Shown: in pieces, positions 1 through 64,000 of the stretch | Position numbering within the stretch: position 1 is the stretch's first letter | Layout of the letters: each line of letters begins with the position of its first letter | NCBI GenBank assembly: GCA_022561215.1 | Contig: JADFRQ010000002.1 | Coordinates: 5,594-69,593 of the forward strand | DNA from: Chloroflexota bacterium | GTDB taxonomy: Bacteria; Chloroflexota; Anaerolineae; Anaerolineales; E44-bin32 | Direction of reading: 5' to 3' | Length of the DNA: 64,000 bases | Position numbers and translations under genes: made by a program | Notes under the pieces: generated by a model | Told to the model about the DNA's origin: nothing | Database searches by the model: none | The model's input: only the letters and a program-made list of their open reading frames with translations

Positions 1-267
1 GCAATAGCTTCCCCCACCATATTCATGCATCCTGGTTCTTACATTAAAGGGAGCTGAACCAAGAGTCGTAATCGCTCCATCCGACGACCTGCGTAAGAGG
101 TTTCTGGTCCCATCGTGTTCTGAATCTCGTTCAAGCCAGTAGACGTTTCCGCCGTCCAGCTTAAATTCACTCAAGAGAAGGTTGGAACCCATCCCGGATT
201 TCGCAACATTGGCCGCCGAATTTATTGAACGCCATGAACCGTAGGGACGTGTTACTTTTCCTTTCAT
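1..267 (-). CDS. S9-family serine peptidase (prolyl oligopeptidase / acylaminoacyl-peptidase-like), N-terminal fragment cut by the window edge
   Basis: Absent from the ORF track because it is truncated. My hand translation of the minus strand from ATG at 267 gives MKGKVTRPYGSWRSINSAANVAKSG..GGNVYWLERDSEHDGTRNLLRRSSDG..PFNVRTRMHEYGGGSY. This matches my memory of the N-terminal propeller start of S9 peptidases (PYGSW.SPI, V.W.E.R, RTR.HEYGGG). Confidence 0.55.
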   Translation of the reverse strand, partial: MKGKVTRPYGSWRSINSAANVAKSGMGSNLLLSEFKLDGGNVYWLERDSEHDGTRNLLRRSSDGAITTLGSAPFNVRTRMHEYGGGSYC

Positions 268-534
268 GTATCCTCTAAAACAGGTACGCAATCTTACGGC
301 AAAAACGAATGGAGTTCTATAGGATATTCAAAAGCAAAAACGGCCAGAGGATGGCACGCAAATCATGAGCATTTCATGAGAATCGATTTTGCTTTCTTGA
401 CGCCACTTTAACAGAATTGTAGAATGATACAACGTTCATTGCCTTGATTATTATCGAACGTAACAAGACAATTTAGATGGTTATTGTTCAGTTATCTGAG
501 TCTAGGTCCCACGCATACAAAATGAGGTGTTATT

Positions 535-1749
535 ATGGGATTCAAAGGCAAGAAGAGGCACTCGCCGAAACTCGACCTCCTGGAAATCCACGAAGAAAAT
601 CTCCAAGTTGGCGATGAGCAATGGGGTGAGAATGAGCAAGAGATCGTCCCTCTCGAGCGTTTGGTCGATAGGGCTAAGGAGAAATATTCTCTTGTAGAGA
701 GCCCGAGCAACACGGAGATCAACGATGAAGGGGACGATGGGATTTTTCGGCCCCCGATGGATGAAGCTTCCCGAATGGACAATGCGGGCGACGGAACAGA
801 TGCAGATGATTTACCTCCAGAGTATTTTGCAGAAGATCCGGACCCTAATGATGCCGTCGCCTTCTATCTACGAGAGGTGAGCAAAGTACCACTGCTCACG
901 CATGAAGAAGAAATATCCCTTTCAAAACGAATTGAAGCGGGCCGCAAAGCCCGCCACTTGCTTGCGGAAGGATCCGTTGCCAAAAGACAGCACGACGATC
1001 TACGGCGCACCGTTGAAGATGGATGGGCGGCGCGCGAGCACATCATCACGGCTAACTTTCGCTTGGTGATCAGTGTCGCGAAAAAATATGTCCGCCGCGG
1101 TGTACCATTTCTGGACCTCATTCAAGAAGGCAACATCGGATTGATTAGGGCAACCAAGAAATTTGACCATCGGCGTGGCTTCCGGTTTTCGACCTATGCC
1201 ACCTGGTGGATTCGTCAAGCAGTTTCGCGCTGCGTGGCCGATCAAGGACGCACCATTCGTGTACCGGTTCATATGGGAGATCAAATAAACCGACTCCGCC
1301 GATTTTCGCATAAGCTCACGCAGAGCCTGGGGCGCGATCCAAGCCTTGAAGAATTGGCCGAGTCTCTTAATATTTCCCCTAAAAAAGTCGAAGAACTGAT
1401 GCGTGTCGCCCAGCGACCTCTTTCGCTTGAGCTCCCGGCCGACGACGATGAAGAACATGAACTCGGAGAATACACCGCCGACAGGATTCTCCCCACACCC
1501 GTAGATAAGGTAACCGAGCGTATCATGCGCGAGCACTTGAAAGATGTGCTCGAGGAACTGCCGCCGCGCGAAGTAATGATCTTACAATTAAGGTATGGCC
1601 TAACTGATGGCAAAAGCCATACCCTTGGAGAAGTTGGAAAGAAATTGGGGGTCACACGCGAACGTGTTCGACAAATCGAGGCCCAGGCACTTCGCAGATT
1701 AAGAAAACCCCAATTAAAACGTGAACTAGAGGACTATCTGCTCGGCTAA
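535..1749 (+). CDS. rpoD: Primary-type RNA polymerase sigma-70 factor (group 1, RpoD/SigA)
   Basis: The 404-aa ORF has an acidic N-terminal region. It then carries region 1.2/2 (FYLREVSKVPLLTHEEEISLSKRIEAG; LRLVISVAKKY; LIQEGNIGLIRATKKFD; FSTYATWWIRQAVSR; TIRVPVHM) and region 4 (TLGEVGKKLGVTRERVRQIEAQALRRLR). A GAGGTG Shine-Dalgarno lies about 7 nt upstream of the ATG. Confidence 0.92.
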   Translation: MGFKGKKRHSPKLDLLEIHEENLQVGDEQWGENEQEIVPLERLVDRAKEKYSLVESPSNTEINDEGDDGIFRPPMDEASRMDNAGDGTDADDLPPEYFAEDPDPNDAVAFYLREVSKVPLLTHEEEISLSKRIEAGRKARHLLAEGSVAKRQHDDLRRTVEDGWAAREHIITANFRLVISVAKKYVRRGVPFLDLIQEGNIGLIRATKKFDHRRGFRFSTYATWWIRQAVSRCVADQGRTIRVPVHMGDQINRLRRFSHKLTQSLGRDPSLEELAESLNISPKKVEELMRVAQRPLSLELPADDDEEHELGEYTADRILPTPVDKVTERIMREHLKDVLEELPPREVMILQLRYGLTDGKSHTLGEVGKKLGVTRERVRQIEAQALRRLRKPQLKRELEDYLLG

Positions 1750-1780
1750 TCTCGCCCTGGTCCATTTCAATTACAAGATA

Positions 1781-1798
1781 TGAGCCCCGCGGGGCTCA
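1781..1798 (+). terminator. GC-rich hairpin about 30 nt after the sigma-factor stop, candidate intrinsic terminator
   Basis: tGAGCCCCGCGGGGCTCa is a perfect palindrome with a GAGCCC/GGGCTC stem. The downstream T-tract is weak (acttgtatgtatg). Confidence 0.4.
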
Positions 1799-2003
1799 CT
1801 TGTATGTATGCCCCTGAGGTTCCTCAAACGTCTTCGATTGGTTCGAGCACTTCTATCCGGCCGGGCTGATGGGGATGATGCCTTCAATTCCGTAGGCCAA
1901 GTTCCCAACCTCGGCCGCTAAAAATTCCCTCCCGGAGGGCCGGGCGCCCTTACTGCGTGATTTTGATAAGGCACATCACAAAAACGCTCTTTTGGGACAG
2001 CCC

Positions 2004-2215
2004 CTGTGCAACCTGGGGAGCACGGGAAGGAGCTGAAGCATTCGGACTCCAAATGGGGTTAGGGATGTGAAGTGCAAAAGCTCTGGCCTGTCCTACGGAC
2101 AGGCTGTGCAACCTGGGGAGCACAGGAAGGAGCTGAAGCATTCGGACTCCAAATGGGGTTCGATGTGGAGTGCAAAAGCTCTGCTTTTGCTGCCGAAGTA
2201 GAACTTCGGCACTCC
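2004..2215. repeat. Tandem duplication (period 100 nt) of an intergenic hairpin-containing unit, ending in a 49-nt double-hairpin element
   Basis: Positions 2004-2060 and 2104-2160 are identical except for one base (ctgtgcaacctggggagcacRggaaggagctgaagcattcggactccaaatggggtt). Both copies are followed by gatgtgRagtgcaaaagctctg. The terminal element at 2167-2215 is ggagtgcaaaagctctgcttttgctgccgaagtagaacttcggcactcc. It recurs in inverted orientation at 26327-26375. Confidence 0.85.
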
Positions 2216-2403
2216 AAACGAACACGATTGAGCCGAAAGATCTGCTGGCTACATACAAGAAAACAATAGGTGAGTTGTGCCTTTTTGTGCTCCGGGCGGC
2301 TCAAATTAACCAAGGGTTAACCAGCCGCCGCTACATGGTAGATCGAGTGCCAACCGATCACACGCGCAGCAGATTTTCATGATTATCAGCCAACCACTAC
2401 ATT

Positions 2404-2437
2404 CTTCTCAAAGAAAGGCCAGGTATGCAAACCTGGC
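2404..2437 (-). terminator. Candidate intrinsic terminator downstream of mltG
   Basis: On the minus strand a GCCAGGT-ttgcat-ACCTGGC hairpin is followed by CTTTCTTTGAG. It lies about 85 nt after the mltG stop. Confidence 0.35.
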
Positions 2438-2521
2438 GCGCGATCTCGCGGAGTCCATATCCTATACAAGGTGGGCGGGTATCTATACTCGCCGAGAAAT
2501 TTTAAATATCAGGAGGTCGCT

Positions 2522-3772
2522 TTAGTCGCACGCATTCGACTGATGTTCTTCAAACGTCATGGAAAAGAAATGGCGACCGGATTGGTCACAGGCAGCTCGA
2601 AAATAAAGGAAGTCGCTTGCGAGCGGAAAGGCGACTGCCCTCATCGCCTCCAAACCCGGGTTAGCAATTGGGCCGGGAGGGAGATCAGGATAGAGGTAGG
2701 TATTAAATAGCGAATCAAATTTTAAATCTTCAAGTGTTAGCGGTGCCTTCCACCAGCTGCCGTCTACCTGCAACCCTAAAGCATACTGTATAGTTGGATC
2801 TGCTTCGAGCTTTATACCCTGCCTTAACCGATTGTAGAATACGGAGGCGATTAATTCTCTTTCATCATCTACCACCGCCTCACGTTCTACGATGGATGCC
2901 AGAATCGCAGCCTGGAACAGATTAATTCCTTGCACGTTGTAACCATTCACGAAATCAGCGCCGATGCGCACTTCAAAATTCTTAAGCATCAATTGCACAA
3001 GTTCATCCGCAGTGATGCCCGAATCGACCAAGTAAGTGTCCGGGAATAGGAACCCCTCCAAGGAAGCAAACGGAGGAAGATATTCCGAAAACGCGTAGCC
3101 AGGAAGCGGACGATCGGCTGCGGTGGCAAATTCAGATTCGGAGATAACAAGCCCTGAAAGGGCGACGGCTTGTGCAATTTGTTCCCTGCGCCAGCCTTCC
3201 AGCACCGTGATTTTAATTTCTTGTGGATTCGCACGTTGAAGCGTATCAGCAATCTCACGCGGGGTCATAGCAGCATGCAGCGAATAAATCCCGGCCTCGA
3301 TCCCCGTATCAAAACCGCGGAACTGCAAATAATTTCGAAGCAACAATTCATTCGTAATAATCTTCGCCTCTTTAAGTTGGGCAACAACGTGCGCTGCATT
3401 TTGGCCTTGTTCGATAACGAGTTCGTGCTGGTTTGAGGCGTTCCCAGCCGGTGTATCGAGATCCTTTGCGAACAAAATCAAGTAGCCCGCAAGATAAATC
3501 CTATCCAGCGGCTCCAAATTAGGTGATGCCGATCCGATAATTATGTCGGCCTCGATGAACCCAAAGGAAACGCCAAACACAATCAGAAGACAAAAACATG
3601 CTGATAACATACCTAGCAGGCCGAGGATACCAAGCCAACGAGTGCTACGTTTTTCTTTTCGCATCCAGATACTCTTGTAGGAATATGGCTGCAGCGCGCG
3701 CATCGATGTTTTCCTTTTTTCTCGATCGGCTGCTCGCAATTTCGGTAGATCCTGTTTCATCCCATGTTTCAA
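2522..3772 (-). CDS. mltG: Endolytic murein transglycosylase MltG (YceG-like)
   Basis: The product has one N-terminal TM helix (WLGILGLLGMLSACFCLLIVFGV). It also carries YceG signatures: VFYNRLRQGIKLEADPTIQYALG and FNTYLYPDLPPGPIANPGLEAMRAVAFP. The longest ORF overlaps ruvX by 128 nt, so the real start is more likely Met37 (MRKEKRSTRW, nt 3664). Confidence 0.85.
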   Translation of the reverse strand: MKHGMKQDLPKLRAADREKRKTSMRALQPYSYKSIWMRKEKRSTRWLGILGLLGMLSACFCLLIVFGVSFGFIEADIIIGSASPNLEPLDRIYLAGYLILFAKDLDTPAGNASNQHELVIEQGQNAAHVVAQLKEAKIITNELLLRNYLQFRGFDTGIEAGIYSLHAAMTPREIADTLQRANPQEIKITVLEGWRREQIAQAVALSGLVISESEFATAADRPLPGYAFSEYLPPFASLEGFLFPDTYLVDSGITADELVQLMLKNFEVRIGADFVNGYNVQGINLFQAAILASIVEREAVVDDERELIASVFYNRLRQGIKLEADPTIQYALGLQVDGSWWKAPLTLEDLKFDSLFNTYLYPDLPPGPIANPGLEAMRAVAFPLASDFLYFRAACDQSGRHFFSMTFEEHQSNACD

Positions 3773-4037
3773 TCGGAATATTGGATCTAAATTTCAAAAC
3801 ATCTACCAATCGCAATGCTTTTCTCGCCTGCGGACCCACCAAACCCTCTTGGTCAAAGGCAATTCCAACAACGATCCTTTCGGCGCCGATGCGTTCTGCT
3901 TCTTGAAGGATTTTGTCAGCGTCTATGCTGCGAGATTGATGTTTGATCACCGAGTGGGGCTTGGCAATCGTTGCGCTAGGGTCACTAATTGCCAGTCCAA
4001 TACGCACATCTCCCGGGTCGATAGCAAGGATTCTCAT
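3645..4037 (-). CDS. ruvX: Holliday-junction resolvase-like nuclease RuvX (YqgF family)
   Basis: MRILAIDPGDVRIGLAISD is the typical YqgF N-terminus. I moved the start to ATG 4037 (Met12 of the track ORF), which lies 4 nt after the upstream gene's stop. Confidence 0.85.
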   Translation of the reverse strand: MRILAIDPGDVRIGLAISDPSATIAKPHSVIKHQSRSIDADKILQEAERIGAERIVVGIAFDQEGLVGPQARKALRLVDVLKFRSNIPIETWDETGSTEIASSRSRKKENIDARAAAIFLQEYLDAKRKT

Positions 4038-4041
4038 TAAC

Positions 4042-5544
4042 TCATTCTTCCCACACATACAGCACATCAATTCTATTGTTTAGCCAGGGTAGCAATGGCA
4101 GCCATGTTGGCTTAAGCAGAAAGGCGGGTGGCCTTTCCAATGGTACGAGTTCCTCAAGATTATCCCGAGCGGCGCCCGGCGTTCTACCGCGAACAGGAGT
4201 GAGCACAGTTTGCTGAGATAAAGGTGTATAGGACTCTGCGCTGCCCTGTATTCGGATCACACCGATCGACTCGTCATCGCTCGCCACATAATTAACCTGG
4301 GTTACCTGGACGGAATTCTTGATGACAATCCGATTTGAATCCAGCTCATCCGTGATGGCCTCCTGGATCTTTGAAAGTAAATCATTAACTCTGTACACCA
4401 ATACCAGTATATTAAGATCCAGAGCAAGCGTAATTTGTTGCGTTGGTTCTCCTTCGCCGTGGCTGAAATCTTGCGAAAAAACGCGGTCGACAGTGGCGCT
4501 ATCCTCAAACACGGCTTGCTCGATCCCTATTGTGACGGCGATCTCATTCTCCGCCCTCCCAAATAATTCCTGGATGAGTTTTTCTTCGAGACCGGCCAGA
4601 TCTGCTGCGCTGACAGAATTTCGTTTTTCGCTGCTTCCCCCACGAATTGGATTTGGATTTGTGATGGCAACCATGAGCCCAAATGCTGCCTCGGTAGAAA
4701 AAATAGTCCCGGAAGGCAGATTGCCTTGTTCGCCAAAATCGTCGGCTTCCATCGGAAGTTCGATCACGGCGCCTATTTCCGCTGGCAATTTTCCGCTGCT
4801 CGTCGTCTGAAATCGTAAAGATTGCAATCCAACTGGACGAATCCCGAGGTGGCGAGGGATGGAGATCATTATCGGAGATAAATTTGTGAAGATGATACTG
4901 CCTCTCGATGCCGATATTGGAAACGTTGCACTCCCGGTCGTTCGGTAAACGGCCGAGCCCTGAATGCGGATTTGCTCAATCTCGGCATGCAATTGACCGG
5001 GTCGTCCATCGAATCCCGTGAGCGCCAGTTCAAAAGTGGCGTATTCCAACTGCTTGGGAGGAGAAAGAATGATTTCGGCAGAGGGAATTACCGCGGCGCT
5101 TAAGACCACGATGATTAGCAACAGTGCACCGAGAAGAATACGGGAAGGTTTTCGATCGAGTTGTTGCACCCAATCGGGGATGCGTTCCCGACGGGCAAGG
5201 ATCACGCCAGGCTGTTGCAGGGAATCCCGCGCCCCTTCCCCGACCCTATCGAATTCCCGAAACAGCCTCCATCGTTCTTCCGGTAGCTCTTCCAAAGATT
5301 CAAAAAGTGAAAATCCTAATTCAGCCGCACGTTGGCGGATTTCCGAATCAAAGGTTAACAGGCCCACCGCAAGATTGCGTCTTTGGGCATAACGTTTGAG
5401 CAGAACAAGATCGAGGCCACGATGCAATACGCGCCCTCGATTGGGCCACACGAGTAAGGCTCTCGGTGATTGCACCCAACCAAGCAAATCGCGGGTCGAA
5501 TCGATGTCGTCACTTGCGCTTAGATAGACAATCTGAACTTTCAT
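4042..5544 (-). CDS. Hypothetical single-pass membrane protein (about 120-aa cytoplasmic N-domain, TM, about 340-aa beta-rich C-domain)
   Basis: A 500-aa ORF is wedged between alaS and ruvX on the same strand, with gaps of 23 and 4 nt. It has one clear hydrophobic helix (ILLGALLLIIVVLSAAVIPSA). I recognise no catalytic motif. Confidence 0.6.
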   Translation of the reverse strand: MKVQIVYLSASDDIDSTRDLLGWVQSPRALLVWPNRGRVLHRGLDLVLLKRYAQRRNLAVGLLTFDSEIRQRAAELGFSLFESLEELPEERWRLFREFDRVGEGARDSLQQPGVILARRERIPDWVQQLDRKPSRILLGALLLIIVVLSAAVIPSAEIILSPPKQLEYATFELALTGFDGRPGQLHAEIEQIRIQGSAVYRTTGSATFPISASRGSIIFTNLSPIMISIPRHLGIRPVGLQSLRFQTTSSGKLPAEIGAVIELPMEADDFGEQGNLPSGTIFSTEAAFGLMVAITNPNPIRGGSSEKRNSVSAADLAGLEEKLIQELFGRAENEIAVTIGIEQAVFEDSATVDRVFSQDFSHGEGEPTQQITLALDLNILVLVYRVNDLLSKIQEAITDELDSNRIVIKNSVQVTQVNYVASDDESIGVIRIQGSAESYTPLSQQTVLTPVRGRTPGAARDNLEELVPLERPPAFLLKPTWLPLLPWLNNRIDVLYVWEE

Positions 5545-5567
5545 TCAGCTTTCACAACTCTGCTTAC

Positions 5568-8315
5568 TCAAGCCGTCTTTGACAGAATCCATTTATCAAT
5601 TTGGTCAAGTGCATCGTGGATCTTTTTTGCATCGCTACCCCCTGCTTGGGCGAGATGGGGCTTGCCCCCCCCGCTTCCCCCTACTTCTTTGGCGACCACG
5701 CGCACTAATTCCGTGGCATGGAGTCCTTTTTCGACCAAATCATCCGTTATCGCCGCCACAATTAGCGGACGTTCATTTATGGATGATGCAAGGACGACGA
5801 TACCCGAATGGTTACGCGCACGAAAGAGATCGGAAAGTTTGAGCAGAGTTTTCATGTTGACATTCGGGATGAGCCCTCGTAGCAGCAATATCCCCCCCAC
5901 TTGCTCATTTTGCAATGCGCTGAATACTTTTTCCGCCTCACGGCTCTGTTGCGTGGCAAGATTTTCTCTGAGAACATTCATTTCCCTGAGAGTCACATCG
6001 AGACGCTCTACTAGATTTTCGACGGGTGCAGCCATTTTCACGGCGAGTTTTTTCACAATAGCGCGCTGTTCCTGCAAGAATTCCAGTGCACCTCTGCCGC
6101 TAAGTGCTTCAATCCTGCGAATGCCCGCGCCGACACTTCCCTCGCTGGTGATGATAAAGGGGCCGATTATGCCCGTTTGCGATACGTGAGTACCTCCACA
6201 TAGTTCATACGAGATTCGCTCAGCATTTTGGATGGATACCGTGCGCACAATATCACCATATGTCTCGCCGAACAACGCAATTGCACCCTTAGCCAACGCA
6301 TCTTTTTGATCCTCACTCTGAATTACCAGCGGATGGTTATTGAGTATGGCCGTGTTGACGAAGCGCTCGATTTGATCAAGTTCGTCCTGCGTGACCGGCT
6401 GTGAATGATTAAAATCAAAGCGCAATCGATCTGGCGCCACCAATGATCCGGCCTGGCGCGCGTGTTCCCCAAGGATGCTCTGCAGGGCGGCATGCAGCAA
6501 ATGGGTTGCCGAGTGATTGCGCATGATATCCCCGCGCCGTTCAACGTCAACTTGCGCCAGAGCGCGATCGCCAACTTTCGGAATCCCCTCCACTACCACG
6601 CCGGCATGGAGAATCAAACCATCAATTGGCCGGAGAACATCTTCAATCTCAATTGTCCAGGGTTGGTCTCCCTGGGAGACGAGTTGGCCTTTATCGGATA
6701 CCTGTCCCCCTGCCTCTATGTAAAAATTAGTCTGCGGCAGGATCACACCTACCGAATCTCCTGCTTTTGCCTTCTCCACATTTTGACCATCTTTCAGCAA
6801 TGCCAATATCGGCCCGGCAAGATCTTTCGTATGGTAAGGATCATAACGAACGCCCTCCTTATCCAAATCTCCAGCATCAACTAGCTCCTTCAGCAACGTC
6901 CGATATATTTCGAGATCCTCAGTGGCGACTTCATGCATCCGATCCGTGCTGGAGACAAAGCGATGCTTTTTGAGCGCCGAGGTAAACCCTTGTTCATCGA
7001 CACGGACACCATCCTCCTCCACAATATCGCGCGTGATCTCAAGGGGAAGCCCGTAGGTGGCATAAAGATCAAATGCGTCTTTGCCGGTTAGAATTTCGTC
7101 CCCTCTTTCTTTGACTTGGTCAATGAGATTATTAAGCTGCGTAATACCTTTCTCGACAGTTCGATGAAACTTGATTTCCTCTTCAGACAAAGTTTGCAGG
7201 ATGGCGCTTTGGTTTCTCCTCAGCTCGGGATAGGCATCCCCATAATTTTCAATAACAATTTTTGCTACTTCTGCTAAAAATGTGCCCTCGAAACCAAGCT
7301 TCTTGCCGAAACGGCTCGCACGGCGGATTACCATCCGGCAGATATAATTCCTGCCTGTGTTCCCGGGCACAACGCCATCGGCGATCATAAATGCAGCCGC
7401 GCGACTATGGTCAGCAATCACCCGGTAGGGGGTGATAGACCTTTCGCGCTCTTCGTCAGAATGATGAGCAAGTGTTTGAATCCGGCCCATAACCGGCGTA
7501 AAAAGGTCGGTTTCATAATTTGAAGTTACATTTTGCAGCAGCGAAACGATGCGCTCGAGACTCATCCCTGTGTCTATATGCTTCTCGGGCAGCGACTCTA
7601 GATTCGTTGGACTTAATCTGTTGTACTGGATAAATACGAGATTCCATAATTCAAGGAAACGATTGCAATCCCCATTCACGCGGCACTGATGATGTTTGAC
7701 ATCTTGTTTATCACAATAGGCAATCCCGCGGTCGAAATGAATCTCTGAGTCGGGGCCAGAGGGCCCTGTATCGGCCATCTCCCAGAAGTTTTCATCTCGC
7801 CCAAAAAAGAGAATGTGATCATGATGGAGGCCAGGCTGTTGGCGCCAGATTTCATTCGCCTCATCATCCCGAGGGATTTCGCCATCTTCATCTTCGAAGA
7901 CAGTCACCCAGATTTTCTCCTTGGGTAACCCCCATACTTCTGTCAACAATTCCCAGGCCCACGCGATCGCGTCATCTTTGTAGTAATCACCGAAAGACCA
8001 ATTGCCTAACATTTCGAAAAATGTATGATGGATATCGTCGCGTCCAACATCTTCGAGGTCATTATGCTTCCCGGCAACGCGCATGCATTTCTGCGAATTA
8101 ACGGCGCGTTTGTATTTCCGCGTCCCCCTTCCCAACAAAACATCTTTAAATTGCACCATCCCCGCATTGGTAAACAGCAACGTAGGATCATCACCTGGGA
8201 CCAATGAGGAAGAGGGAACAATTTTATGGCCACGCCCCCCGAAAAAATCGATGAAGGATTGGCGAACTTTATTGCCAGGCCATTTGAGATGTCCGTCCGA
8301 ATTACTGGGTGACAT
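5568..8315 (-). CDS. alaS: Alanine--tRNA ligase
   Basis: Class II AlaRS signatures run throughout: VRQSFIDFFGGRGHKIVPSSSLVP, DPTLLFTNAGMVQFK, the editing-domain HSATHLLHAALQ, CGGTH, and a C-terminal DHHA1-like GGGKPHLAQAGG. The start is set at ATG 8315, which has a GGAGG 5 nt upstream. The track ORF starts 54 nt earlier. Confidence 0.95.
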   Translation of the reverse strand: MSPSNSDGHLKWPGNKVRQSFIDFFGGRGHKIVPSSSLVPGDDPTLLFTNAGMVQFKDVLLGRGTRKYKRAVNSQKCMRVAGKHNDLEDVGRDDIHHTFFEMLGNWSFGDYYKDDAIAWAWELLTEVWGLPKEKIWVTVFEDEDGEIPRDDEANEIWRQQPGLHHDHILFFGRDENFWEMADTGPSGPDSEIHFDRGIAYCDKQDVKHHQCRVNGDCNRFLELWNLVFIQYNRLSPTNLESLPEKHIDTGMSLERIVSLLQNVTSNYETDLFTPVMGRIQTLAHHSDEERERSITPYRVIADHSRAAAFMIADGVVPGNTGRNYICRMVIRRASRFGKKLGFEGTFLAEVAKIVIENYGDAYPELRRNQSAILQTLSEEEIKFHRTVEKGITQLNNLIDQVKERGDEILTGKDAFDLYATYGLPLEITRDIVEEDGVRVDEQGFTSALKKHRFVSSTDRMHEVATEDLEIYRTLLKELVDAGDLDKEGVRYDPYHTKDLAGPILALLKDGQNVEKAKAGDSVGVILPQTNFYIEAGGQVSDKGQLVSQGDQPWTIEIEDVLRPIDGLILHAGVVVEGIPKVGDRALAQVDVERRGDIMRNHSATHLLHAALQSILGEHARQAGSLVAPDRLRFDFNHSQPVTQDELDQIERFVNTAILNNHPLVIQSEDQKDALAKGAIALFGETYGDIVRTVSIQNAERISYELCGGTHVSQTGIIGPFIITSEGSVGAGIRRIEALSGRGALEFLQEQRAIVKKLAVKMAAPVENLVERLDVTLREMNVLRENLATQQSREAEKVFSALQNEQVGGILLLRGLIPNVNMKTLLKLSDLFRARNHSGIVVLASSINERPLIVAAITDDLVEKGLHATELVRVVAKEVGGSGGGKPHLAQAGGSDAKKIHDALDQIDKWILSKTA

Positions 8316-8623
8316 TATTCCTCCAGCACTTAGATAGGCGATTATACGCCATGAAAAATAGGCCTTCAACCATCCGTTAACTTCGGCATACCTTCACCCC
8401 CTGGGAAGGGATAGTCCTCCTGCCCAGGGGATAACAACGTCCCTGGCCTTTTGTAATCACTGGCCAGGTTTGTGCGAGAGGGTCAATCTCCGCGCCCTAG
8501 AATTCATGTATGGGTGTCTCGTGAATCGCCCTTCTACCTCACCACCGGGAGATTTAACATCCCTAACCTCCAGGTATGGAATTTTTAAATAATTCAGTTA
8601 CAAGCGGAGGTCATCACCCGTTG

Positions 8624-8629
8624 TATAAT
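8624..8629 (+). promoter_or_regulatory. TATAAT -10-like box 8 nt upstream of the ATG at 8638 (leaderless-start candidate)
   Basis: The sequence is ttgTATAATcgaagatcATG. There is no Shine-Dalgarno between box and ATG, and the nearest GGAGG is 27 nt upstream. No convincing -35 element. Confidence 0.3.
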
Positions 8630-8637
8630 CGAAGATC

Positions 8638-9207
8638 ATGCAAACGCCTCCGTCATTTCTAACCGCCCCGAAGCGAATTGATGGTGAAGAAATTTTTAGG
8701 CCGGCGAAGGTTTCGCGCCAAGGCGAATTAATCGCATGGGGAAGCGCTTTCGCCATTGGCATCGGGCTCGGCATTTACTACATCAAGACTCAGGAAATCC
8801 AAATCATCACCAGCGGGATGCTCTTTTTTTTCTTATCCGCCGGTGCGTTGATCAGCTTTGGCGCCTGGGTAGATAAGCGAACAATTATTCGTGTCAATTC
8901 CCAACGGTTGATTTATCGGAGCCCATTCAAGGAACTTAACTTGAATTGGGATCAGATCCTTCAGGTTCGCGCCACGCAAGCGCGCCGGCTGTGGCGTATC
9001 ATTGTCGCCAGCAGAGATGCGCACTTTCGCTTGCGGGTCGGCACATCTGCTTCAGAAGAAGAAAATTTGACCGATTTTCTTGCCCTACCCGATGGAGAAC
9101 GGCTGGTTCAGATCATCTCGGGTATGGCTGGCCTTACGCACGTACTCATGGAAGACGATGAGTGGGTGAGCAGCTCAGAAACGTCTTACGAAAGTGGGGA
9201 CAATTAA
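8638..9207 (+). CDS. Hypothetical membrane protein (two TM helices plus a small soluble C-domain, acidic tail)
   Basis: The 189-aa ORF has hydrophobic segments AWGSAFAIGIGLGIYYI and MLFFFLSAGALISFGAW. No known motif was recognised. Confidence 0.5.
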   Translation: MQTPPSFLTAPKRIDGEEIFRPAKVSRQGELIAWGSAFAIGIGLGIYYIKTQEIQIITSGMLFFFLSAGALISFGAWVDKRTIIRVNSQRLIYRSPFKELNLNWDQILQVRATQARRLWRIIVASRDAHFRLRVGTSASEEENLTDFLALPDGERLVQIISGMAGLTHVLMEDDEWVSSSETSYESGDN

Positions 9208-9399
9208 ATCGCGAACATTCCATAGTGTTGTTTAAAAAGCACGCAAATACACTATCAGGCTTTCCGTAACACATCCGGCTGCCCGTACACCTGAGGAAAT
9301 TGCCGAGTATCTTTAAAGAAGTCAGCGATGGCACATCTGATATGCCCTATTAGGAAAGCCCCGCTTTTATTGCGCACAAAGAACCCTGGAGAGATCACA

Positions 9400-10626
9400 A
9401 TGAAAATTAGCGACCAAGTTAATCTGCTTATGCAGGGAACCGAATATGGCGACGAGAAGCTTAAGCAGGCTATGGCGGATGAACTCAAAGACCGTCTCAT
9501 CTTGGCACAAAGTGAGAATCGACCGCTACGCGTCTATTGTGGATTTGATCCACGCACGTCCGATCTGCATATTGGTCACACCGTCCCCATCCGAAAAATG
9601 CGCCAATTCCAGGAGCTCGGCCACGAGGTCATCTTCGTAATCGGCAGATTTACGTCGCTGATCGGAGATCCTTCGGATAAAGATGTCGTGCGCGCACAAA
9701 TAAGCGCTGAGGAAGCGACGCTTAATGCTGAATCCTATGCCCAACAATCGTTCAAGATCTTAGATCCAGATAAAACCAGGGTTGAATACAACGATACTTG
9801 GCTATCGAAACTTAATTTTGCGGATGTCATTCGCCTGGCGCGAAATTTCACTATACAGCAGTTTCTATCAAGAGAAAATTTCCGCAAGCGTTTTGATCAA
9901 GGGGAACCAATCTACCTGCACGAAACATTTTATTCGTTGATGCAAGGTTATGATGCGCTGCACCTGAAAACGGATGTGCAAATCGGGGGTTCCGACCAGT
10001 TATTCAATATCATGACCGCCGCTCGGAAAATTATGAGCGCCAATGGTGAGAAGCCCAATATCGCTATCATCAATGGAATTCTCCCCGGAACAGATGGGGT
10101 GGTGAAAATGAGCAAGTCTCTGGGCAACCATATCCCCCTTAATAGCACCCCCGAGGATATGTATGGCAAGGTGATGAGCGTACCCGACAAAGCGATGGGC
10201 CACTACTTTCGCCTTATCACGCGCTGGTCGCCGGAGGAGATTGAGCAGATCGAGGGCAAATTGGATTCCGGGGACGTTAGTCCGCGCGATATTAAAATGT
10301 CTCTCGCTCACGAAGTGGTGGCGATTTATCACGGTGACCAAGAAGCCGCCGCAGCAGAAGATGAATTTCGGCGCATATTCCAGGAACGAAAAGTGCCGGA
10401 AAATATGCCTAAGGTGGAGATCTCAGGATCGATAGCTCTCTTCAAATTAATGGTTGCCGAAGGCCTGGCAAGCAGCAACAGCGAAGCCCGCAGACTGATC
10501 CAGCAACGCGGTGTGAGTTTGGATGGCAAGGTGATTGACGATATCAAGGCCGAAGTGATGATCGAGACCCCCCAGGTTCTTAAGGTCGGCAAGAGAAAGT
10601 TTATCCAATTGGTGCCGAAATCTTGA
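9400..10626 (+). CDS. tyrS: Tyrosine--tRNA ligase
   Basis: It carries the YCGFDPRTSDLHIGHTVP (HIGH) and VKMSKSLGN (KMSKS) motifs. A C-terminal S4-like domain is present (SNSEARRLIQQRGVSLDGKVIDD). The start is set at ATG 9400, with GGAGAG 7 nt upstream. The track ORF starts at 9328. Confidence 0.9.
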   Translation: MKISDQVNLLMQGTEYGDEKLKQAMADELKDRLILAQSENRPLRVYCGFDPRTSDLHIGHTVPIRKMRQFQELGHEVIFVIGRFTSLIGDPSDKDVVRAQISAEEATLNAESYAQQSFKILDPDKTRVEYNDTWLSKLNFADVIRLARNFTIQQFLSRENFRKRFDQGEPIYLHETFYSLMQGYDALHLKTDVQIGGSDQLFNIMTAARKIMSANGEKPNIAIINGILPGTDGVVKMSKSLGNHIPLNSTPEDMYGKVMSVPDKAMGHYFRLITRWSPEEIEQIEGKLDSGDVSPRDIKMSLAHEVVAIYHGDQEAAAAEDEFRRIFQERKVPENMPKVEISGSIALFKLMVAEGLASSNSEARRLIQQRGVSLDGKVIDDIKAEVMIETPQVLKVGKRKFIQLVPKS

Positions 10627-11138
10627 AGTTCAAGTTGAAAAAGCGCTTTTGAAGGGGACCATTATGTTGATGCCCGGTGCTGAGCCAGCTACCCAACTTG
10701 CCAATACCGCATATCTACGGGTAACCATAACGAGCACTGGAATGCGATGGCCATTCGCTTTGACTAGGGCTGAATCAAAGGGTATTGGAGGGCTTTTGTA
10801 GACAGCCCCTATTTATTGTTGGATGGCGAGTTTCAACCACAACTTTGTTCAGTTACCCGCCCTGGGAAAGCGAGTGTGCGCCCAATAATGGGAACCTGGG
10901 CTATGATGCGCACTGAAAATCCATCGCACATACGAATCGAACTTAATGTTTCGAATTCTGGAGTACCGAAGGTCTGGCTCCTGCCTGTGCTTCGCACAGG
11001 TGGCGCAAGCAGAGGCCAATGCCATGCTCAGGATGCGTACTCCACATTCATCCTACTGTACTCTCGGTCAGGTATGGAAACATGGGCTACGATTATTATT
11101 GCCGCTTGCCCGCACAACCTAAATTTGGATGAAAACCT

Positions 11139-12608
11139 TCACCCCTTTATCACCGCCACCGGGCGTAAGCGGGCTACTTTTTTGGCAATTCCGGCCTGTG
11201 TGACGACGTTTACAACCGCATCCACATCCTTATAGGCGTGCGGGGCTTCCTCGGCCAGACCCGCCATTGAACCCGCATGAATCCGAATCCCTTTTTTCAT
11301 CAGCTGCTTGCGCAATTGATCGCCGCGAATGCTCTTTTTGGCCTTCTTTCTGCTCATCGTGCGCCCCGCCCCATGGCAAGTCGAGCCGAAAGATTGCAGC
11401 ATACTACCTTCGGTTCCGAGTAAAACCCAGGATGCTGTCCCCATGCTCCCCGGCACGAGAACAGGCTGTCCGAGGTGGCGATATTTTTCTGGCAATTCCG
11501 AAAAACCGGGCCCAAATGCGCGCGTGGCGCCTTTTCGATGCACACAGACTCTGACCTGCTTTCCTTCGATCTGATGATCTTCAATTTTTCCCATGTTGTG
11601 GGCAATGTCATAAACTTGAGTGAGCTCGTAATTGGCAACCTTCCCTGCAAACGTCTGTTCAAATGCGCGCCGTGCATGAGAAACCAATACTTGCCGATTC
11701 GCAAATGCATAATTTGCAGCACACGACATTGCCGAAAGGTACGCCTCGCCTTCGGGTGAGTTGAGTGGTGCACATACCAACTCGCGATCGGGCAGTTGAA
11801 TCTTGTATTTTCGCACTGCAGACTGCAAATCGCGCACATAGTCGGAACAAATTTGATGGCCAAAGCCACGCGAGCCGCAATGGATTTGGAGCACAAGATA
11901 TCCTTCACTCAGATTCATCGCTTCGGCGGCTTCATGATCAAATATTTTTTCGACAAGGTCGACTTCTATGAAGTGATTCCCACCGCCCAAAGTCCCGAGC
12001 TGGGAGCGACCCCTTTCCATCGCGCGAGGGCTCACATCGCGTGGATCCGCATTGCGGATGCGCCCATGTTCTTCCGTCGATGGAATGTCATCCTCCCAGG
12101 CATAACCATTATTCAGCGCCCAGTTGGAACCATTCCTGCATACGTCCTCTAGATCATCAACGCTCAAGCGAACACTCCCTTTAACACCGACTCCGCTGGG
12201 ACAGTTTTCGTCGAGCTGCAGGGCGAGGTCATCCAGGTACGGTTCTGCCTCTTCGTACGCTATTTGACTCGCTAACAAGCGCACTCCGCAGTTAATGTCA
12301 TAACCGATCGCGCCAGGCGAAATGACACCTTCGGGGTAAGAGGTCGCCGCTACTCCGCCAATCGGAAATCCATAACCCTGATGGACATCAGGCATCACCG
12401 TGACATGGCTGACGAGTCCAGGCAATGTGCTGGCATTTACAGCTTGGGTGAGCGATTTATCTTTAAGGGCTGCGTTTAGTAGCCGTTCATCTGCAAATAT
12501 TCTTACGGGAACGCGCATATCCTTTCGATAGGTTTTGGGGATTTCCCAGGTCACCGGTCCGGTGCGAACTACATCTCCCTTGTTAATCATTGTGCCAACC
12601 CCTCTCAT
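11139..12608 (-). CDS. rtcB: RNA-splicing ligase RtcB (3'-phosphate/5'-hydroxyl RNA ligase)
   Basis: Recognised motifs are [44 protein letters not shown] and CHGAGR. The start could alternatively be ATG 12590 (MINKGDV). Confidence 0.92.
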
Positions 12609-12638
12609 ACCGAGTCAAGATGATAGTGATGATGTGAT

Positions 12639-12689
12639 GTCATTCTGAGGAACGAAGGCGCTCCCTAAGACGAAGCGCTGAAGAATCTC
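12639..12689 (+). repeat. GTCATTC...GAAGAATC hairpin repeat, copy A (between archease and rtcB)
   Basis: The copy reads gtcattctgaggaacgaaggcgctccctaagacgaagcgctgaagaatctc. It shares both termini with copies at 32875, 47234 (minus strand) and 62626. Confidence 0.7.
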
Positions 12690-12808
12690 GTTTTCCGATG
12701 AAAAATTTCTTGTCATGCGCAAAGAGATCCCCTCGTTCTTTGAAAGGCCTTTGCATCCGCTGCGCTTGGGCTCAGATGGGCACCCATCACATCCGCCATG
12801 ACTGAATA

Positions 12809-13219
12809 CTAGACATCGAATACTACAATCGCCTCCAAACTCCCTCGAGTACCCTTAATCTCCAGTCCATGAAAGGTTACCCCTTTGATTTCTTTCTCGA
12901 TGGAGGAGATAGGGACTTCGGTAAATTTTGATATCAAGCTTGAATTTTCCTCCACAGCAAGCTCCAGGTTGGTTACTCCCACTGAGCGCATTTCAACCCC
13001 GTACAACAGTTCCTCCAGCCAGGCAACGAGCAGTTCTTCAAGATCAAAGGCCTCGAGGTCAATTTTACGATCGAGTCCCCCATCGTCAGCAAGCTTAACA
13101 CCCATTAAATCGAACATTCCAAGAGTGGCACTGTGAAATAGATGGGAAAGCGAAGCACCGTTAATTTGCAAGGCCCAATCCGCGGTGTGTTCAAGTTCAT
13201 AAAATTCGGGGAGTTCCAT
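12809..13219 (-). CDS. Archease (RtcB activator/chaperone)
   Basis: The sequence FYELEHTADWALQINGASLSHLFHSATLGMFDLMG .. KGVTFHGLEI fits the archease pattern and size. The product is 137 aa from ATG 13219. The longer track ORF (to 13318) would overlap the divergent FHA gene. The gene lies directly upstream of rtcB. Confidence 0.8.
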   Translation of the reverse strand: MELPEFYELEHTADWALQINGASLSHLFHSATLGMFDLMGVKLADDGGLDRKIDLEAFDLEELLVAWLEELLYGVEMRSVGVTNLELAVEENSSLISKFTEVPISSIEKEIKGVTFHGLEIKGTRGSLEAIVVFDV

Positions 13220-13225
13220 AATATC

Positions 13226-13231
13226 AGTATA
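13226..13231 (-). promoter_or_regulatory. TATACT -10-like box 6 nt upstream of the archease ATG (leaderless-start candidate)
   Basis: The minus strand reads cataCTATACTgatattATGGAACTC, with no SD in between. Confidence 0.3.
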
Positions 13232-13266
13232 GTATGAATCGAGCTTGTAGAAGCTCGGAGCTCGCG

Positions 13267-13272
13267 TATAAT
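13267..13272 (+). promoter_or_regulatory. TATAAT -10 box 7 nt upstream of the ATG at 13280 (leaderless-start candidate)
   Basis: The sequence is cgcgTATAATccggaacATGGAAAAT. A weak TTGTAG lies 16 nt upstream. No SD is present. Confidence 0.35.
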
Positions 13273-13279
13273 CCGGAAC

Positions 13280-14128
13280 ATGGAAAATGAGTGGAGCCGG
13301 CTTGAAAAGCTTATTCACGGCTCAATTGAAAAAACATTGACCAGTTCTTCAAGCGAAGTCGCCTCCATCGAAACGATCGCGCGTCAACTCACCGAAGAAA
13401 TTTCCTCTTCCGCTCGCCTTGACAAAAAGGGCCGCAGCTATGCCCCAGATCAATATACGCTGAGCTTAAACCCGCTCGACTACGAGTACTTGCGCAAGAT
13501 TGCCCCAAAAACACAGTGGGAACTTTCTGCTGCACTGCTCATTGCTTTTCAGGCCTCGGAACTTTCTTATCTGCAAAAACCGCAAATCACTTTGGCGACA
13601 GATCCCACGCTATCCCGGGAAGAAATTCGCGTCATTGCCTGGCACAGCAGCGATCCGCTGCTATTCAATAACGAATTAGATGATGAACAATCTTCGTCCT
13701 CTGTAGAGGCTCCTGTAGGAGCGTTCCTCATCATCGAAGGGAAGCGCCATTTTCCGCTCGGAGAAAACATCGTGCAAATTGGAAGGCGCTTGGATAATCA
13801 CTTAATTCTTGAAGATCGTCATGTCTCCAGAGCGCATGCGCGTCTCGAAGTAGTAAGCGGCCGTTATCGAATTGTTGATCTCGACTCGACGGCAGGAACG
13901 AGAGTTAACGGCCGTTTAATAAATCGGCATACGCTTCGCCCAGGCGATATCATCTCCATAGCTGCAGTACAGCTGATTTATGGCGAAGATCCTCAAGGAC
14001 CTCCCGAAGTTACCCCGCCGTACAAACCACAGGTAGATAAGGGTCCCCAGCGTGATCAAGTTACTCCCCTCAATTTAGAGGCGACGCACATCAAACCGAC
14101 GGCGCCGTATAACAAAGGCAAGCCATAG
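13280..14128 (+). CDS. FhaA-like FHA-domain protein (DUF3662-like N-domain + linker + C-terminal FHA)
   Basis: The C-terminal FHA core reads IVQIGRRLDNHLILEDRHVSRAHARLEVVSGRYRIVDLDSTAGTRVNGRLI. The N-terminus (LEKLIHGSIEKTL..APDQYTLSLNPLDYEYL) resembles the FhaA N-terminal domain. Confidence 0.8.
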   Translation: MENEWSRLEKLIHGSIEKTLTSSSSEVASIETIARQLTEEISSSARLDKKGRSYAPDQYTLSLNPLDYEYLRKIAPKTQWELSAALLIAFQASELSYLQKPQITLATDPTLSREEIRVIAWHSSDPLLFNNELDDEQSSSSVEAPVGAFLIIEGKRHFPLGENIVQIGRRLDNHLILEDRHVSRAHARLEVVSGRYRIVDLDSTAGTRVNGRLINRHTLRPGDIISIAAVQLIYGEDPQGPPEVTPPYKPQVDKGPQRDQVTPLNLEATHIKPTAPYNKGKP

Positions 14129-14285
14129 ACTATTTTCTCGATATGCCGTCGAGAACAGACACGCCGTGCCATTGATTCTTACATTCGAATTCGATCGATT
14201 GCAAAACTTTTGCCCCCGCCAACTTCTGATCCAGCATGGTAGTATCGGATAGTATTAACCAACCGATAATAAAAAGTGAATTGGC

Positions 14286-15068
14286 TTGTCTATGAGAGAT
14301 CCACTTTTACAACTTGAAACCAAACTAAAACATTGGATCGAGGGTTCGATAGAAAAACTTCTAACCCCCAATATTTCCCCGGCTACACTTGCCAGGCACC
14401 TGGCTCTGGCGATGGAGCAAGGTTTGCAAGCCGATGGAAATGGTATTCAGCGCGCCCCAGATACCTATCAAGTATTTTTGCATCCTCAGACACTCGAATC
14501 GCTTAATTCGGTGGCGCCCGAGTTATGTGAAGCTCTTTCGAAAGGGCTCAATAAAATCGCTCTAGGGCAAGGTTTTCGACTGGCGGTTGTGCCCCAAATA
14601 AAACTCCTGCCTGATTCGTCGCTCTCCGAGCGGGAAATTATTGCCAGAGCGGGGCATAAAACCTCACCACTGGATCAGACGCGCGGCTATCGATACGATC
14701 AAATTGAGAATAAATCGAGCATGCCTCCCGGCGCATTTCTCATTGTTGATGGTGGAAAGCATATTGCGCTGACGAAACCAGTGATTAACATCGGACGTAG
14801 AAGCGATAACCAGGTAGTGCTCAATAAGCCACAAGTCTCGAGAATCCACGCTCAGATTCGATTGAAGCAAGGTCGATTTGTGTTGTTTGATGTTGGTTCC
14901 AAGTCGGGAACGTACGTGGACGGTATTCCTGTGAAGCAACACATCCTTCAACCGGGTGACGTAATTACGATCGTCAATATTCCCCTGGTGTACGGGGAGG
15001 AGCAAGAAATAACCCCGGATGAGACCAAACGCTTCCCCCCTGTTCAGCCACGGAAAAAAACCATATAA
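14286..15068 (+). CDS. FhaA-like FHA-domain protein, paralogue 2
   Basis: The architecture is the same as the previous gene. The N-terminus reads LETKLKHWIEGSIEKLL..APDTYQVFLHPQTLESL. The FHA core reads VINIGRRSDNQVVLNKPQVSRIHAQIRLKQGRFVLFDVGSKSGTYVDGIPV. The track start is TTG 14286, and the first ATG is at 14292. Confidence 0.8.
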   Translation: MSMRDPLLQLETKLKHWIEGSIEKLLTPNISPATLARHLALAMEQGLQADGNGIQRAPDTYQVFLHPQTLESLNSVAPELCEALSKGLNKIALGQGFRLAVVPQIKLLPDSSLSEREIIARAGHKTSPLDQTRGYRYDQIENKSSMPPGAFLIVDGGKHIALTKPVINIGRRSDNQVVLNKPQVSRIHAQIRLKQGRFVLFDVGSKSGTYVDGIPVKQHILQPGDVITIVNIPLVYGEEQEITPDETKRFPPVQPRKKTI

Positions 15069-15082
15069 AAGGGCTTTAAGCG

Positions 15083-15547
15083 ATGAATCCAGTTGAAGTA
15101 CTCCTCATTCTTCGCCTGGGAATTGGCGTTTTTCTCATGGGTTTCTTATCGTTATTGCTCATATTCCTCTGGAAGGATCTAAAATCTCCAGACGCGCGGG
15201 AGCAGATGGCGCCCACAGCACATTTGCGCACGCTCGAAGGTGAAAACCTGCAGATTTACTATGCCCTTGAAGAAAATAATCTTCTCGGGCGCGCGGAGGA
15301 CAACACCCTTACGTTTAGCGAGGCAACCGTCTCTGCATATCATGCGCGTCTGTCTTGCCAGCGGGGAATATGGTGGATCGAGGATTTAGGTTCTCATAAC
15401 GGAACACTACTCAATGAAATTCCTGTTACGGAACCGCTAATCCTTGGATTTGGGGATAGCATCCAATTTGGAGGCATAAAATTCGAATTTGCTCCGGGTT
15501 CACCTCCGAGTGCAGGGAATCAATTCGATAATCGAGACCAGAAATAG
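15083..15547 (+). CDS. FhaB-like membrane-anchored FHA-domain protein
   Basis: It has an N-terminal TM helix (LILRLGIGVFLMGFLSLLLIFLW). The FHA core follows: NLLGRAEDNTLTFSEATVSAYHARLSCQRGIWWIEDLGSHNGTLLNEIPV. Confidence 0.75.
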   Translation: MNPVEVLLILRLGIGVFLMGFLSLLLIFLWKDLKSPDAREQMAPTAHLRTLEGENLQIYYALEENNLLGRAEDNTLTFSEATVSAYHARLSCQRGIWWIEDLGSHNGTLLNEIPVTEPLILGFGDSIQFGGIKFEFAPGSPPSAGNQFDNRDQK

Positions 15548-15689
15548 GTTCCCGCGTGTCCATCCTGATCAACTTCAAATCGAGGCACAAATCCGGATTA
15601 TGGCGGTTTGATTTTGTACCTATGCGTCTGTTCGAGGGCATGGATTCGATTGAGGTACACTAACCCGGATCTACTCCCCTGGAGGAACG

Positions 15690-16556
15690 ATGAAAGGTAA
15701 TCCATTGCTCGGCATCATCGGTGGCTCGGGACTCTATTCGATGGAGGGCCTTGAATCAATTGAAGAGCTTGAATTGGAAACCCCGTTCGGCCAACCCAGT
15801 TCGCCGGTACTAACTGGCATCTTGAATGGAAAAGCGATTGCTTTTATCTCGCGCCACGGCCGCGATCACCGGCTGTCCCCGAGTGAAATTAACTACCGGG
15901 CTAACATTTATGCATTGAAAAAACTTGGCGTCGTCCAAGTCCTATCCGTAAGCGCATGCGGGTCGTTACGTGAGGATTACGCACCGGGGGATGTTGTAAT
16001 TCCTGATCAACTTTTCGATTTCACGAAGAAACGGAAGAGTACCTTCTTCGATAATGGATTGGTCGCCCATGTTGACGTTGCCGATCCATTTTGCACCCAT
16101 TTTTCCGCTACTGTTGCGGACAGCATTAACAAAGCGCAAGGCACCGTCCATCGTGGGGGAACCGCCATCACGATTGAGGGGCCTCGTTTTTCAACACGGG
16201 CAGAATCGAATACCTTTCGCGCCTGGGGAATGTCCATCATCGGTATGACAACCGCGCCCGAAGCATTTCTAGCACGCGAAGCTGAATTGTGCTACGCGGT
16301 GATGGCACATGTGACCGATTATGACGTTTGGTATCTTGCGCAAGAACCGGTGACGGTTGAAATTGTGCTTCGAATATTAAAATCGAATACGGCACTCGCA
16401 CTGCAAGCGATTTCACATCTGCTGAACCACCTCGATGAAAATCACACCTGTGAATGTACAAATGCACTAAATAGGGCGCTCGTTACGAACCCGCAAAATA
16501 TTCAAGCCGAGACGCGCGAGAGGTTGTCAATTCTTGTCGATAAATACCTTTCTTGA
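15690..16556 (+). CDS. mtnP: S-methyl-5'-thioadenosine phosphorylase
   Basis: The sequence follows the MTAP pattern: LGIIGGSGLY..TPFGQPSS..FISRHGRDHRLSPSEINYRANIYALKKLGV..SACGSLRED..PGDVVIPDQLFDFTKKRKSTFF. Confidence 0.88.
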   Translation: MKGNPLLGIIGGSGLYSMEGLESIEELELETPFGQPSSPVLTGILNGKAIAFISRHGRDHRLSPSEINYRANIYALKKLGVVQVLSVSACGSLREDYAPGDVVIPDQLFDFTKKRKSTFFDNGLVAHVDVADPFCTHFSATVADSINKAQGTVHRGGTAITIEGPRFSTRAESNTFRAWGMSIIGMTTAPEAFLAREAELCYAVMAHVTDYDVWYLAQEPVTVEIVLRILKSNTALALQAISHLLNHLDENHTCECTNALNRALVTNPQNIQAETRERLSILVDKYLS

Positions 16557-19197
16557 TCCGGAAATTGAAATCGACAAGCGCGAGGTTCGGTTGCTTGGGC
16601 TCGCGTTTCTTTTTCTTCTCGCCGTGTCATTCTCCATTGCGATCGCTGCCAGTGTACGAGAAAACGACTGGTTAATTTCGATCGAATCGGTTCGGCATTT
16701 TATTATTTTGCCCGTATGGGCGATCGGAATATTCACCATTGTCCGCAGCCTGCGTAGATATTTTCCGAGCAGAGACCCTTATCTCCTACCGGTAGCCGCT
16801 TTGCTTAGCGGCTGGGGAATGCTGACAATTTGGCGTTTGGATCCCATCTTTGGCGCAAGGCAACTGGTTTGGTTTCTGCTGGCTCTTACCTTATTATTCT
16901 TCATTTTGAGAACCAAGCCAGACCTAAATTGGTTGCGTGAATACCGTTATCTATGGCTATCCGCAGGCGTAATCCTGCTCGCCTCTACCCTAATCTTTGG
17001 CACGAATCCATCCGGCGCTGAGCCACGTTTGTGGCTGGGGTGTTGCGGAATTTACTTTCAACCCTCCGAACCGCTTCGATTGTTGTTGATCGTCTTTTTG
17101 GCTTCCTACTTCGCGGATCGCATGGTATTTCGATGGATCGACAAAAGACCTTCCCTTTTCAGCTCCCTCGCCCCTCTTTTGGTAGTTTGGGCATTCTCCA
17201 TTTCTTTTCTCTTCATCCAGCGCGATCTCGGCACGATGACTCTTTTTATTTTTCTCCTGGCAGTACTGCTGTACATTGCCTCGTCGAGGTGGGAGGTGCT
17301 GCTTGCCGCTGGCCTCTTCACGTTGGCCGGATCTGCTGCGGGGTTTTTCTTTCTCGATATCATTCGTACTCGCTTTGACGCATGGATCAACCCATGGCTT
17401 GACTCAATCGGTGGCTCGTATCAAATCGTGCAGTCATTAATTGCATTAGCCGCGGGCGGAATTATTGGAAGAGGCCCAGGAAACGGCTCGCCTGGCATTG
17501 TGCCCGCTGCACACACCGACTTTATCTTCAGCGCAATTACGGAAGAATGGGGCATGCTGGGTGCTCTGGGTATGATTGCCCTCTTCGCTATTTTCGTCGC
17601 CCGCGGGTTGAAAATCGCTAGCTGCTTGCATTCCCCCTTTGACAAACTGCTTGCCGCCGGTATCGCCGTCGCCATTGGCTTGCAAACCATCATGATTATA
17701 GGCGGCGTGATCCGCTTTCTCCCAATGACGGGGATTACGGTACCGTTTGTCTCCTATGGCGGTTCATCGCTGATTACGAGTTTTGTTGCACTTGGACTCC
17801 TGCTGGTCCTTTCCAATCGTGCGAGCAGAATAGCCGAGAGCTCGCGTCCGCTGCTTGTCACTCAGGCATTTTTCAGTATTGCTTGGGCTTCGCTGGCAAT
17901 TATGGTTGCATGGTGGACAATCGTTCGCGGCCCAGATCTAGTAGCGCGCTTCGATAACCCTCGGCGGGCAATCGCTGAACGCTACTCGCGACGTGGGTCC
18001 ATTCTTGATTCAAGAGGCGAAATTCTCGCCGAATCAGATGACATACGCGGCTCCTATCAACGCACGGTATTATCCGGTTCCTATTCTTCTGTGGTTGGTT
18101 ATCATTCTGCTTTTTATGGGCAAACGGGTATTGAAGCATCGATGGACGATTTCCTGCGCGGGAATACGGGATTCGATCCCCTCCAGTTGGCGACAAGTAC
18201 TTTCCTGAGAGGTTATCCTCCATACGGCCTCGATGTAAGACTTACGCTTAATGCGCAGCTGCAAATTTCCGTAGCGCAACTTATGCAAGGTTCACGAGGG
18301 GCCGTAGTTGTGCTCGACAGCATGAATGGCCGTATCCTTGCCCTGGTCTCATCCCCCAGCTTTGATCCCAATACTCTCGCCGATGATTGGGAGACACTCA
18401 TTGCGCGTCAAGATGCTCCCTTGCTCAATCGTGCCAGTCAATCACAATACCAGCCCGGGATGCTGTTATCTCCTCTGCTGGTTGCCTTGGCCGCAGACCA
18501 GGAGCTGGTTGACATTAACGCTCCCTCAGGCATCCAATTGGAACCCGTCATTTTCCAAGGACAACAATTCGATTGTTCTCAGAGCCCTCCATTGACGAAA
18601 ACCGCAACCTTGGGCAACGCCGTTCGTTATGGATGCCCGGGTCCAATTGTCGAACTCGCTGAACTTCTGGGGGGCGAATGGATTCAGGATGCCCTGGCGA
18701 CCCTGAATTTTTATCAAGCCGTTAAAATCGGGATTGAATCCACAAAGCCCGCGGATCTTGATCCCATACAAAACGGCACAGCTGCGCAATTGGCTGCAAT
18801 AGGGCAAGGTGATTTGACGGTCACTCCTTTGCAAGTGGCGCGCGCATATGCGGCTCTATTCAATCAGGGAATCCTTCCGGTTTTGGAATTAGTCCGATCC
18901 TATCAAAACGCAGATGGGGATTGGGTGGCCTTGGCGGGTGATGAAAGCCCGCATGCGATCCTCAGCGCCGAGGCCACTCAAATCGTTGTGACAGCGGCGA
19001 AAGAGCACCAAGAACTTATTCGTAGCTTCGGCTATCTAGCATCGGCAGGACCCATTGGGGGTAAAATTGCATGGTATCTGGCCAGCGACCGTCAAAATCG
19101 CCTTGTCGTCATCGTACTTGAATCTGATTCAATCGATAGGGCTGAAACAATCGGTCTTGCCGTTCTACAACATCTCAATTCTCCCACAGCGCCTTGA
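16534..19197 (+). CDS. SEDS peptidoglycan polymerase (RodA/FtsW family) fused to a PbpA-like class-B PBP domain with degenerate transpeptidase motifs
   Basis: A single 887-codon ORF. The N-terminal half is multi-pass with PAAHTDFIFSAITEEWG and PFVSYGGSSL. The C-terminal half carries GAVVVLDSMNGRILALVSSPSFDPN, PLLNRA and IGQGDLTVTPLQVARAYAALFNQG. It reads QPGMLLSP, VRYGCPG and ASAGPIGG where SxxK, SxN and KTG are expected. The only in-frame start near the 5' end is TTG 16534, which overlaps the mtnP stop by 23 nt. Confidence 0.85.
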   Translation: MSINTFLDPEIEIDKREVRLLGLAFLFLLAVSFSIAIAASVRENDWLISIESVRHFIILPVWAIGIFTIVRSLRRYFPSRDPYLLPVAALLSGWGMLTIWRLDPIFGARQLVWFLLALTLLFFILRTKPDLNWLREYRYLWLSAGVILLASTLIFGTNPSGAEPRLWLGCCGIYFQPSEPLRLLLIVFLASYFADRMVFRWIDKRPSLFSSLAPLLVVWAFSISFLFIQRDLGTMTLFIFLLAVLLYIASSRWEVLLAAGLFTLAGSAAGFFFLDIIRTRFDAWINPWLDSIGGSYQIVQSLIALAAGGIIGRGPGNGSPGIVPAAHTDFIFSAITEEWGMLGALGMIALFAIFVARGLKIASCLHSPFDKLLAAGIAVAIGLQTIMIIGGVIRFLPMTGITVPFVSYGGSSLITSFVALGLLLVLSNRASRIAESSRPLLVTQAFFSIAWASLAIMVAWWTIVRGPDLVARFDNPRRAIAERYSRRGSILDSRGEILAESDDIRGSYQRTVLSGSYSSVVGYHSAFYGQTGIEASMDDFLRGNTGFDPLQLATSTFLRGYPPYGLDVRLTLNAQLQISVAQLMQGSRGAVVVLDSMNGRILALVSSPSFDPNTLADDWETLIARQDAPLLNRASQSQYQPGMLLSPLLVALAADQELVDINAPSGIQLEPVIFQGQQFDCSQSPPLTKTATLGNAVRYGCPGPIVELAELLGGEWIQDALATLNFYQAVKIGIESTKPADLDPIQNGTAAQLAAIGQGDLTVTPLQVARAYAALFNQGILPVLELVRSYQNADGDWVALAGDESPHAILSAEATQIVVTAAKEHQELIRSFGYLASAGPIGGKIAWYLASDRQNRLVVIVLESDSIDRAETIGLAVLQHLNSPTAP

Positions 19198-19358
19198 CCC
19201 TCTCCTTGATCGAGACTACAATTCCGCGCATAAGGTTTGTGCGGTTTGATCTCCGCCGGCCGGTCGCTGAAGCAGGTAGACCGATCGGCGGCTTGTATGT
19301 CAGCATAGGAGCACGAGTGCGAATTGGTAGACGGGTGATTCGGGAGCAGAATTGAAAA

Positions 19359-20681
19359 ATGTTCGCATCCTTAACCGATCGACTCCAAGGAATCTTCCGC
19401 GATCTCGGCCGTCGTGGAAAACTACACGAGGCTGACATTGAAGGGGCTTTGCGTGAGATTCGCTTAGCACTATTGGAAGCTGATGTTCATTACCAGGTAG
19501 TCAAAGATATCCTCGCCACAGTGCGCCAGGCATCAATGGGCGAAGACGTTTCACGAGCGATTAATCCCTCCCAACAAATCATTAATATTCTTCATCAAGA
19601 GTTAGTTAACACCCTCGGCGAGTCCGGGAAGCTCAACCTTATTGGCCCTCAACCAAGAGTAATCTTACTGGTTGGATTGCAAGGTTCGGGGAAAACAACC
19701 ACCACGGCGAAATTAGCCAAGCGTCTGCGTTCTCAAGGTGAGCGCGTATGGATGGTCGCCGCCGATCCCTATCGCCCGGCAGCAGCAGATCAACTTTCTG
19801 CACTGGCCGAAGAAATAAATATTCCCGTATTTAACGATCCAACCCTTGCGCCTCCTGCTCTTTGTGCTGCAGGTATTGAAGCAGCAGCGAAGGGTGGTGC
19901 TTCAGTCGTCCTCCTGGACACTGCAGGACGCTCGCAGCTCGACACTAAATTGATCGAGGAGCTGCAACAAATTCGGGATAAGGTCAATCCGATTGAAACA
20001 TTGCTTGTTGCCGATGCAATGACCGGACAGGAAGCAGTGAACATCGCGCAAGGCTTTCTCGATTCCGTCAACCTAAGCGGGCTTATTCTTAGTAAGATGG
20101 ATGGTGATGCTCGCGGCGGTGCGGCTATATCGATGAGGACAACCACCGGTGTACCCATAAAATTTATTGGTACCGGGGAGGATCTCGACGCATTAGAGAC
20201 GTTTTATCCAGATCGCCTGGCTTCAAGAATCATGGGCATGGGCGACGTGCTCACATTGATTGAGAAGGCTGAAGCAGTTTATGAGAAAGAAAATGCCAAA
20301 GAACAAGTAGCAAAACTGCTGCATGGCGATTTCAACCTATTGGATTATGCGGAGCAGCTGTCTCAAATGCGCAAGCTCGGGCCACTAAATAAAATACTTG
20401 AAATGCTCCCCGGAGGCCTGAGCAATATCGCGGTACAGGTTGACAGTGCGGATGCAGAAAAAAAACTGGTTCTATCGCAAGCCATAATCCAATCCATGAC
20501 AATGCAAGAGCGTATTAAGCCTGCTATATTGAACGGGAAGCGGAGAAGAAGGATCGCAGCCGGATCTGGAACAACGGTTCAGGAAGTCAACCAATTGTTG
20601 CGAACATTTAACCAGATGAAGAAAATGTTTAAAATGGTAGGTAAGCGTGGTCTCAAGGGTCTACCTCCTGGACTGCGCTGA
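19359..20681 (+). CDS. ffh: Signal recognition particle protein Ffh (SRP54)
   Basis: The sequence begins MFASLTDRLQGIFRDL..GKL and has an NG domain (GLQGSGKTTTTAKLA, DTAGR, SKMDGDARGG). The Met-rich M domain includes LGMGD-like MGMGDVLTLIEKAE. Confidence 0.95.
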   Translation: MFASLTDRLQGIFRDLGRRGKLHEADIEGALREIRLALLEADVHYQVVKDILATVRQASMGEDVSRAINPSQQIINILHQELVNTLGESGKLNLIGPQPRVILLVGLQGSGKTTTTAKLAKRLRSQGERVWMVAADPYRPAAADQLSALAEEINIPVFNDPTLAPPALCAAGIEAAAKGGASVVLLDTAGRSQLDTKLIEELQQIRDKVNPIETLLVADAMTGQEAVNIAQGFLDSVNLSGLILSKMDGDARGGAAISMRTTTGVPIKFIGTGEDLDALETFYPDRLASRIMGMGDVLTLIEKAEAVYEKENAKEQVAKLLHGDFNLLDYAEQLSQMRKLGPLNKILEMLPGGLSNIAVQVDSADAEKKLVLSQAIIQSMTMQERIKPAILNGKRRRRIAAGSGTTVQEVNQLLRTFNQMKKMFKMVGKRGLKGLPPGLR

Positions 20682-20787
20682 TCGGAAGATATGCTTGGAA
20701 GAGCTGGCCTTCATACACTCCGTCCCGTGTAGCCTCACCAGCCGAACCGACGCCTGACAAAAACTGAGAAGGAGAAAGCTACGTACA

Positions 20788-21507
20788 ATGGTGAGAATAC
20801 GATTAAGAAGAGTAGGCGCTCGTGGCCAGCCATCCTATCGCGTTGTGGCTGCAGATAAGGAAAGTCCGCGCGACGGCCGATTTCTTGAAACCCTTGGGAC
20901 TTACAATCCGCGAACCGAGCCGGCAACCATTAATCTTAACGAGGCGCGCATATTTCATTGGTTAAAAAATGGAGCGCAGCCCTCTGATTCAGTGCTCCAG
21001 ATCATGAAAACGGCCGGTGCATGGCAGCGATGGGAGCGTTTTAAACAGGGTGAAGAACTCGATAAACTTCTCGAGGAGGCTGCCGCTGCTAAAGTTGATG
21101 TCGATCCACGAACCCGAAGAGATGACTTAAGGCAGGTACAGAAGCCAAAGAAGAAAAGCGAGAAGGCAGAACCGGCGCCCGATATGGATGCAGCCGAAGC
21201 TGAACCAGTGGCGGAAGAGAGTGAAGCCACGCCGGATGAAGATGCTGCCAAAGATGAACCTGTGGCGGATGAGAGTGAAGCCGCGCACGATGAAGATGTA
21301 GCCAAAGATGAACATGTGGCGGATGAGAGTGAAGCCGCGCCCGATGAAGATGGAGCCAAACGCGAGAGTGAAGAGCCTTCTGGAGAAGATCCTGATGATG
21401 CCGCCGGAAGCGAATCTTCTGAGGATGAAGAAACCGAAACGGGAGGAGAATCGTCTGCGGCTGGGGACGAGGAAAAGGCTAATAACAGCGCCGCGGAAGA
21501 GAACTAG
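20788..21507 (+). CDS. rpsP: 30S ribosomal protein S16 with about 150-aa acidic repetitive C-terminal extension
   Basis: The N-terminal about 85 aa form the S16 core (MVRIRLRRVGARGQPSYRVVAADKESPRDGRFLETLGTYNP..ARIFHWLKNGAQPSD). The remainder is a D/E/A-rich tail containing 3 tandem 18-aa units. Confidence 0.9.
   Translation: MVRIRLRRVGARGQPSYRVVAADKESPRDGRFLETLGTYNPRTEPATINLNEARIFHWLKNGAQPSDSVLQIMKTAGAWQRWERFKQGEELDKLLEEAAAAKVDVDPRTRRDDLRQVQKPKKKSEKAEPAPDMDAAEAEPVAEESEATPDEDAAKDEPVADESEAAHDEDVAKDEHVADESEAAPDEDGAKRESEEPSGEDPDDAAGSESSEDEETETGGESSAAGDEEKANNSAAEEN
21202..21360 (+). repeat. Three tandem 54-nt (18-codon) in-frame repeats inside the rpsP tail
   Basis: The units start at 21202, 21256 and 21310. 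The consensus is gaacNtgtggcggaWgagagtgaagccRcgcNNgatgaagatgNNgccaaagat, encoding EPVA(D/E)ESEA(A/T)xDED(A/V/G)AKD. Confidence 0.9.
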
Positions 21508-21609
21508 ATCGCGGTTAGGCGAAAGAGATCAGGTTTTTTCTCCAGGCGGCGAATGTGTGCCTTTTAGGGCTACCCCAATAGCATAGGTGTGAGTTTGAGA
21601 GGAAATAAA

Positions 21610-21837
21610 ATGGACGAGCTGATTGAATATATCGCCAAATCACTTGTAGAGGACCCAACGCAAGTGCGAGTTTCCACACATCCGCGTCACGGTGAAGTTC
21701 ATCTCGAATTGAGCGTGGCAGATGAGGACATGGGCAGAGTAATCGGCCGCAAAGGCCGAGTGGCCAACTCCATGCGCGCTTTGTTGCGCGTTGCAGCCTC
21801 CCAGCGTGGTGAGCGAGCGAGCCTAGAAATAACATAA
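21610..21837 (+). CDS. KH-domain RNA-binding protein (YlqC/UPF0109 family)
   Basis: The sequence is MDELIEYIAKSLVEDPTQVRVS..LELSVADEDMGRVIGRKGRVANSMRALL. It occupies the classic position between rpsP and rimM. The start is set at ATG 21610, with GAGAGGA 7 nt upstream. The track ORF starts at GTG 21589. Confidence 0.8.
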   Translation: MDELIEYIAKSLVEDPTQVRVSTHPRHGEVHLELSVADEDMGRVIGRKGRVANSMRALLRVAASQRGERASLEIT

Positions 21838-21859
21838 CACATAGCGCCATGGGTTACGC

Positions 21860-22387
21860 GTGAAATCTTCAGGCGCCCGCCATACCCCGGAGTATCTTCC
21901 TGTCGGGCGGGTTCTTCGTCCACACGGTATACGCGGCGCGCTGCTGGTTGAGAGCGATTCCGATGTTGGATTCAGCATATCCACCGGTTCAACAATTTAC
22001 CTGGGTGACGAAGACTCGATCTTCACCGTCCAATCTTTCAGCAAGCACCGCAAACAATATCTGCTCAAACTCGAAAATATGGATTCGCGCGAGGCTGCGG
22101 AGGCCTACCGGGATCGAACGATCCTAATCCTTTTTGAGAATACGGAACCGCTTGCAGAAAATGTTTTTTATCACTGGCAGTTAAAAGGATTAAGTGTCGT
22201 GAAAAACGATGGACAGATCCTCGGCGAATTGGTGGATATTATTGTCACCGGAGCTAACGACGTTTATATTGTTCGCTCGGACAGCGGGGAGGAAATATTG
22301 CTTCCGGCCATAAAAAGTGTTGTCGAAGAGGTAGATTTGGAGCGCGGCAAGATGATCGTAAATATTATTGCTGGTCTGCTTGATTGA
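21860..22387 (+). CDS. rimM: 16S rRNA processing protein RimM
   Basis: LPVGRVLRPHGIRGALLVE is the RimM N-terminal signature, and a PRC-barrel-like C-terminus is present. Synteny is rpsP-KH-rimM. The start codon is GTG. Confidence 0.88.
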   Translation: MKSSGARHTPEYLPVGRVLRPHGIRGALLVESDSDVGFSISTGSTIYLGDEDSIFTVQSFSKHRKQYLLKLENMDSREAAEAYRDRTILILFENTEPLAENVFYHWQLKGLSVVKNDGQILGELVDIIVTGANDVYIVRSDSGEEILLPAIKSVVEEVDLERGKMIVNIIAGLLD

Positions 22388-22441
22388 GCAGGAATTCGGG
22401 AAAATATTATTCTTAAGGGGTAAGAGATCTATATTCTTTGA

Positions 22442-22777
22442 TCAATCTTGATTTACATCATCTACCGGCGATTGCCCTTCGAGGCATAATACACCCTGGG
22501 AACCCACAAGAGAATCATATGCGAATCCTGCTGGTAACTCCAGGCGATCTCCAGGATGTAGGGCGAAATCTTCATTCGTCTGGGGAATGCGATACGTGAT
22601 GGAGCCACGTACTACGAGGATCACCTTATCGTAATTATCGCGACGCGGAGGAAATTTGAATCCTGCATCTTTTATCCAGCGCGAGGCGCTGTAACCCTGC
22701 ATCTCCAGATTTCGAAGAAGTACGGCTTCACTCAGCGTTTGTTCCCAAGTCCATCTACCGACATTCGGCCGCTTCAT
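22442..22777 (-). CDS. Small cupin-fold protein
   Basis: The 111-aa product carries ILVVRGSITYRI..LHPGDRLELPAGFAYDSLVGSQGVLCLEG, which resembles a cupin barrel. No metal-binding His cluster was recognised. Confidence 0.5.
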   Translation of the reverse strand: MKRPNVGRWTWEQTLSEAVLLRNLEMQGYSASRWIKDAGFKFPPRRDNYDKVILVVRGSITYRIPQTNEDFALHPGDRLELPAGFAYDSLVGSQGVLCLEGQSPVDDVNQD

Positions 22778-22797
22778 AATCCCACCTCCCTGCTCAC

Positions 22798-24105
22798 CTA
22801 GCCGACAATCGTTGCGTAGAATAGAGGCAGTCGATCCACGGGGGTAAGCGCAAACTTGTGCGCAGCCAGCCCCCGGCGTCTCGCCTCATCAAGATTTTTT
22901 TTGTCACTGGCAAACACGGTAAAAAGCGCATCACCTTTCTCGACTGCATCTCCGACCTTGTGATGAATGACGATCCCAACAGCATGATCCACCGGGTCCT
23001 CTTTCATTGCCCTTCCCGCGCCAAGCCACATGGCAGTCATGCCAATTTGACGTGCATCAATCAAAGTGATGTATCCGCTTTCGGGAGCTGGAATAACTTC
23101 CTTGAGAGATGCCGAGGGAAGGAGAGATACATCATTTACCACGCGCACATCTCCTCCCTGTGCTTCGACGAGCAGCTGAAATTTTGAAAGGGCACTCCCA
23201 TCCCGAAGTGATCGTGCTGCTAGTTTCTTGCCGTCTTCGAGATTGGATGTTTTTTCGGCCAACGTGATCATATGCCCCGCTACTACAATGCAATGTTCTA
23301 GGAAATCACTCGGCCCTTCACCATGCAATGTCTCAATCGCTTCTTGCACTTCAATCGCGTTGCCGACCGCGTTGCCTAAAGGTTGATTCATATTCGCAAT
23401 CAAGGCGACAACACGTTTTGACGCCCGTTTCCCAATATCAACCATTGCCTCTGCCAATTGCGTCCCCTCTTGCACATTTCGCATGAATGCGCCCACGCCA
23501 ACTTTGACGTCAAGCACAATTGCGTCGGCTCCTGAAGCTATTTTCTTGCTCATCACTGACGCAGCAATCAGCGGAATGGAGGATACCGTTCCCGTGACGT
23601 CGCGCAAAGCATAAAGCTTCCCGTCGGCAGGAGCTAACTCCACAGATTGACCGGTAAGAACAATTCCGATATTTTTAAGTTGGGAAATAAATTCCTCTCT
23701 GGTCAAGTTAATCCGATAGCCAGGGATTGATTCCATCTTATCCAGCGTGCCCCCCGTGAAGCTCAGACCCTTGCCCGACATTTTCCCGATAGGAAGCCCG
23801 GTTGCCGCAACGATGGGAAGGACGACTAGGCTCGTTTTATCGCCAACACCTCCGGTTGAATGTTTATCCACGGCGAAAGGCACTACCGCGCTGAGATCAA
23901 TCACTTCACCCGATTCGACCATCGCTTGCGTGAGATCAAATGTCTCTCGACCCGACATTCCCTTCATCAGCACCGCCATCGCCCATGCGGAGGCCTGATA
24001 ATCAGGAATCTCGCCATGTGTAAATCCTTCGATGAAGAAATTAATTTCTTCTTTTGACAGTTCACCGCCATCACGTTTCTTAATGATTAGGTCAACGGCG
24101 CGCAT
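22798..24105 (-). CDS. deoA: Thymidine/pyrimidine-nucleoside phosphorylase
   Basis: Recognised segments are MRAVDLIIKKRDGGELSKEEINFFIEGFTHGEIPDYQASAWAMAVLMKGM, VDKHSTGGVGDKTSL and SGKGLSFTGGTLDK. The start is set at ATG 24105 (Met28 of the track ORF), giving about 435 aa. Confidence 0.9.
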   Translation of the reverse strand: MRAVDLIIKKRDGGELSKEEINFFIEGFTHGEIPDYQASAWAMAVLMKGMSGRETFDLTQAMVESGEVIDLSAVVPFAVDKHSTGGVGDKTSLVVLPIVAATGLPIGKMSGKGLSFTGGTLDKMESIPGYRINLTREEFISQLKNIGIVLTGQSVELAPADGKLYALRDVTGTVSSIPLIAASVMSKKIASGADAIVLDVKVGVGAFMRNVQEGTQLAEAMVDIGKRASKRVVALIANMNQPLGNAVGNAIEVQEAIETLHGEGPSDFLEHCIVVAGHMITLAEKTSNLEDGKKLAARSLRDGSALSKFQLLVEAQGGDVRVVNDVSLLPSASLKEVIPAPESGYITLIDARQIGMTAMWLGAGRAMKEDPVDHAVGIVIHHKVGDAVEKGDALFTVFASDKKNLDEARRRGLAAHKFALTPVDRLPLFYATIVG

Positions 24106-24111
24106 TCTCGG

Positions 24112-24117
24112 ATTATA
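24112..24117 (-). promoter_or_regulatory. TATAAT -10 box 6 nt upstream of the deoA ATG (leaderless-start candidate)
   Basis: The minus strand reads gagggTATAATccgagaATGCGCGCC. Confidence 0.3.
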
Positions 24118-24234
24118 CCCTCGGCCCATGGATTGAATGCAATTCGCTCGCCAAAGCGAATACTTAATCTGGCAGGCTTTTTTCAAACATCAAGGCGCTG
24201 CTATAATCGCCATGACCTCAACAAGGAGTTTCGC

Positions 24235-26214
24235 ATGCTGGAAGTAGACTTAATCCTGCGGGGTGCAAGCGTTGTCACGATGGATAAGGACTACACCCTT
24301 TATCCTGAGGGTGCTGTTGCAATCAAAGGTGATGAAATCGTTGGGGTTGGCGAATCAGCCGCAATCCTCGAGAAATACTCGTCCGCAGAGATCATGGATT
24401 GCTCAGCGAAAGCCCTCATTCCTGGACTTGTAAACGCGCATACACATGCCAGTATGACTCTTCTCAGGGGGTTGGCGGACGATCAGCGGCTCGATGTTTG
24501 GTTGCTGGGGTACATCATGCCGGTAGAAAGGGAATTTGTAACACCAAAATTCTGCGAATTAGGTACATTAATTGCTTGTGCCGAGATGATCCGCGGTGGC
24601 ATCACCGCCTTTGCCGATATGTATTATTTTGAGGATGCTGTTGCGCGCGCAACGGCAGAGGCCGGGATGCGCGCGATTTGCAGCCAAACTATCCTCCGTT
24701 TTCCATCACCTGATGCCGAATCATTTGAAGATTCACTTCGTTCCGCGCGCGAATTCATCGCGCGCTGGAAAAATCACCACTTGATCATTCCGTCGATTGG
24801 CCCACACTCAGCCTACTCGACAACGGAAACCATCCTCAAGGAATGTATTAAAATCTCCCTAGAATTTGATGTTCCGATCAATATTCATATTGCGGAAACT
24901 ATGGATGAGCAAGAACAATGGCGAAAAAATTATGGCATGCCGGTTATCCCCTGGCTAAAGAAATTGGGCTTGTTCGAGGCCGAGGTGATCGCACACCATT
25001 GCGTGCACGTCGATGCTGGCGAAATTCACACGCTCGAGCATGCCAAAGTTGGCGTCACACATAACCCGTCCAGCAATTTAAAACTAGCCTCCGGGTTTGC
25101 ACCTCTTACACAAATGTTGGATGAAGGCCTCGATGTAGGCATAGGGACGGACGGCCCGGCTTCCAATAATGATCTCGATATGTTTGAGGAGATGCGATTA
25201 GCATCTTTTATCGCCAAAACCGTGGCCGATAATCCCACAGTGCTTCCTGCCCGCCAAACGCTCGCGCTGGCTACGATTATCGGTGCAAGGGCGCTGCATA
25301 TTGATCATCTTGTAGGATCAATTGAAATCGGGAAAAAAGCTGATCTGGCGCTCATCAATCTCGATACCATCCATAATATTCCTGCTTTCACCCGCGATTC
25401 CGAGTCTATCTATTCCAGACTGGTATATGCTGCGAAGGCAGCGGATGTATCCGATGTTATGGTGAATGGCAAATGGCTGATGCGCGACAAGCAATTGACC
25501 ACAATCGATGAGCAGCCACTATTTCAATACGCCAAGCAGGTTGCGAGAAAAATCGACGTTTTTCTATCCGAGCGCGAGGGTTCTGTGCTCTCCAAATTAA
25601 TTGCCATTGGTCAGGCAACTCAAGAAGAGAGTTATGAAGTTCAGATAAAAGTTCGCCTAAAGGACCCGAGCTCGATAGTAGATGTACTGCAAACGAAACA
25701 AGTAGAAATCTTGCGGCAAGCACACTATGTGGAATACGATACTTATTTCAATTTTGAGGATCCATCACAGGAACGCTTGCGTTATCGAGAAGACGAGTTC
25801 ATCGATCAATCTGGCGAGGTAATTAATGTTCGCTACCGGCTTACGCTAACGGGCCCGGCAGCTGAACGTACGTTCCCCAACTACGTCCTGCTTTCTCGAT
25901 CTCGCTATATTGCCCCGGCCATGCATAGTTTGCGTTTCTACCGCGAATATTTCAATCCCAAATCAGAATTTCAGATAACAAAGGACCGGCTGCGTTGGCA
26001 CGTTCGTTTTCAAGGTGAGACTTTTTTCATCAATATTGACAAAATAACATCGCCGGAGATGGAAGGGAGCTTCCTCGAAATAAAAAGCAGAACCTGGTCC
26101 CGGGGGGATGCCGAGATAAAAGCCGAATTAATCAGAGAGCTGCTCGCAGAGCTTGGGATCACAGATCCCGTGCCCGAAGAACGCGAATATCCAGAATTGG
26201 TTTATTCCAGCTAG
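24235..26214 (+). CDS. mtaD: 5-methylthioadenosine/S-adenosylhomocysteine deaminase-like amidohydrolase fused to a C-terminal CYTH-like domain
   Basis: The N-terminal about 440 aa carry PGLVNAHTHASMTLLRGLADDQRLDVWL, HIAET and GTDGPASNNDLDMFEEMR. The C-terminal about 196 aa (nt 25624-26214) resemble CYTH/class IV cyclase-like proteins (YEVQIKVRL; DTYF; ERLRYRE; FINIDKIT..EGSFLEIKS). The start is set at ATG 24235, with AAGGAG 7 nt upstream. Confidence 0.85.
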   Translation: MLEVDLILRGASVVTMDKDYTLYPEGAVAIKGDEIVGVGESAAILEKYSSAEIMDCSAKALIPGLVNAHTHASMTLLRGLADDQRLDVWLLGYIMPVEREFVTPKFCELGTLIACAEMIRGGITAFADMYYFEDAVARATAEAGMRAICSQTILRFPSPDAESFEDSLRSAREFIARWKNHHLIIPSIGPHSAYSTTETILKECIKISLEFDVPINIHIAETMDEQEQWRKNYGMPVIPWLKKLGLFEAEVIAHHCVHVDAGEIHTLEHAKVGVTHNPSSNLKLASGFAPLTQMLDEGLDVGIGTDGPASNNDLDMFEEMRLASFIAKTVADNPTVLPARQTLALATIIGARALHIDHLVGSIEIGKKADLALINLDTIHNIPAFTRDSESIYSRLVYAAKAADVSDVMVNGKWLMRDKQLTTIDEQPLFQYAKQVARKIDVFLSEREGSVLSKLIAIGQATQEESYEVQIKVRLKDPSSIVDVLQTKQVEILRQAHYVEYDTYFNFEDPSQERLRYREDEFIDQSGEVINVRYRLTLTGPAAERTFPNYVLLSRSRYIAPAMHSLRFYREYFNPKSEFQITKDRLRWHVRFQGETFFINIDKITSPEMEGSFLEIKSRTWSRGDAEIKAELIRELLAELGITDPVPEEREYPELVYSS

Positions 26215-26326
26215 CAAAACTTATTGCTCAGGCCGGGATCAACAGAAAAATAGGTGCGGCGCACTTTAAAAGTGAATTGCACCTGTTGATTTCCTGTTAA
26301 TTCTGTCAATTACTACACGGTCACTA

Positions 26327-26375
26327 GGAGTGCCGAAGTTCAACTTCGGCAGCAAAGGTTACGCTTTTGCACTCC
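26327..26375 (-). repeat. Second copy of the 49-nt double-hairpin element seen at 2167-2215 (inverted orientation)
   Basis: The forward strand reads ggagtgccgaagttcaacttcggcagcaaaggttacgcttttgcactcc. Its reverse complement matches 2167-2215 except for the 7-nt linker and one loop base. Confidence 0.8.
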
Positions 26376-26539
26376 GGATTTGTTATAAACATTTCGTGTG
26401 TATATTTTCAATCATGTTTGACCCGCATAATCTTGCCGCCGGGTGAATACATTAGGGCAACGAGCAACTCCTCACGTCGACTCTGTACAGGAACTAACGA
26501 TAGCAAAGGATATCGAAAAGGACCTCATAATCTCCCTAT

Positions 26540-29119
26540 TCACTCTTCCTTTTTCTGCTCCGCGCGCAGCATCCGCTGCTGCCATTCGTAAAGTTTATTT
26601 AAAGCCTCGAGCGGTGCAATCGCATCGACATCCAATTGTTTTATTTCCTCAAGCAAGGGATTCGCGCGCGGCAGAAAGGTGAGCTGTTGAACATTGATTC
26701 GCTCTCTATCTTCACGCTCAAAAGCTTCTGCTTCAAGCAACCTGAGAATTTCTTGTGCGCGATTAATAACAGCACGCGGCAATCCTGCGAGTTCCGCCAC
26801 ATGAATGCCGTAAGACTTGTCAGCACCACCTGCAATGATTTTGTGTAAGAAAATCACCTGACCACCCTCGTCTGAGACCGCCACATTGTAGTTGCGCACG
26901 CCGGGAAGCGAGTCTGCAAGATGCAACAACTCATGGTAATGGGTTGCGAATAATGTCCTCGCCCTGATGCGAGGATGATTATGAATGTACTCCACAACGG
27001 CCCAAGCTATGGAAAGGCCATCAAAGGTGCTCGTGCCTCTTCCAATTTCGTCTAGAATCAGCAAACTTCTTGGCGTGGCATGGTTAAGAATATTCGCGGC
27101 CTCGACCATTTCGACCATAAACGTCGATTGGCCAGAATGGATCTCATCCTGTGCGCCGATACGCGTAAATATCCGGTCGCTTATGCCTATTTTTGCCGAT
27201 CGCGCGGGCACATAGCTGCCCATTTGTGCCAATAATACGATCAGGGCGACCTGTCGAAGGTAAGTCGATTTTCCAGACATGTTAGGGCCTGTGATAATAC
27301 GCACGCGTTCGCCATCCTCGAAGACAGTATCATTTGGAATGAACTGCTTACCGTGGAGATATGCACCAACCACAGGATGTTCACCCTCGCGAATTTCAAG
27401 AACGTCGTCCTCGACCAAAATCGGGCGTACATAATTATTCAGTGCCGCGACTTCGGCTAGCCCGGAAATCACGTCCAATCTTGCCAGAGTGCGCGCGGTT
27501 TTTAATAGTCGAGCGGCGTGCCCGGCGATCGCATCCCTTAACTCCTGGAATAAGCTTGCTTCAATATCGCGAATACGCTCTTCCGCCGATAACACAAGGG
27601 ACTCGTATTCCTTCATTTCTGGCGTGATATAACGCTCGGCGTTCACGAGAGTTTGTTTGCGAATATATTCGTCCGGAACCAAATCTATTTTTGACTTTGT
27701 CACTTCGATGTAATAACCAAATATTTTGTTGTAGCCTACTTTCAGATTTTTTATGCCGGTGCGCTCTCGCTCTGCAATTTCAAGATTGGATATCCAATCG
27801 CGTGCTCCGCGAGATGCATTAACCACCTCATCCAGTCGATCGGAATAGCCGCGGCGAAAAATCCCTATTTGCGCAGGTGGATCTTCGACCAGCGCCTCAT
27901 TAATTAAATCGCCCACATCACTACAGGGATCGAGTCCAGATTCAAACGACAGCATCGCCTCGGAAGAACGCGATTTAATAAGCTCGATCAGGCCTGGGAG
28001 ATTGCCCAAGAGATCGCGCAGGCTGGCCAGATCTTTGGGGCCCGAAATACCTGCCAGGCATCGATTCGTCAGGCGTTCTAAATCGCCCACGTGGGATAAT
28101 GCTTCACGGATTTCCGCCCTCCATAAGCCATCATTAAATTGCGCTTCTACTTGATTCAGTCGCTCTAGAATTCTTACAATATCAAGCAGCGGTTTCCCAA
28201 GCCATTGTTTTAACAACCTGCGGCCCATGGGAGTAACCGTGGCATCGATCACACCTAGTAACGATCCCTTCACCTCGCCACTGCGGATGGTCTGTGTTAA
28301 TTCCAAATTTCTGCGGGTGGCGGCATCAAGGATCATGAAGTCATCGAGGGTATAGGTCGAAATGTTGGTGAGAAGTTTCAATGCAGCAGCTTGTGTTTCC
28401 TCAAGATAACCCACGATCACACCCGCAGCTCTGACAGCATAGGGCCTGGCCTCGAGCCCAAAGCCATCCAATGCTGCGACTTGGAAATGCTTTAACAAGC
28501 TTTCTGTGCAGGGCGCCAAATCAAATCGCCAGCCCGCGATTTCGGTTGCATGTCCTTCCCAAATCTCGTCCAATGCAAAATTTTCCGGGTAAAGTACTTC
28601 CGCAGGCTGCAATCGTGTGAGTTCATTGCGCAGATTTGCGAAGGAAGACGAGGAATCCATTTCTGTTGCCCGGAATTCGCCCGTGCTAACATCGGTGTAA
28701 GCCAGTCCGACTCCATCCTCGCCAGCAAAGATGGCGGCCATGTAATTATTCGACCCATCCATCAGCAGGCTCGATTCAACGATCGTGCCAGGAGTAATGA
28801 CGCGCACCACTTGTCGTGGAAATAATCCTTTTACCGGTCCATCCCCCATTTGCTCGCAAATGGCAACGTGGTATCCCTTTTCAATTAATCGACCGATGTA
28901 ATTTTCTGCGGCGTGGTGCGGGATCCCCGCCATGGGAATACGGTTACCCTTTGCGACATTGCGTGAGGTGAGCACAATGTCCAATTCGCGCGCAGTGATT
29001 TCGGCGTCCTCATCAAATGTCTCGTAAAAATCACCGAGGCGAAAGAAAAGAATCGCATCCGGGTAACGGCTTTTTATCTCCAAATATTGCTGGCGAACGG
29101 GGGTATTATTCTCGCTCAT
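26540..29119 (-). CDS. mutS: DNA mismatch repair protein MutS
   Basis: Recognised segments are TPVRQQYLEIKSRYPDAILFFRLGDFYETF, Walker A ITGPNMSGKSTYLRQ, STFMVEM, DEIGRGTSTFDG and ATHYHEL. The start is set at ATG 29119 (MSENNTP). Confidence 0.95.
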   Translation of the reverse strand: MSENNTPVRQQYLEIKSRYPDAILFFRLGDFYETFDEDAEITARELDIVLTSRNVAKGNRIPMAGIPHHAAENYIGRLIEKGYHVAICEQMGDGPVKGLFPRQVVRVITPGTIVESSLLMDGSNNYMAAIFAGEDGVGLAYTDVSTGEFRATEMDSSSSFANLRNELTRLQPAEVLYPENFALDEIWEGHATEIAGWRFDLAPCTESLLKHFQVAALDGFGLEARPYAVRAAGVIVGYLEETQAAALKLLTNISTYTLDDFMILDAATRRNLELTQTIRSGEVKGSLLGVIDATVTPMGRRLLKQWLGKPLLDIVRILERLNQVEAQFNDGLWRAEIREALSHVGDLERLTNRCLAGISGPKDLASLRDLLGNLPGLIELIKSRSSEAMLSFESGLDPCSDVGDLINEALVEDPPAQIGIFRRGYSDRLDEVVNASRGARDWISNLEIAERERTGIKNLKVGYNKIFGYYIEVTKSKIDLVPDEYIRKQTLVNAERYITPEMKEYESLVLSAEERIRDIEASLFQELRDAIAGHAARLLKTARTLARLDVISGLAEVAALNNYVRPILVEDDVLEIREGEHPVVGAYLHGKQFIPNDTVFEDGERVRIITGPNMSGKSTYLRQVALIVLLAQMGSYVPARSAKIGISDRIFTRIGAQDEIHSGQSTFMVEMVEAANILNHATPRSLLILDEIGRGTSTFDGLSIAWAVVEYIHNHPRIRARTLFATHYHELLHLADSLPGVRNYNVAVSDEGGQVIFLHKIIAGGADKSYGIHVAELAGLPRAVINRAQEILRLLEAEAFEREDRERINVQQLTFLPRANPLLEEIKQLDVDAIAPLEALNKLYEWQQRMLRAEQKKEE

Positions 29120-29298
29120 TCTTGATGGCATTCTAAAGCGCACACGCTGAATCAGCAAGCAATTGTGATATACTGCGCCCATATTTCTGACGCAAGCATC
29201 TTAATTTTGTAAAGATCATCCAATTCGCCGTCTGATTCCCGAAGATCGCGACCCGACAAAAATAGACTCCCGGCATTATTTTTTCAAAGCCTGATGTC

Positions 29299-30978
29299 GT
29301 GTACGGGCAGCTCTTGCTCTACATGGCAAAATCGGATAAATACTCTAGATTGAGCTCCCAAATGTTCACATTTCCAAGCATTTTCCGGCCACTGTGGAAA
29401 GCCGGTCATCGTGTTCCATTTTCGCTCGCTTTGTTAGTGGGCCTTCTGCTTAGCGCGTGCAGTTCCATGGAGGAACCGCTCTCCATCGTCTACGGCCTCA
29501 CATTAGCTCCCTCGGGCATCGATCCTCATATTAACGCCTCTGCTGAACTGGGCATTCCCCTTTCTTCTGTATACGATACACTCATCTATCAAAATCCCGA
29601 TTCGGGCGAATTTGTGCCCGGCCTGGCCGAAAAATGGACGATATCGGAAGACGCAAAAACGTACACTTTCTACTTGCGACAAGATGTGATCTTTCACGAC
29701 GACACAGCGTTTAATGCCGCAGCGGTAAAAGCCAACATCGATTACGTCATCAATCCCGATCACCTCTCTCAGAAGGCGCGCTTCATGTTAGGTCCGCTCG
29801 AACGGATTGAAGTGATCGATACATTTACCGTGGTTTTTCATCTGCGGGAACCTTTCGCACCGTTATTGGATTCGCTGGCGCAGGTATACCTGGGAATGGC
29901 TTCGCCCAGCGCCCTGGAAGAATGGGGGCCAGGCGATTATCAATTTCATCAAGTGGGCACAGGACCCTATCGCTTCGTCGAGTATGTTGTTAATGATCAC
30001 ATCACCTTAGAAAAGAATCCGGATTATGCTTGGGGTCCAGAATTCTTCAATAACAAAGAGGCGCAAATTGCCAAGGTGATCTTTCGCTTCTACGAAGATT
30101 CTGCCACGCGCAGTGTGGCCCTTGAAAGTGGCGAAGTAGATATTATCGGGGAACTTCCACCACAAGATGCGCAACGGTTGGCAGCCCTAGAGGATTTTGA
30201 CCTGTACCCTATCCCAATCCCTGGACAACCGCTGCAGTATTTCTTCAATGTAGAGGTCGAGCCGACAAATGATCTCCAGGTTCGTCAGGCGCTTTTGCAA
30301 GCAGTCGATCGCCAATTTATCGTAGAGACCGTCTTTGGCGCCTTCTCACCTGTAGCGGAAGGGCCCCTCACAAACGATCATTTTGAAGACATTGTTCTCG
30401 ATCCGTACACTTCGTACGATCCTGAAATCGCAGGGGAACTACTCGACGAGATTGGCTGGGTGATCGATGAAGATCAGGGATACCGTTTGCGTGACGGAGA
30501 AATACTCGCTTTGCATCTTATCGTTCCCAGTTGGGGATCAAACCCCGAAGTCGGCCAGTTAATCAGCGCCGCATGGGAAAATATTGGCGCGCAGGTCACG
30601 CTCGAAGTAGCCCCTGGATTTGGTAAATTGAGAGAGGCGCAAGGCGAAGGGAATTATCAGGCGATCGGACTAAACTTTTTTGGCACCGACGCCGATCTGC
30701 TACGCTCTTTTTATTCGACGGATGGCCTGTTTAATTGGTCTGGGGTCCAGGATTCAAGAGTCGAACAGCTTTTGACCCAGGCATCCCAAGCTACACTAGA
30801 TCCAGATAGGCGTGTCAAACTTTATCAAGAACTTACAAGCCTTATTCATCAAGAAGCACTGCTTCTCCCCATTCGGGATTATGTAAATCTTGTTGCGGCT
30901 CGGTCATCGATTTTAGGACTGCGCTATTCTTCTCAAGGATGGTTCCCCTACCTTATCGACCTTCAATTCGCGCCGTAA
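29299..30978 (+). CDS. ABC transporter substrate-binding lipoprotein, family 5 (peptide/nickel, DppA/OppA-like)
   Basis: It has a signal peptide with lipobox LLLSAC and the typical family-5 length. The core includes ..IYQNPDSGEFVPGLAEKWTISEDAKTYTFYLRQDVIFHD... The start is uncertain: GTG 29299, ATG 29323 and a later Met are all possible. Confidence 0.82.
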   Translation: MYGQLLLYMAKSDKYSRLSSQMFTFPSIFRPLWKAGHRVPFSLALLVGLLLSACSSMEEPLSIVYGLTLAPSGIDPHINASAELGIPLSSVYDTLIYQNPDSGEFVPGLAEKWTISEDAKTYTFYLRQDVIFHDDTAFNAAAVKANIDYVINPDHLSQKARFMLGPLERIEVIDTFTVVFHLREPFAPLLDSLAQVYLGMASPSALEEWGPGDYQFHQVGTGPYRFVEYVVNDHITLEKNPDYAWGPEFFNNKEAQIAKVIFRFYEDSATRSVALESGEVDIIGELPPQDAQRLAALEDFDLYPIPIPGQPLQYFFNVEVEPTNDLQVRQALLQAVDRQFIVETVFGAFSPVAEGPLTNDHFEDIVLDPYTSYDPEIAGELLDEIGWVIDEDQGYRLRDGEILALHLIVPSWGSNPEVGQLISAAWENIGAQVTLEVAPGFGKLREAQGEGNYQAIGLNFFGTDADLLRSFYSTDGLFNWSGVQDSRVEQLLTQASQATLDPDRRVKLYQELTSLIHQEALLLPIRDYVNLVAARSSILGLRYSSQGWFPYLIDLQFAP

Positions 30979-30983
30979 AATTG

Positions 30984-31925
30984 ATGGATAATCGCGGCGC
31001 AAAAGCGATTAGCAAGAAAATGCTGGACGGCATTTTTACGGTGTTTGCGGCCGTCTCCGTTGTGTTTTTCTCATTGCGATTGGCAGCCGGAGATCCGCTG
31101 GAAATATTGCTCTCCCAGGGATTAGCAACCCGCGCTCAGATCGAGGAATTAAGAGTTGCACTGGGACTCGATCGACCCCTTTTCTCACAATATTTAGATT
31201 TCCTGCGTTCTCTCCTGCGTGGAGACTTAGGCAAGTCACTTTATACGGGTCGACCCGTAATCTCCCTCATCAAGGAACAATACCCCCAAACCATTGAGCT
31301 GGCGTTTAGCGCATTGTTATTTGCCATCGGACTCGGCCTTGTTCTTGGTGTGGCGGGAGCGATCCTTAAACAATCGCACATTGGAAAAATCGCCGAGTTC
31401 ATCGCAAACGTAGGGATAAGTCTCCCCGTATCTTTTACAGGCATCCTCGCCCTTTTCTTATGGCTGCAGGCGTTGCACTGGGCAACATTGGAAGCTCTAC
31501 TTCTAAGTCTCAAAGACCTTCTTTTGCCAGCCTTGATATTAGGATTCGCATCAGCGGGGGCGCTGGCTAAGGTGGTTCAATCGGGATTGGCGGGGAGTTT
31601 GCGAGAACCTTATATGTTGGCCGCGAGAGCGCGTGGAATAAGGCCTCGATGGCGATTTATCTGGCACGCGTTGCGTCCATCGCTTCCACCCGTATTATCA
31701 ATTGCCGCGCTGGAAGCAGCATTTCTTTTTTCGGGCACAGTGATCACGGAGACAGTATTTGCACGCCCGGGCCTGGGACGAATGCTGGTTAATGCGATCT
31801 TGCAGGGTGACTATGCCATTGTGCAGGGGATAGTTGTACTTGCCGCAGCGCTGTATGTGTTTACACAGGCTCTATCCGAGATTCTGTCGATTATCCTTGA
31901 CCCACGATTAGCGCGCCAACAATGA
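30984..31925 (+). CDS. ABC transporter permease (DppB/OppB-like)
   Basis: A six-TM BPD-type permease. It has the N-terminal LRLAAGDPLEILL and an EAA-like loop (YMLAARARGIRPRWRFIWHALRPSLPP). The start is set at ATG 30984, just after the upstream stop. Confidence 0.85.
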   Translation: MDNRGAKAISKKMLDGIFTVFAAVSVVFFSLRLAAGDPLEILLSQGLATRAQIEELRVALGLDRPLFSQYLDFLRSLLRGDLGKSLYTGRPVISLIKEQYPQTIELAFSALLFAIGLGLVLGVAGAILKQSHIGKIAEFIANVGISLPVSFTGILALFLWLQALHWATLEALLLSLKDLLLPALILGFASAGALAKVVQSGLAGSLREPYMLAARARGIRPRWRFIWHALRPSLPPVLSIAALEAAFLFSGTVITETVFARPGLGRMLVNAILQGDYAIVQGIVVLAAALYVFTQALSEILSIILDPRLARQQ

Positions 31926-32761
31926 TATTGCGAGGCGCGCCGATCCTTTCGGTTGGATGGTTGATCTTGATCACGATTGTCGCCGTTGGGGCACCCGTCT
32001 TAGCGCCGCTTGATCCCCAACAACCCCTCGGCCCCCCCCTATCCTATCCGGCACAAGCATCGTTCCTGGGGACAGATTCTTTAGGTCGCGACCTGCTCTC
32101 CCGCTTGATTTTTGGCACACGGTTCAGCCTCAGCATCGCCCTCCTGGCATCTGCAATTACGATAAGCGTGGGTACTCTCTTTGGCCTCACCGCGGCTGTA
32201 TTTCCGGGACTATTTGACCGAATTATGTTATGGGCATCGAATACGTTATTGGCAATCCCCGGACTCCTCCTGGCGATGCTGGTTGTTGCCAGGACAGGAA
32301 CTGGGCTGGCAAGTGTTGTCTTTGCCATCGGCATCGGCGGAATCCCGGGATTTCTCCGACTGAGCCGGGCATTGTTCATCCAAATCAGGTCTCAGGCGTT
32401 TATCAGCTCGGCGGTGGCCCTGGGGGGAAGCAAGTTATGGATCGCTCGGTTTCACATCCTTCCGAATGCTGGCCCACGTTATATTTCCATCTCAACCATC
32501 CATATTGCCTGGGCGTTTCTTGGCGCGACGAGTCTGACATTCCTTGGATTTGCTGGGGATCCCTCTATTCCTGAATGGGGATCGATGCTCAACACCGGTC
32601 GTTCCTTTTTAAATCAGGCTCCTCATTTGGCAATTCTTCCCGGATTTGCGATCAGTGCTACGATTATGGCCATTCAAAGCCTGGGGCGTTGGATTTCGCA
32701 CATAAGCGATCCGCTCGATGCAGGCTGGCGTAGTTCGCAATCGGGCAACAGGAATCGGTAA
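31922..32761 (+). CDS. ABC transporter permease (DppC/OppC-like)
   Basis: It contains LGTDSLGRDLLSRLIFGTRFSL, typical of the DppC/OppC N-region. It overlaps the preceding permease gene by 4 nt. Confidence 0.85.
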   Translation: MILRGAPILSVGWLILITIVAVGAPVLAPLDPQQPLGPPLSYPAQASFLGTDSLGRDLLSRLIFGTRFSLSIALLASAITISVGTLFGLTAAVFPGLFDRIMLWASNTLLAIPGLLLAMLVVARTGTGLASVVFAIGIGGIPGFLRLSRALFIQIRSQAFISSAVALGGSKLWIARFHILPNAGPRYISISTIHIAWAFLGATSLTFLGFAGDPSIPEWGSMLNTGRSFLNQAPHLAILPGFAISATIMAIQSLGRWISHISDPLDAGWRSSQSGNRNR

Positions 32762-32874
32762 GCTGGGCATGTAGAAATTTTCGTAAAGAATGGGGGTTGA
32801 GAATAAACATTGGCTTCGCTGGTGTGTACGTGCCATCGGTGGCCTTATGTCAGCAGGGATGTACGATGCTTAAT

Positions 32875-32912
32875 GTCATTCTGAAACCCTTCAGGAACTG
32901 AAGGGCAGAATC
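32875..32912 (+). repeat. GTCATTC...CAGAATC hairpin repeat, copy B
   Basis: The copy reads gtcattctgaaacccttcaggaactgaagggcagaatc. The internal stem CCCTTCAG/CTGAAGGG is extended by ATTCTG/CAGAAT. Confidence 0.7.
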
Positions 32913-33059
32913 ATCGGTTTTCACGAGCACGGAGCCTGACAAACGGAAAACGAGAGCCTTCAATCTTTGCACTGCAAAGGCTTCAGGATGAAATAGCGAA
33001 GAATTATTCCTGCTCACTGCTCCCCGCTTCCTGATCACGCCTTGAGAATAATTGCTCAT

Positions 33060-34010
33060 TTATCGAATAGATGTTATCCCATCCTCCTCTTCCTCACCCT
33101 CCAAAAATTCCCGGATCAAGACGGAGGTGGCCGCCACTAATTCGCCACGCACATCAAACCAATGGATCTCGGGATCCGTTTCTTTGAACCAATTATCCTG
33201 GCGGCGTACGAATTGACGCGTTAATTTTTGGATCTGTTTTATTGCCTCCTCAAACGAAATCTTCCCCGAGATCGCCATGCCAATTTGTTTGTAGCCTATC
33301 GCAGACATCGCCGGCAGCTCGAGATCAAATCCTTGATTAACTAGAGCGCGCACTTCATCTTCAAACCCATTCGCCATCATCTGGTCAATGCGCCGGTCAA
33401 TACGTGTATAGAGCGCCTTTCTCGCAAGTCGCAATCCGATTCGCAATATTCGGTAGCCGGGAGGTTTGTTATTGCGTTGTTGGCTGGCTGGAATACCCGT
33501 CGAGTGATAAATCTCGAGTGCGCGAATGACCCTGCGTTGATTCGTGGCTTGAATGCGCTCGGCGGAGACTGGATCGACCTGCGCCAATTGTTGATGCAAG
33601 ATAGCCCTTCCTTGTTCGCGTCCTACTTTCTCGAACTGCGCTCTTAATTGCCTGTTTTTCGGCTGCGGCGGCGGAGACCAACCCTCCAAGAGGGCAGTAA
33701 TGTATTGTCCGCTTCCTCCAACCAGGAACGGCAAATTCTTTCTACGCTGGATCTGATCGATGATCCCACCTGCCTCGTGTACGAAGCGGGCAACACTCCA
33801 GCTCTCGGATGGTGGAGAAACATCAATTAAGTGGTGAGGGACTCGTTCTCGATCGGTTTGCGATGGCTTTGCGGTGCCGATATCCATTCCCCTGTAAAGC
33901 AGCCTCGAATCTGCGGATACGATCTCACCTTTGAATTTTTCCGCCAGACGAATAGAGAGTTCGGTTTTTCCCACCGCAGTTGGGCCCAAGATTACGATTA
34001 TGTCTAGCAC
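33060..34010 (-). CDS. miaA: tRNA dimethylallyltransferase
   Basis: Recognised segments are IVILGPTAVGKTELSIRLAEKFKGEIVSADSRLLYRGMDIGTAKP and HHLIDV. Confidence 0.92.
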   Translation of the reverse strand: MLDIIVILGPTAVGKTELSIRLAEKFKGEIVSADSRLLYRGMDIGTAKPSQTDRERVPHHLIDVSPPSESWSVARFVHEAGGIIDQIQRRKNLPFLVGGSGQYITALLEGWSPPPQPKNRQLRAQFEKVGREQGRAILHQQLAQVDPVSAERIQATNQRRVIRALEIYHSTGIPASQQRNNKPPGYRILRIGLRLARKALYTRIDRRIDQMMANGFEDEVRALVNQGFDLELPAMSAIGYKQIGMAISGKISFEEAIKQIQKLTRQFVRRQDNWFKETDPEIHWFDVRGELVAATSVLIREFLEGEEEEDGITSIR

Positions 34011-34402
34011 AGAAAATCTCGCAGCTGACCAGAAATTGCATTTTCGTAATGATCGTAACGCAGGACTTCACCTCTGGCATTGCACTCAACGGCCACCATG
34101 TCGATCCTCCAATCCGCATCCTCTATTTGCATGGCTTTGAGATAGGCCAATGCGGCTCGAACAATGCGCTTTTGCTTCTGCTTCGTGATGGATTCCTCGG
34201 GATTTCCGAAGATGTCGCTTACACGGGTTTTTACTTCCACAAAAACAATAACACCTTCGCGTTCGGCGACAATATCCAGTTCTCCCTCTAGCACTCTCCA
34301 ATTTCGGTCCCGAATGGAATAGCCTTCGTTTACGAGCGTTTGCGCAGCGAACCGTTCGCCAAATTCTCCCAGTTTTTTACGATTCATTCCGTCCAGCTCC
34401 AC
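34004..34402 (-). CDS. yraN: YraN-family (UPF0102) endonuclease-like protein
   Basis: The sequence GEFGERFAAQTLVNEGYSIRDRNWRVLEGELDIVAEREGVIVFVEVKTR follows the family pattern. The gene overlaps the miaA start by 7 nt. Confidence 0.8.
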   Translation of the reverse strand: MELDGMNRKKLGEFGERFAAQTLVNEGYSIRDRNWRVLEGELDIVAEREGVIVFVEVKTRVSDIFGNPEESITKQKQKRIVRAALAYLKAMQIEDADWRIDMVAVECNARGEVLRYDHYENAISGQLRDFLC

Positions 34403-34713
34403 CTTGTGGTACTCATAAACTTGACTGGAGTCGATCGAAGATCATCCAATTAAGCCTATAACCTTAATATCGCCCGCCCATCCTATACATTCCTCAGATT
34501 AAGGTCAAGTTTCATCCATCTATCCTGGAAACCTTGCGCCTATTCTAAATGCATTGCGCCGAATCCATCCTGCGAAGTACAAAAGAGGTGATCAAGGATA
34601 ACTGCTAGGGGGGATTATGTACGATCAGAGATGATTGAAAAACCTCTGGACCCTGCTCATTTGTGCTTAACATCTCAAAATCAAGTGGAGGATCATCATA
34701 ATTGGGGTATTAT

Positions 34714-34736
34714 AATTGGAGCTATCAGCTCCAATT
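34714..34736. promoter_or_regulatory. Perfect 10-3-10 palindrome upstream of the Liv-type binding-protein gene (candidate operator)
   Basis: The palindrome is AATTGGAGCT-atc-AGCTCCAATT. It is preceded by a direct repeat of ATAATTGG at 34699 and 34712. It lies about 210 nt upstream of ATG 34945. Confidence 0.3.
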
Positions 34737-34944
34737 TGGAACCCTTTACTTCGGGTGTAATCGTTGATACCGTTCGCGTTTTATCACCATGCCGCTTGCA
34801 ACGCTGCTTGATAACAAACGGCAAAGATTCTAAGAGCTCGATTACCAAGAATCACTCTGTTGAGAAAGGAGGCCTTTCTTTCGCATCAAAAACTCTGGAA
34901 TCTATCAAATAGCTGTAGAAAATCCTAACTCACTCTAGGAGGAG

Positions 34945-36267
34945 ATGACAAGAAAAAGTTTTCTAACTATAGGGCTGCTCATCTGTGCGGCTCTCGTATT
35001 GGGCGCATGCAGTAGCGCTGCGACCGAAGCACCGCCAACCGCTGTGCCCGCGCCAGCAACGGATGTTCCGCCAGAACCCACGGAGGAGCCCGCCGATATG
35101 GGCTTGCTCATGGGAATGAGCGTTGAAGAGCTAATGGAAGCCGGATATGTGGTTATCGCCCCTGGCGATCCCATACGACTCGGCGCCTCTGTCGCACTTA
35201 CCGGCCCGATCCCAGATCCCGGTAGAGACATAGCCAATGGCAATGAAATTGCGATTGACGATCTAAACGCCGATGGTGGCTACATGGGCCACGCCTGGGA
35301 GCTTGTGCTCGAAGATGGCGCATGCGATGGCGACGCGGGAAAGGTTGTGGGGAATAAATTCGCCGCCGATCCTTCCATCGTTGCAGTCGCCGGCGGGACT
35401 TGCACTGGTGAGACATTGGGTTTGGCCCCGATTCTTGAAGCAGCTAGCATCCCCTTCGTGTCACCAAGCGCAACAAAACCGTCGATCACAACGCCGGACT
35501 GCAGCGTGTGCAATCGAGTCGCCTTGAGCGAAAAGCTGCAGGGTGAGTTCGATGCTGCTTACGTCTACAACACCCTTGCTATTACCAAAGTTGCCGTCAT
35601 GTATGACAACGGCGACTATGGGCTCGGATTGGCAGGCTTATTCAGGGATGCCTTTGAGGCGCTAGGTGGAACAGTCACTGACTTCAGCGGTGTTCAGGTT
35701 GGCGACACTGACTTCAGGGCCGCGCTAACTTTGATCGCGGTAAACGCTCCGGAATTGATCTTCTTCGGTGGTAACGCTCTCGAGGCTGGCCTAATTGTGG
35801 TCCAGATGAATGAAGTTGGTCTGGGCGACGCCGTCTTCATGAGCGACGACCGAGCTTTCTTGCAGCAATATCTTGATACGGCGGGCGATTTGGCTGAGGG
35901 CACCTATATCAGCTTTGTTGCCGGAGATGAGGTAGCCGAAGCCAATGAGATATTTGACGCGAAATATCTAGAAAAATTTGGTGTTAGCCCAGATGATCTT
36001 GGAACTTTGCATGGAAAAGCCTATGACGCCGTAAACCTCCTCGCGGACGCCATCATGCGCGTTGCCGTCATGGACGAAGGCGGTGAAGGCTATATGCTGA
36101 TCGAGCGTGAAGCGCTTATCAAGGCGATCCGCGAGACATCAGGTTTAGTCGGCCTCGCAGGCATTATGACATGCACTGCCATAGGCGACTGCGGCGCAGG
36201 TGGTATCCAGATCTTCCAGGTTCAGGACGGCGCGTTCGTCCAGGTTTCCGGCTTTGGTTTGGAGTAG
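34945..36267 (+). CDS. livK: Branched-chain/general amino-acid ABC transporter substrate-binding lipoprotein (LivK/type I PBP)
   Basis: It has lipobox LVLGAC, a Pro/Thr/Glu-rich linker and a Leu/Ile/Val-binding-protein-like core (IRLGASVALTGPI..IAVAGGTCTGE..). A GGAGGAG SD precedes the ATG. Confidence 0.82.
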   Translation: MTRKSFLTIGLLICAALVLGACSSAATEAPPTAVPAPATDVPPEPTEEPADMGLLMGMSVEELMEAGYVVIAPGDPIRLGASVALTGPIPDPGRDIANGNEIAIDDLNADGGYMGHAWELVLEDGACDGDAGKVVGNKFAADPSIVAVAGGTCTGETLGLAPILEAASIPFVSPSATKPSITTPDCSVCNRVALSEKLQGEFDAAYVYNTLAITKVAVMYDNGDYGLGLAGLFRDAFEALGGTVTDFSGVQVGDTDFRAALTLIAVNAPELIFFGGNALEAGLIVVQMNEVGLGDAVFMSDDRAFLQQYLDTAGDLAEGTYISFVAGDEVAEANEIFDAKYLEKFGVSPDDLGTLHGKAYDAVNLLADAIMRVAVMDEGGEGYMLIEREALIKAIRETSGLVGLAGIMTCTAIGDCGAGGIQIFQVQDGAFVQVSGFGLE

Positions 36268-36754
36268 CCCTTCCACAAAATGTCTACAGCTGAGATTATA
36301 TCGTTTGAAAAATAGGACAAAAATGGCAAGGGTTCCTTTCGCAACCCGCTTCACAAGGTTGGCAAAGCCCTGATAGGCCATCAGCTCGCGCTTAGACCTA
36401 CCGAAGAAGATGGTTTGATGGATGTGTACTTTGGCCGTCAGAAAGTTAACAAGGTCGATCTTAGAAACAACCGAACTGAGCCCTAGTAGTGTCCACCATG
36501 TCCTCGTACACCCGCCCACTATGTCTCCGGTCTATACACTAGGAGAGGGGAGTAAGAGGGGGTGTCAGCTTGCGGAAGGAGAATAGGACCAGGCCGGGCG
36601 AAGAAAAATCTTGCTCGAGAAGACGAAGATCAGTATCTGGAACGATTGCAAGGATGGTATCGAAGTTGCTCGCAGTGAGTAGGGAGGATCAACCTACACT
36701 TAAGCAACAGGTTTGGAATGGCTCCGAGAATGGTGAGACGATCAATTCGGATCA

Positions 36755-37915
36755 TCAGACGACATTGTATTCGTGGATTAATCGGCCTTCCGAAAACCGC
36801 GCCAGGGCGAGCTGGGAGAGGTCTACTGTCTTTGGTTTCCCTTCCAAAATGTACTCGGCCATAAGCTTTCCAGAGACCGGACCATGCATTAAGCCGTGAC
36901 CGGAGAAGCCTGCCACCACCCAGAATCCCTCCACGGGTGTGGGACCGATAATTGGGTGCGCATCTGGAGTAACCTCGTACAGCCCCGCCCAACCGGAGAG
37001 GCGCCCGGCATGCGCTAGGATAGGCATTCGTTCCGTCGCCGCTTGCAGGGAGACCAATTCCCATTCGGAATCCGTTGCTTGGTCGAATCCGGGTTCTTCA
37101 TCCGGATTGGACATTCCGGTCAGGATTCCTTCCCCTTCGCGGTGAAAATACAAAGACTGGGCGAAATCAATCACAAAAGGAAAATCTGGGGGCAGTTCCG
37201 ACAGGGGGGTGGTGGTGACCATTTGGCGGCGGATGGGCTGGATGGGTATCTCGAGGCCGACCATCTGGCCGATCAAGCTCGCCCATGGGCCGGCAGCGTT
37301 GACCACAGTCCCGCAGCTCACCGTCCCTTTGTTCGTGGTAACGCAGGTGATTCTCCCGGATTCCATCTCGATTCCGGTGACAGCCAGATCGGTGAGCGTG
37401 GATACACCGAGCCTGCGCGCGCGGTTAATGTAACCCATGACGACACTGTTCGGATCGACAAGGCCGTCTTCCGGGTAAAAGCTGCCCCCGAGTGCATCAT
37501 CGAAGAGCATCAGAGGCAGCCGTCTGCGGATCTCTTCTCCTGAAAGCCATTCCGTTGCCACACCCAGTCGATGCTGCATCGCGATATTCCTTTTGAAAGC
37601 CTCGACGTCGGTTTCATTTGTTAACACGAAAAGGTAGCCGCACTTTCTGTAATTGCAATCCTGGCCCGTCTCCGCACGGAAGCGCTCCAGCATCCCCAGG
37701 CTGAGGATGGAGAGTTGGACGTTAATCTCGGTGCCGAATTGGTGGCGAACGCCTCCTGCGCATCGGCCTGTGGTGCCGAGCCCAAAGCCAGAAGCGCGTT
37801 CCAGGAGCAGCACGTCCTTGGCGCCGCCCAGCGCGAGATGATAGGCGCTGCTGGCCCCCATCACGCCGCCCCCGATGATTACAATCCCCGCCTTTCTTGG
37901 GAGTCTTTCGGCCAT
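36755..37915 (-). CDS. FAD-dependent oxidoreductase, DAO family (sarcosine oxidase beta / D-amino-acid dehydrogenase-like)
   Basis: It carries a GxGxxG dinucleotide fold (GIVIIGGGVMGASSAYHLALGG..DVLLLER) and C-terminal AGFSGHGLMHGPVSGKLMAEYILEG. The start is set at ATG 37915, with GGAAGGGA upstream. Confidence 0.82.
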   Translation of the reverse strand: MAERLPRKAGIVIIGGGVMGASSAYHLALGGAKDVLLLERASGFGLGTTGRCAGGVRHQFGTEINVQLSILSLGMLERFRAETGQDCNYRKCGYLFVLTNETDVEAFKRNIAMQHRLGVATEWLSGEEIRRRLPLMLFDDALGGSFYPEDGLVDPNSVVMGYINRARRLGVSTLTDLAVTGIEMESGRITCVTTNKGTVSCGTVVNAAGPWASLIGQMVGLEIPIQPIRRQMVTTTPLSELPPDFPFVIDFAQSLYFHREGEGILTGMSNPDEEPGFDQATDSEWELVSLQAATERMPILAHAGRLSGWAGLYEVTPDAHPIIGPTPVEGFWVVAGFSGHGLMHGPVSGKLMAEYILEGKPKTVDLSQLALARFSEGRLIHEYNVV

Positions 37916-37952
37916 TTCCCTTCCTTCCCCTGGTATCGGCATCGTTATTCGC

Positions 37953-38942
37953 TCAAAGATGGATCACGGTTCCTAAATCTAATGCTACCGCATTCTCCAA
38001 TGCTCGGGCAGCAGCGACCACATCCTGGACTGCGATACCGACCGATTTAAACAAGGTGATTTGCCTCGGGTCTGTGCGGCCCTTTTCTATGCCTAGAAAG
38101 ATCTCGCCCAGCTCCGCGTGAATGGATGCCGCTGTGTAGTCTCCCGTTTGGATGGGGATGATCAGATCGCCGGTTTCCGCCAGGGCGGCTTCCCGGGAGT
38201 CAACAACAACGCGTGCCCGTTGAATGGTCTCGGCGTCGATCTCTTGCATCTCTGGTGTGTAGGAGCCGATGGCGTTGATATGGGTGCCTGGTCGCAGGTC
38301 ACGACCGTTAAAGACCGGGGTTGAAGAGGTGGTTGCCGTGCAAATGATATCGGCTCTGGCCACGGCGTCGGCAGCGCGATCGACCACGGTAATCTCGAGG
38401 GGAATTGGGCCGGTGCCCCTCATCTCAGACGCAAACACCCTGGCGCCAGGGGAGTCCAAGCTGTAGACCCACACCCGCTCAATCGAACGGACGGTGCAGA
38501 CGGCCTCCAACTGCGTCCGCGCTTGAGTGCCGCAACCTATGATGGCGAGGGAGCTGGCCTCCGGCCTAGCGAGCAAGTCCGTGGCCGCGCCGGAAGCAGC
38601 ACCGGTGCGAATAGCCGTCAGCGAACCGCCTTCCAGGATGGCGATAGGTTGGCCTGTTTGCGAGTCTAAGGTGATTACGATCGCATGGACTGTTTGCAGA
38701 TTATGCTCAAGGTTCTGAGGAAAAACGGAGACAATCTTGATTGCCATATCGCCTGAAGCATGTAAAAGGGCCGGCATAAAAAGTGAGGTGCCATTGGCGC
38801 CCTCTACGTGGATGCGACTGCGTAAAGGTAGCGTTACGCCTCCGCTGGATAGCTGCTCGAAAGCCTCTTTCATCTCTTCGATAGCATCCGACATTGGGAG
38901 AGCGCGAGCTACTTCCTCGGCATTTAGTATTCGAATTATCAT
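37953..38942 (-). CDS. Ornithine cyclodeaminase / mu-crystallin family protein
   Basis: The N-terminus is [35 protein letters not shown] Rossmann segment [17 protein letters not shown] is present, and the length of 329 aa is typical of the family. Confidence 0.82.
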
Positions 38943-39000
38943 GCTGTCTTATTCCCAACTTCTTTTGAGTGCGAAGATCAGGTCGGAAGAGTGTACTCAT

Positions 39001-39025
39001 CCGTGATCGGTGAATCCGATCACGG
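39001..39025. other. Perfect 10-bp-stem hairpin between livF and the OCD-family gene
   Basis: The hairpin is CCGTGATCGG-tgaat-CCGATCACGG. No adjacent T-tract exists on the transcribed (minus) strand, so it is not a canonical terminator. Confidence 0.3.
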
Positions 39026-39242
39026 ACATTCTCGATCGAACGAGGTTGTCATGTTCTGCTTGCCACATCTCATTGCTTGATAGCGCGATCTGTCGAGACA
39101 AGAGGGTATCATCGGCTTGGCGGATAGATTATCTGGAGTGTCCTCGCAGTCCGAATACTTCTAAAGAACGTTGGTAAGGGTTTGCCAGCCTGAGGTTTGA
39201 GGTCTCTAGCGGTTAACTAGGATTGAAGTCCACCGGAATCTT

Positions 39243-39971
39243 CTAAGCCTCACCCAGGTAGGCATGCCGCATCATGCTATCATTTAGCAGGCCCTGAGCT
39301 GTGTCGGCCAGAACGATCTTTCCTGTCTGAAGCACATAGCCCCGATTGGCGATCGAGAGAGCCATGTTGGCGTTCTGCTCCACGACGAAGATTGTCGTCC
39401 CTTGCTCATTGATTTGCTGGATAATTTCGAAGGTTTGCTCCACGAGCACAGGCGCCAGACCCATGGAGGGCTCGTCCATGAGGAGAATTTTAGGGTCAGC
39501 CATAAGTGCTCGGCCGACGGCGACCATCTGTTGTTCGCCACCGCTCAGCGTTCCCGCGCGTTGGTTAAGGCGTTCCTTCACCCGCGGGAATAAGGTGAAA
39601 ACTCGTTCCATATCCTCATCCAAAGACTTGCCGTTCGTCCGCAGGAAGGCGCCTATCTCCAGGTTTTCACGGACGGTCATACGTTTAAATAGGCGTCGGT
39701 TCTCCGGAACCATCGAGATTCCCATTTTCACGATCTCCATCGTATTCAAGCCGCTTATCTTTTCGCCGCCCAAGTAAACGGAGCCTTCCGTTGGTACGAT
39801 CATGCCGAGAATGGTTTTAAGGGTTGTGGTCTTCCCGCTGGCGTTTCCGCCCAGAAGGCAAACGATCTCGCCAGGAAATATCTCCACACTGAGGTTCTGG
39901 AGCATCAGGATCGGGCCGTAGTGAGTGGTCACGTTCTGGAGTTCCAGTACGGGCTTTTTCTCGCCGTTCAT
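39243..39971 (-). CDS. livF: Branched-chain amino-acid ABC transporter ATP-binding protein LivF
   Basis: It carries Walker A GGNASGKTT, signature LSGGEQQM and Walker B ILLMDEPS. The C-terminus is MRHAYLGEA. Confidence 0.9.
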   Translation of the reverse strand: MNGEKKPVLELQNVTTHYGPILMLQNLSVEIFPGEIVCLLGGNASGKTTTLKTILGMIVPTEGSVYLGGEKISGLNTMEIVKMGISMVPENRRLFKRMTVRENLEIGAFLRTNGKSLDEDMERVFTLFPRVKERLNQRAGTLSGGEQQMVAVGRALMADPKILLMDEPSMGLAPVLVEQTFEIIQQINEQGTTIFVVEQNANMALSIANRGYVLQTGKIVLADTAQGLLNDSMMRHAYLGEA

Positions 39972-40756
39972 GCTGCGTCCTTCGTCTTTCTCCCGAGGTA
40001 TGCCTCAAGCACGTGCTCATCCTGAGAAACCTCGGCATAAGTTCCTTCAGCGATCTGCCGGCCGTAGTCGATCACGACCACTCGATCAGAGACACCCTTC
40101 ACGACCCGCATGTCATGTTCGATAAAGAGAATGGTGAAGCCCCTTTCATCCCGAAGTCTGCCAATCAATTCCGTCATCTCCTGCGTTTCACGTGGATTCA
40201 TGCCTGCCGTCGGCTCATCCAGGAGCAGCAATTTTGCCTCGGTGGCCATCGCACGGGCGATCTCAAGGCGACGTCGATTGGCGTAAGAGAGCATGAAGGC
40301 TGGTTGATCATGTCGGTATCCGGTCAGCCGAGTGCCAAAGAATCCCAGTTGGGCTTCAGCTCGCTCTCGTATACGGGCTTCCTCAGCCCGATAGCTGGGG
40401 GGTCTGAAGATGGCGCCGAAGACCCCGCTGCTCCCACGCGTATGCTGGCCGACCATCACATTCTCCAGTACAGTCATATTTAGGAAGAGGCGCACGGTCT
40501 GGAAAGTGCGCGCGATCCCCAGTCCGGTGATCTGATGAGGAGACATCCCGACAAGGTCATGACCCCGGAAATAGATAGCGCCTTCATCCGGCGAGTAGAA
40601 GCCGGTCACCAAGTTGAAGATGGTCGTTTTCCCGGCCCCGTTCGGTCCGATGAGACTTACGATCTCTCCCTCCTCGATTTTGAGGTCGAATCGGTTGACG
40701 GCTGTCAGGCCACCGAATTTTTTTACAAGCTCTTTGCTCTCAAAGAATGCTGCCAT
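39968..40756 (-). CDS. livG: Branched-chain amino-acid ABC transporter ATP-binding protein LivG
   Basis: It carries Walker A GPNGAGKTT, a LivG-type insertion, signature-region YANRRRLEIARAM, Walker B LLLLDEPTAGM and IEHDM. The start is set at ATG 40756 (MAAFFESKELVKKFGG), 16 nt after the livM stop. Confidence 0.9.
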   Translation of the reverse strand: MAAFFESKELVKKFGGLTAVNRFDLKIEEGEIVSLIGPNGAGKTTIFNLVTGFYSPDEGAIYFRGHDLVGMSPHQITGLGIARTFQTVRLFLNMTVLENVMVGQHTRGSSGVFGAIFRPPSYRAEEARIRERAEAQLGFFGTRLTGYRHDQPAFMLSYANRRRLEIARAMATEAKLLLLDEPTAGMNPRETQEMTELIGRLRDERGFTILFIEHDMRVVKGVSDRVVVIDYGRQIAEGTYAEVSQDEHVLEAYLGRKTKDAA

Positions 40757-40772
40757 TATGTAAGATCCTCGC

Positions 40773-42515
40773 TCACCCCGACAACTCAGGATTGGCGGGC
40801 ACGGGGATGACTTCGGCTGGTTTCCCCCAGGCATCCTGGGCCATCTCGTCTTCATGCAATTCGCGCCCTCGTCGTACGCTGGGCAGAAGGCCCTCGGGGC
40901 GGACGATCATCATGTAAATGATCGCCACACCGTAGAGCAACAAGCGATATTCATCAAATTCGCGAAGCAGTTCTGGTAGTCCAACCAGCGCGAACGCTCC
41001 CACCAGCACACCTGGTATGCTGCCGATGCCGCCGATGATGATCAAGCTGAGGACGGTGATGGAGACATTGACGGAGAAGCTGAAAGGGAAAACTGTGTTT
41101 AGCTTAACCGCAAAGACAGCCCCGCCGAGGCTGGCGATCATGGCGCCCATGGCGAAGGCCAACATTTTGTAATAGATGGTGTTTATGCCCATGGACTCCG
41201 CCACCTGTTCGTCCTCCCGCATCGCCACCCATGCTCGGCCGACTCGGGATCCTTCCAGGCGCCAGGATATAAAAAGGGTGATCAAGCAAAAGAACATAAT
41301 CAGATAGTATAGCTCTTCGGGATCTGCCAGCTCGATTCCAGCGATGACCACATTGGGAATCTTGACGACTCCTTGGGCGCCGCCCAACACAGGGCTGAAC
41401 CAATCCGAGAGGGCCAGGAAGCGGGCGATCTCGCCGAATCCGAGGGTCACGATTGCCAGGTAATCACCGCGCATTCTCAGGACGGGTGCGCCAATTAGGA
41501 GTCCTGCCAATCCAGTGATGCCGATCACGAAGGGCAGTGCAGCCCAGAAGCTAAGTTGGATATTGGGCAATTGATCCGCGGATGTCAATATCGCGGTGGA
41601 GTAGGCGCCCACTGCAAAGAAGGCCACATAGCCCAGATCTAATAAGCCTGCTTTTCCAACTACGATGTTCAACCCGAAGCCCATAAGCACATATATTCCC
41701 ACCAAGACGAGCACGTCACTGGGAACCCGGCCTACCACCCAGGGAAGGACGAGAAGCAATACAAATATGAGTCCCCACGATCGGAATCGAACAGCGCGTT
41801 TTCTCGCTGGTGATGATTGATCCGGCTGTCTTCTTTGACGGTCCCGCAAGCGTTGGCTAGCATAAACAATAGCGAAAATAAGGGCGAGCATGACAGCGGC
41901 GCCCAAGGGTGTCAAACCTCTGGTCGTGACGAATTTTCTAGCGACGTTTACACCCAGACGGGAAAGGCTTAATCGAATCACCTCCGATATTAAGCCGGCG
42001 AAAGCGAACCATAACAGCGAGGTTACAATCAATCGGCGTATGTCACTGCGAAATAAGGAGAGGGCGCCTCCCAATCCGGATACGATTGTAAACATGGAAA
42101 GAGGCACGATGCTGCCAGCGAGAGAAGGTCTACCGAACGTTAGCAAATCTATTAGTTTTGGTGTCACGTTGACAAACACGGGGCGGAGATTAATGAGATT
42201 GGCGACAACGACCAGAACGGCCAAGAAAAGCCCCATAACAAAACCTGCTATCAGGCTGCCTGCGATCGCGTTGACGACTTCAGCCCGCCGATCTATCCCG
42301 TGTTGTCGAATGCCGGCTCTTTGGGCTCGAGTTGCGCTGAAATATCCAGTGATCAAGGCTATGATCACCAGAAAAGTGTGTGAAATTGAGAAAACGCCGT
42401 GGATAATGTCCCGATTGCTGAAGGTTTCAATCATACCGATGACGGATATAAATAGAGCCACGATACCGGCATAAAATCCTGGTTTTAGCGAGCTTTTCAA
42501 ATGATCAAGCGTCAT
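40773..42515 (-). CDS. livM: Branched-chain amino-acid ABC transporter permease LivM with about 240-aa extra N-terminal multi-TM region
   Basis: The C-terminal about 335 aa form the LivM core (GLNIVVGKAGLLDLGYVAFFAVGAY..LRMRGDYLAIVTLGFGEI). The N-terminal about 240 aa contain roughly six further hydrophobic helices. Confidence 0.85.
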   Translation of the reverse strand: MTLDHLKSSLKPGFYAGIVALFISVIGMIETFSNRDIIHGVFSISHTFLVIIALITGYFSATRAQRAGIRQHGIDRRAEVVNAIAGSLIAGFVMGLFLAVLVVVANLINLRPVFVNVTPKLIDLLTFGRPSLAGSIVPLSMFTIVSGLGGALSLFRSDIRRLIVTSLLWFAFAGLISEVIRLSLSRLGVNVARKFVTTRGLTPLGAAVMLALIFAIVYASQRLRDRQRRQPDQSSPARKRAVRFRSWGLIFVLLLVLPWVVGRVPSDVLVLVGIYVLMGFGLNIVVGKAGLLDLGYVAFFAVGAYSTAILTSADQLPNIQLSFWAALPFVIGITGLAGLLIGAPVLRMRGDYLAIVTLGFGEIARFLALSDWFSPVLGGAQGVVKIPNVVIAGIELADPEELYYLIMFFCLITLFISWRLEGSRVGRAWVAMREDEQVAESMGINTIYYKMLAFAMGAMIASLGGAVFAVKLNTVFPFSFSVNVSITVLSLIIIGGIGSIPGVLVGAFALVGLPELLREFDEYRLLLYGVAIIYMMIVRPEGLLPSVRRGRELHEDEMAQDAWGKPAEVIPVPANPELSG

Positions 42516-42548
42516 TTCGTTCTCTCTGATGAAAATTCAAAGAGGGCG

Positions 42549-43625
42549 TCAAGCCTTCTCTTCGGCCAAGCGCTCGCCTAATAATCCTTGCGGGCGGAAA
42601 ATTAACACGATCACAAGCATAACAATGGCGATCACGTCTTTGAGTTGATTCGCGGCGGGGATGCCCAGGCCCTGCAAGATCAGGTTTGGCCCTATGCCCT
42701 CAAAGACACCCAGGAAAAGTCCACCCAGCATGGCCCCTGGGATGTTTCCAATTCCTCCAAGAACAGCGGCGGTGAAAGCCTTAAGCCCGGGGACGAAGCC
42801 CATAAAGAACGATATTCCTTGCGGTTGATACACACCCCTTAATACGCCGGCGGCGCCGGCGAGCATCCCACCGATAGCGAATGTAATCACGATAACTCGA
42901 TTCACGTCGATTCCCATCAACGCCGCGATCTCCTTATCCTCGGAGACTGCCCGCATGGATTTGCCGGTTTTGGTGCGTTCTACAAACCAATAGAGTCCCG
43001 CCATCATCACCAGAGCAGCCAGGAACACGGCCACTTGAACGACCTGGATATTGGCGCCAAAAATATTCCACTGCCCCATCATACGTCCAAATTCAGGATA
43101 GACCTTAAATCCACTGCCGAAAAAGCCCCGAAAGGCATATTGCAAGAAAAAGGAGGCGCCGATGGCCGTTATCAGCGGGACCAACCGGGGTGCGTTTCTA
43201 AGAGGTCGGTACGCAATGCGTTCAAGCAAGAGGGCGACAGTGGTCGAAACGGCCATGGATAGCAACAGCAGAGCGCCGATCGTCAGGAACGGGTGGCGCG
43301 CCAGGAAGCCGGATTCTTCGAGCGCTTCGGCCAGAAAAACAGAAGTGAAAATTCCTGCCATGAAAACCTCGCCGTGGGCGAAGTTGATCATCAAAAGAAT
43401 GCCGTAAACAAGAGAATAGCCCAACGCAATCAGCGCGTAGATGCTGCCTTGAGCAAGCCCTGCGATCAGCAGGGCTAGCCACGTACTGGCCGAATAGCGA
43501 CCCGAAGCTAGTGTGCTGATAGATCCCCACAGGACGATCACGAGCACCCCGATCCGCAGCGCCCATAAGAGCAGCCCCGTCCATGAAAAACGTTTGAGGA
43601 ATATCCGTCGCGTTATCGTTGCCAA
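42549..43625 (-). CDS. livH: Branched-chain amino-acid ABC transporter permease LivH
   Basis: Recognised segments are QGSIYALIALGYSLVYGILLMINFAHGEVFM and the family-typical C-terminus. The start codon is TTG, with GGGAG 9 nt upstream. Confidence 0.88.
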   Translation of the reverse strand: MATITRRIFLKRFSWTGLLLWALRIGVLVIVLWGSISTLASGRYSASTWLALLIAGLAQGSIYALIALGYSLVYGILLMINFAHGEVFMAGIFTSVFLAEALEESGFLARHPFLTIGALLLLSMAVSTTVALLLERIAYRPLRNAPRLVPLITAIGASFFLQYAFRGFFGSGFKVYPEFGRMMGQWNIFGANIQVVQVAVFLAALVMMAGLYWFVERTKTGKSMRAVSEDKEIAALMGIDVNRVIVITFAIGGMLAGAAGVLRGVYQPQGISFFMGFVPGLKAFTAAVLGGIGNIPGAMLGGLFLGVFEGIGPNLILQGLGIPAANQLKDVIAIVMLVIVLIFRPQGLLGERLAEEKA

Positions 43626-43736
43626 ATCTCATCTCCCGAAAATTCAATTGTGAGCCAGGGGCGGCGTGCTCCCCTGGCTCACGCATAAACTACAAAGATT
43701 CAGGTTGTGATCCTTGGAAGAAGGACCAACCCTAAT

Positions 43737-45086
43737 CTATGGCGCCCACACAAACGGCGGGTGGACCCCCACTTCAAAGACATCCTCTGAAGCGATCCAT
43801 TCTGCATTGACCTTGAAGACCGCTAGCGCTTCGCCGGTGGCGCAGTCGCCGCGGTATTCAACCCCAGGCTGCAGCTCCTTGGGGCCACAGTCGAGGACGC
43901 CGGTGACACCGTCAAAGCCGGAGGTGGCTTCGACCGCATCCCGCAGCGCCTGACGGCCGATGTGGACTGTGCCATCCGCATCCACGACGGCAACTGCCTC
44001 CATGGCATCCATCAGGATGTTGATCCCGTCATAGGCGTGCTCGCCGAACGGTCCCGGGGGCAACGCGCCATGCATAGCCACATATGCGTCCATGAGTGCG
44101 GCTTGTTTCGACCCGGTCACGTTGGGACCGGAAAGATACATTCCCAATGCAGCCTCCCCTGCTGAAGGCGCGAAAGGCGACACGAGCAAACCATCCGCGG
44201 CGAACAGGATTGTGTCCTCCAGACCCGGCACTTCCACCGACTGAGCGACGATGAAATCGCCCTCTGGCTGGAAGACGGGGAAGAAAAGCACGTCCGGGGA
44301 GTCGACGGCGATGGTTGTCAGCACGGGCCGCATATCCAGATCGCCCTTGTTGACGGCTTCCGTCGATGTCACCGTCCCTCCTAGTTTCGCGAAGTTATCG
44401 GTGAATGCTGCGGCGAGGCCCTGTGTATAGGGATCACCGTCGTGGATGGCAGCCGCCGTCCGCGCACCTAGCTCATCGTAAGCGAACTGCGCCGCCATGG
44501 CGCCCTGAAACAAATCGTTATGCGCGGTGCGGAAGTAGCCTGGCTCCCATGTCTGGCCGGGATCGGTCAAGGCGGGAGAGGTGTTGGAAGGCGATATGAT
44601 CGTCAGGCCCGCCCCGCTGATCGTCGACATGGCCGCGGTCATTGCACTGGAACATGTGGTTCCAATGACCCCGACAATGGTGGGATCGGCGGCAATCCTC
44701 TGCGCAGCCGTCGCACCACCCTCGGCGCCGCATCCAGTTTCCTCACCCGTTAGCAGGATATCATGCCCGAGAAGTTGGCCGCCGCGTTCTTCGATGGCGA
44801 TTTCCATCGTACCAATGGCGGATTCACCATAGATTGAGGCCCCGCCTGTAATAGGCAGCATCCATCCGATATGGATCGGATCGTCGGGTGCGATGTCCAG
44901 ACAGCCAAGATCGTCAGTACAGACGAACTCCTCGACAACTGGAACATCGGTTGGCTCCTCAACTGCTGGAGCGTCAGTTGGCTGGTCAACCGCTGGGGGT
45001 TCATCAGTAGCTGTTGCTCCGCATGCGGAGAGGGTCATGGCCGCAATTACAAGTAGCCCAACAAGGGCAAATGTCTTTCGATGCAT
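43737..45086 (-). CDS. livK: Amino-acid ABC transporter substrate-binding lipoprotein (LivK-like), second copy
   Basis: It has lipobox MTLSAC and a repetitive P/T/E/V linker (DEPPAVDQPTDAPAVEEPTDVPVVEE). A type I PBP core follows, and GGAGGAG precedes the ATG. Confidence 0.85.
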   Translation of the reverse strand: MHRKTFALVGLLVIAAMTLSACGATATDEPPAVDQPTDAPAVEEPTDVPVVEEFVCTDDLGCLDIAPDDPIHIGWMLPITGGASIYGESAIGTMEIAIEERGGQLLGHDILLTGEETGCGAEGGATAAQRIAADPTIVGVIGTTCSSAMTAAMSTISGAGLTIISPSNTSPALTDPGQTWEPGYFRTAHNDLFQGAMAAQFAYDELGARTAAAIHDGDPYTQGLAAAFTDNFAKLGGTVTSTEAVNKGDLDMRPVLTTIAVDSPDVLFFPVFQPEGDFIVAQSVEVPGLEDTILFAADGLLVSPFAPSAGEAALGMYLSGPNVTGSKQAALMDAYVAMHGALPPGPFGEHAYDGINILMDAMEAVAVVDADGTVHIGRQALRDAVEATSGFDGVTGVLDCGPKELQPGVEYRGDCATGEALAVFKVNAEWIASEDVFEVGVHPPFVWAP

Positions 45087-46077
45087 CTCTACGTCTCCTC
45101 CTCACTTAGATAATAGATTCGCAAGTTCCTATTCATTTGATGGGTCTTTTACAAGCTTAGGCTATATATTGTGCGATAGTCACTCTTCCTTTCTTATCCG
45201 ATAATCCTGGCAGGGGGCTGAAACATTGCGAGGCCGCTCGATCCCGAGCAGAGACCAATCGTTGTTTCATCTGAATCGCGCCCCAGCGAACCACCTGCGG
45301 AGCGAGACCCCTGTATAACGGCTGTAGGACTAAGAGGGCATGCTAGCATTATTTCAAGCATTCGTCAAGAAGCCAAAATTAGGAAAAATTAGTGTAATTA
45401 GACCAGAGAATTTCACTACATGATGCCGGCCTCTTCCGACTGGCGCATCGATGCGAATTGAGATTTCACTCCCGATTGGAGGACTCGCCGCGGAGGCACA
45501 GACGTGTACGACAGAGCAGTCCCCTCGTGAGCAAGGGGAGATCGCGTCGCTTGCTTTCGGCTTATTTACCGGAGAATGGCAAGCGAGGGTATGGGGCCGG
45601 CAGCCCCTATATTGGGCTTTGTCCTAAGAGGAAGCCCCACAGCAAGCTGCGGGGTTCTTCAACCAGATGTCAACATTCCAGGGGATTTGTCGCGCCCAGC
45701 AAAGCTCAAGGGAGCTCGTCCGGTCAGAGTAGGGACCAAGCCCGGCCTGTAGCACACACCCGGCCTAAATAGTAATCGGAACGTCTGCATGTTGGAACAC
45801 TCCACCGGGTTCTGCATCAATCCTTTTCCCTTGGTTCGCGAGCCTTTCAGGCAGCAAAATCTAGAGCCTATGTGTGCGGAGATCGCGCGATTGAAGGCGG
45901 GGGTGGTTCGCGCTTAGTCATGTGGTTGGCTGGGCGATATTTACATCGATTCATAGCTCCGCTACACGTAATCAGGCCGCAGCATGGTTGCTGGACTTGA
46001 CCTTCTGTTGGGGAGCAGCTAGGATGCCGCTCGAACCCGACGGTACGAAAAGCTTACCGGGGATTGAATAATCTCTA

Positions 46078-46923
46078 TTATCCGTCATCCGCAAGTGTGC
46101 CCCTTTTCTTCCCCTCCCCCAAACTAACGGAGCGCTGGTAGGCAGCCCATACGGCGCGTGAAAGTGCCGTTCGAAATCCCGCACGTTCAAGAAAATACAA
46201 TGCTTCCGCCGAAGTCCCTCCGGGTGAGGTCACCTGATTACGCAACCTGGCAAAATGATCAGGTGATTGACGAATGTATTCCGCCGAGCCACGCACAGTC
46301 TGCAAAACCAGTTTCTCAGCCATGTATCGCGGGAAGCCAAGGTGCACCCCTGCATCGACCAGCGCTTCCATAAAGAGAAAGACATAGGCTGGACCCGTCC
46401 CAGAGAGCGCGGTCGCCATGTCAAGGAAATCCTCATGTTCAACATATAACTCTTCGCCCAACGCCTCCAGTATTGTGCGCGCCTGCTCGAGCTGCTCCTC
46501 ACGAACACCACCGGAAGCCGTCCAAACGGTGATTCCCTCGCCAATTTGTGCAGGTGTGTTGGGCATTGAGCGAACCACCCCGCGATGGTTTAGCTTTTTT
46601 TCGATCTTTCCGATCCTGGCCCCCGCGATGATCGACAGCACCAACGCATCCTCTGCAACGGCCCCCTGCAACTCGGAGAGCACTTGTTCAAGCACTTGCG
46701 GCTTGATTGAAAGAACAACGATGTTCGCTTTGTCTGCAGCAATTTTATTGTTGGTTTCGACACTTATGGCATACTTCTGCGACAGATATTCCCCGCGTTC
46801 GAGCCTTGGTCCGGACGCCACAATTTGCTCCCGGGTGGCTGTTTTATCATGCAGCAACCCCTTGATCATTGCTTCACCCATAATCCCTGAGCCAATAAAT
46901 GCAATCCTCTTAACTTTAAGCAT
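46078..46923 (-). CDS. proC: Pyrroline-5-carboxylate reductase
   Basis: It carries IAFIGSGIMGEAMIKGLL (NADP fold) and C-terminal VTSPGGTSAEAL. A TATAAT lies 27 nt upstream of the ATG on the minus strand (forward 46951-46956). Confidence 0.9.
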   Translation of the reverse strand: MLKVKRIAFIGSGIMGEAMIKGLLHDKTATREQIVASGPRLERGEYLSQKYAISVETNNKIAADKANIVVLSIKPQVLEQVLSELQGAVAEDALVLSIIAGARIGKIEKKLNHRGVVRSMPNTPAQIGEGITVWTASGGVREEQLEQARTILEALGEELYVEHEDFLDMATALSGTGPAYVFLFMEALVDAGVHLGFPRYMAEKLVLQTVRGSAEYIRQSPDHFARLRNQVTSPGGTSAEALYFLERAGFRTALSRAVWAAYQRSVSLGEGKKRGTLADDG

Positions 46924-47126
46924 GCGGCATCCCCATTGAAGTATCGGGGAATTATAGGGAGCAAAATTGGCACGGTCAAGGAAAGGTGCATTGCACTTTC
47001 CGAGTGTGTTGCACCTGTTTTAGAATGAGAGGATTCCTTCAGGCGAAATTTGCACTCGGAACCAGTGGAAGGTGTATGAACTTTCAATTCACCTTAACTT
47101 GCGTAAGGTACTAACGCCAGAGCGTA

Positions 47127-47148
47127 GGTCAGGTTTCAATGCCTGACC
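47127..47148. other. 7-bp-stem hairpin in the proC/cinA divergent intergenic region
   Basis: The hairpin is GGTCAGG-tttcaatg-CCTGACC. Confidence 0.4.
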
Positions 47149-47195
47149 GGACACCTGAGGGACTTGAAACATCGTCCTTGGAGATTCTCCTTAAG

Positions 47196-47234
47196 GATTC
47201 CTCTCTCGATCCTCTGGTTCTCGCTCGGAATGAC
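47196..47234 (-). repeat. GTCATTC...GAGGAATC hairpin repeat, copy C (minus orientation)
   Basis: The reverse complement reads gtcattccgagcgagaaccagaggatcgagagaggaatc. Confidence 0.65.
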
Positions 47235-47483
47235 GTATGCTCGAATAGATCCTTCCCTGGATCACAGGTAAGGATTCTGGTGTTCTCGTTCTGTGGCAAG
47301 CGACGGCAGAGGCGATTTTTCCAACCCTACACGAACTTTCAGGTGCATTGCATTTTTCAAGTGTCTTGCACCTCCTAATGGGTTCGTAAACGGCCCCGAA
47401 GAATTTAGCCGATGGCAAATCGTTCGCTGCCGAAATCGCAGTTCGCAATTTACCACCAAGCATCACAATCTATCCCTAGAACT

Positions 47484-47519
47484 AACCTCCCGGAGGTTCT
47501 TAAATCCTCCGGGAGGTTT
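47484..47519. repeat. Pair of CCTCC(C/G)GGAGG palindromes
   Basis: The sequence is AACCTCCCGGAGGTT-cttaaat-CCTCCGGGAGGTTT. Related copies occur at 1926-1938 (ccctcccggaggg) and 62754-62766 (tctccgggaggttt). Confidence 0.6.
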
Positions 47520-47635
47520 AACGCCCCGGTTTTCCACAAGGTCTGTGCTAAACTCTGTTGGTGAATTTCCGGGAGCCTCTTGCTGGTTCCATTATGGATC
47601 GCCGGGCAAGATCTCCTGCATGAGGGCGAGAAGCT

Positions 47636-48781
47636 GTGGAAGCAGAAATCATTACCATTGGCACCGAATTACTTTTGGGCGAAATTGTGGATGCGAATTC
47701 GCGGACAATCGCCCGCGCGCTGAGGGAAATCGGGCTCGACCTCTATCGCACGACGACAGTTGGGGATAACGTAGAGAGGATTGCCCAAGTCGTGAAAGAG
47801 AGCGCAGAGCGGGCACAAGCCGTAATCACAACCGGCGGTTTGGGCCCCACCGTCGATGATCCCACGCGCGAAGCGATGTCAATCGCATTTTCATCTCCGC
47901 TCGAATTCAAACCCGAATTGTGGGAAGAGATTATTGAACGATTTTCAAGATATGGCACTGTGCCTAGCGAAAACAATAAACAGCAAGCATTCATACCCAG
48001 GGGAGCGATCGTTATTTCCAATCCTGTTGGGACGGCTCCGGCGTTCATTATCGAGACTCCTAGCTCCGTCGTAATCGCGCTGCCTGGAGTCCCTGCAGAG
48101 CTTGCTGTTCTCTTGGAATCAGATGTGATTCCCTATCTGCGCAAGAAATTAAAGCTACGCCAGATAATTAAGACACGTATCCTGCGAACCGCTGGAATTG
48201 GCGAATCCTGGCTCGATAATAAGATCGAGGATCTAGAGCGCATGAGCAACCCCACGGTTGGGCTAGCTGCGCATCCGGGCCTTGTTGATATCCGCATTAC
48301 GGCAAAAGGGCCAAACTCGGCAGCAGTCGACGAAATGATCTGGAAAATGGAAGCTACAATCCGCCAGAGATTAGGGGACCATATCTATGCATCCGATCAA
48401 ACCGCCCTCGAGGATGTCATTATCGAGCAACTAGAAGAGAAAGGATGGAAGCTCTTGTTCTTTGAATTGGGAACCAATGCCGTACTCGAAAAATCATTCG
48501 CCGGACGAGATTCCCAGTTCAGAAAGTATGCCGAGATTGATCCCGCGCTGAATGTTAAAGAACTTCCCAAATTGATCCAAGAAACAATCGAAGATCAACA
48601 ATTTGAAGTGGGGTTGGGGATTCATCTCAGCCAGAACGATCAACAACAATTTGCGGAGATTTTCATCCACCTACCCGACGAAGTCAAACATATTTCGAAA
48701 ACCTACGGCGGACCAAGAGAAAATGCCCCGAAATGGGCGGCGGCTCTTGCGTTATCAAGCTTGCGCAGAAAATTGCATTGA
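47636..48781 (+). CDS. cinA: CinA-like protein (MoCF-binding N-domain; C-terminal PncC-like domain appears degenerate)
   Basis: A GTG start precedes EAEIITIGTELLLGEIVDANSRTIARALREIGLDLYRTTTVGDNVERI..ITTGGLGPTVDDPTREA. The C-terminal 128 aa read FFELGTNA where the conserved AESCTGG box is expected. They also lack the G-I-A-G-P box. Confidence 0.78.
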   Translation: MEAEIITIGTELLLGEIVDANSRTIARALREIGLDLYRTTTVGDNVERIAQVVKESAERAQAVITTGGLGPTVDDPTREAMSIAFSSPLEFKPELWEEIIERFSRYGTVPSENNKQQAFIPRGAIVISNPVGTAPAFIIETPSSVVIALPGVPAELAVLLESDVIPYLRKKLKLRQIIKTRILRTAGIGESWLDNKIEDLERMSNPTVGLAAHPGLVDIRITAKGPNSAAVDEMIWKMEATIRQRLGDHIYASDQTALEDVIIEQLEEKGWKLLFFELGTNAVLEKSFAGRDSQFRKYAEIDPALNVKELPKLIQETIEDQQFEVGLGIHLSQNDQQQFAEIFIHLPDEVKHISKTYGGPRENAPKWAAALALSSLRRKLH

Positions 48782-48806
48782 CAAAGATTTTGCGCGTTCA
48801 TATAAT
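48778..48806 (+). promoter_or_regulatory. Consensus sigma-70 promoter for tRNA-Gly
   Basis: TTGACA (48778-48783) is followed by a 17-nt spacer and TATAAT (48801-48806). The tRNA 5' end at 48819 lies 12 nt downstream of the -10 box. The -35 hexamer overlaps the cinA stop codon. Confidence 0.65.
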
Positions 48807-48818
48807 CGAATGGTCTCA

Positions 48819-48890
48819 GCGGGCATGGCTCAGTGGTAGAGCGTCTGCTTCCCAAGCAGAATGTCGCGGGTTCGAATCCCGCTGCCCGCT
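48819..48890 (+). tRNA. tRNA-Gly (anticodon CCC)
   Basis: I folded the cloverleaf by hand. The acceptor is GCGGGCA/TGCCCGC and the D arm is GCTC-AGTGGTA-GAGC. The anticodon arm is TCTGC-TTCCCAA-GCAGA, the variable loop is ATGTC, the T arm is GCGGG-TTCGAAT-CCCGC and the discriminator is T. The 3' CCA is not fully encoded (tCCt). Confidence 0.93.
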
Positions 48891-48924
48891 CCTTGAGCAA
48901 GCGCGCCGATTCACCCTCTGTTAG

Positions 48925-48952
48925 GCCTCCGTACAGGAGGCTTCCACTCTTT
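48925..48952 (+). terminator. Candidate intrinsic terminator after tRNA-Gly
   Basis: A GCCTCC-gtaca-GGAGGC hairpin is followed by ttccactctttc. Confidence 0.45.
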
Positions 48953-49122
48953 CAAAATAATGTGTCATGAGAATGAGCGCAGGAACAACCTCTCACAGAT
49001 AAATTTGCTGTCGATTTTTCGAACCACTATTCGTTCTATTAGTAGAACCAGTCGATCGGACTGGAATTCAGAAAATGCTCGAAGCTCCCCTGGTTGCAGA
49101 GCAAATATTTCGCGAAGAATAG

Positions 49123-49494
49123 GGCCGAGTAGTTACAACCTTGGTCAGCATTTTTCGTGAATTTGACCTCGCGGATGAGCCCATTCGCCTTGGGCGAATA
49201 CTCGCCGAATTAATGCCGGATGAACCCGAAATTCTTGTTCTTTTGGCAATGATGCTTTTGCATGATTCTCGAAGGGATGCGCCGCGTATCGTCTTTCGGA
49301 ATACCTCTCCTGTTAGAAGATCAGGGTCGCAATCTATGGGATCGCAATTCGAGAATCAAAGGCCTGATCTCGAATGTGAGGCACCCTTCCAATTATCCAT
49401 ATTCTTCTATATACGCGAAGGAACGGGGACGAGGATTCGTGGTTACCATCAACCTGAAGCTCAACGTCGCCCAGAAATAGAAAAAGCCTCCTGA
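49123..49494 (+). pseudogene. Decayed fragment of a COG4941-type ECF sigma factor C-terminal domain (frameshifted, N-terminal sigma regions missing)
   Basis: Frame 1 reads VSIFREFDLADEPIRLGRILAELMPDEPEILVLLAMMLLHDSRRDAP. The homologous continuation IPLLLEDQGRNLWDRNSRIKGL sits in another frame (ORF 49262-49480). Both pieces match my memory of the ..A.RLAR.L..L.PDEPEV.GLLALMLLH.ARR..R......L.L.DQDR.LWD motif. No sigma region 2 or 4 is present upstream. Confidence 0.4.
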
Positions 49495-49592
49495 CTACTG
49501 CAGCAGGCCTCTCCGTATTGTTTAGGATCTACTAGCCTTGGGAAACGACAAACAACTCAATTAAGTGAGGTGGATCGATTGAATAGCTTCCC

Positions 49593-49877
49593 CTAACCCA
49601 TCCCTTGTTGCTCAATTTCTTGAATTCTTCTTCCAATCGCCCACGACTGTCTGCGGGAATGGTCCATGAGAATCACATAATAAGCCGAATTTTTTGGATC
49701 AGATGATAATAACTGAAAATAATGATCGATCATTTGTGTAAATCGGTGCTTTGAAAGTATTAATTGTTCCTTTGTCATTTCCAATCTCCCTTTACCGGAT
49801 CCAAGTTCGCTCAACGGAGTTTCCCCATTATAAGGATTGGCATCATTTCGAATTACCATTAACAATCTCCATTTCAT
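49593..49877 (-). CDS. Hypothetical small protein
   Basis: A 94-aa ORF, possibly 61 aa from the internal MTKEQLIL. No motif was recognised and coding status is uncertain. Confidence 0.3.
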   Translation of the reverse strand: MKWRLLMVIRNDANPYNGETPLSELGSGKGRLEMTKEQLILSKHRFTQMIDHYFQLLSSDPKNSAYYVILMDHSRRQSWAIGRRIQEIEQQGMG

Positions 49878-49993
49878 TATCTACAACGAAAAAATATGGG
49901 ATGCGTTACAGCGAATGCCGGTAACATCTAAAACCAATTTGTGAATAGATCGTAAGGAATCATCGAGGCGCAAGTTCACCGACATCTTTTGCT

Positions 49994-50479
49994 ATGCCGT
50001 GGGAATCTTGCCTGCATACGAGCAGTTTAATATATAATATCTGTCAATTCTCTGGGAGTAACCAACGCACAGTGTCCTCAAAAATAGAAAACGTCACCAT
50101 CCTCATCGTGGAGGACAACGTATCCAATTTTGTGTTGATGGCGCGCATGCTTGGACACATGGGTCTGCAGTGTGAATGGAAGACCTCCGGTCATGAGGTC
50201 GTTGAATATGCCGATACACTTGGGCGCGTCGACCTTATTCTAATGGACATTCGCCTCCCCTATGAAGATGGCTATCAAGCTCTTCAAAAACTTCGTGGTC
50301 ATGAACGATTAATGAATGTTCCCGTTGTCGCGGTGACCGCCTATGCAAGTGAGGATCAGATGCGACGTGCAGAAAAAGAGGGCTTTGACGGATTTGTGGG
50401 CAAACCCCTCAATCCCGACCGTTTCCCGGACCAGATTCGACGAATGCTGAACGGGGTTCCGGTTTGGGAGATTGAATAA
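49994..50479 (+). CDS. Single-domain response regulator (CheY-like receiver)
   Basis: The sequence ILIVEDNVSNFVLMARML..VDLILMDIRLPYEDGYQALQKLR..VPVVAVTAYA..GFDGFVGKPL retains all canonical receiver positions. The true start is probably downstream of the track ATG (for example GTG 50072). Confidence 0.85.
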   Translation: MPWESCLHTSSLIYNICQFSGSNQRTVSSKIENVTILIVEDNVSNFVLMARMLGHMGLQCEWKTSGHEVVEYADTLGRVDLILMDIRLPYEDGYQALQKLRGHERLMNVPVVAVTAYASEDQMRRAEKEGFDGFVGKPLNPDRFPDQIRRMLNGVPVWEIE

Positions 50480-50482
50480 TCC

Positions 50483-52318
50483 ATGTTGAGCGATGAGAAG
50501 GAAGCCCGGCAAAAACTTGGTCGAAAATTAACCCTCGTTCTTCTTCCGTTGGTCCTCATTCCTGCGCTTCTTATCGCTGGAATTGCTTATGGCAATACGC
50601 AATCCGAGTTGGAACACAGAACCAATGAGCAATTGGAAACTGCCCTTCAAGGTCAATTAAGTGTATTGAATGCATTTGTTCTTGAACAAGAAAATTTGCT
50701 CACTCAGCTTGTGATTAGCTCGGCACTCAGGGAGAAATTGATCTCTGCCCTTGGTGATCCGCAGAACAATGACGCTGCGTTGCTGCTTAATAATGAATTA
50801 AAGTTGCTGCAATCCTCTCTTGGAAGCACAAACTCGGCGGGGTTATTCATTCTTAACATGATTAATGGGAAAGTTCTATTTTCGACGGATGATCAATTCG
50901 TTGGTGATGCATTTGTCTTCGAACCACAAATCCTATTTCAAACCGTCCCCCTGGCGAATGACCTTAGATTTGCTTCAAATTCGATTACATTCCTATCCGT
51001 CCTTTCCCTCCAATTGGAGAATTCTATTGAAGGAAATTTTGCTCTGGCAAATATAAGTTCGGCCCGCCGCGTCGAGCAACTGGCCGCTACCATGCATACA
51101 TTCGTATCGAATGACGCTGACGAGCCTACGGCAGCGATCACTTCCTTCATCAGCGTGCGACCAGATATCTACCTGAGACACAATGTGAATGAGCCCCCTT
51201 TTGTGACTTTGAATACCAACGTCGAGCCCGTGTTTGCTGCACTCGATCCCTCGGATCGCGTTCGTTATTTATTTAAGAATGATCAGGGGGAGGAGATATT
51301 CGTAATTGCCCAATGGAGCGCCGCCACGGATATTGCCTTGGGCATCGAAAGCGCAACCGGAAACCTATTCAGCACCAATTCGAGTACGGCGTCCATCCTG
51401 GTCATTAGCATTATCCTGGTAACAACAATTGCCGTGCTGGCCATCCTGGGGGTCACAAATCGGATGTTGCAGCCACTAAGCTCGTTAACTGAACTCGCGC
51501 GGCGAATGACCCAGGGAGATTGGAATTTCCGCGTCGCCGAAGATCGAGATGACGAATTGGGCTATTTAGCAAAATCACTAAACCAGATGGCAAGAGAATT
51601 GGGAGCCCTTTACGAATCTATGGAAAGAAGAGTCGAGGATAGAACCAAGCAGATTCGAATTGCCTCTGAGGTAGCTCGCGCAGTCCTCTCTATCCCCAAT
51701 CTCGATGAGCTGCTGCGCCAGGCTGTCAATTTAATCAAGGATCGATTTGGTTATGATCATGTCTCCATCTTTCTCATCGATAAAGAGGGAAACAATGTTG
51801 TCTTACGAGAATCTTCTAGCGAAGAAAAAGAGGCGCTCAAGACAGTCGGTTATAAATTAAAAATAGGCTCACCATCGATGGTGGGCATGGTGACGGAAAG
51901 CAACGAGCCAAAAATTTTATCAGGGACGAATAATGAACCAGAAATAACAATGGACGAATTGCTTCCTGGAGCGCGTTCCGAGGTTGCAATTCCTCTCCAA
52001 CTGGCCGGCAACTCCCTTGGGGCCCTGGCCATTCAAAGTTACTCGCGCGATGCCTTCAAAACGGAAGATATTGAGGTGCTGCAAACGCTTGCAGATCAGC
52101 TCAGCGCTGCGATTGAAAATGCTCGTTTGGCTCAAGTATCCACAAACGCGGCGGAAAGAGCCCGGCTGGTGAGTGAAATTACCAGCCAGATTAGCGGATT
52201 AAGTGATCCGGGGCAGGTTCTTCACACCACCGCAAAAGCGCTACACAAAGCTTTGGGTGAAGCAGAGATAATAATCAATCTTGTTTCGCCTTCGGATGAT
52301 ATCGAGGATATCGCTTAG
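50483..52318 (+). CDS. Transmembrane sensor-like protein: TM, about 270-aa extracytoplasmic domain, TM, HAMP, GAF, C-terminal half-GAF stub; no output domain
   Basis: TM helices are LTLVLLPLVLIPALLIAGIAY and ILVISIILVTTIAVLAILGV. The HAMP segment is LQPLSSLTELARRMTQGDWNFRVAEDRDDELGYLAKSLNQMAREL. The GAF segment is LDELLRQAVNLIKDRFGYDHVSIFLID..SEVAIPLQLAGNSLGALAIQS..EDIEVLQTLADQLSAAIENARL. Confidence 0.85.
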   Translation: MLSDEKEARQKLGRKLTLVLLPLVLIPALLIAGIAYGNTQSELEHRTNEQLETALQGQLSVLNAFVLEQENLLTQLVISSALREKLISALGDPQNNDAALLLNNELKLLQSSLGSTNSAGLFILNMINGKVLFSTDDQFVGDAFVFEPQILFQTVPLANDLRFASNSITFLSVLSLQLENSIEGNFALANISSARRVEQLAATMHTFVSNDADEPTAAITSFISVRPDIYLRHNVNEPPFVTLNTNVEPVFAALDPSDRVRYLFKNDQGEEIFVIAQWSAATDIALGIESATGNLFSTNSSTASILVISIILVTTIAVLAILGVTNRMLQPLSSLTELARRMTQGDWNFRVAEDRDDELGYLAKSLNQMARELGALYESMERRVEDRTKQIRIASEVARAVLSIPNLDELLRQAVNLIKDRFGYDHVSIFLIDKEGNNVVLRESSSEEKEALKTVGYKLKIGSPSMVGMVTESNEPKILSGTNNEPEITMDELLPGARSEVAIPLQLAGNSLGALAIQSYSRDAFKTEDIEVLQTLADQLSAAIENARLAQVSTNAAERARLVSEITSQISGLSDPGQVLHTTAKALHKALGEAEIIINLVSPSDDIEDIA

Positions 52319-52423
52319 GGGAGGAAGACTCATGCTCGATTGCGTTCACGCCTGCCGCCACTGCTTGTTGGAAGTTCTGCATCGCATCGAATGTGATCGT
52401 ATTCCTGACAGGTAAATTCAGCC

Positions 52424-54664
52424 ATGCTTAATCGTTTCCAAAAATTGCTAGCTGGAACTTCCGACAAGCCTGCCATCGCGCAAAAACAGTACTTGCTCAA
52501 TGTCGTCCTTGCGGCACTCGGCGTGCCCAGCCTGATATTTGGACTGGCGATGTTAATTCTTTGGATGGTGGATGGTTTGCCACCTCCTGGCGTATTCGCC
52601 GGGTTCATCCCCCTGCCCTTCTTCCTGGCTTCCTATTGGCTGAGCCGTCGCGGATTTCAAAATCTTGCCGCGCTTATTCCGACGAGTCTTGTATTCGTCT
52701 TGATGTTGACCTCTCTCTTTCAGGCCGATATGGGACATGTCGTCAGCATTGGATTCGCACTGGTGGTCGTTGCCGCCGGTGTATTGATCGGTCCCGGGAC
52801 TGCTACAATTTTCGCGGCGCTCAGCGTGGGAGCCTTTGGATTGACCTGGTGGCTGCAAGTCAACGGATGGATAACAGGTACATTGCTTCCAGTTGAAAAT
52901 GCCCTCATCGACACCCTAGGGTTAGGGCTTGGGCTTGCTGCCCTTGTCTTATTCAACGGGCTGTATACTCGCGAAATGAGGCGCGCATTACGGGTCGAAC
53001 AAGAACTCACCCGCCACCTTCAAGTTGAGAGCCAGAATTTGGAGGATGAAGTCAAAAATAGGACCCAAAGTTTGGAGCGCAAAGCAACCCAATTGGAGAC
53101 GATTGCTGAAATCGCCCGCCTGGCAAGTGAAATGTTGGATCCGCAGGAATTGATGGACCAGGCCGTCGTGGCAATTCGCTCACGATTCGGCTTTTACCAT
53201 GTTTCTATCTATTTGCTCGATGATACGGGCAACTGGGCCAATCTCGAAGCAAGCACGGGTGAGGCAGGAAAAACGCTTATTACCCAGCACCATAGGCTGG
53301 CAACCGGCAGCGCGAGCATCATTGGTTGGGTAACCACCAACCGGCTTCCGCGGATTAGCATGCGGGTCGCAGATGATCCTTTCTACTTTAAGAATCCGCT
53401 GCTCCCCGATACACAATCCGAATTAAGTGTGCCGCTCATGGTAGGACCCAGGTTATTAGGAGCGCTCGATATCCATAGCTCGCAGCGCGATGGTTTTTCT
53501 GAGGATGACGTTAGGGCCCTTGAAGCCATAGCTGGGGAATTGGCGATTGCGATTGAGAGCAGTCGACTCATTCGACAGACGCAAATGCAGCTGCAGCGAT
53601 TTGAAGCTTCCTATCGCGAATTGGCGCGCCAATCCTGGAGCCGTATCGCCGACGATCCGGGCATAAATAGTGTTCATCTTGGTGGAGCTTCAATCAGAGA
53701 AAAAAATAAAAAATTCGAAACGCTGGAATTGGCGCGCACAAGAGAAGAACCCGTACTCAGCAATGATGAATTGGAGATCGCGGTCCCGGTACAGATGCGC
53801 GGGGAAGTAATCGCCACAATTGGTGCACGAAGAACCGAGCAAGACGATCCCTGGACAGAGGATGATATCGCCCTGCTTAAAGCCGTAGCCAGTCAAACTG
53901 CCCTGGCCCTTGAAAGTGCTCGACAATACACCGAAGAACACCGACGGGTTACCGAATTGGAGGTTATCAATAGAATCAGCCAAGCGGTATCTCAACATAT
54001 TCGCCTTGATTCGCTTTACCGCATTGTGCATGCGCAAATTAATCACGTGTTAGGTGAGACGGATATGTATCTCGCTCTGTACGATCCTGAATTAGAGCTC
54101 TTATCATTCCTATATGTATCGGAAAACAGAGAAGTGATCAAGGTCCCACCGATGCCGCTCGGAGAAAGCTTGCCAGCCCTCATCATTCGAACGCAACAAC
54201 CCTTGTTATTGTCGGAGGACACCGAGCGCCGAGCAAAAGCGCTCGGTGCTGAGGGCGGAGATCGAATAGCGCGCTCTTGGCTGGGGGTGCCGTTGTTAAT
54301 CGGTGATGAAAAGATCGGCATAGTGGTGGTTCAGGATTTTGAAAATGAAAGGCGCTACACAGAGGACGATGTGGCATTAATGACAACCATCGCTAGCCAG
54401 GTCGCTACTGCTCTGCAAAATGCTCAACTGATGGATCAAATTCAACGGACGGCGCGTCGTGAGCGTCTCATTCATGAAATTACCAGTAAGGTTCGCCGAG
54501 CGCCCGATCGCAAGACAATTTTGGAGACAGCGGCAAAGGAGTTAAACCGTGCGCTTAATGCGACCAGCACATTGATCCAACTTCGATCGCAAAGCACCGA
54601 CCAGGAAGCACGCGAGAATCGAAATGCGCAAATTGCAGAACTCGAATCCAAAGGCAAGACATAA
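52424..54664 (+). CDS. Multi-pass membrane GAF protein (about 6 TM, coiled coil, GAF, C-terminal-half-GAF module, GAF, half-GAF stub); no output domain
   Basis: The first about 185 aa are hydrophobic. GAF1 reads PQELMDQAVVAIRSRFGFYHVSIYLLD..SELSVPLMVGPRLLGALDIHS. The later GAF reads LDSLYRIVHAQINHVLGETDMYLALYD..SWLGVPLLIGDEKIGIVVVQD. No H-box, ATPase, GGDEF, EAL, HD or HTH was recognised. Confidence 0.85.
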   Translation: MLNRFQKLLAGTSDKPAIAQKQYLLNVVLAALGVPSLIFGLAMLILWMVDGLPPPGVFAGFIPLPFFLASYWLSRRGFQNLAALIPTSLVFVLMLTSLFQADMGHVVSIGFALVVVAAGVLIGPGTATIFAALSVGAFGLTWWLQVNGWITGTLLPVENALIDTLGLGLGLAALVLFNGLYTREMRRALRVEQELTRHLQVESQNLEDEVKNRTQSLERKATQLETIAEIARLASEMLDPQELMDQAVVAIRSRFGFYHVSIYLLDDTGNWANLEASTGEAGKTLITQHHRLATGSASIIGWVTTNRLPRISMRVADDPFYFKNPLLPDTQSELSVPLMVGPRLLGALDIHSSQRDGFSEDDVRALEAIAGELAIAIESSRLIRQTQMQLQRFEASYRELARQSWSRIADDPGINSVHLGGASIREKNKKFETLELARTREEPVLSNDELEIAVPVQMRGEVIATIGARRTEQDDPWTEDDIALLKAVASQTALALESARQYTEEHRRVTELEVINRISQAVSQHIRLDSLYRIVHAQINHVLGETDMYLALYDPELELLSFLYVSENREVIKVPPMPLGESLPALIIRTQQPLLLSEDTERRAKALGAEGGDRIARSWLGVPLLIGDEKIGIVVVQDFENERRYTEDDVALMTTIASQVATALQNAQLMDQIQRTARRERLIHEITSKVRRAPDRKTILETAAKELNRALNATSTLIQLRSQSTDQEARENRNAQIAELESKGKT

Positions 54665-57105
54665 TGGGGAGCGCGCCTGCCACAGAAAAATCTCGATCCA
54701 GCCGGCTTAGCCTGGGGGTGCGGCTTACCCTACTCACCTTGACCCTGGTCCTTATTCCTCTGTTCTTGATCGCAGGAGGTGCTTATCTCCGCGCCGCAGA
54801 CCTTCTGAAAAATCAAACGAACCCAGAAATAACAGCTGCTTTAAGTGATTTGGCGCCAATTACGATCGGCCTGGTTGTGGCAGCGACGCTTTTAATTCTT
54901 ATTTTGGTGCCTTTGATCTCGCGCCGATTTCTGCGTCCCTTGGATGCCCTTATTACGTTCTCCGAACGCCTCGCTGCCGGCGATTTGAAATACCGCGTTT
55001 CTACAAACAAGAATGATGAGATTGGTCGCCTTGCCCAGTCGCTCAATCACATGGCCGATGAGCTCAATGAGTTTTACATGACTCTGGAAGCACGCGTTCT
55101 CCAGCGAACGAAAGAAATTCGCCTTGCGGCTGAGATGGCGCGTGACGCCGCGGCAAGCCGTGATGTCGATCAATTATTTAAAGAGACCTTGCATTTGATT
55201 TCAGATAAATTCACCTTTTATCACAGCGGCATCTTCATGCTTGATGATGATCGCCAGACAGTGCAGCTCAAGGCCGCTTCATCGGAAGGCGGAAGGCGGA
55301 TGCTCAATCGAGGACATAGTCTTCCGGTCGGCAAAACTGGGCTGGTCGGTTATGCAACAGATACAGGCGAAACTCGCCTCATGCAGCGTATCGGGGAAGA
55401 TCCTCATTATTTCGCCAACCCAGATCTCCCTGAAACACAATCGGAAATTGTTCTGCCCTTAATTGTCTCCGGCGAAATCATCGGCGCACTGGACGTGCAA
55501 AGTAGACAGCTCGACGCATTCTCGGAGGCCGATGTTCTCATCCTCCAAATTATCGCAGATCAACTCGCTGTTGCCCTTGAAAACACACGCCTGCATAAGA
55601 GACAGATCGCGCTTACGGATCAGAGAAGCAAAGTTATCGAGCTTTTCAATGTTCTCAGCCAGCAGACCAACTACGACAAATTAGTGGAGGAAATCCCGAA
55701 CGCGATTCGCGAATCATTTGGGCTAAGTCGAGTGACTTTGGGATTGGTTGAAGGCGAAAACGTAGTTGTTCGCAGTGTTTCGTCTGCGGAAAGTGCCCTG
55801 CTTCCTTCGCCGGTTGACACGAGCCCGATTGGGCAAGGGGTTCTGGGTAAAACCGTGGTGATGAAAAGCACGCAGAAATTGACTTTGCAGCCGCTGCATG
55901 AGTTAGAAACGCAGGATCCGCGCCAATCTATATCGAACACAATCCTCGCGATTCCATTAATCATTCGCGACAAGGTCATCGGTTCTCTGGCATTTGAAAG
56001 TGGTTCCAAAAATGAACTAGACAAAGACGAAATTGAAGCATTGGAGATTATCGCCTCCCAGACAGCCTTCGCGCTGGAAAATGTTCGCCTATTTGAAGAA
56101 ATGCAATTAAGTTTGCAACAGATGGATTCGCTCCATCGCCAGCAAACCGCCAGCGTTTGGGCTCAACTGCTTGATGAACCATCCAAGCAGGGTGATGCGA
56201 AAGTTGAATATGGGTTTCCCGATTCTGCGGCAAGCAGAGAAGATCCTGGCATAGAAACGTCGATCGAGCTACGTGGAGAAGTAATCGGAAATATGGCTCT
56301 GCGCGGCATCCGCACTGGTGAATGGTCTCAAGAAGACCGTGACATCCTCAAAGCCGTTGCGGATGAACTCGCCAATGCCTTGGAACAAACCAGACTCCTT
56401 GAGGAGATCAACCGCAGAGTTGCACAGCTTCAAACGGCCGCGGAAATTGCCCGCAGTGCCAGCAGCCTTATGGATCTCGATTCTCTCCTCGAGCGTGCGG
56501 TAAGCCTTGTGCAGCAGAGATTCAATTTCTATCATGTTTCCATTTATCTCATCAGTGAATCGGGGTCAGAGATGATCCTTTATGCAGCGGCAGGAAGCGA
56601 GAGTATCGAGCTCAATGCCGTAGAACCCAAGATATTAAGTTCTTCGAATTCGGTGGTCGCCAAGGTCGTGCAAAGCGGGAAACACTTCGCCGCAAATGAC
56701 ACAGAATTGGACCCCGATTATGGGCATAATCCGCTGCTGCCAGAAACACGCTCTGAGCTGGGAATCCCGCTCAAGATCGGGGCAAGCGTGATTGGCGTAT
56801 TCGATGTCCACCATGATGAGCCCCATGCATTTAGCGATGACACTATTTCAGTGCTGCGTATTCTTGCTGATCAAGTTGCCATCGCCGTCCAAAATGTGCG
56901 CTTATTCGAACAGACCTATTTGCGCGCCGAGCGCAAAAAATCCGTGGTCAGCATTACGAGTCGCATTCGCGAGACGCGCGATGTTGATAGTATGCTGCAG
57001 ACTGCCCTTAGCGAACTTCATTCCGTGTTGGGAGCTCAGCGCGGAAGAATTCAACTCACGAATGAATCGAAATCCCTGCGGACAGGCATCAATGCAATAG
57101 AATAG
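54664..57105 (+). CDS. Transmembrane HAMP + multi-GAF protein (2 TM, HAMP, GAF, GAF, C-terminal-half-GAF module, GAF, half-GAF stub); no output domain
   Basis: The start ATG overlaps the upstream stop (TAATG). The HAMP segment is LRPLDALITFSERLAAGDLKYRVSTNKNDEIGRLAQSLNHMADEL. GAF cores include FYHSGIFMLDD..SEIVLPLIVSGEIIGALDVQS and FYHVSIYLISE..SELGIPLKIGASVIGVFDVHH. Confidence 0.85.
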   Translation: MGSAPATEKSRSSRLSLGVRLTLLTLTLVLIPLFLIAGGAYLRAADLLKNQTNPEITAALSDLAPITIGLVVAATLLILILVPLISRRFLRPLDALITFSERLAAGDLKYRVSTNKNDEIGRLAQSLNHMADELNEFYMTLEARVLQRTKEIRLAAEMARDAAASRDVDQLFKETLHLISDKFTFYHSGIFMLDDDRQTVQLKAASSEGGRRMLNRGHSLPVGKTGLVGYATDTGETRLMQRIGEDPHYFANPDLPETQSEIVLPLIVSGEIIGALDVQSRQLDAFSEADVLILQIIADQLAVALENTRLHKRQIALTDQRSKVIELFNVLSQQTNYDKLVEEIPNAIRESFGLSRVTLGLVEGENVVVRSVSSAESALLPSPVDTSPIGQGVLGKTVVMKSTQKLTLQPLHELETQDPRQSISNTILAIPLIIRDKVIGSLAFESGSKNELDKDEIEALEIIASQTAFALENVRLFEEMQLSLQQMDSLHRQQTASVWAQLLDEPSKQGDAKVEYGFPDSAASREDPGIETSIELRGEVIGNMALRGIRTGEWSQEDRDILKAVADELANALEQTRLLEEINRRVAQLQTAAEIARSASSLMDLDSLLERAVSLVQQRFNFYHVSIYLISESGSEMILYAAAGSESIELNAVEPKILSSSNSVVAKVVQSGKHFAANDTELDPDYGHNPLLPETRSELGIPLKIGASVIGVFDVHHDEPHAFSDDTISVLRILADQVAIAVQNVRLFEQTYLRAERKKSVVSITSRIRETRDVDSMLQTALSELHSVLGAQRGRIQLTNESKSLRTGINAIE

Positions 57106-57151
57106 GAAAAAGTTCGAGAACCCAGACATTATCCCCATCCCAAGGACACGT

Positions 57152-57922
57152 ATGACTTACAAAATCGCGGTGGCCAATCAAAAAGGCGGCGTAGCGAAAA
57201 CAACAACGACACTTTCATTAGGTGCCTCATTCACAGAAAATGGATTTAAGGTTCTGCTCATCGATCTCGATCCTCAAGCGAATCTGACATTGGCGCTTGG
57301 TTTTAAGCCAACGGTGCTTGAGGGAGCGATGGGCGATGTGCTCCTCGGCGGAAAAATGCTTTCGGAGATTGTGCTTAAAACCGCGCAAGAAAATCTCAAT
57401 CTCGCGCCGTCCAATGACGAAATGCAACTTGCGGATCGTTTCCTGGGAATGAGGGATAATTTTGAACGAATTCTGCTGGATGCTTTCAACGATGTGCGCG
57501 AGTACGACTATATTCTAATGGATTGTCCTCCAGCGATTGGCCCGCTCACCCAATGCGCACTAACTGCAGCCGATCTTCATATCCTTCCTACGCAATGCGA
57601 GTATTTTTCGGCGCATGCAATTCGATCATCGCTTGCCCTAATACGAGATATCCGCGAAAGGACCAACCCTGCCTTAAGATATCGCGTCCTACTCACAATG
57701 ATCGACTCCTCGAATCAGGTCCATCAAAGCCTTAATCATCAAATTCGAAGAGCATTTAATAACGCAGTATTTGAAACTGAGATTGAAATTGACGGAAAAT
57801 TACGCGAATCTCCTCTCTTCGCAAAACCCATTACGATGTATGCCCCGGAAAGTTTAGGAGCAATCCAGTATCGTCAGTTATCCAGGGAATTGTTAGAAAA
57901 TGGAATCACAGAATCTGCATAA
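57152..57922 (+). CDS. ParA/MinD-family P-loop ATPase (orphan; no ParB nearby)
   Basis: The deviant Walker A reads KIAVANQKGGVAKTTTTLSLGASF. Also present are LLIDLDPQANLT and Walker B-like YDYILMDCPP. The product is 256 aa. Confidence 0.88.
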   Translation: MTYKIAVANQKGGVAKTTTTLSLGASFTENGFKVLLIDLDPQANLTLALGFKPTVLEGAMGDVLLGGKMLSEIVLKTAQENLNLAPSNDEMQLADRFLGMRDNFERILLDAFNDVREYDYILMDCPPAIGPLTQCALTAADLHILPTQCEYFSAHAIRSSLALIRDIRERTNPALRYRVLLTMIDSSNQVHQSLNHQIRRAFNNAVFETEIEIDGKLRESPLFAKPITMYAPESLGAIQYRQLSRELLENGITESA

Positions 57923-60170
57923 ACAGCTTGAACATATTTTTTCAAATTTTTATGAGGCTGATACCGTCCGTCGCGTTGATTCGCTTGAACCATACGGGCC
58001 CTTCCCCCGCGGTTGGGCTTGGGAAGCCGACAGCGACGGAATTCTTCTTTGGTGCAGTTCTGAAGTTTTCGATCTCCTGGGATTCTCCGCAACCGAGCTA
58101 ATCGGCCGCTCGCTTTTAGCGTTTGCGCATACACCTAAATCTGCTGAAGAATTACAGATTGCGCTGGCGACAAGAAAGCCAATTCAAAATCTGCGCATTC
58201 AGGGTATCAATCGTGAAGGTGAGTCCCTGAGCTTGTTAATTAATGCATTGGTTCGCAACGTTGGGGATCCACCGCAGCCTCGTTATCGTGGGGTGACACA
58301 AATCTTAATGACCAGTGCGCTTGAAGAAATCGAGTTTGAAATAGCGAATCAACTTTCCGAGAGAGATGTTGATCTCGCTGCATTGCGCAGCCCGGCATGG
58401 GGATCGGCACATGGGTATGAATTGGAGACAGATCGTGTGCGTATGATCCCGGCGATTGCAAAAGAGGAAATTCCGCGTAGTCCCCAGCTGAGGGAACATA
58501 TTCTCAGGGTCCCGATCATAGGCCAGGAGGGAACCGCTATCGGCGTTTTTGAATTTGAGCGCTCAATAGAAGAAGACCCTTGGACCCAGCATCACCAAGA
58601 ACTGGTGACGGAGGTGTCGATCCAGCTTGCTCTCGCACTTTACGATGCAAGATCGTATGAGCTTACACAACAGGCATTGGATGAAATGCAGAAGGCCGAT
58701 CGACTCAAAAGTCAATTCCTGGCCAATATGAGCCATGAGCTGAGGACACCCCTAAACTCGATTATTGGGTTTTCACGCGTAATATTAAAAGGAATCGATG
58801 GACCCATTACAAAAACCCAGGAACACGATCTCAATTCAATTTATAGCGCCGGACATCATCTCCTGGGGTTGATCAACAATATCCTCGAATATTCCAAGAT
58901 TGATTCAGGCAGAATGAAGTTGACTTTCAAGGAATTCGACCTCGCAGAATTAATTCGCGATGTTATGGCAACTGCGGTGGAACTCGTCAAGGATAAACCT
59001 GTCCGATTATTGATTAGATTGCAACAGAAACTACCGCGCATTACAGCAGATAACATGCGTACGCGTCAAATTCTTCTTAATCTGGTTTCCAACGCGGCAA
59101 AATTTACGGAAAGGGGGGAGATTAGGTTAACCGCCATGGTCCAGAAATATCATGATCGAAATGAAATGCTTATTTCGGTATATGATACTGGGCAAGGTAT
59201 TGCCAAAGATGATCAAGAAAAGATATTTGAACCATTTTCTCAAGTCGATCCCTCGCTGAGTAACAATAGTGGCGGTACTGGCCTGGGGCTCTCGATTTGC
59301 CGTCATCTTGTTCAACTGCAAGGTGGACGAATCTGGGTGGAGAGTTCCCCAGGTAAAGGCAGCACTTTTTTCTTTACGATCCCGATGCAGGAAGAAGGGG
59401 TTGAAGGTGCTGCGCATCCAAAACTCTTAAGCATATCCTCGAGGGCGGATGTAATCCGTGTGCAAAACGAAATTTTTAGTGCAGTAGGATTTGAGTTTCA
59501 CTCCGCCACAGATGAAGCCGCGATCTCTCGGGCTCTGGAGGCTAGCCAACCAAATGTGATCCTGGTCGATCTTACCCCTACCGATGGATTGGGTTGGAAA
59601 TTAATTTCTAAACTAAAGGATAATGAAACAACAAGGGCCATCCCCGTTAGCGCATTCTCCTTATCTGATGATTCCCGAAGCGCGTATGATTTAGGCGTTG
59701 GAGCATTCATCACAGAACCGGTAGCCGTCGAGAGTCTGCGAGCTTCGATTAAATTCCTAATCGATGATCAGGACGATAAACTCGATGTCCTCATCATCGC
59801 TGAGACCATGCAGCAGATCGAAGGCATTTCACAGCACATCTCGGCGATACTCCCGTCGGAGATTCGAACAGCTACATCTGGATTTGAAGGATTGGTGGCA
59901 GCGCGTCAAAAAACACCTGATCTAATTATCATCACTATATTTATGCCGAAAGCGGACGGATTCCGAATGATGGAGGCCTTGCGCGTTGACGAGAGAACCA
60001 AAGAGGTACCCATCTTGCTGATTTTGCCAAATCTATTAAGCGATGTACATTTGCGCCAGCTTAACCTTTGGACTCATCACAGCCGTGAGAAAGCCGCAAT
60101 CTCACCGGAATTGTACGCGCAAGTTCTGCGAACGCGATCCGGCAGGCTAGCTCGCTTTCCAAGTAATTGA
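57900..60170 (+). CDS. Hybrid sensor histidine kinase (PAS, C-terminal-half-GAF module, HisKA, HATPase_c, two degenerate receiver-like domains)
   Basis: The H-box is FLANMSHELRTPLNSIIGFS, the N-box LLNLVSNAAKFT, G1 VYDTGQGI and G2 GGTGLGLSICRHLVQLQGGRIWVES. The C-terminal 250 aa form two receiver-like folds with altered key residues. The start overlaps the ParA gene by 23 nt. Confidence 0.88.
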   Translation: MESQNLHKQLEHIFSNFYEADTVRRVDSLEPYGPFPRGWAWEADSDGILLWCSSEVFDLLGFSATELIGRSLLAFAHTPKSAEELQIALATRKPIQNLRIQGINREGESLSLLINALVRNVGDPPQPRYRGVTQILMTSALEEIEFEIANQLSERDVDLAALRSPAWGSAHGYELETDRVRMIPAIAKEEIPRSPQLREHILRVPIIGQEGTAIGVFEFERSIEEDPWTQHHQELVTEVSIQLALALYDARSYELTQQALDEMQKADRLKSQFLANMSHELRTPLNSIIGFSRVILKGIDGPITKTQEHDLNSIYSAGHHLLGLINNILEYSKIDSGRMKLTFKEFDLAELIRDVMATAVELVKDKPVRLLIRLQQKLPRITADNMRTRQILLNLVSNAAKFTERGEIRLTAMVQKYHDRNEMLISVYDTGQGIAKDDQEKIFEPFSQVDPSLSNNSGGTGLGLSICRHLVQLQGGRIWVESSPGKGSTFFFTIPMQEEGVEGAAHPKLLSISSRADVIRVQNEIFSAVGFEFHSATDEAAISRALEASQPNVILVDLTPTDGLGWKLISKLKDNETTRAIPVSAFSLSDDSRSAYDLGVGAFITEPVAVESLRASIKFLIDDQDDKLDVLIIAETMQQIEGISQHISAILPSEIRTATSGFEGLVAARQKTPDLIIITIFMPKADGFRMMEALRVDERTKEVPILLILPNLLSDVHLRQLNLWTHHSREKAAISPELYAQVLRTRSGRLARFPSN

Positions 60171-60209
60171 CAGCCAAAGAAAAGCATTCAGAATCTATTT
60201 GAGGATACG

Positions 60210-61136
60210 ATGACCCATTTTCTATCTTTAGCTGATTTCACACCAAAAGAGCTTCGTCAAATTCTTGATTTGGCGATCAATCTAAAAGACGAATGGAAGG
60301 CAGGTGGAAATGAACCGCTGTTAAGGAACAAAGTCCTGGCGATGGTATTTCAGAAACCAAGTCTGCGGACAAGAGTGTCCTTTGACATGGCAATGCGCCA
60401 CCTAGGTGGTGATGCCTTATTTCTATCTCCAAGCGAAATCGGATTAGGAAAACGAGAATCGATTGCTGACGTGAGCAAGGTTCTCTCGGGATTTGTGGAC
60501 GCCATTATGGCACGCGTATTTTCGCATGCCCATATCCTTGAACTCGCCAAGCATGCTAACGTTCCCGTAATTAACGGTTTGAGTGATTTTAATCATCCCT
60601 GTCAGGCCATGGCAGATGCATTAACAATGCTTGAACATCATGGCGATTTAAGCGGATTGAATATGACGTACGTTGGAGACGGCAACAACGTTGCGGTATC
60701 CCTAATGCACCTTTCAGCTCAATTGGGCATCAATTTCACAATTTCCTCTCCCGAGGGATATCAGATTCCGGAAGAGGTAGTCATAAAAGCGCGCGCGCTT
60801 CGAAAAAATGGCGCCGCTACTTTAGAATTGAACAGCGATCCCCATCAGGCAGTTCAAGGAGCGAATATCATCTACACGGATACTTGGACCAGCATGGGGC
60901 AAGAGCAGGAAAACCAGAAACGGATGGAGGTATTTCCACCCTATCAAATCAATTCCCTATTGGTTTCTGAAGCCGAATCCGATGTGATCGTCATGCACTG
61001 TCTTCCGGCACATCGCGGTTTTGAGATAACTGATGAAGTTGCCGACGGCTCACACTCGGTTATCTTTCAGCAGGCGGAGAATAGAATGCACGCACAGAAA
61101 GCAATCCTCGTGCATCTGCTCAATAAATCGCATTAA
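60210..61136 (+). CDS. argF: Ornithine carbamoyltransferase
   Basis: Recognised motifs are SLRTRVSFDMA (SxRTR), FNHPCQAMAD (HPxQ), DTWTSMGQE and MHCLPAHRG (HCLP). Confidence 0.92.
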   Translation: MTHFLSLADFTPKELRQILDLAINLKDEWKAGGNEPLLRNKVLAMVFQKPSLRTRVSFDMAMRHLGGDALFLSPSEIGLGKRESIADVSKVLSGFVDAIMARVFSHAHILELAKHANVPVINGLSDFNHPCQAMADALTMLEHHGDLSGLNMTYVGDGNNVAVSLMHLSAQLGINFTISSPEGYQIPEEVVIKARALRKNGAATLELNSDPHQAVQGANIIYTDTWTSMGQEQENQKRMEVFPPYQINSLLVSEAESDVIVMHCLPAHRGFEITDEVADGSHSVIFQQAENRMHAQKAILVHLLNKSH

Positions 61137-61175
61137 TTCCAGAACAGCGACAATAAAGAAAGAATTAAGTGGGGA

Positions 61176-62351
61176 TCAATCGAAGATGCCTGAGGGGGTT
61201 TCGTCATCCTCTGATTCTGGCGCATTGTCAGGACGAAAGGGTTTGAGCGGTGGCGGCGAAGGAAACGGCTCTTTTTCGACTTCGGCATTTGCTGGAGCAA
61301 CCTCCGCCTTCGGCTGCTTTTTCCAGATCCTCGTAATTCCATAGAGAAGCGCACCGAATAGTAAACCAGCGATGTATTGAAAGGCCGCCGCCTTGAGGAC
61401 GTTCAGCAAGATAGACTGTGTTCCGCGCTGCAAAACATCACGCACAGCAATTGGCGCATCTGAAAGCACGCGAGTACGTTCCAGGAGTGCGGGAGCGAAA
61501 GCAATCATCAGAAGCACGAACATCAGCCCGAGTATCGATCCCAAGATTAAGGGAAATCCCCACCAACGGCCAAGTTGATTCATCGAGCGAATTGCGATTG
61601 TCATTAATAATCCAAAAAATAGAATGGGGAGAAGCCTCAGAATTCGCAATAAATCCAAAAAGGATACGATGGCATTCTTTAATTTAATAAGATCTTGATT
61701 TTCCCCCAATGCATCGGAAATGGTCAGCTTCGACGGAATTTCACGAATTTGTTGCAACACCAATCTCTCCACAAGAGCGCGGTATGGGAGCACTACATCC
61801 CCTTCGGGAACGCAAATTCCGCTTTGTGGGAGATTGTCCGCCCGCAGCGCTGCTTGCCACACATTAAATTGCGCGAGCGTGCACGTCGGCGCAGATTCGA
61901 AAACAATTTCAATCACTCGAGATGCCCCCCCATTCTGCAAATCATCTTTTATTACGGTCAAATCGAGAACAAAATTCAGTCGCGCTCGGTCAGATTCGAT
62001 CCAAGACAGAAATTCCACGACGGCTGACTTCAATTGGGCCTCAACCCATCCATCCGGGACGAAAATTTCAATGATTTCGTCGCGCTCCGCTTGATTCAGG
62101 TTTTCAAATAGCAGGGTTTGGACTGTGTCGATCCTATCGGAGGATAATAAGCCATTTACCAGAAAATCCCTTGCTGATCCGCCAGGAATCAGCACGTCAG
62201 AAAGTACCTCAGCAACCACATCGGACGATAAAATCGCTCGCAACGTTTGGTTTGCGAAAACGCCGATCGGAAGCGATAGGATCGCCAATCCGGCGAGTAA
62301 ATAAGCCAGAATCTGTAACGGCAAACTTCTCGTGGCGGACTTTTCACTCAT
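61176..62351 (-). CDS. Hypothetical membrane protein with Pro-rich cytoplasmic tail
   Basis: The 391-aa product has an N-terminal TM helix, an extracytoplasmic region of about 215 aa, about four C-terminal TM helices and the tail EKEPFPSPPPLKPFRPDNAPESEDDE. No motif was recognised. Confidence 0.6.
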   Translation of the reverse strand: MSEKSATRSLPLQILAYLLAGLAILSLPIGVFANQTLRAILSSDVVAEVLSDVLIPGGSARDFLVNGLLSSDRIDTVQTLLFENLNQAERDEIIEIFVPDGWVEAQLKSAVVEFLSWIESDRARLNFVLDLTVIKDDLQNGGASRVIEIVFESAPTCTLAQFNVWQAALRADNLPQSGICVPEGDVVLPYRALVERLVLQQIREIPSKLTISDALGENQDLIKLKNAIVSFLDLLRILRLLPILFFGLLMTIAIRSMNQLGRWWGFPLILGSILGLMFVLLMIAFAPALLERTRVLSDAPIAVRDVLQRGTQSILLNVLKAAAFQYIAGLLFGALLYGITRIWKKQPKAEVAPANAEVEKEPFPSPPPLKPFRPDNAPESEDDETPSGIFD

Positions 62352-62625
62352 ATGATGCCATTCTCCAAAACTGGGCTTGAATCTACTACAAATTAGGCGC
62401 GTGACAACTAATTCCTGGCATTATCAAGGGACATCTATTAAGTTTAATTTTGGTGTATCGACTTCGTAGAAACAATTAGGAGGGTTGTGAGCTGAAGCTC
62501 ATGCTGGTCGATCACGATGAGGATTCTCGTATCATTCTGGCTATTCAGAGCCGTCAATCCCCGGCCAGGGAGCGGAATCCCGGCCTACGACTCATTCTCC
62601 CATTGCGGAAAGCAGGGCATTTATT

Positions 62626-62677
62626 GTCATTCCTGGACAAGGGTTTTGTCGACGAACGGTAACCCGTCCTTGAATTC
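62626..62677 (+). repeat. GTCATTC...TTGAATTC hairpin repeat, copy D (most diverged)
   Basis: The copy reads gtcattcctggacaagggttttgtcgacgaacggtaacccgtccttgaattc. Confidence 0.5.
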
Positions 62678-62735
62678 GTAGGGGCGCTCCGCGAACCGAC
62701 CTTACGCTAAACTACCAGCATTCTCACAACAAAAA

Positions 62736-62767
62736 CCTCGCGAAGATTTTCAGTCTCCGGGAGGTTT
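62736..62767 (-). terminator. Candidate intrinsic terminator downstream of korB
   Basis: The minus strand reads AAACCTCccggagactgaaaatcttcgcGAGGTTTTTGTTG. A 7-bp outer stem (plus the inner CTCCGGGAG palindrome) is followed by a T-run. Confidence 0.4.
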
Positions 62768-62827
62768 GTAATAGGTGGTTTACGAGCCAGCATATCGCTT
62801 CGGTTTCTGCACTTATTCCTGTATCGA

Positions 62828-63871
62828 TCACGCGAAGCTCTTGCTAATTTCCTCCAGTGATTTCGCGGACGGACGTAGTTCATGCGGTTCAAGCGCCGTC
62901 AAAGGTTTATCCACAATATTCTCCGCATCGATAAGGGTTGGTTCATTCGTGTTGATATAGATCAGGCCGGTCAGAAGGGCTTGATTTATCCTCTCTTCTT
63001 CGAGAAGTGCAATCGCTTGCCGGCGATCTGTGGGATCATAATCACGCTCCAATTTTTTAAGCACCAAAGTTGATCCGTCATGCATTTTCACGCTTATGGC
63101 TTCCCCCGGATCATAATCTACACTAATTTCCTCACGGTTTTGAACATACGTTAAATCATGGACGGGGGATTCATGTTCCCTCCCCCAAGGATAACTCTTC
63201 GTCGACTCGTCCGCATTATTAAATGTCACGCATGGACTGATAATGTCCAGCACAGCTGTTCCTTGAAAGCTCATGGCTGCTTTGATAAGCGCTTTAACCT
63301 GCTTGGCATCCCCGGCGAAGGATCGCGCCACGAAGGAGCAATTCGCAACCAGGGCCTCCATACAAATATCAAGTGGTAGAAATGTATTCGTGCCAATTTT
63401 TCTCAACACTTGGCCCTGATCGGCAGTTGCGGAAAACTGACCTTTGGTGAGCCCGTAGACGCCGTTGTTCTCGACGATATAGACCAGAGGCAGGTTGCGG
63501 CGTACCAGATGCAGAAATTGTCCAAGACCAATGCTTGCTGTATCGCCATCACCACTCACGCCGATGGCTTGCAACTCACGATTGGCGAGAACAGCACCAG
63601 TCGCTATGGATGGCATTCGCCCATGCAGGCTGTTGAACCCATGCGATCGATTTAAGAAATACGCCGGGCTCTTGCTTGAACAGCCGATCCCGGAAAGTTT
63701 AATTATTTTTTCAGGCCGGATTGAATTCTCGTACATTGCAGCCATGATCTGGCTGGAAATAGAATTGTGCCCGCAGCCCTGACAAAGCGAGGTGGGCCCT
63801 CCCTTATAGTCAGCTTTGGACAGGCCAATTAAATTAAGCTTAATATTTTTCGACTTTACCTCCGTCACCAT
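62828..63871 (-). CDS. korB: 2-oxoacid:ferredoxin oxidoreductase beta subunit (TPP-binding, KorB/OorB-like)
   Basis: It carries LCQGCGHNSISSQI and the TPP motif GVSGDGDTASIGLGQFLHLVRRNLPLVYIVENNGVYGLTKGQ. The start is set at ATG 63871 (MVTEVKS), with GGAGG upstream. The upstream gene's TGA lies 1 nt before it. Confidence 0.85.
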   Translation of the reverse strand: MVTEVKSKNIKLNLIGLSKADYKGGPTSLCQGCGHNSISSQIMAAMYENSIRPEKIIKLSGIGCSSKSPAYFLNRSHGFNSLHGRMPSIATGAVLANRELQAIGVSGDGDTASIGLGQFLHLVRRNLPLVYIVENNGVYGLTKGQFSATADQGQVLRKIGTNTFLPLDICMEALVANCSFVARSFAGDAKQVKALIKAAMSFQGTAVLDIISPCVTFNNADESTKSYPWGREHESPVHDLTYVQNREEISVDYDPGEAISVKMHDGSTLVLKKLERDYDPTDRRQAIALLEEERINQALLTGLIYINTNEPTLIDAENIVDKPLTALEPHELRPSAKSLEEISKSFA

Positions 63872-63872
63872 A

Positions 63873-64000
63873 TCAACCTCCCAGTCCGTCAGTAATTGAC
63901 TCCACAACCCATCCTGCGGTAAGCGGCAGACCGTCACTCAAAGATAGGGAACGTATTTTTGCGGCTACCTCAGGAACTTCCAGCTGCAGCAGTTGGCACA
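63873..64000 (-). CDS. korA: C-terminal end of the upstream gene, probably the 2-oxoacid:ferredoxin oxidoreductase alpha subunit (partial)
   Basis: My hand translation of the minus strand gives ..QLLQLEVPEVAAKIRSLSLSDGLPLTAGWVVESITDGLGG*. It ends 1 nt before the korB ATG. The identity is inferred only from the usual korA-korB order. Confidence 0.4.
   Translation of the reverse strand, partial: CQLLQLEVPEVAAKIRSLSLSDGLPLTAGWVVESITDGLGG

Follow-up and report, generated by a model that had tools for sequence, protein, structure and literature searches.

A RodA-like SEDS polymerase fused to a predicted pseudo-transpeptidase in Chloroflexota

Class B penicillin-binding proteins (bPBPs) are currently thought to do two separable jobs, cross-linking and the allosteric activation of SEDS polymerases, and the basis for this model has so far been point mutants. 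A stretch of 64,000 nucleotides from a Chloroflexota bacterium, hereafter the window, contains a gene that raises a related question for natural proteins. Here a SEDS module and a bPBP are encoded in one open reading frame (ORF), and the catalytic boxes of the bPBP appear to be replaced (Table 1). Is this reading frame genuine, have the catalytic residues really gone, and what might the penicillin-binding half still be doing?

Table 1. Features of the fused SEDS-PBP gene and its surroundings, in window coordinates
Feature	Position	Strand	Details
MltG/YceG	2522-3772		
FhaA-like protein 1, first gene of conserved operon	13280..14128	+	Pfam FhaA_N 7e-13, FHA 9e-17
FhaA-like protein 2, tandem paralogue	14286..15068	+	Pfam FhaA_N 3.5e-13, FHA 3e-19
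FhaB/FipA-like small FHA protein	15083..15547	+	Pfam FHA 2.6e-15
S-methyl-5'-thioadenosine phosphorylase (MTAP)	15690..16556	+	TIGR01694, 307 bits, above the 275-bit cut-off
Shine-Dalgarno-like GAGAGG	16518..16523	+	10 nt 5' of the TTG start; read from sequence
Fused SEDS-PBP ORF (SEDS - TM - pedestal - TP-like domain)	16534..19197	+	887 codons / 887 aa, single, uninterrupted
RodA-like SEDS peptidoglycan glycosyltransferase module (predicted)	16534..17820	+	Residues 1-429
D329 codon, conserved SEDS aspartate in 'HTDFIF'	17518..17520	+	Alignment with T. thermophilus RodA D255
Single TM helix of the bPBP part	17845..17925	+	Residues 438-464; AF2 helix H438-464
PbpA-type pedestal	17932..18288	+	Residues 467-585
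Transpeptidase-fold domain (predicted pseudoenzyme)	18289..19173	+	Residues 586-880
Lost SxxK box, reads M643-L644-L645-S646	18460..18471	+	Alignments to E. coli PBP2 and M. tuberculosis PbpA
C681, beta-hairpin region	18574..18576	+	99% conserved; probable disulfide partner of C701
Lost SxN box, reads G700-C701-P702 (PbpA: S-C-N)	18631..18639	+	Profile alignment
Lost KTG box, reads S837-A838-G839	19042..19050	+	Profile alignment to PbpA 'SKTGT'

The initial annotation described a single frame of 887 codons, and both the ORF itself and an independent assembly confirm this. The gene starts at a TTG codon that lies within the upstream MTAP gene, giving an overlap of 23 nt, and the length of the N-terminus agrees with that of homologues. 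A contig assembled independently (ENA ERZ27267425:k141_917725) covers the same region with 6 nucleotide differences in 11.8 kb. Two of these fall inside the SEDS-PBP gene, where both are synonymous, leaving the protein identical. In a relative with 84% identity, obtained from a different sequencing run, the ORF is likewise uninterrupted. Because the independent assembly reproduces the frame, the fused ORF is not an assembly artefact. The peptide strings quoted in the initial annotation were also all found in the translation, and the Pfam domains of both partners lie in this one frame: the covalent SEDS-bPBP pair that it proposed is real.

The N-terminal half was said to be a SEDS protein with intact hallmarks, and the conserved residues agree. 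Pfam FTSW_RODA_SPOVE (PF01098) matches residues 106-429 with an E-value of 5e-74 (249.8 bits against a cut-off of 26.4 bits). The extracellular-loop aspartate D329, whose counterpart D255 is an alanine in the 6BAS variant sequence, is invariant among 48 homologues, and E179 and R182 of the FQPxE..K/R motif are present and invariant too. With these polymerase residues retained, lipid II glycosyltransferase activity is predicted to be intact in the module, whose dN/dS is 0.05-0.07. Among PDB entries T. thermophilus RodA (6BAR, 1.8e-35) matches best, with FtsW behind, while the NCBIfam models favour FtsW slightly, although both score below their cut-offs (ftsW 243 bits, cut-off 337.5; rodA 213 bits, cut-off 336.7). 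The slightly better PDB scores, together with synteny with a PbpA-type PBP and FHA genes, suggest that the SEDS half is of the RodA type.

Between the SEDS module and the TM helix of the bPBP lies a cytoplasmic linker (429-437, about 10 residues). The pedestal that follows is recognized by Pfam PBP_dimer_2 (PF21922; residues 487-546, E 2e-11, 44.2 bits against a 27-bit cut-off), and no other part of the PBP half is as well conserved. Of the 35 positions with 90% conservation or more across the family, 15 fall in the pedestal, and its pairwise identity is 0.51 compared with 0.38 for the transpeptidase-like (TP-like) domain, so that conservation falls from SEDS to pedestal to TP-like domain. This prominence of the pedestal within the PBP half fits an activator role.

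The C-terminal domain is still recognizable as a transpeptidase fold. Pfam Transpeptidase (PF00905) matches residues 589-792 (E 3e-23, 82.8 bits against a 22.1-bit cut-off), covering only profile positions 1-191 of 299. The structure was also predicted, and in a Foldseek search with the AF2 model (pLDDT 85, pTM 0.78) the top PDB matches were PbpA and Coriobacteriia TP domains (4MNR) with TM-scores of 0.77-0.81, in line with the PbpA-type assignment made by eye. The register of the three catalytic boxes was checked by three routes: phmmer, a family profile alignment and Foldseek. Phmmer places 'QPGMLLSP' under 'PPASTVKP' of E. coli PBP2. Against M. tuberculosis PbpA (3UN7) the family profile places 'qPGmvlaP' under 'PPGSTFKV', so that the serine becomes M643 and the lysine S646. 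In the second box 'lgCPg' lies under 'KSCNT', with the serine replaced by G700, the asparagine by P702 and the cysteine kept as C701. In the third, 'AiaGp' lies under 'SKTGT', with the lysine replaced by S837, the threonine by A838 and the glycine kept as G839. The profile-HMM alignment thus upholds the register that had been read by eye, with no catalytic residues at the aligned positions, and phmmer and the PbpA profile bear out the claim that SxxK, SxN and KTG are all replaced. With the nucleophilic serine, both lysines and the serine and asparagine of SxN gone, the penicillin-binding domain is, as judged from these alignments, a pseudoenzyme. What it keeps are the fold, the 'PLLNRA..YxPG' lead-in and the 'aWF' strand (W847).

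This loss is not confined to one protein. We examined the motifs in 350 relatives, among them 80 species of Anaerolineae, Ardenticatenia and Limnocylindria. A serine and lysine in the S..K arrangement at the SxxK position, or within about 10 residues of it, was found in none of the 350, and the same is true of SxN/D and of K[ST]G. At the level of sequence, the loss of all three motifs is therefore family-wide. The position of the former nucleophile is hypervariable in the family (T/A/G/L/M/S/P/E), as expected if a nucleophile is not needed there. C701 is conserved in every member. In M. tuberculosis PBPA a disulfide links the middle residue of SxN to a beta-hairpin (PMC9974482), and C681 and C701 are the probable counterpart of this bond.

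Motif loss is not tied to fusion, a point on which the initial annotation had suggested a survey of orthologues. The fusion is found in 58 of the 80 species-level loci, while in 19 the same degenerate PBP is a separate, translationally coupled gene. In these split loci the PBP gene begins shortly before the helix equivalent to residues 438-464 and often overlaps the SEDS stop codon by ATGA, which shows the two halves to be cognate partners that are translated together. Since the degenerate PBP also occurs in split loci, the pseudoenzyme state predates the fusion or reaches beyond it. Purifying selection acts on the TP-like domain, whose dN/dS is 0.08-0.17 in most of the pairs and reaches 0.32 in the lineage of the window; a pure spacer would need no such selection. 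Given this selection and the retained beta-hairpin/SxN disulfide, the domain probably still does something.

The surroundings of the gene are also partly conserved. In 71 of 80 loci MTAP is the gene immediately 5' of SEDS, and FhaA/FhaB genes lie upstream in 49 of the 80 related loci, while in about 30 no FHA gene is found within 10 kb. The FhaB/FipA-like protein of the window scores 68 bits with NCBIfam FhaB_Rv0019c, under the 125-bit cut-off. The fused gene is followed by ffh, rpsP and rimM. A scan of window ORFs of 150 aa or more showed no Ser/Thr kinase or PP2C phosphatase. By analogy with the actinobacterial fhaA-fhaB-pstP-rodA-pbpA cluster, the FhaA-FhaB-MTAP-SEDS/PBP operon suggests control via Ser/Thr phosphorylation through the FHA proteins. 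The presence of MltG/YceG in the window indicates that the organism makes peptidoglycan; a search of the window and of about 1.4 Mb of flanking sequence gave no second PBP.

The initial annotation knew of no characterized example of this arrangement, but fusions as such have precedents. A survey catalogues 117 SEDS+TPase chimeras among InterPro proteins as 'bifunctional class B' (PMC12516126). As here, these have GTase and TPase domains in one large protein; they are treated as putatively bifunctional, however, whereas in our case the TPase catalytic residues are absent. In its main text the survey names neither SxxK nor a catalytic serine, and it touches on Chloroflexota only twice in passing, neither time with regard to fusions. 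The Coriobacteriia provide the closest comparison. The crystal structure 4MNR is the TP domain of a SEDS-PbpA fusion from Eggerthella lenta, and a 931-aa fusion from Senegalimassilia faecalis is another example from this group (PMC12516126). These fusions share with ours the one-chain order of SEDS, TM, PBP_dimer_2 pedestal and transpeptidase fold, and the PBP half finds its best matches, by sequence profile as well as by structure, in Coriobacteriia proteins. Yet at least one of them, that of Eggerthella lenta (4MNR), keeps PGSTFK/SSN/KTGT, while our protein and its 350 relatives are without all three. The TP domain of Atopobium parvulum (4JBF/4N1X), compared as a domain alone, is also a close structural match and was crystallized with penicillins.

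RodA-PbpA of M. tuberculosis is a further close counterpart. Both systems have a short PbpA-type pedestal and the S-C-N cysteine with its beta-hairpin disulfide, and in the M. tuberculosis fhaA-fhaB-pstP-rodA-pbpA-pknA-pknB cluster FhaA_N/FHA and FhaB-like genes lie upstream of SEDS/PBP, as they do here. The differences are that M. tuberculosis uses two separate genes where ours are fused, that MTAP takes the position of pstP and no pknA/pknB is adjacent, and that M. tuberculosis PbpA is an active PBP acylated by beta-lactams, while the PBP here has lost its catalytic residues and is predicted to be inactive.

Experimental systems illustrate that such an arrangement could work. An engineered fusion of E. 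coli RodA and PBP2 (FLAG-RodA-PBP2) largely restores rod shape in pbpA-rodA-deleted cells and acts on lipid II as a polymerase in vitro; RodA is activated by the pedestal of PBP2, and in studied bPBPs a conformational change passes from the pedestal to SEDS (PMC6207328). Neither PBP2B of B. subtilis nor SpoVD of C. difficile has to be catalytically active, yet the proteins themselves remain necessary for activating SEDS (PMC12713402). The PBP2B catalytic mutant and SpoVD S311A show that a bPBP can support SEDS without catalysis of its own if another enzyme cross-links. These are single-residue mutants made in the laboratory, whereas here a natural family across several classes has all three motifs erased.

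On the strength of the architecture, motif loss, family-wide distribution, purifying selection and synteny, we consider it probable that the protein is an elongation-type RodA-PbpA synthase of an Anaerolineae-like bacterium, in which a pseudoenzyme PBP has been retained for activation or as a scaffold. The cytoplasmic C-terminus of SEDS would continue directly into the TM helix of its cognate bPBP, an arrangement that keeps the topology of the natural two-protein complex. By analogy with studied pairs, this helix and the PbpA-type pedestal may bind the SEDS polymerase and activate it allosterically. The fused protein would then polymerise glycan strands; as the catalytic residues are gone, it is predicted to form no 4-3 cross-links and should not bind beta-lactams. 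Cross-linking would be delegated to another enzyme, such as a class A PBP, another bPBP or an L,D-transpeptidase, and the TP-like domain itself is probably a non-catalytic module that might, for example, bind a stem peptide or glycan strand or dock a partner. The idea that the PBP half survives only as an activator or scaffold is therefore half upheld: the conservation of the pedestal supports the activator, while 'only' sits poorly with a TP-like domain that is under selection and keeps its disulfide.

That selection could be read in other ways. A dN/dS for the TP-like domain 2-5 times that of SEDS, and a frameshift in one related locus, might point to a PBP half that drifts neutrally in a decaying pseudogene, or to two genes joined by a sequencing error. 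But the ORF is identical in the independent assembly, the 58 fused species-level loci are without stops, dN/dS is far below 1 in all comparisons and the family runs to more than 400 clusters at 50% identity (E <= 1e-30), and we give this reading practically no weight. It is refuted by the independent assembly, purifying selection and the fused relatives.

Selection on the domain would equally be expected if it were still an enzyme with new chemistry, for instance with C701 as a thiol nucleophile, as in the Cys-based L,D-transpeptidases, or with some other peptidoglycan-modifying reaction. The near-complete conservation of C681 and C701 (99-100%), and the location of C701 at the active-site cleft, where the SxN box used to be, add some appeal to this idea. 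However, the same cysteine is found in the S-C-N of M. tuberculosis PbpA, an active enzyme in which it takes part in a structural disulfide with the beta-hairpin, and so it is inherited rather than newly acquired. The position of the old nucleophile is hypervariable, and family conservation reveals no conserved Ser, Lys or His in the cleft; S606, Y639 and E863 are the only conserved polar residues. We regard new chemistry as improbable. A sensor or docking platform that gates SEDS via the pedestal is a better candidate, though still an unlikely one as a full account. Its ligands would be stem peptides that are not yet cross-linked, or else it would bring in a separate transpeptidase or hydrolase; the pseudoenzyme would then be a regulatory receiver in place of a passive scaffold. 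The purifying selection, the kept cleft architecture (the NRA..YxPG lead-in, the beta-hairpin disulfide and the W847 strand) and the relay of conformational change from pedestal to SEDS in studied bPBPs (PMC6207328) all speak for it, while the variability of the ex-catalytic positions that line the cleft argues against a single conserved ligand contact there. This reading is compatible with the pseudoenzyme scaffold that we prefer, and refines it.

The pseudoenzyme explanation can be extended, more tentatively and at slightly less than even chances in our estimation, to whole classes of Chloroflexota. In Anaerolineae, Ardenticatenia and Limnocylindria, the SEDS polymerase that builds the wall may have a natural pseudo-transpeptidase as its permanent partner, either fused to it or translationally coupled. 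By its nature such a SEDS machine would be insensitive to beta-lactams, all cross-linking would fall to other enzymes, possibly L,D-transpeptidases or class A PBPs, and the dead domain would act as a peptidoglycan-sensing or partner-docking regulator of polymerisation.

If this is true, the family would be the first natural bPBP pseudoenzyme family, to our knowledge and in the literature that we searched. The family is also a natural experiment, in which the cross-linking chemistry has long been erased while the protein, and especially its pedestal, is still selected beside or fused to SEDS. It is a warning, too, that SEDS-TPase chimeras counted as 'bifunctional' from domain databases are not all bifunctional. 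Confirmation would mean that the activator role alone suffices to maintain a bPBP, and that a SEDS machine exists which is out of the direct reach of beta-lactams. Filamentous Chloroflexota, which abound in sludge, sediments and soils, would need another route to cross-link the glycan strands that their SEDS machine makes.

The PBP half of the fused SEDS-PBP protein (its TM helix, PbpA-type pedestal and TP-like domain, residues 586-880 having the transpeptidase fold) carries none of the three catalytic boxes of class B PBPs, SxxK, SxN and KTG. In a phmmer search against the PDB, 'NRATQGVYPPASTVKPYV' of E. coli PBP2 pairs with 'NRASQSQYQPGMLLSPLL' of the fused protein. A profile built from ten family members can be aligned over its full length with M. 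tuberculosis PbpA (3UN7, E 7e-50), and this alignment sets PbpA 'PPGSTFKV' against 'qPGmvlaP' at the SxxK box, where Ser becomes M643 and Lys S646, 'KSCNT' against 'lgCPg' at the SxN box, where Ser becomes G700, Asn becomes P702 and the Cys survives (C701), and 'SKTGT' against 'AiaGp' at the KTG box, where Lys becomes S837 and Thr A838, and the Gly survives (G839). The fused protein gives a confident AlphaFold2 model (48 homologues; pLDDT 85, pTM 0.78), which in the PDB best matches PbpA and the TP domains of Coriobacteriia (target-normalised TM-score 0.77-0.81). Since phmmer, profile and structure agree on the register, all three boxes are truly replaced, and the by-eye register of the initial annotation is upheld; the peptide strings that it cited are all found in the translation.

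Features of the window and domains of the fused protein
Feature	Position	Strand	Remarks
MltG/YceG	2522-3772		
RtcB RNA ligase and activator Archease	11139-13318	-	divergent from FhaA operon
FhaA-like protein	13280-14128	+	FhaA_N + FHA
Second FhaA-like protein, tandem paralogue	14286-15068	+	FhaA_N + FHA
Small FhaB-like FHA protein	15083-15547	+	
MTAP (S-methyl-5'-thioadenosine phosphorylase)	15690-16556	+	above NCBIfam cut-off
Fused SEDS-PBP ORF	16534-19197	+	887 codons, no interruption
FTSW_RODA_SPOVE (PF01098)	residues 106-429 of fused protein		Pfam, E 5e-74
PBP_dimer_2 (PF21922)	residues 487-546 of fused protein		Pfam, E 2e-11
Transpeptidase (PF00905)	residues 589-792 of fused protein		Pfam, E 3e-23, profile positions 1-191 of 299 only

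An ORF of this kind could be two genes joined by a sequencing or assembly error, as the initial annotation had cautioned, or the PBP half could be a decaying pseudogene. The ORF starts at a TTG codon with a GAGAGG Shine-Dalgarno sequence 10 nt upstream, and its start overlaps the stop of the MTAP gene by 23 nt. The same single ORF is recovered in a separate ENA metagenome contig (ERZ27267425:k141_917725), which differs from the window at six nucleotides across 11.8 kb; two of the six fall within the fused gene and both are synonymous. Another run (Logan SRR8436516) holds a relative of 84% identity in which the ORF is likewise unbroken, and the same fusion occurs without stops in 58 of 80 species-representative genomes. 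These three lines of evidence rule out an artefact. Decay is ruled out by the stop-free fusions in those 58 genomes and by dN/dS values (Nei-Gojobori) far below 1: in the TP-like region, unsaturated pairs give 0.08-0.17, the window gene compared with its 84%-identical relative gives 0.32, and one near-identical pair, which differs by few substitutions, gives 0.39. The SEDS module gives 0.05-0.07, so the degenerate TP-like domain is still selected, at a dN/dS above that of SEDS and far below 1. In one related locus (L014, 8761-11264, a MAG labelled 'Chloroflexia') the gene is split into three overlapping ORFs, which is probably an assembly frameshift error and not a real pseudogene.

Conservation within the protein is graded, with mean pairwise identity falling from SEDS (0.60) through the pedestal (0.51) to the TP-like domain (0.38). 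Across the broad family 35 positions of the PBP half are at least 90% conserved, 15 of them in the 119-residue pedestal. The conserved residues of the TP-like domain (P608, N632, R633, G642, P765, W797, W847, E863 and C681/C701) are structural. C701 takes the middle place in the former SxN box, and a new Cys nucleophile might be read into it; active M. tuberculosis PbpA has S-C-N at this place, where the Cys forms a disulfide to a beta-hairpin over the cleft (PMC9974482). As PbpA carries the same Cys in a disulfide, we regard C681/C701 as an inherited structural feature and reject the new nucleophile as the main reading.

Loss of the boxes is family-wide and old. We compared 350 sequences in three sets: the 120 closest relatives at 90% clustering, all of them fused; the best 150 representatives at 50% clustering, a mixture of ~880-aa and ~450-aa proteins; and 80 loci of GTDB species. 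SxxK, SxN/D and K(T/S)G are each missing at the aligned positions from all 350, none of them shows an S..K within roughly ten residues of the former SxxK site, and no nearer relatives with intact boxes occur in the best 150 or the best 120. T, A, G, L, M, S, P and E all occur at the former nucleophile position, which is hypervariable, and the former SxxK Lys is Lys in no relative. The family is large, since a representative search at E <= 1e-30 returned 404 clusters at 50% identity; genomes with family loci belong, by NCBI taxonomy, to the Anaerolineae, Ardenticatenia and Ca. Limnocylindria.

The initial annotation had asked whether fusion and motif loss go together. They do not: in 19 of the 80 loci SEDS and a degenerate PBP are encoded by two neighbouring genes, whose stop and start codons typically overlap as ATGA (e.g. 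L036, L040, L049, L053 and L065); most of these loci come from Ardenticatenaceae, Promineifilaceae and related MAGs. A neighbour-joining tree built from the PBP halves sorts fused and split forms by clade: two large clades are fused, and fused members also turn up sporadically within split clades. This implies that fusion or fission took place several times in lineages whose PBP had already degenerated. Fusion and box loss are therefore separate events. The fusion is topologically trivial: SEDS ends on the cytoplasmic side, and from there about ten linker residues (429-437) connect it to the bPBP TM helix (438-464).

The fusion itself is known. SEDS-bPBP chimeras are catalogued as 'bifunctional bPBPs' (117 InterPro proteins) in a 2025 survey, whose main text makes no mention of SxxK or a catalytic serine (PMC12516126). 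PDB 4MNR is the TP domain of a natural SEDS-bPBP fusion, and a 719-aa fragment 100% identical to it combines PF01098, PF21922 and PF00905 in one chain, as in the window protein. However, this fragment retains 'SDFIFAAIAEEIG', PGSTFK, SSN and KTGT, whereas the boxes of the window protein are replaced; a fusion can thus be catalytically competent. A related Atopobium TP domain, compared here at the level of the domain, has been crystallised with penicillins. The initial annotation knew of no characterised example of the whole arrangement. Full-text literature searches turned up no account of a natural family of class B PBPs that has lost all three boxes. Searches on Chloroflexi SEDS fusions, Anaerolineae PBPs and natural pseudo-transpeptidases returned only the fusion catalogue (PMC12516126) and engineered mutants.

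Judged by its sequence, the SEDS half is intact. Its PDB matches rank T. thermophilus RodA (6BAR, 1.8e-35) before E. coli RodA (3e-30) and FtsW (8e-28). E179 and R182 in 'FQPSEPLR' are invariant, and D329 in 'HTDFIF' aligns with D255 of T. thermophilus RodA, a position that is A in the 6BAS variant sequence. Neither the RodA nor the FtsW NCBIfam equivalog is assigned, because both scores lie under the cut-off. A nearly invariant Cys-Cys pair, C170-C171 ('WLGCCG', window 17041-17046), lies in an extracellular loop directly before the conserved FQPSE motif and inside the sole internal low-confidence segment of the model (residues 158-173); at this place T. thermophilus RodA lacks Cys.

The fused gene closes a co-directional run of two FhaA-like genes, an FhaB-like gene and MTAP. 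MTAP lies immediately 5' of the SEDS gene in 71 of the 80 loci; FHA genes are present in 49, and MTAP follows FhaB wherever they occur. FhaA is single-copy in many related loci, and in some clades FHA genes are absent within 10 kb. MTAP, an enzyme of methionine salvage, is in this way tied to a cell-wall operon. The full actinobacterial order is fhaA-fhaB-pstP-rodA-pbpA-pknA-pknB. That actinobacterial rodA and pbpA share an operon with pknA and pknB is described in PMC3601408. The window run resembles this cluster in setting FHA genes with SEDS and PBP, but MTAP occupies the position of the phosphatase gene pstP and no kinase adjoins. The flanking ffh-rpsP-rimM (downstream) and RtcB-Archease (upstream) are unrelated housekeeping genes, the latter neighbourhood being kept in 23 of 80 loci; the small ORF at 12809-13318 (-), which was considered as a part of the system, encodes this Archease, whose partner is the RtcB next to it, and has no relation to that system.

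Elsewhere, ribosomal protein S16 (20788-21507, +) has 239 aa, with the S16 domain at residues 8-66 only and a long C-terminal extension; similarly long forms occur in related loci. The G+C content of 36000-46000 is 0.54-0.56, against ~0.49-0.51 elsewhere, and its minus-strand block encodes a branched-chain amino-acid ABC transporter, an ornithine cyclodeaminase-like protein and a DAO oxidoreductase; this may be a horizontally acquired island. Three large HAMP/GAF-repeat proteins in a row (611, 746 and 813 aa), then a ParA/MinD-like ATPase and a hybrid histidine kinase with GAF, PAS and receiver domains, make 50483-60170 (+) look like a signalling cluster. At the thresholds used, no Pfam match was obtained for 4042-5544 (-, 500 aa), 8638-9207 (+, 189 aa) or 61176-62351 (-, 391 aa).

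The presence of MltG/YceG shows that peptidoglycan is made by the organism. When the family profile was run with hmmsearch against all ORFs of the window and the 80 loci (~1.4 Mb) for a second PBP or transpeptidase, only the SEDS-PBP gene itself matched. Laboratory systems provide precedents for both features of the protein: pbpA-rodA-deleted cells largely regained their rod shape with an engineered RodA-PBP2 fusion (PMC6207328), and catalytic-dead PBP2B of B. subtilis and SpoVD of C. difficile still support their SEDS partners if another enzyme cross-links (PMC12713402). The best-supported reading is that the fused protein is a predicted RodA-PbpA synthase with a pseudoenzyme PBP. The SEDS module would polymerise lipid II, and the TM helix and pedestal would bind SEDS and activate it allosterically, as shown for PBP2-RodA (PMC6207328). 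The penicillin-binding fold would have lost cross-linking, and would not be expected to bind beta-lactams. We infer that a separate enzyme would carry out cross-linking here, that the retained TP-like domain probably has a role of its own, and that the FHA proteins may regulate the system.

Follow-up and report, generated by a model that had tools for sequence, protein, structure and literature searches.

A conserved six-gene unit of Chloroflexota that encodes output-less membrane sensors, a ParA-type ATPase and a sensor kinase

Described systems closest to the locus

UhpC-UhpB-UhpA and TorT-TorS are three-component, or co-sensor, systems, and the locus analyzed here resembles them in that transmitter-less accessory sensors are encoded with a kinase that they would control in trans. 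Unlike UhpC and TorT, the accessory proteins of this locus are three large HAMP/GAF membrane proteins that share a C-terminal stub, are accompanied by a ParA and have no homology to known accessory sensors.

ParA-like ATPases position chemosensory arrays in the PpfA-TlpT system of Rhodobacter sphaeroides and the ParC-ParP-CheA system of Vibrio (PMC9178275, PMC10241942). As in these systems, an orphan ParA-type ATPase gene lies within a signaling operon, directly 5' of the gene for a soluble signaling protein; the putative partner would likewise act through its N-terminus, and the cargo would include a histidine kinase (PMC9178275, PMC10241942). The original prediction had drawn this parallel, which is retained as a functional analogy but does not extend to che genes, as no gene for an MCP, CheW, CheA, CheB or CheR was found in any locus of this unit. 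Here a classical HisKA/HATPase_c kinase is the candidate partner, HAMP/GAF proteins without an MCP signaling domain take the place of the receptors, and the ATPase is closer to Soj than to ParC. A locus of the known type was recovered from Algivirga (L027), where ParA, a soluble MCP, CheW, CheY and CheA are encoded in that order.

The unit also shares features with chromosomal ParABS (Soj-Spo0J/ParB): the ATPase is ~45% identical to Soj/ParA, and the gene downstream overlaps parA and encodes a protein whose N-terminus, like that of ParB, is an L-x-K/R-x-L-x-x-L-F/L peptide followed by a disordered linker. In contrast to ParABS, this downstream protein is a sensor kinase without the ParB HTH, CTPase domain or GERR box, and the hydrophobic ParB pocket of the ATPase is remodeled. 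In the conservons (CvnA-D) of Actinomycetota (PMC13343842), a Ras-like GTPase is found with a roadblock partner, and a sensor kinase-like protein, a P-loop NTPase switch and accessory proteins are likewise encoded in a conserved operon. The proteins are not homologous to those described here, where the NTPase is of the ParA/MinD type. We found no description of a system such as this one in the literature searched, in agreement with the original prediction, which had supposed that it would be an uncharacterized type of multi-component sensory system.

Gene order and sensor architecture

The window (the whole 64,000-nucleotide stretch of DNA that was analyzed) carries six ORFs on the + strand, encoding a single-domain, DivK/CheY-like response regulator (RR; 49994-50479), three membrane sensors (P1, 50483-52318; P2, 52424-54664; P3, 54664-57105), a ParA (57152-57922) and a histidine kinase (HK; 57900-60170). 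These are separated, in cluster order, by a 3-nt gap, a 105-nt gap, a 1-nt overlap, a 46-nt gap and a 23-nt overlap; our re-check of the ORFs recovered every coordinate, gap and overlap of the original prediction exactly. Domains were annotated with Pfam at E ≤ 0.01 on whole proteins and E ≤ 10 on sub-segments. RR matched Response_reg (E 3e-22), P1 matched HAMP and one GAF, P2 GAF stretches only, P3 HAMP and three or four GAF stretches, and ParA AAA_31/CbiA (AAA_31, E 1e-46). Matches in HK were to PAS, a partial GAF, HisKA, HATPase_c and two Response_reg stretches.

Conserved as a unit, the six genes recur in Anaerolineales and in other Chloroflexota. The order RR-P1-P2-P3-ParA-HK, which the original prediction had expected relatives to share, was found in more than 25 contigs (MAGs and metagenome contigs), with ParA identities of 51-67% across the loci that keep it. 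It is present in loci L001-L011, L022, L083 and L084, and also in 20 metagenome loci chosen solely by a motif in the kinase PAS domain; ParA lies immediately 5' of the kinase and overlaps it in all of those 20 that have upstream sequence. The P3/ParA and ParA/HK overlaps are retained across relatives, and the core order is intact despite unrelated insertions elsewhere (an epimerase, a Bmp lipoprotein). Many independent contigs show the same order and overlaps, so the clustering is not due to chance. Part of this conservation is nonetheless plain synteny among relatives, since the flanking housekeeping genes (OTCase, pyruvate kinase and POR) are syntenic as well. In many relatives, a gene for a PALP enzyme-receiver fusion lies just 3' of the unit.

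The membrane sensors P1, P2 and P3 differ from one another in their input module; all three carry GAF arrays, and none has a transmitter. By Pfam, hydrophobicity segments and sub-segment searches, P1 consists of TM1 (aa 16-34), a large Cache-like extracytoplasmic domain of ~270 aa (dCache-like in relatives, where orthologs give a faint dCache_1 match), TM2 (aa 305-323), HAMP (aa 324-373), GAF (aa 406-546) and a stub. P2 (Pfam, stub HMM and AlphaFold2) begins with a polytopic membrane domain of ~5-6 hydrophobic segments (aa 27-177) that is MASE11-like in relatives (MASE11 match in L005 and L081), followed by a GAF (aa 238-385), a reduced GAF or mini-GAF (aa ~386-505), another GAF (aa ~520-672) and a stub. 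P3 (Pfam and stub HMM) has two TM segments (aa 19-84), a minimal loop and a HAMP (aa 84-136), then two GAFs, a mini-GAF (aa ~480-585), a further GAF (aa 604-750) and a stub. The TM, HAMP and GAF composition initially assigned to all three proteins thus holds for P1 and P3; HAMP had no Pfam match in P2, which is polytopic instead. The initial count of at least seven GAF or GAF-like units in P1-P3 becomes six full GAFs, two mini-GAFs and three C-terminal stubs, with one further mini-GAF in the kinase. No catalytic or DNA-binding output domain was detected in P1-P3 with Pfam at E ≤ 0.01 or in sub-segments at E ≤ 10. NCBIfam, AlphaFold2 with Foldseek and a PDB profile search run on the tails gave none either, in line with the original prediction, which had seen no such domain in these proteins.

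Each of the three proteins ends in one conserved 47-residue stub (P1 aa 555-600, 52145-52282; P2 aa 675-720, 54446-54583; P3 aa 754-799, 56923-57060). The stub HMM and the PDB profile identified it in all three, with additional evidence from ortholog conservation (P1), AlphaFold2 (P2 and P3) and Foldseek (P3); the HMM matched P1 only once, at the C-terminus. In the PDB profile alignment the stub covers residues ~1-45 of GAF domains of solved structure, and it is a truncated GAF N-terminus comprising the first third of the domain. In an AlphaFold2 model of P3 aa 596-813 (pLDDT 81.5), GAF helix a5 continues into the stub as a helix of 45 residues and is followed by a second helix, and Foldseek matched the model to GAF and the phytochrome GAF-PHY spine. 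The P2 stub was predicted to form helices 453-497 and 502-517 (model numbering), and we model the stub as a helical hairpin. The best structural matches are the GAF folds, and the long GAF-to-GAF helix, of tandem-GAF sensors and the phytochrome GAF-PHY spine, but here the chain ends after the first two helices of the would-be next GAF and bears no effector domain.

The stub is kept in all orthologs, and residues specific to the P1, P2 or P3 paralog are conserved across them. A search of 1.84 billion representatives returned 2458 clusters at 50% identity; among the best 150 matches, the stub lay ≤120 aa from the C-terminus in 72 of the 86 long ones (median, 22 aa). Nine stub-ended proteins were Cache/PBP/HAMP/GAF proteins without an output domain, and the stub marks a large family of output-less GAF sensors.

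The ATPase, the kinase and the regulator

The ParA gene (57152-57922) encodes a Soj-like ATPase of the ParA/MinD family (256 aa) with a deviant Walker A (KGGVAKT) and retained ATPase motifs. Its nearest PDB chains are chromosomal ParA/Soj proteins (E 7e-44, ~45% identity), and its orthologs form more than 120 clusters. None of the more than 25 loci had a ParB gene within 10 kb, and the window contained no ParB box, whereas the same scan placed parB directly downstream in Soj loci of other phyla. In Myxococcus xanthus ParA, six hydrophobic pocket residues hold the ParB peptide (PMC12462528). Five of the six are replaced across the clade studied here, by polar or charged residues, whereas canonical Soj proteins keep the peptide-binding residues (compared with PMC12462528); these substitutions indicate that the canonical ParB-binding pocket is remodeled in this clade. 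R238 is a DNA-binding residue of the M. xanthus protein. Because, in the TMVDRRNRIH stretch, an Arg of the clade consensus is replaced by Ser in the window ParA, and the R238-equivalent position is basic in only 84 of 120 orthologs, nucleoid binding by this ParA is uncertain.

HK begins with a peptide (aa 1-16, MESQNLHKQLEHIFSN; 57900-57947) that conforms to a conserved L-x-K/R-x-L-E-x-L-F pattern, with motif residues L6, K8, L10, I13 and F14. L6, L10 and F14 are invariant among aligned kinases, and the next invariant columns are G38 and W39, beyond an unconserved linker of variable length (aa 17-37, 57948-58010, from alignments). The peptide is amphipathic, and basic residues flank its invariant Leu/Phe positions; the basic residue is not fixed in position, and the motif core of L010 lacks it. 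The motif residues are spaced exactly as in the M. xanthus ParB motif L11, R13, L15, L18, I19, where experiments assigned ParA binding and activation to L11, L15, L18, I19 and the central R/K13 (PMC12462528). As a rule, proteins that partner ParA/MinD ATPases act through a charged, disordered N-terminus (PMC10241942). A motif regex run over 1920 ORFs retrieved 28 ParA-downstream kinases, 8 canonical ParBs and one other ORF, a partly circular test as the regex was composed after viewing both kinase and ParB sequences.

By alignment, regex and spacing, the first 16 residues of HK look like a ParB-like candidate ParA-binding motif. Because this motif sits on the kinase, we move the ParA link from P1-P3, where the original prediction had placed it, to HK as the specific candidate partner. 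As the ParB pocket is replaced, the kinase peptide, if it binds ParA, must use the remodeled site, so its similarity to ParB may have arisen by convergence or be irrelevant. In L080, ParA is 46% identical, the gene that overlaps ParA on its downstream side encodes a GAF protein bearing the same peptide (MSSNKKIRNRLDKLFTEI), and immediately 5' of ParA there is a stub ORF; kinase and regulator genes were not found within ±10 kb. Because stub, ParA and peptide all co-occur there, this locus cannot discriminate between ParA and the stub as the partner of the peptide.

The kinase is soluble. Its sensor part (58011-58664, Pfam) comprises PAS (aa ~38-125) and a mini-GAF (aa ~150-255) whose match covers only Pfam profile positions 57-133 and which, in an alignment of four mini-GAFs, is of the same type as those of P2 and P3. 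The core (58707-59390; Pfam, alignment and NCBIfam) has HisKA (aa 270-337), with the H-box SHELRTP, and HATPase_c (aa 384-497); its sequence indicates an intact catalytic unit. Best NCBIfam matches of the core are the TorS/BarA/HrmK kinase cores, the class that the regulator also matches best. Two degenerate receiver-like domains follow (aa ~512-625 and 630-745; 59433-60134, Pfam Response_reg and alignment): REC1 lacks the acidic residue pair and carries Glu at the conserved Lys position, Thr replaces the phospho-Asp in REC2, and both are missing in five of nine aligned orthologs. HK had been termed a hybrid kinase, and two Response_reg stretches are indeed present, but as these are pseudo-receivers, degenerate or absent, the label is nominal only.

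RR had been read as a 161-aa protein. Its true start is most likely the GTG at 50072, which has a GGGAG 13 nt upstream and gives 135 aa; orthologs are 134-136 aa long, and their matches start at ORF residue ~27. RR is the most conserved protein of the cluster (71-76% identical to orthologs). The Asp, Thr and Lys positions of the phosphorylation site are intact, so that the stand-alone regulator, judged by these residues, keeps the phospho-acceptor site that the receivers of the kinase do not. Its best PDB relatives are DivK (the top natural match) and receivers of hybrid kinases, a similarity that appears generic among single-domain receivers.

A possible mechanism and its alternatives

We tentatively propose, with somewhat less than even confidence, that the locus is a multi-sensor two-component operon, specific to this lineage, with a dedicated ParA at its center that tethers, positions or gates the kinase. 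Dimers of P1, P2 and P3 would relay ligand or membrane signals through their helical spines to the stub, which would offer the soluble kinase a surface for docking and output, contacted probably by the mini-GAF/DHp region of the kinase; that these sensors signal to HK in trans is something we purely infer. The N-terminal peptide of HK would bind the ATP-bound ParA dimer, as the ParB N-terminal peptide does, and ParA would tether, distribute or gate the kinase and, with it, the sensor complex, probably with the nucleoid as the matrix. HK would then phosphorylate the 135-aa regulator, which may act by protein-protein contact or feed a relay, and in many relatives the phosphoryl recipients may include the PALP enzyme-receiver fusion encoded just downstream. 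If true, sensor kinases would become a further class of cargo or partner for ParA-type ATPases. The original interpretation is partly supported: the missing output domain, the conserved order and a ParA that does not look like a stray neighbor all stand, while the link to ParA has shifted to the kinase.

Instead of a positioning motor, ParA could be an output or switch. The sensor state of the kinase would control exposure of the N-terminal peptide, and the peptide would set the ATP/ADP and dimer/monomer state of the ATPase, whose target would be a process linked to the nucleoid, such as replication initiation, segregation or the placement of septa in the filament. Bacillus subtilis Soj, which is reportedly controlled by Spo0J and acts on DnaA, provides a precedent. 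The ~45% identity to chromosomal Soj/ParA with ATPase motifs retained, the basic R238-like position in 84 of 120 orthologs, the ParB-like peptide on HK and the top match of RR to DivK, a cell-cycle regulator, are all consistent with such a role. However, no replication or division genes are linked to the cluster in any locus examined, the DivK similarity is generic, and the window ParA has lost some basic residues; we consider this reading unlikely. That ParA is an ordinary chromosome-partition Soj served by ParB/parS elsewhere and adjacent by accident, an outcome the original prediction had itself raised, would suit its closest solved structures, which are chromosomal ParA/Soj, but is highly improbable given the absence of parB within 10 kb and of a ParB box in the window, the overlap with the kinase gene conserved in every locus, and the replacement of five of six ParB-pocket residues that canonical Soj proteins keep (PMC12462528).

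The remaining alternative concerns the sensors, which might not signal to HK at all but be autonomous ligand-binding membrane proteins (buffers, scaffolds or regulators of other targets via their stubs) in a syntenic block beside an ordinary PAS kinase/regulator pair. The very large family of stub-ended, output-less GAF proteins (2458 clusters) and the synteny of the housekeeping flanks would fit this, as would a frameshift-ridden contig (L106) whose cluster encodes a stub protein and a kinase but has no ParA that could be detected. We nevertheless find it rather doubtful, as the 1-nt P2/P3 and 23-nt ParA/HK overlaps, and with them translational coupling, are kept across 51-67% ParA identity, the core order outlasts unrelated gene insertions, and the unusual mini-GAF is common to HK, P2 and P3. 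In addition, the three long-contig stub fragments that were examined first, picked by stub similarity alone, all fell within ParA-containing clusters (3/3).

The six-gene cluster and its conservation

Six forward-strand ORFs lie at exactly the coordinates and spacings originally predicted, as read from the ORFs and their translations: a response regulator (49994-50479), three putative sensors designated P1 (50483-52318), P2 (52424-54664) and P3 (54664-57105), a ParA-type ATPase (57152-57922) and a kinase (57900-60170). Pfam assigned the regulator a single receiver domain, P1 a HAMP and one GAF domain, P2 GAF stretches only, P3 a HAMP domain and three or four GAF stretches, ParA the AAA_31 and CbiA families of ParA/MinD-type ATPases, and the kinase PAS, partial GAF, HisKA and HATPase_c domains together with two receiver-like stretches. 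A simple hydropathy scan placed two membrane segments on either side of a ~270-aa outside domain in P1, a polytopic membrane block at aa 27-177 in P2 and two membrane segments close together in P3; the same scan found none in the receiver, ParA or the kinase. The extracytoplasmic domain of P1 and the membrane domain of P2 had no Pfam match even at E<=10, faint matches to dCache_1 (P1) or MASE11 (P2) appearing in relatives only, and none of the six proteins reached the cut-off of an NCBIfam equivalog model.

The original prediction hinged on this gene order being kept in related genomes, and it is. We recovered regulator-P1-P2-P3-ParA-kinase in two JGI contigs, two NCBI Anaerolineales MAGs, a 1.46-Mb contig and seven GTDB species representatives, and again in two more distant contigs. 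Identity to the orthologues is highest for the regulator (71-76%), followed by ParA (51-67%), P2 and P3 (40-66%), the kinase (39-53%) and P1 (36-46%). A homologue search with the N-terminal 260 aa of the kinase gave no match, although orthologues exist; 20 further loci came from a DNA-pattern scan of metagenomes seeded only with the PAS motif of the kinase. Wherever one of these loci includes upstream sequence, the ParA gene immediately precedes the kinase gene and overlaps it, and P3, P2, P1 and the regulator precede ParA where the contig is long enough. Some lineages have an epimerase gene between P1 and P2 or a Bmp lipoprotein gene between P2 and P3, with the rest of the order undisturbed. 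The anatomy of the cluster is firm, as is its conservation, and the arrangement is unusual.

The remaining genes of the window are housekeeping genes (encoding AlaRS, an FtsW-PBP protein, MutS, RtcB, CinA, OTCase and a POR subunit), so the window is chromosomal DNA. SEDS proteins are usually distinct polypeptides from their class B PBP partners; the ORF at 16534-19197 (+, 887 aa) carries an FtsW/RodA/SpoVE domain (aa 106-429), a PBP dimerisation domain and a transpeptidase in one polypeptide. In the ORF at 24133-26214 (+, 693 aa), an amidohydrolase domain spans aa 95-449, and C-terminal to it is a weak CYTH-like match under the Pfam cut-off. The G+C content is 0.54-0.56 over ~10 kb (36001-46000), compared with 0.47-0.52 elsewhere in the window, and a branched-chain amino-acid permease-type gene (40773-42515) lies inside this region.

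No riboswitch or other RNA was found 5' of the operon except tRNA-Gly(CCC) at 48819-48892 (+). This tRNA gene is preceded by a perfect sigma-70-type site (TTGACA, 17 nt, TATAAT; 48778-48806), the sole 12/12 match in the region scanned. Promoter and terminator counts were not above those in shuffled sequence, so operon boundaries cannot be drawn from that scan. Within the 500 nt upstream of the regulator, a 117-aa ORF (49141-49494, +) with a partial DUF6596 match (profile positions 29-67 of 102) is probably a gene remnant, and no annotation was found for a 94-aa ORF upstream of the regulator (49593-49877, -). Neither ORF is kept upstream of the cluster in relatives.

Output-less sensors and their C-terminal stub

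P1-P3 had been described as having no output domain, and our searches agree. No kinase, cyclase, phosphodiesterase, phosphatase or DNA-binding domain was found by Pfam (whole proteins and sub-segments at E<=10), by NCBIfam or, for the tails, by a profile search against all PDB sequences. AlphaFold2 models of P3 aa 596-813 (pLDDT 81.5) and P2 aa 195-746 (pLDDT 70.9) also lacked an output domain, and the best structural matches of the P3 model in Foldseek were GAF domains and the GAF-PHY helical spine of phytochromes, with no output fold. In GAF sensors with an effector in cis (kinase, cyclase, PDE or sigma-54 activator) the effector is C-terminal to the GAF array, whereas the last GAF of P1-P3 is followed only by 47 residues of a truncated GAF start and by a tail of low complexity. 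The N-termini of P1 and P3 (SLGRRL...) were considered as a ParA motif and rejected, as they run directly into TM1; we treat them as a presumptive positive-inside start of the kind ordinary in HAMP sensors.

The last ~60 residues of P1, P2 and P3 are similar by eye. Orthologue alignment delimits the 47-residue module, here called the stub, which comes after helix a5 of the last GAF and before an end that varies and is acidic or rich in proline. The three paralogues share the module, and each keeps its own paralogue-specific residues among its orthologues. A stub HMM matched each P protein once, at the C-terminus, and gave no match to the N-termini of internal GAFs at domain E<=0.01. In the PDB, the stub matches the N-terminal ~45 residues of GAF domains (6oap 138-179, 8k9o 17-57, 3oov 5-39), which led us to reject homology to a degenerate HisKA/DHp domain (ITSKVR resembling MSHELR). 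The AlphaFold2 model of the stub is a helical hairpin, in which a5 extends into one 45-residue helix, a second helix follows and the would-be first strand is unstructured.

A profile of the three window stubs matched 2458 clusters at E<=0.001 among 1.84 billion representative proteins. Within the best 150 matches, 86 were at least ~260 aa long, and in 72 of these the stub lay <=120 residues from the C-terminus (median 22). Nine of the long matches were scanned; each is a Cache, periplasmic-binding or HAMP protein carrying GAF arrays, none has an effector, and the source databases name them only as 'GAF domain-containing protein'. We define the stub-ended family by a single motif (~...ENARL..Q..RAERER.V.EITS.IR...D...L.TA..EL..ALG.....I.L), <=~120 aa from the C-terminus and after a GAF, a definition that fits P1, P2, P3 and all their orthologues. 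A homologue search with the stub alignment returned only short fragments (58-105 aa), which served for context look-ups and give no census. Because the stub family is mostly C-terminal, and effector-free where scanned, P1-P3 are, as judged from sequence, members of a large unnamed family of output-less, stub-ended sensors. The stub is the sole conserved candidate for an output or docking surface of P1-P3. It defines thousands of membrane Cache/HAMP/GAF proteins with no visible output, for which a docking element would suggest a signalling route.

P2, P3 and the kinase also contain a reduced GAF unit, or mini-GAF. The Pfam GAF match covers only profile positions 88-133 in P2 (aa ~386-505) and ~89-136 in P3 (aa ~480-585), and positions 57-133 in the kinase (aa ~150-255), where the unit directly precedes the DHp helix. 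Common to all three is a hairpin followed by (D/E)PW(T/S)xxxxxL...V..Q.A.AL.

The kinase, the regulator and the ParA-type ATPase

By sequence, the kinase and regulator are classical two-component proteins, with Pfam scores exceeding the cut-offs. All kinase boxes are present (SHELRTP, NLVSNAAKFT, DTGQGI and GGTGLGLS), and the regulator site is intact (ED, D of LILMDIRLP, T of AVTAY and K of VGKPL). The original prediction called the kinase a hybrid. Two receiver-like domains are indeed present in the window protein, but both are degenerate: REC1 has no acidic pair and its conserved Lys is changed to Glu (FITEP), and the phospho-Asp of REC2 is changed to Thr (IIITIFMP). In three of the four orthologues that have REC2, this residue is Thr, Ser or Asn, and both receivers are missing from five of nine aligned orthologues. 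The cluster thus appears to encode a genuine two-component system, not a true hybrid kinase. The regulator resembles DivK and the receivers of hybrid kinases; since its best NCBIfam families (the BarA, TorS and HrmK receivers) coincide with those of the kinase core, the two would fit a cognate pair in which the regulator acts as a detached receiver.

In many relatives, a gene for a pyridoxal-phosphate enzyme (PALP) fused to an intact-looking receiver lies downstream of the kinase, along with an EamA transporter gene; examples of the fusion are at L005 12354-14900, L083 13131-15745 and L107 7686-10360 among the loci fetched for comparison. Neither gene is present in the window. The PALP-receiver protein may be an enzymatic output of the system. 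A further contig (L106, ERZ25039461 contig_94010) carries genes for a stub-ended HAMP/GAF protein, a Cache/GAF kinase and a PALP-receiver; no ParA was detectable on it, an absence that is uncertain because the contig is full of frameshifts. Some relatives have a second single-domain response regulator, ~30-36% identical to the conserved one and directly upstream of it (L003 749-1153, L005 1202-1477, L083 1-321), and the window has one only.

The ATPase belongs to the ParA/MinD family of deviant Walker A ATPases: the motifs KGGVAKT (aa 11-17), DLDPQ and MDCPP are kept in 120 orthologues, and its Pfam AAA_31 score is 159 bits (cut-off 27). It is Soj-like, with E 7e-44 to chromosomal ParA/Soj structures, and its best named relatives are from Anaerolineales bacteria in the phylum Chloroflexota. 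In chromosomal ParABS systems parB adjoins parA, usually downstream. No ParB gene was found within 10 kb of ParA at any locus, nor a GERR box in the window; of 14 Soj loci that the same scan gave from other phyla, 12 had parB downstream.

The pocket of Myxococcus xanthus ParA that receives the ParB peptide comprises V116, L150, L152, L155, L187 and L192 (PMC12462528). These residues were placed using blocks without gaps in the 8ray alignment, with the numbering fixed by the D60A substitution. At these positions the window ParA has R96, I129, P131, Q134, D166 and T171, and in the clade (n=120) these positions are most often R/Q, L/V/I, P/S/A, R/Q/H, S/D/T and S/T/V; canonical Soj proteins have a hydrophobic residue at each position in 5-8 of 8 sequences. 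Only the L150 position stays hydrophobic in the clade, and the Y81 and E117 positions, near the Arg site, are also changed. A ParB system elsewhere in the genome, with ParA only fortuitously adjacent, had been named as one case against the original prediction; the replacement of five of six pocket positions across the 120 orthologues argues strongly against a canonical ParB as the partner of this ATPase.

The product of the gene downstream of ParA always starts with basic residues followed by L-x-x-x-L-(E/D)-x-(L/I)-F, after which the orthologue alignments show a linker that varies in length and has no conserved columns, and then the PAS domain. In the window kinase this peptide reads L6-H-K8-Q-L10-E-H-I13-F14. 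In ParB, L11, L15, L18 and I19 are each critical for ParA binding, and activation requires the central R13, where about half of ParBs have Lys (PMC12462528). The kinase peptide has the same spacing (i, i+2, i+4, i+7, i+8). When a regular expression for the motif was applied to the first 26 residues of 1920 ORFs of >=150 aa from all loci compared, it gave 37 matches: 28 ParA-downstream kinases, eight canonical ParBs next to Soj in other phyla and one unrelated ORF. The last is the window ORF 19359-20681, whose start we take to be like the N-terminus of Ffh (SRP54). As a general rule, partners of ParA/MinD ATPases use a charged, disordered N-terminus (PMC10241942), and a candidate peptide of this charged pattern is present and conserved on the kinase.

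At locus L080, where ParA is 46% identical, the gene that overlaps ParA on its downstream side specifies a GAF-array protein whose N-terminus reads MSSNKKIRNRLDKLFTEI; directly upstream of ParA lies a 99-aa ORF (a GAF end and stub), and no kinase or regulator was found within ±10 kb. Because this non-kinase protein has the peptide, the peptide appears to track ParA rather than kinase function. In L011, L082 and L107 the peptide and the kinase core are separated by a long GAF array. If the kinase peptide binds ParA, it would use a remodelled site, because the canonical pocket is changed; such co-divergence of pocket and peptide would be expected of an insulated paralogue. The 1106-aa ParA-downstream ORF of L080 (11060-14380) switches mid-GAF, between ...SRFGYSF and RGVV..., and then has a weak C45/AAT acyltransferase-like match (PF03417); the switch is either a real fusion or an assembly frameshift.

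A possible multi-sensor two-component module

We tentatively favour, with somewhat less than even confidence, a reading of the cluster as a multi-sensor two-component module. Three transmitter-less membrane sensors, probably acting through their stubs, would signal to one soluble kinase; this kinase would be coupled by its N-terminal peptide to a dedicated ParA and would phosphorylate the 135-aa regulator as phospho-acceptor. These contacts, the phosphotransfer and the role of ParA, which may be positioning or gating, we infer from uncultured genomes. For non-specific DNA binding, M. xanthus ParA uses the basic residue R238; the window ParA has K216 at this position, where 84 of 120 orthologues carry R or K, and it lacks arginines present in the clade consensus TMVDRRNRIH, which leaves the matrix for positioning uncertain.

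P1-P3 might instead be unlinked to the kinase. Part of the conserved order is ordinary synteny, because the flanking OTCase, pyruvate kinase and POR genes are syntenic too; the retained start/stop overlaps argue that P3 (in many loci also P2), ParA and the kinase are co-translated, and the mini-GAF hallmark relates the kinase sensor to those of P2 and P3. We consider such a lack of linkage quite unlikely. We also judge it unlikely that the system controls ParA as its output. An ordinary Soj, adjacent by accident, seems to us extremely improbable. The cluster is like ParABS in its ATPase and peptide, and unlike it in ParB adjacency and the ParB pocket.

A more specific idea is that stubs (the first third of a GAF) and mini-GAFs (its C-terminal part) are split-GAF halves that complement each other in trans, so that the sensors would plug P1 into P2, P2 into P3 and P3 into the kinase beside the DHp, with ParA controlling where or whether the chain assembles. 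The one-to-one counts speak in its favour: there are three stubs and three mini-GAFs in the window, and at L080 one stub ORF and a ParA-downstream protein with one mini-GAF directly after the N-terminal peptide. We regard this idea as very improbable.

ParA/MinD ATPases place chromosomes, plasmids, carboxysomes, flagella, division sites and chemoreceptor arrays. The parallel originally drawn with ParC and PpfA stands in that PpfA-TlpT and ParC-ParP-CheA are the closest working analogues of the cluster, but it does not extend to membership: PpfA/ParC-type ATPases sit in a che operon with MCP, CheW and CheA, and no MCPsignal, CheW or CheA (Hpt/H-kinase_dim) match was found in the window cluster or any related locus. 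The literature searches and reviews consulted yielded no description of this cluster, of a ParA with a classical sensor kinase or of the stub-ended GAF family. If the module reading holds, a classical two-component sensor kinase that carries a peptide of the ParB type would represent a new class of ParA cargo or regulatory partner. A ParB peptide would then have been grafted onto an unrelated protein while the ATPase pocket co-diverged, which bears on the coexistence of several ParA systems per cell without cross-talk. Anaerolineae are an abundant, poorly studied filamentous lineage of sediments, soils and digesters, and to our knowledge almost nothing is known of their signalling biology, on which the ParA-kinase link and the stub family both bear.

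One of the loci compared (L027 9983-17751), from Algivirga pacifica (Bacteroidota), encodes a ParA-like ATPase 36% identical to the window ParA, then a 1313-aa soluble chemoreceptor with multiple PAS domains, CheW, CheY and CheA, and is a PpfA/TlpT-type arrangement outside Proteobacteria.
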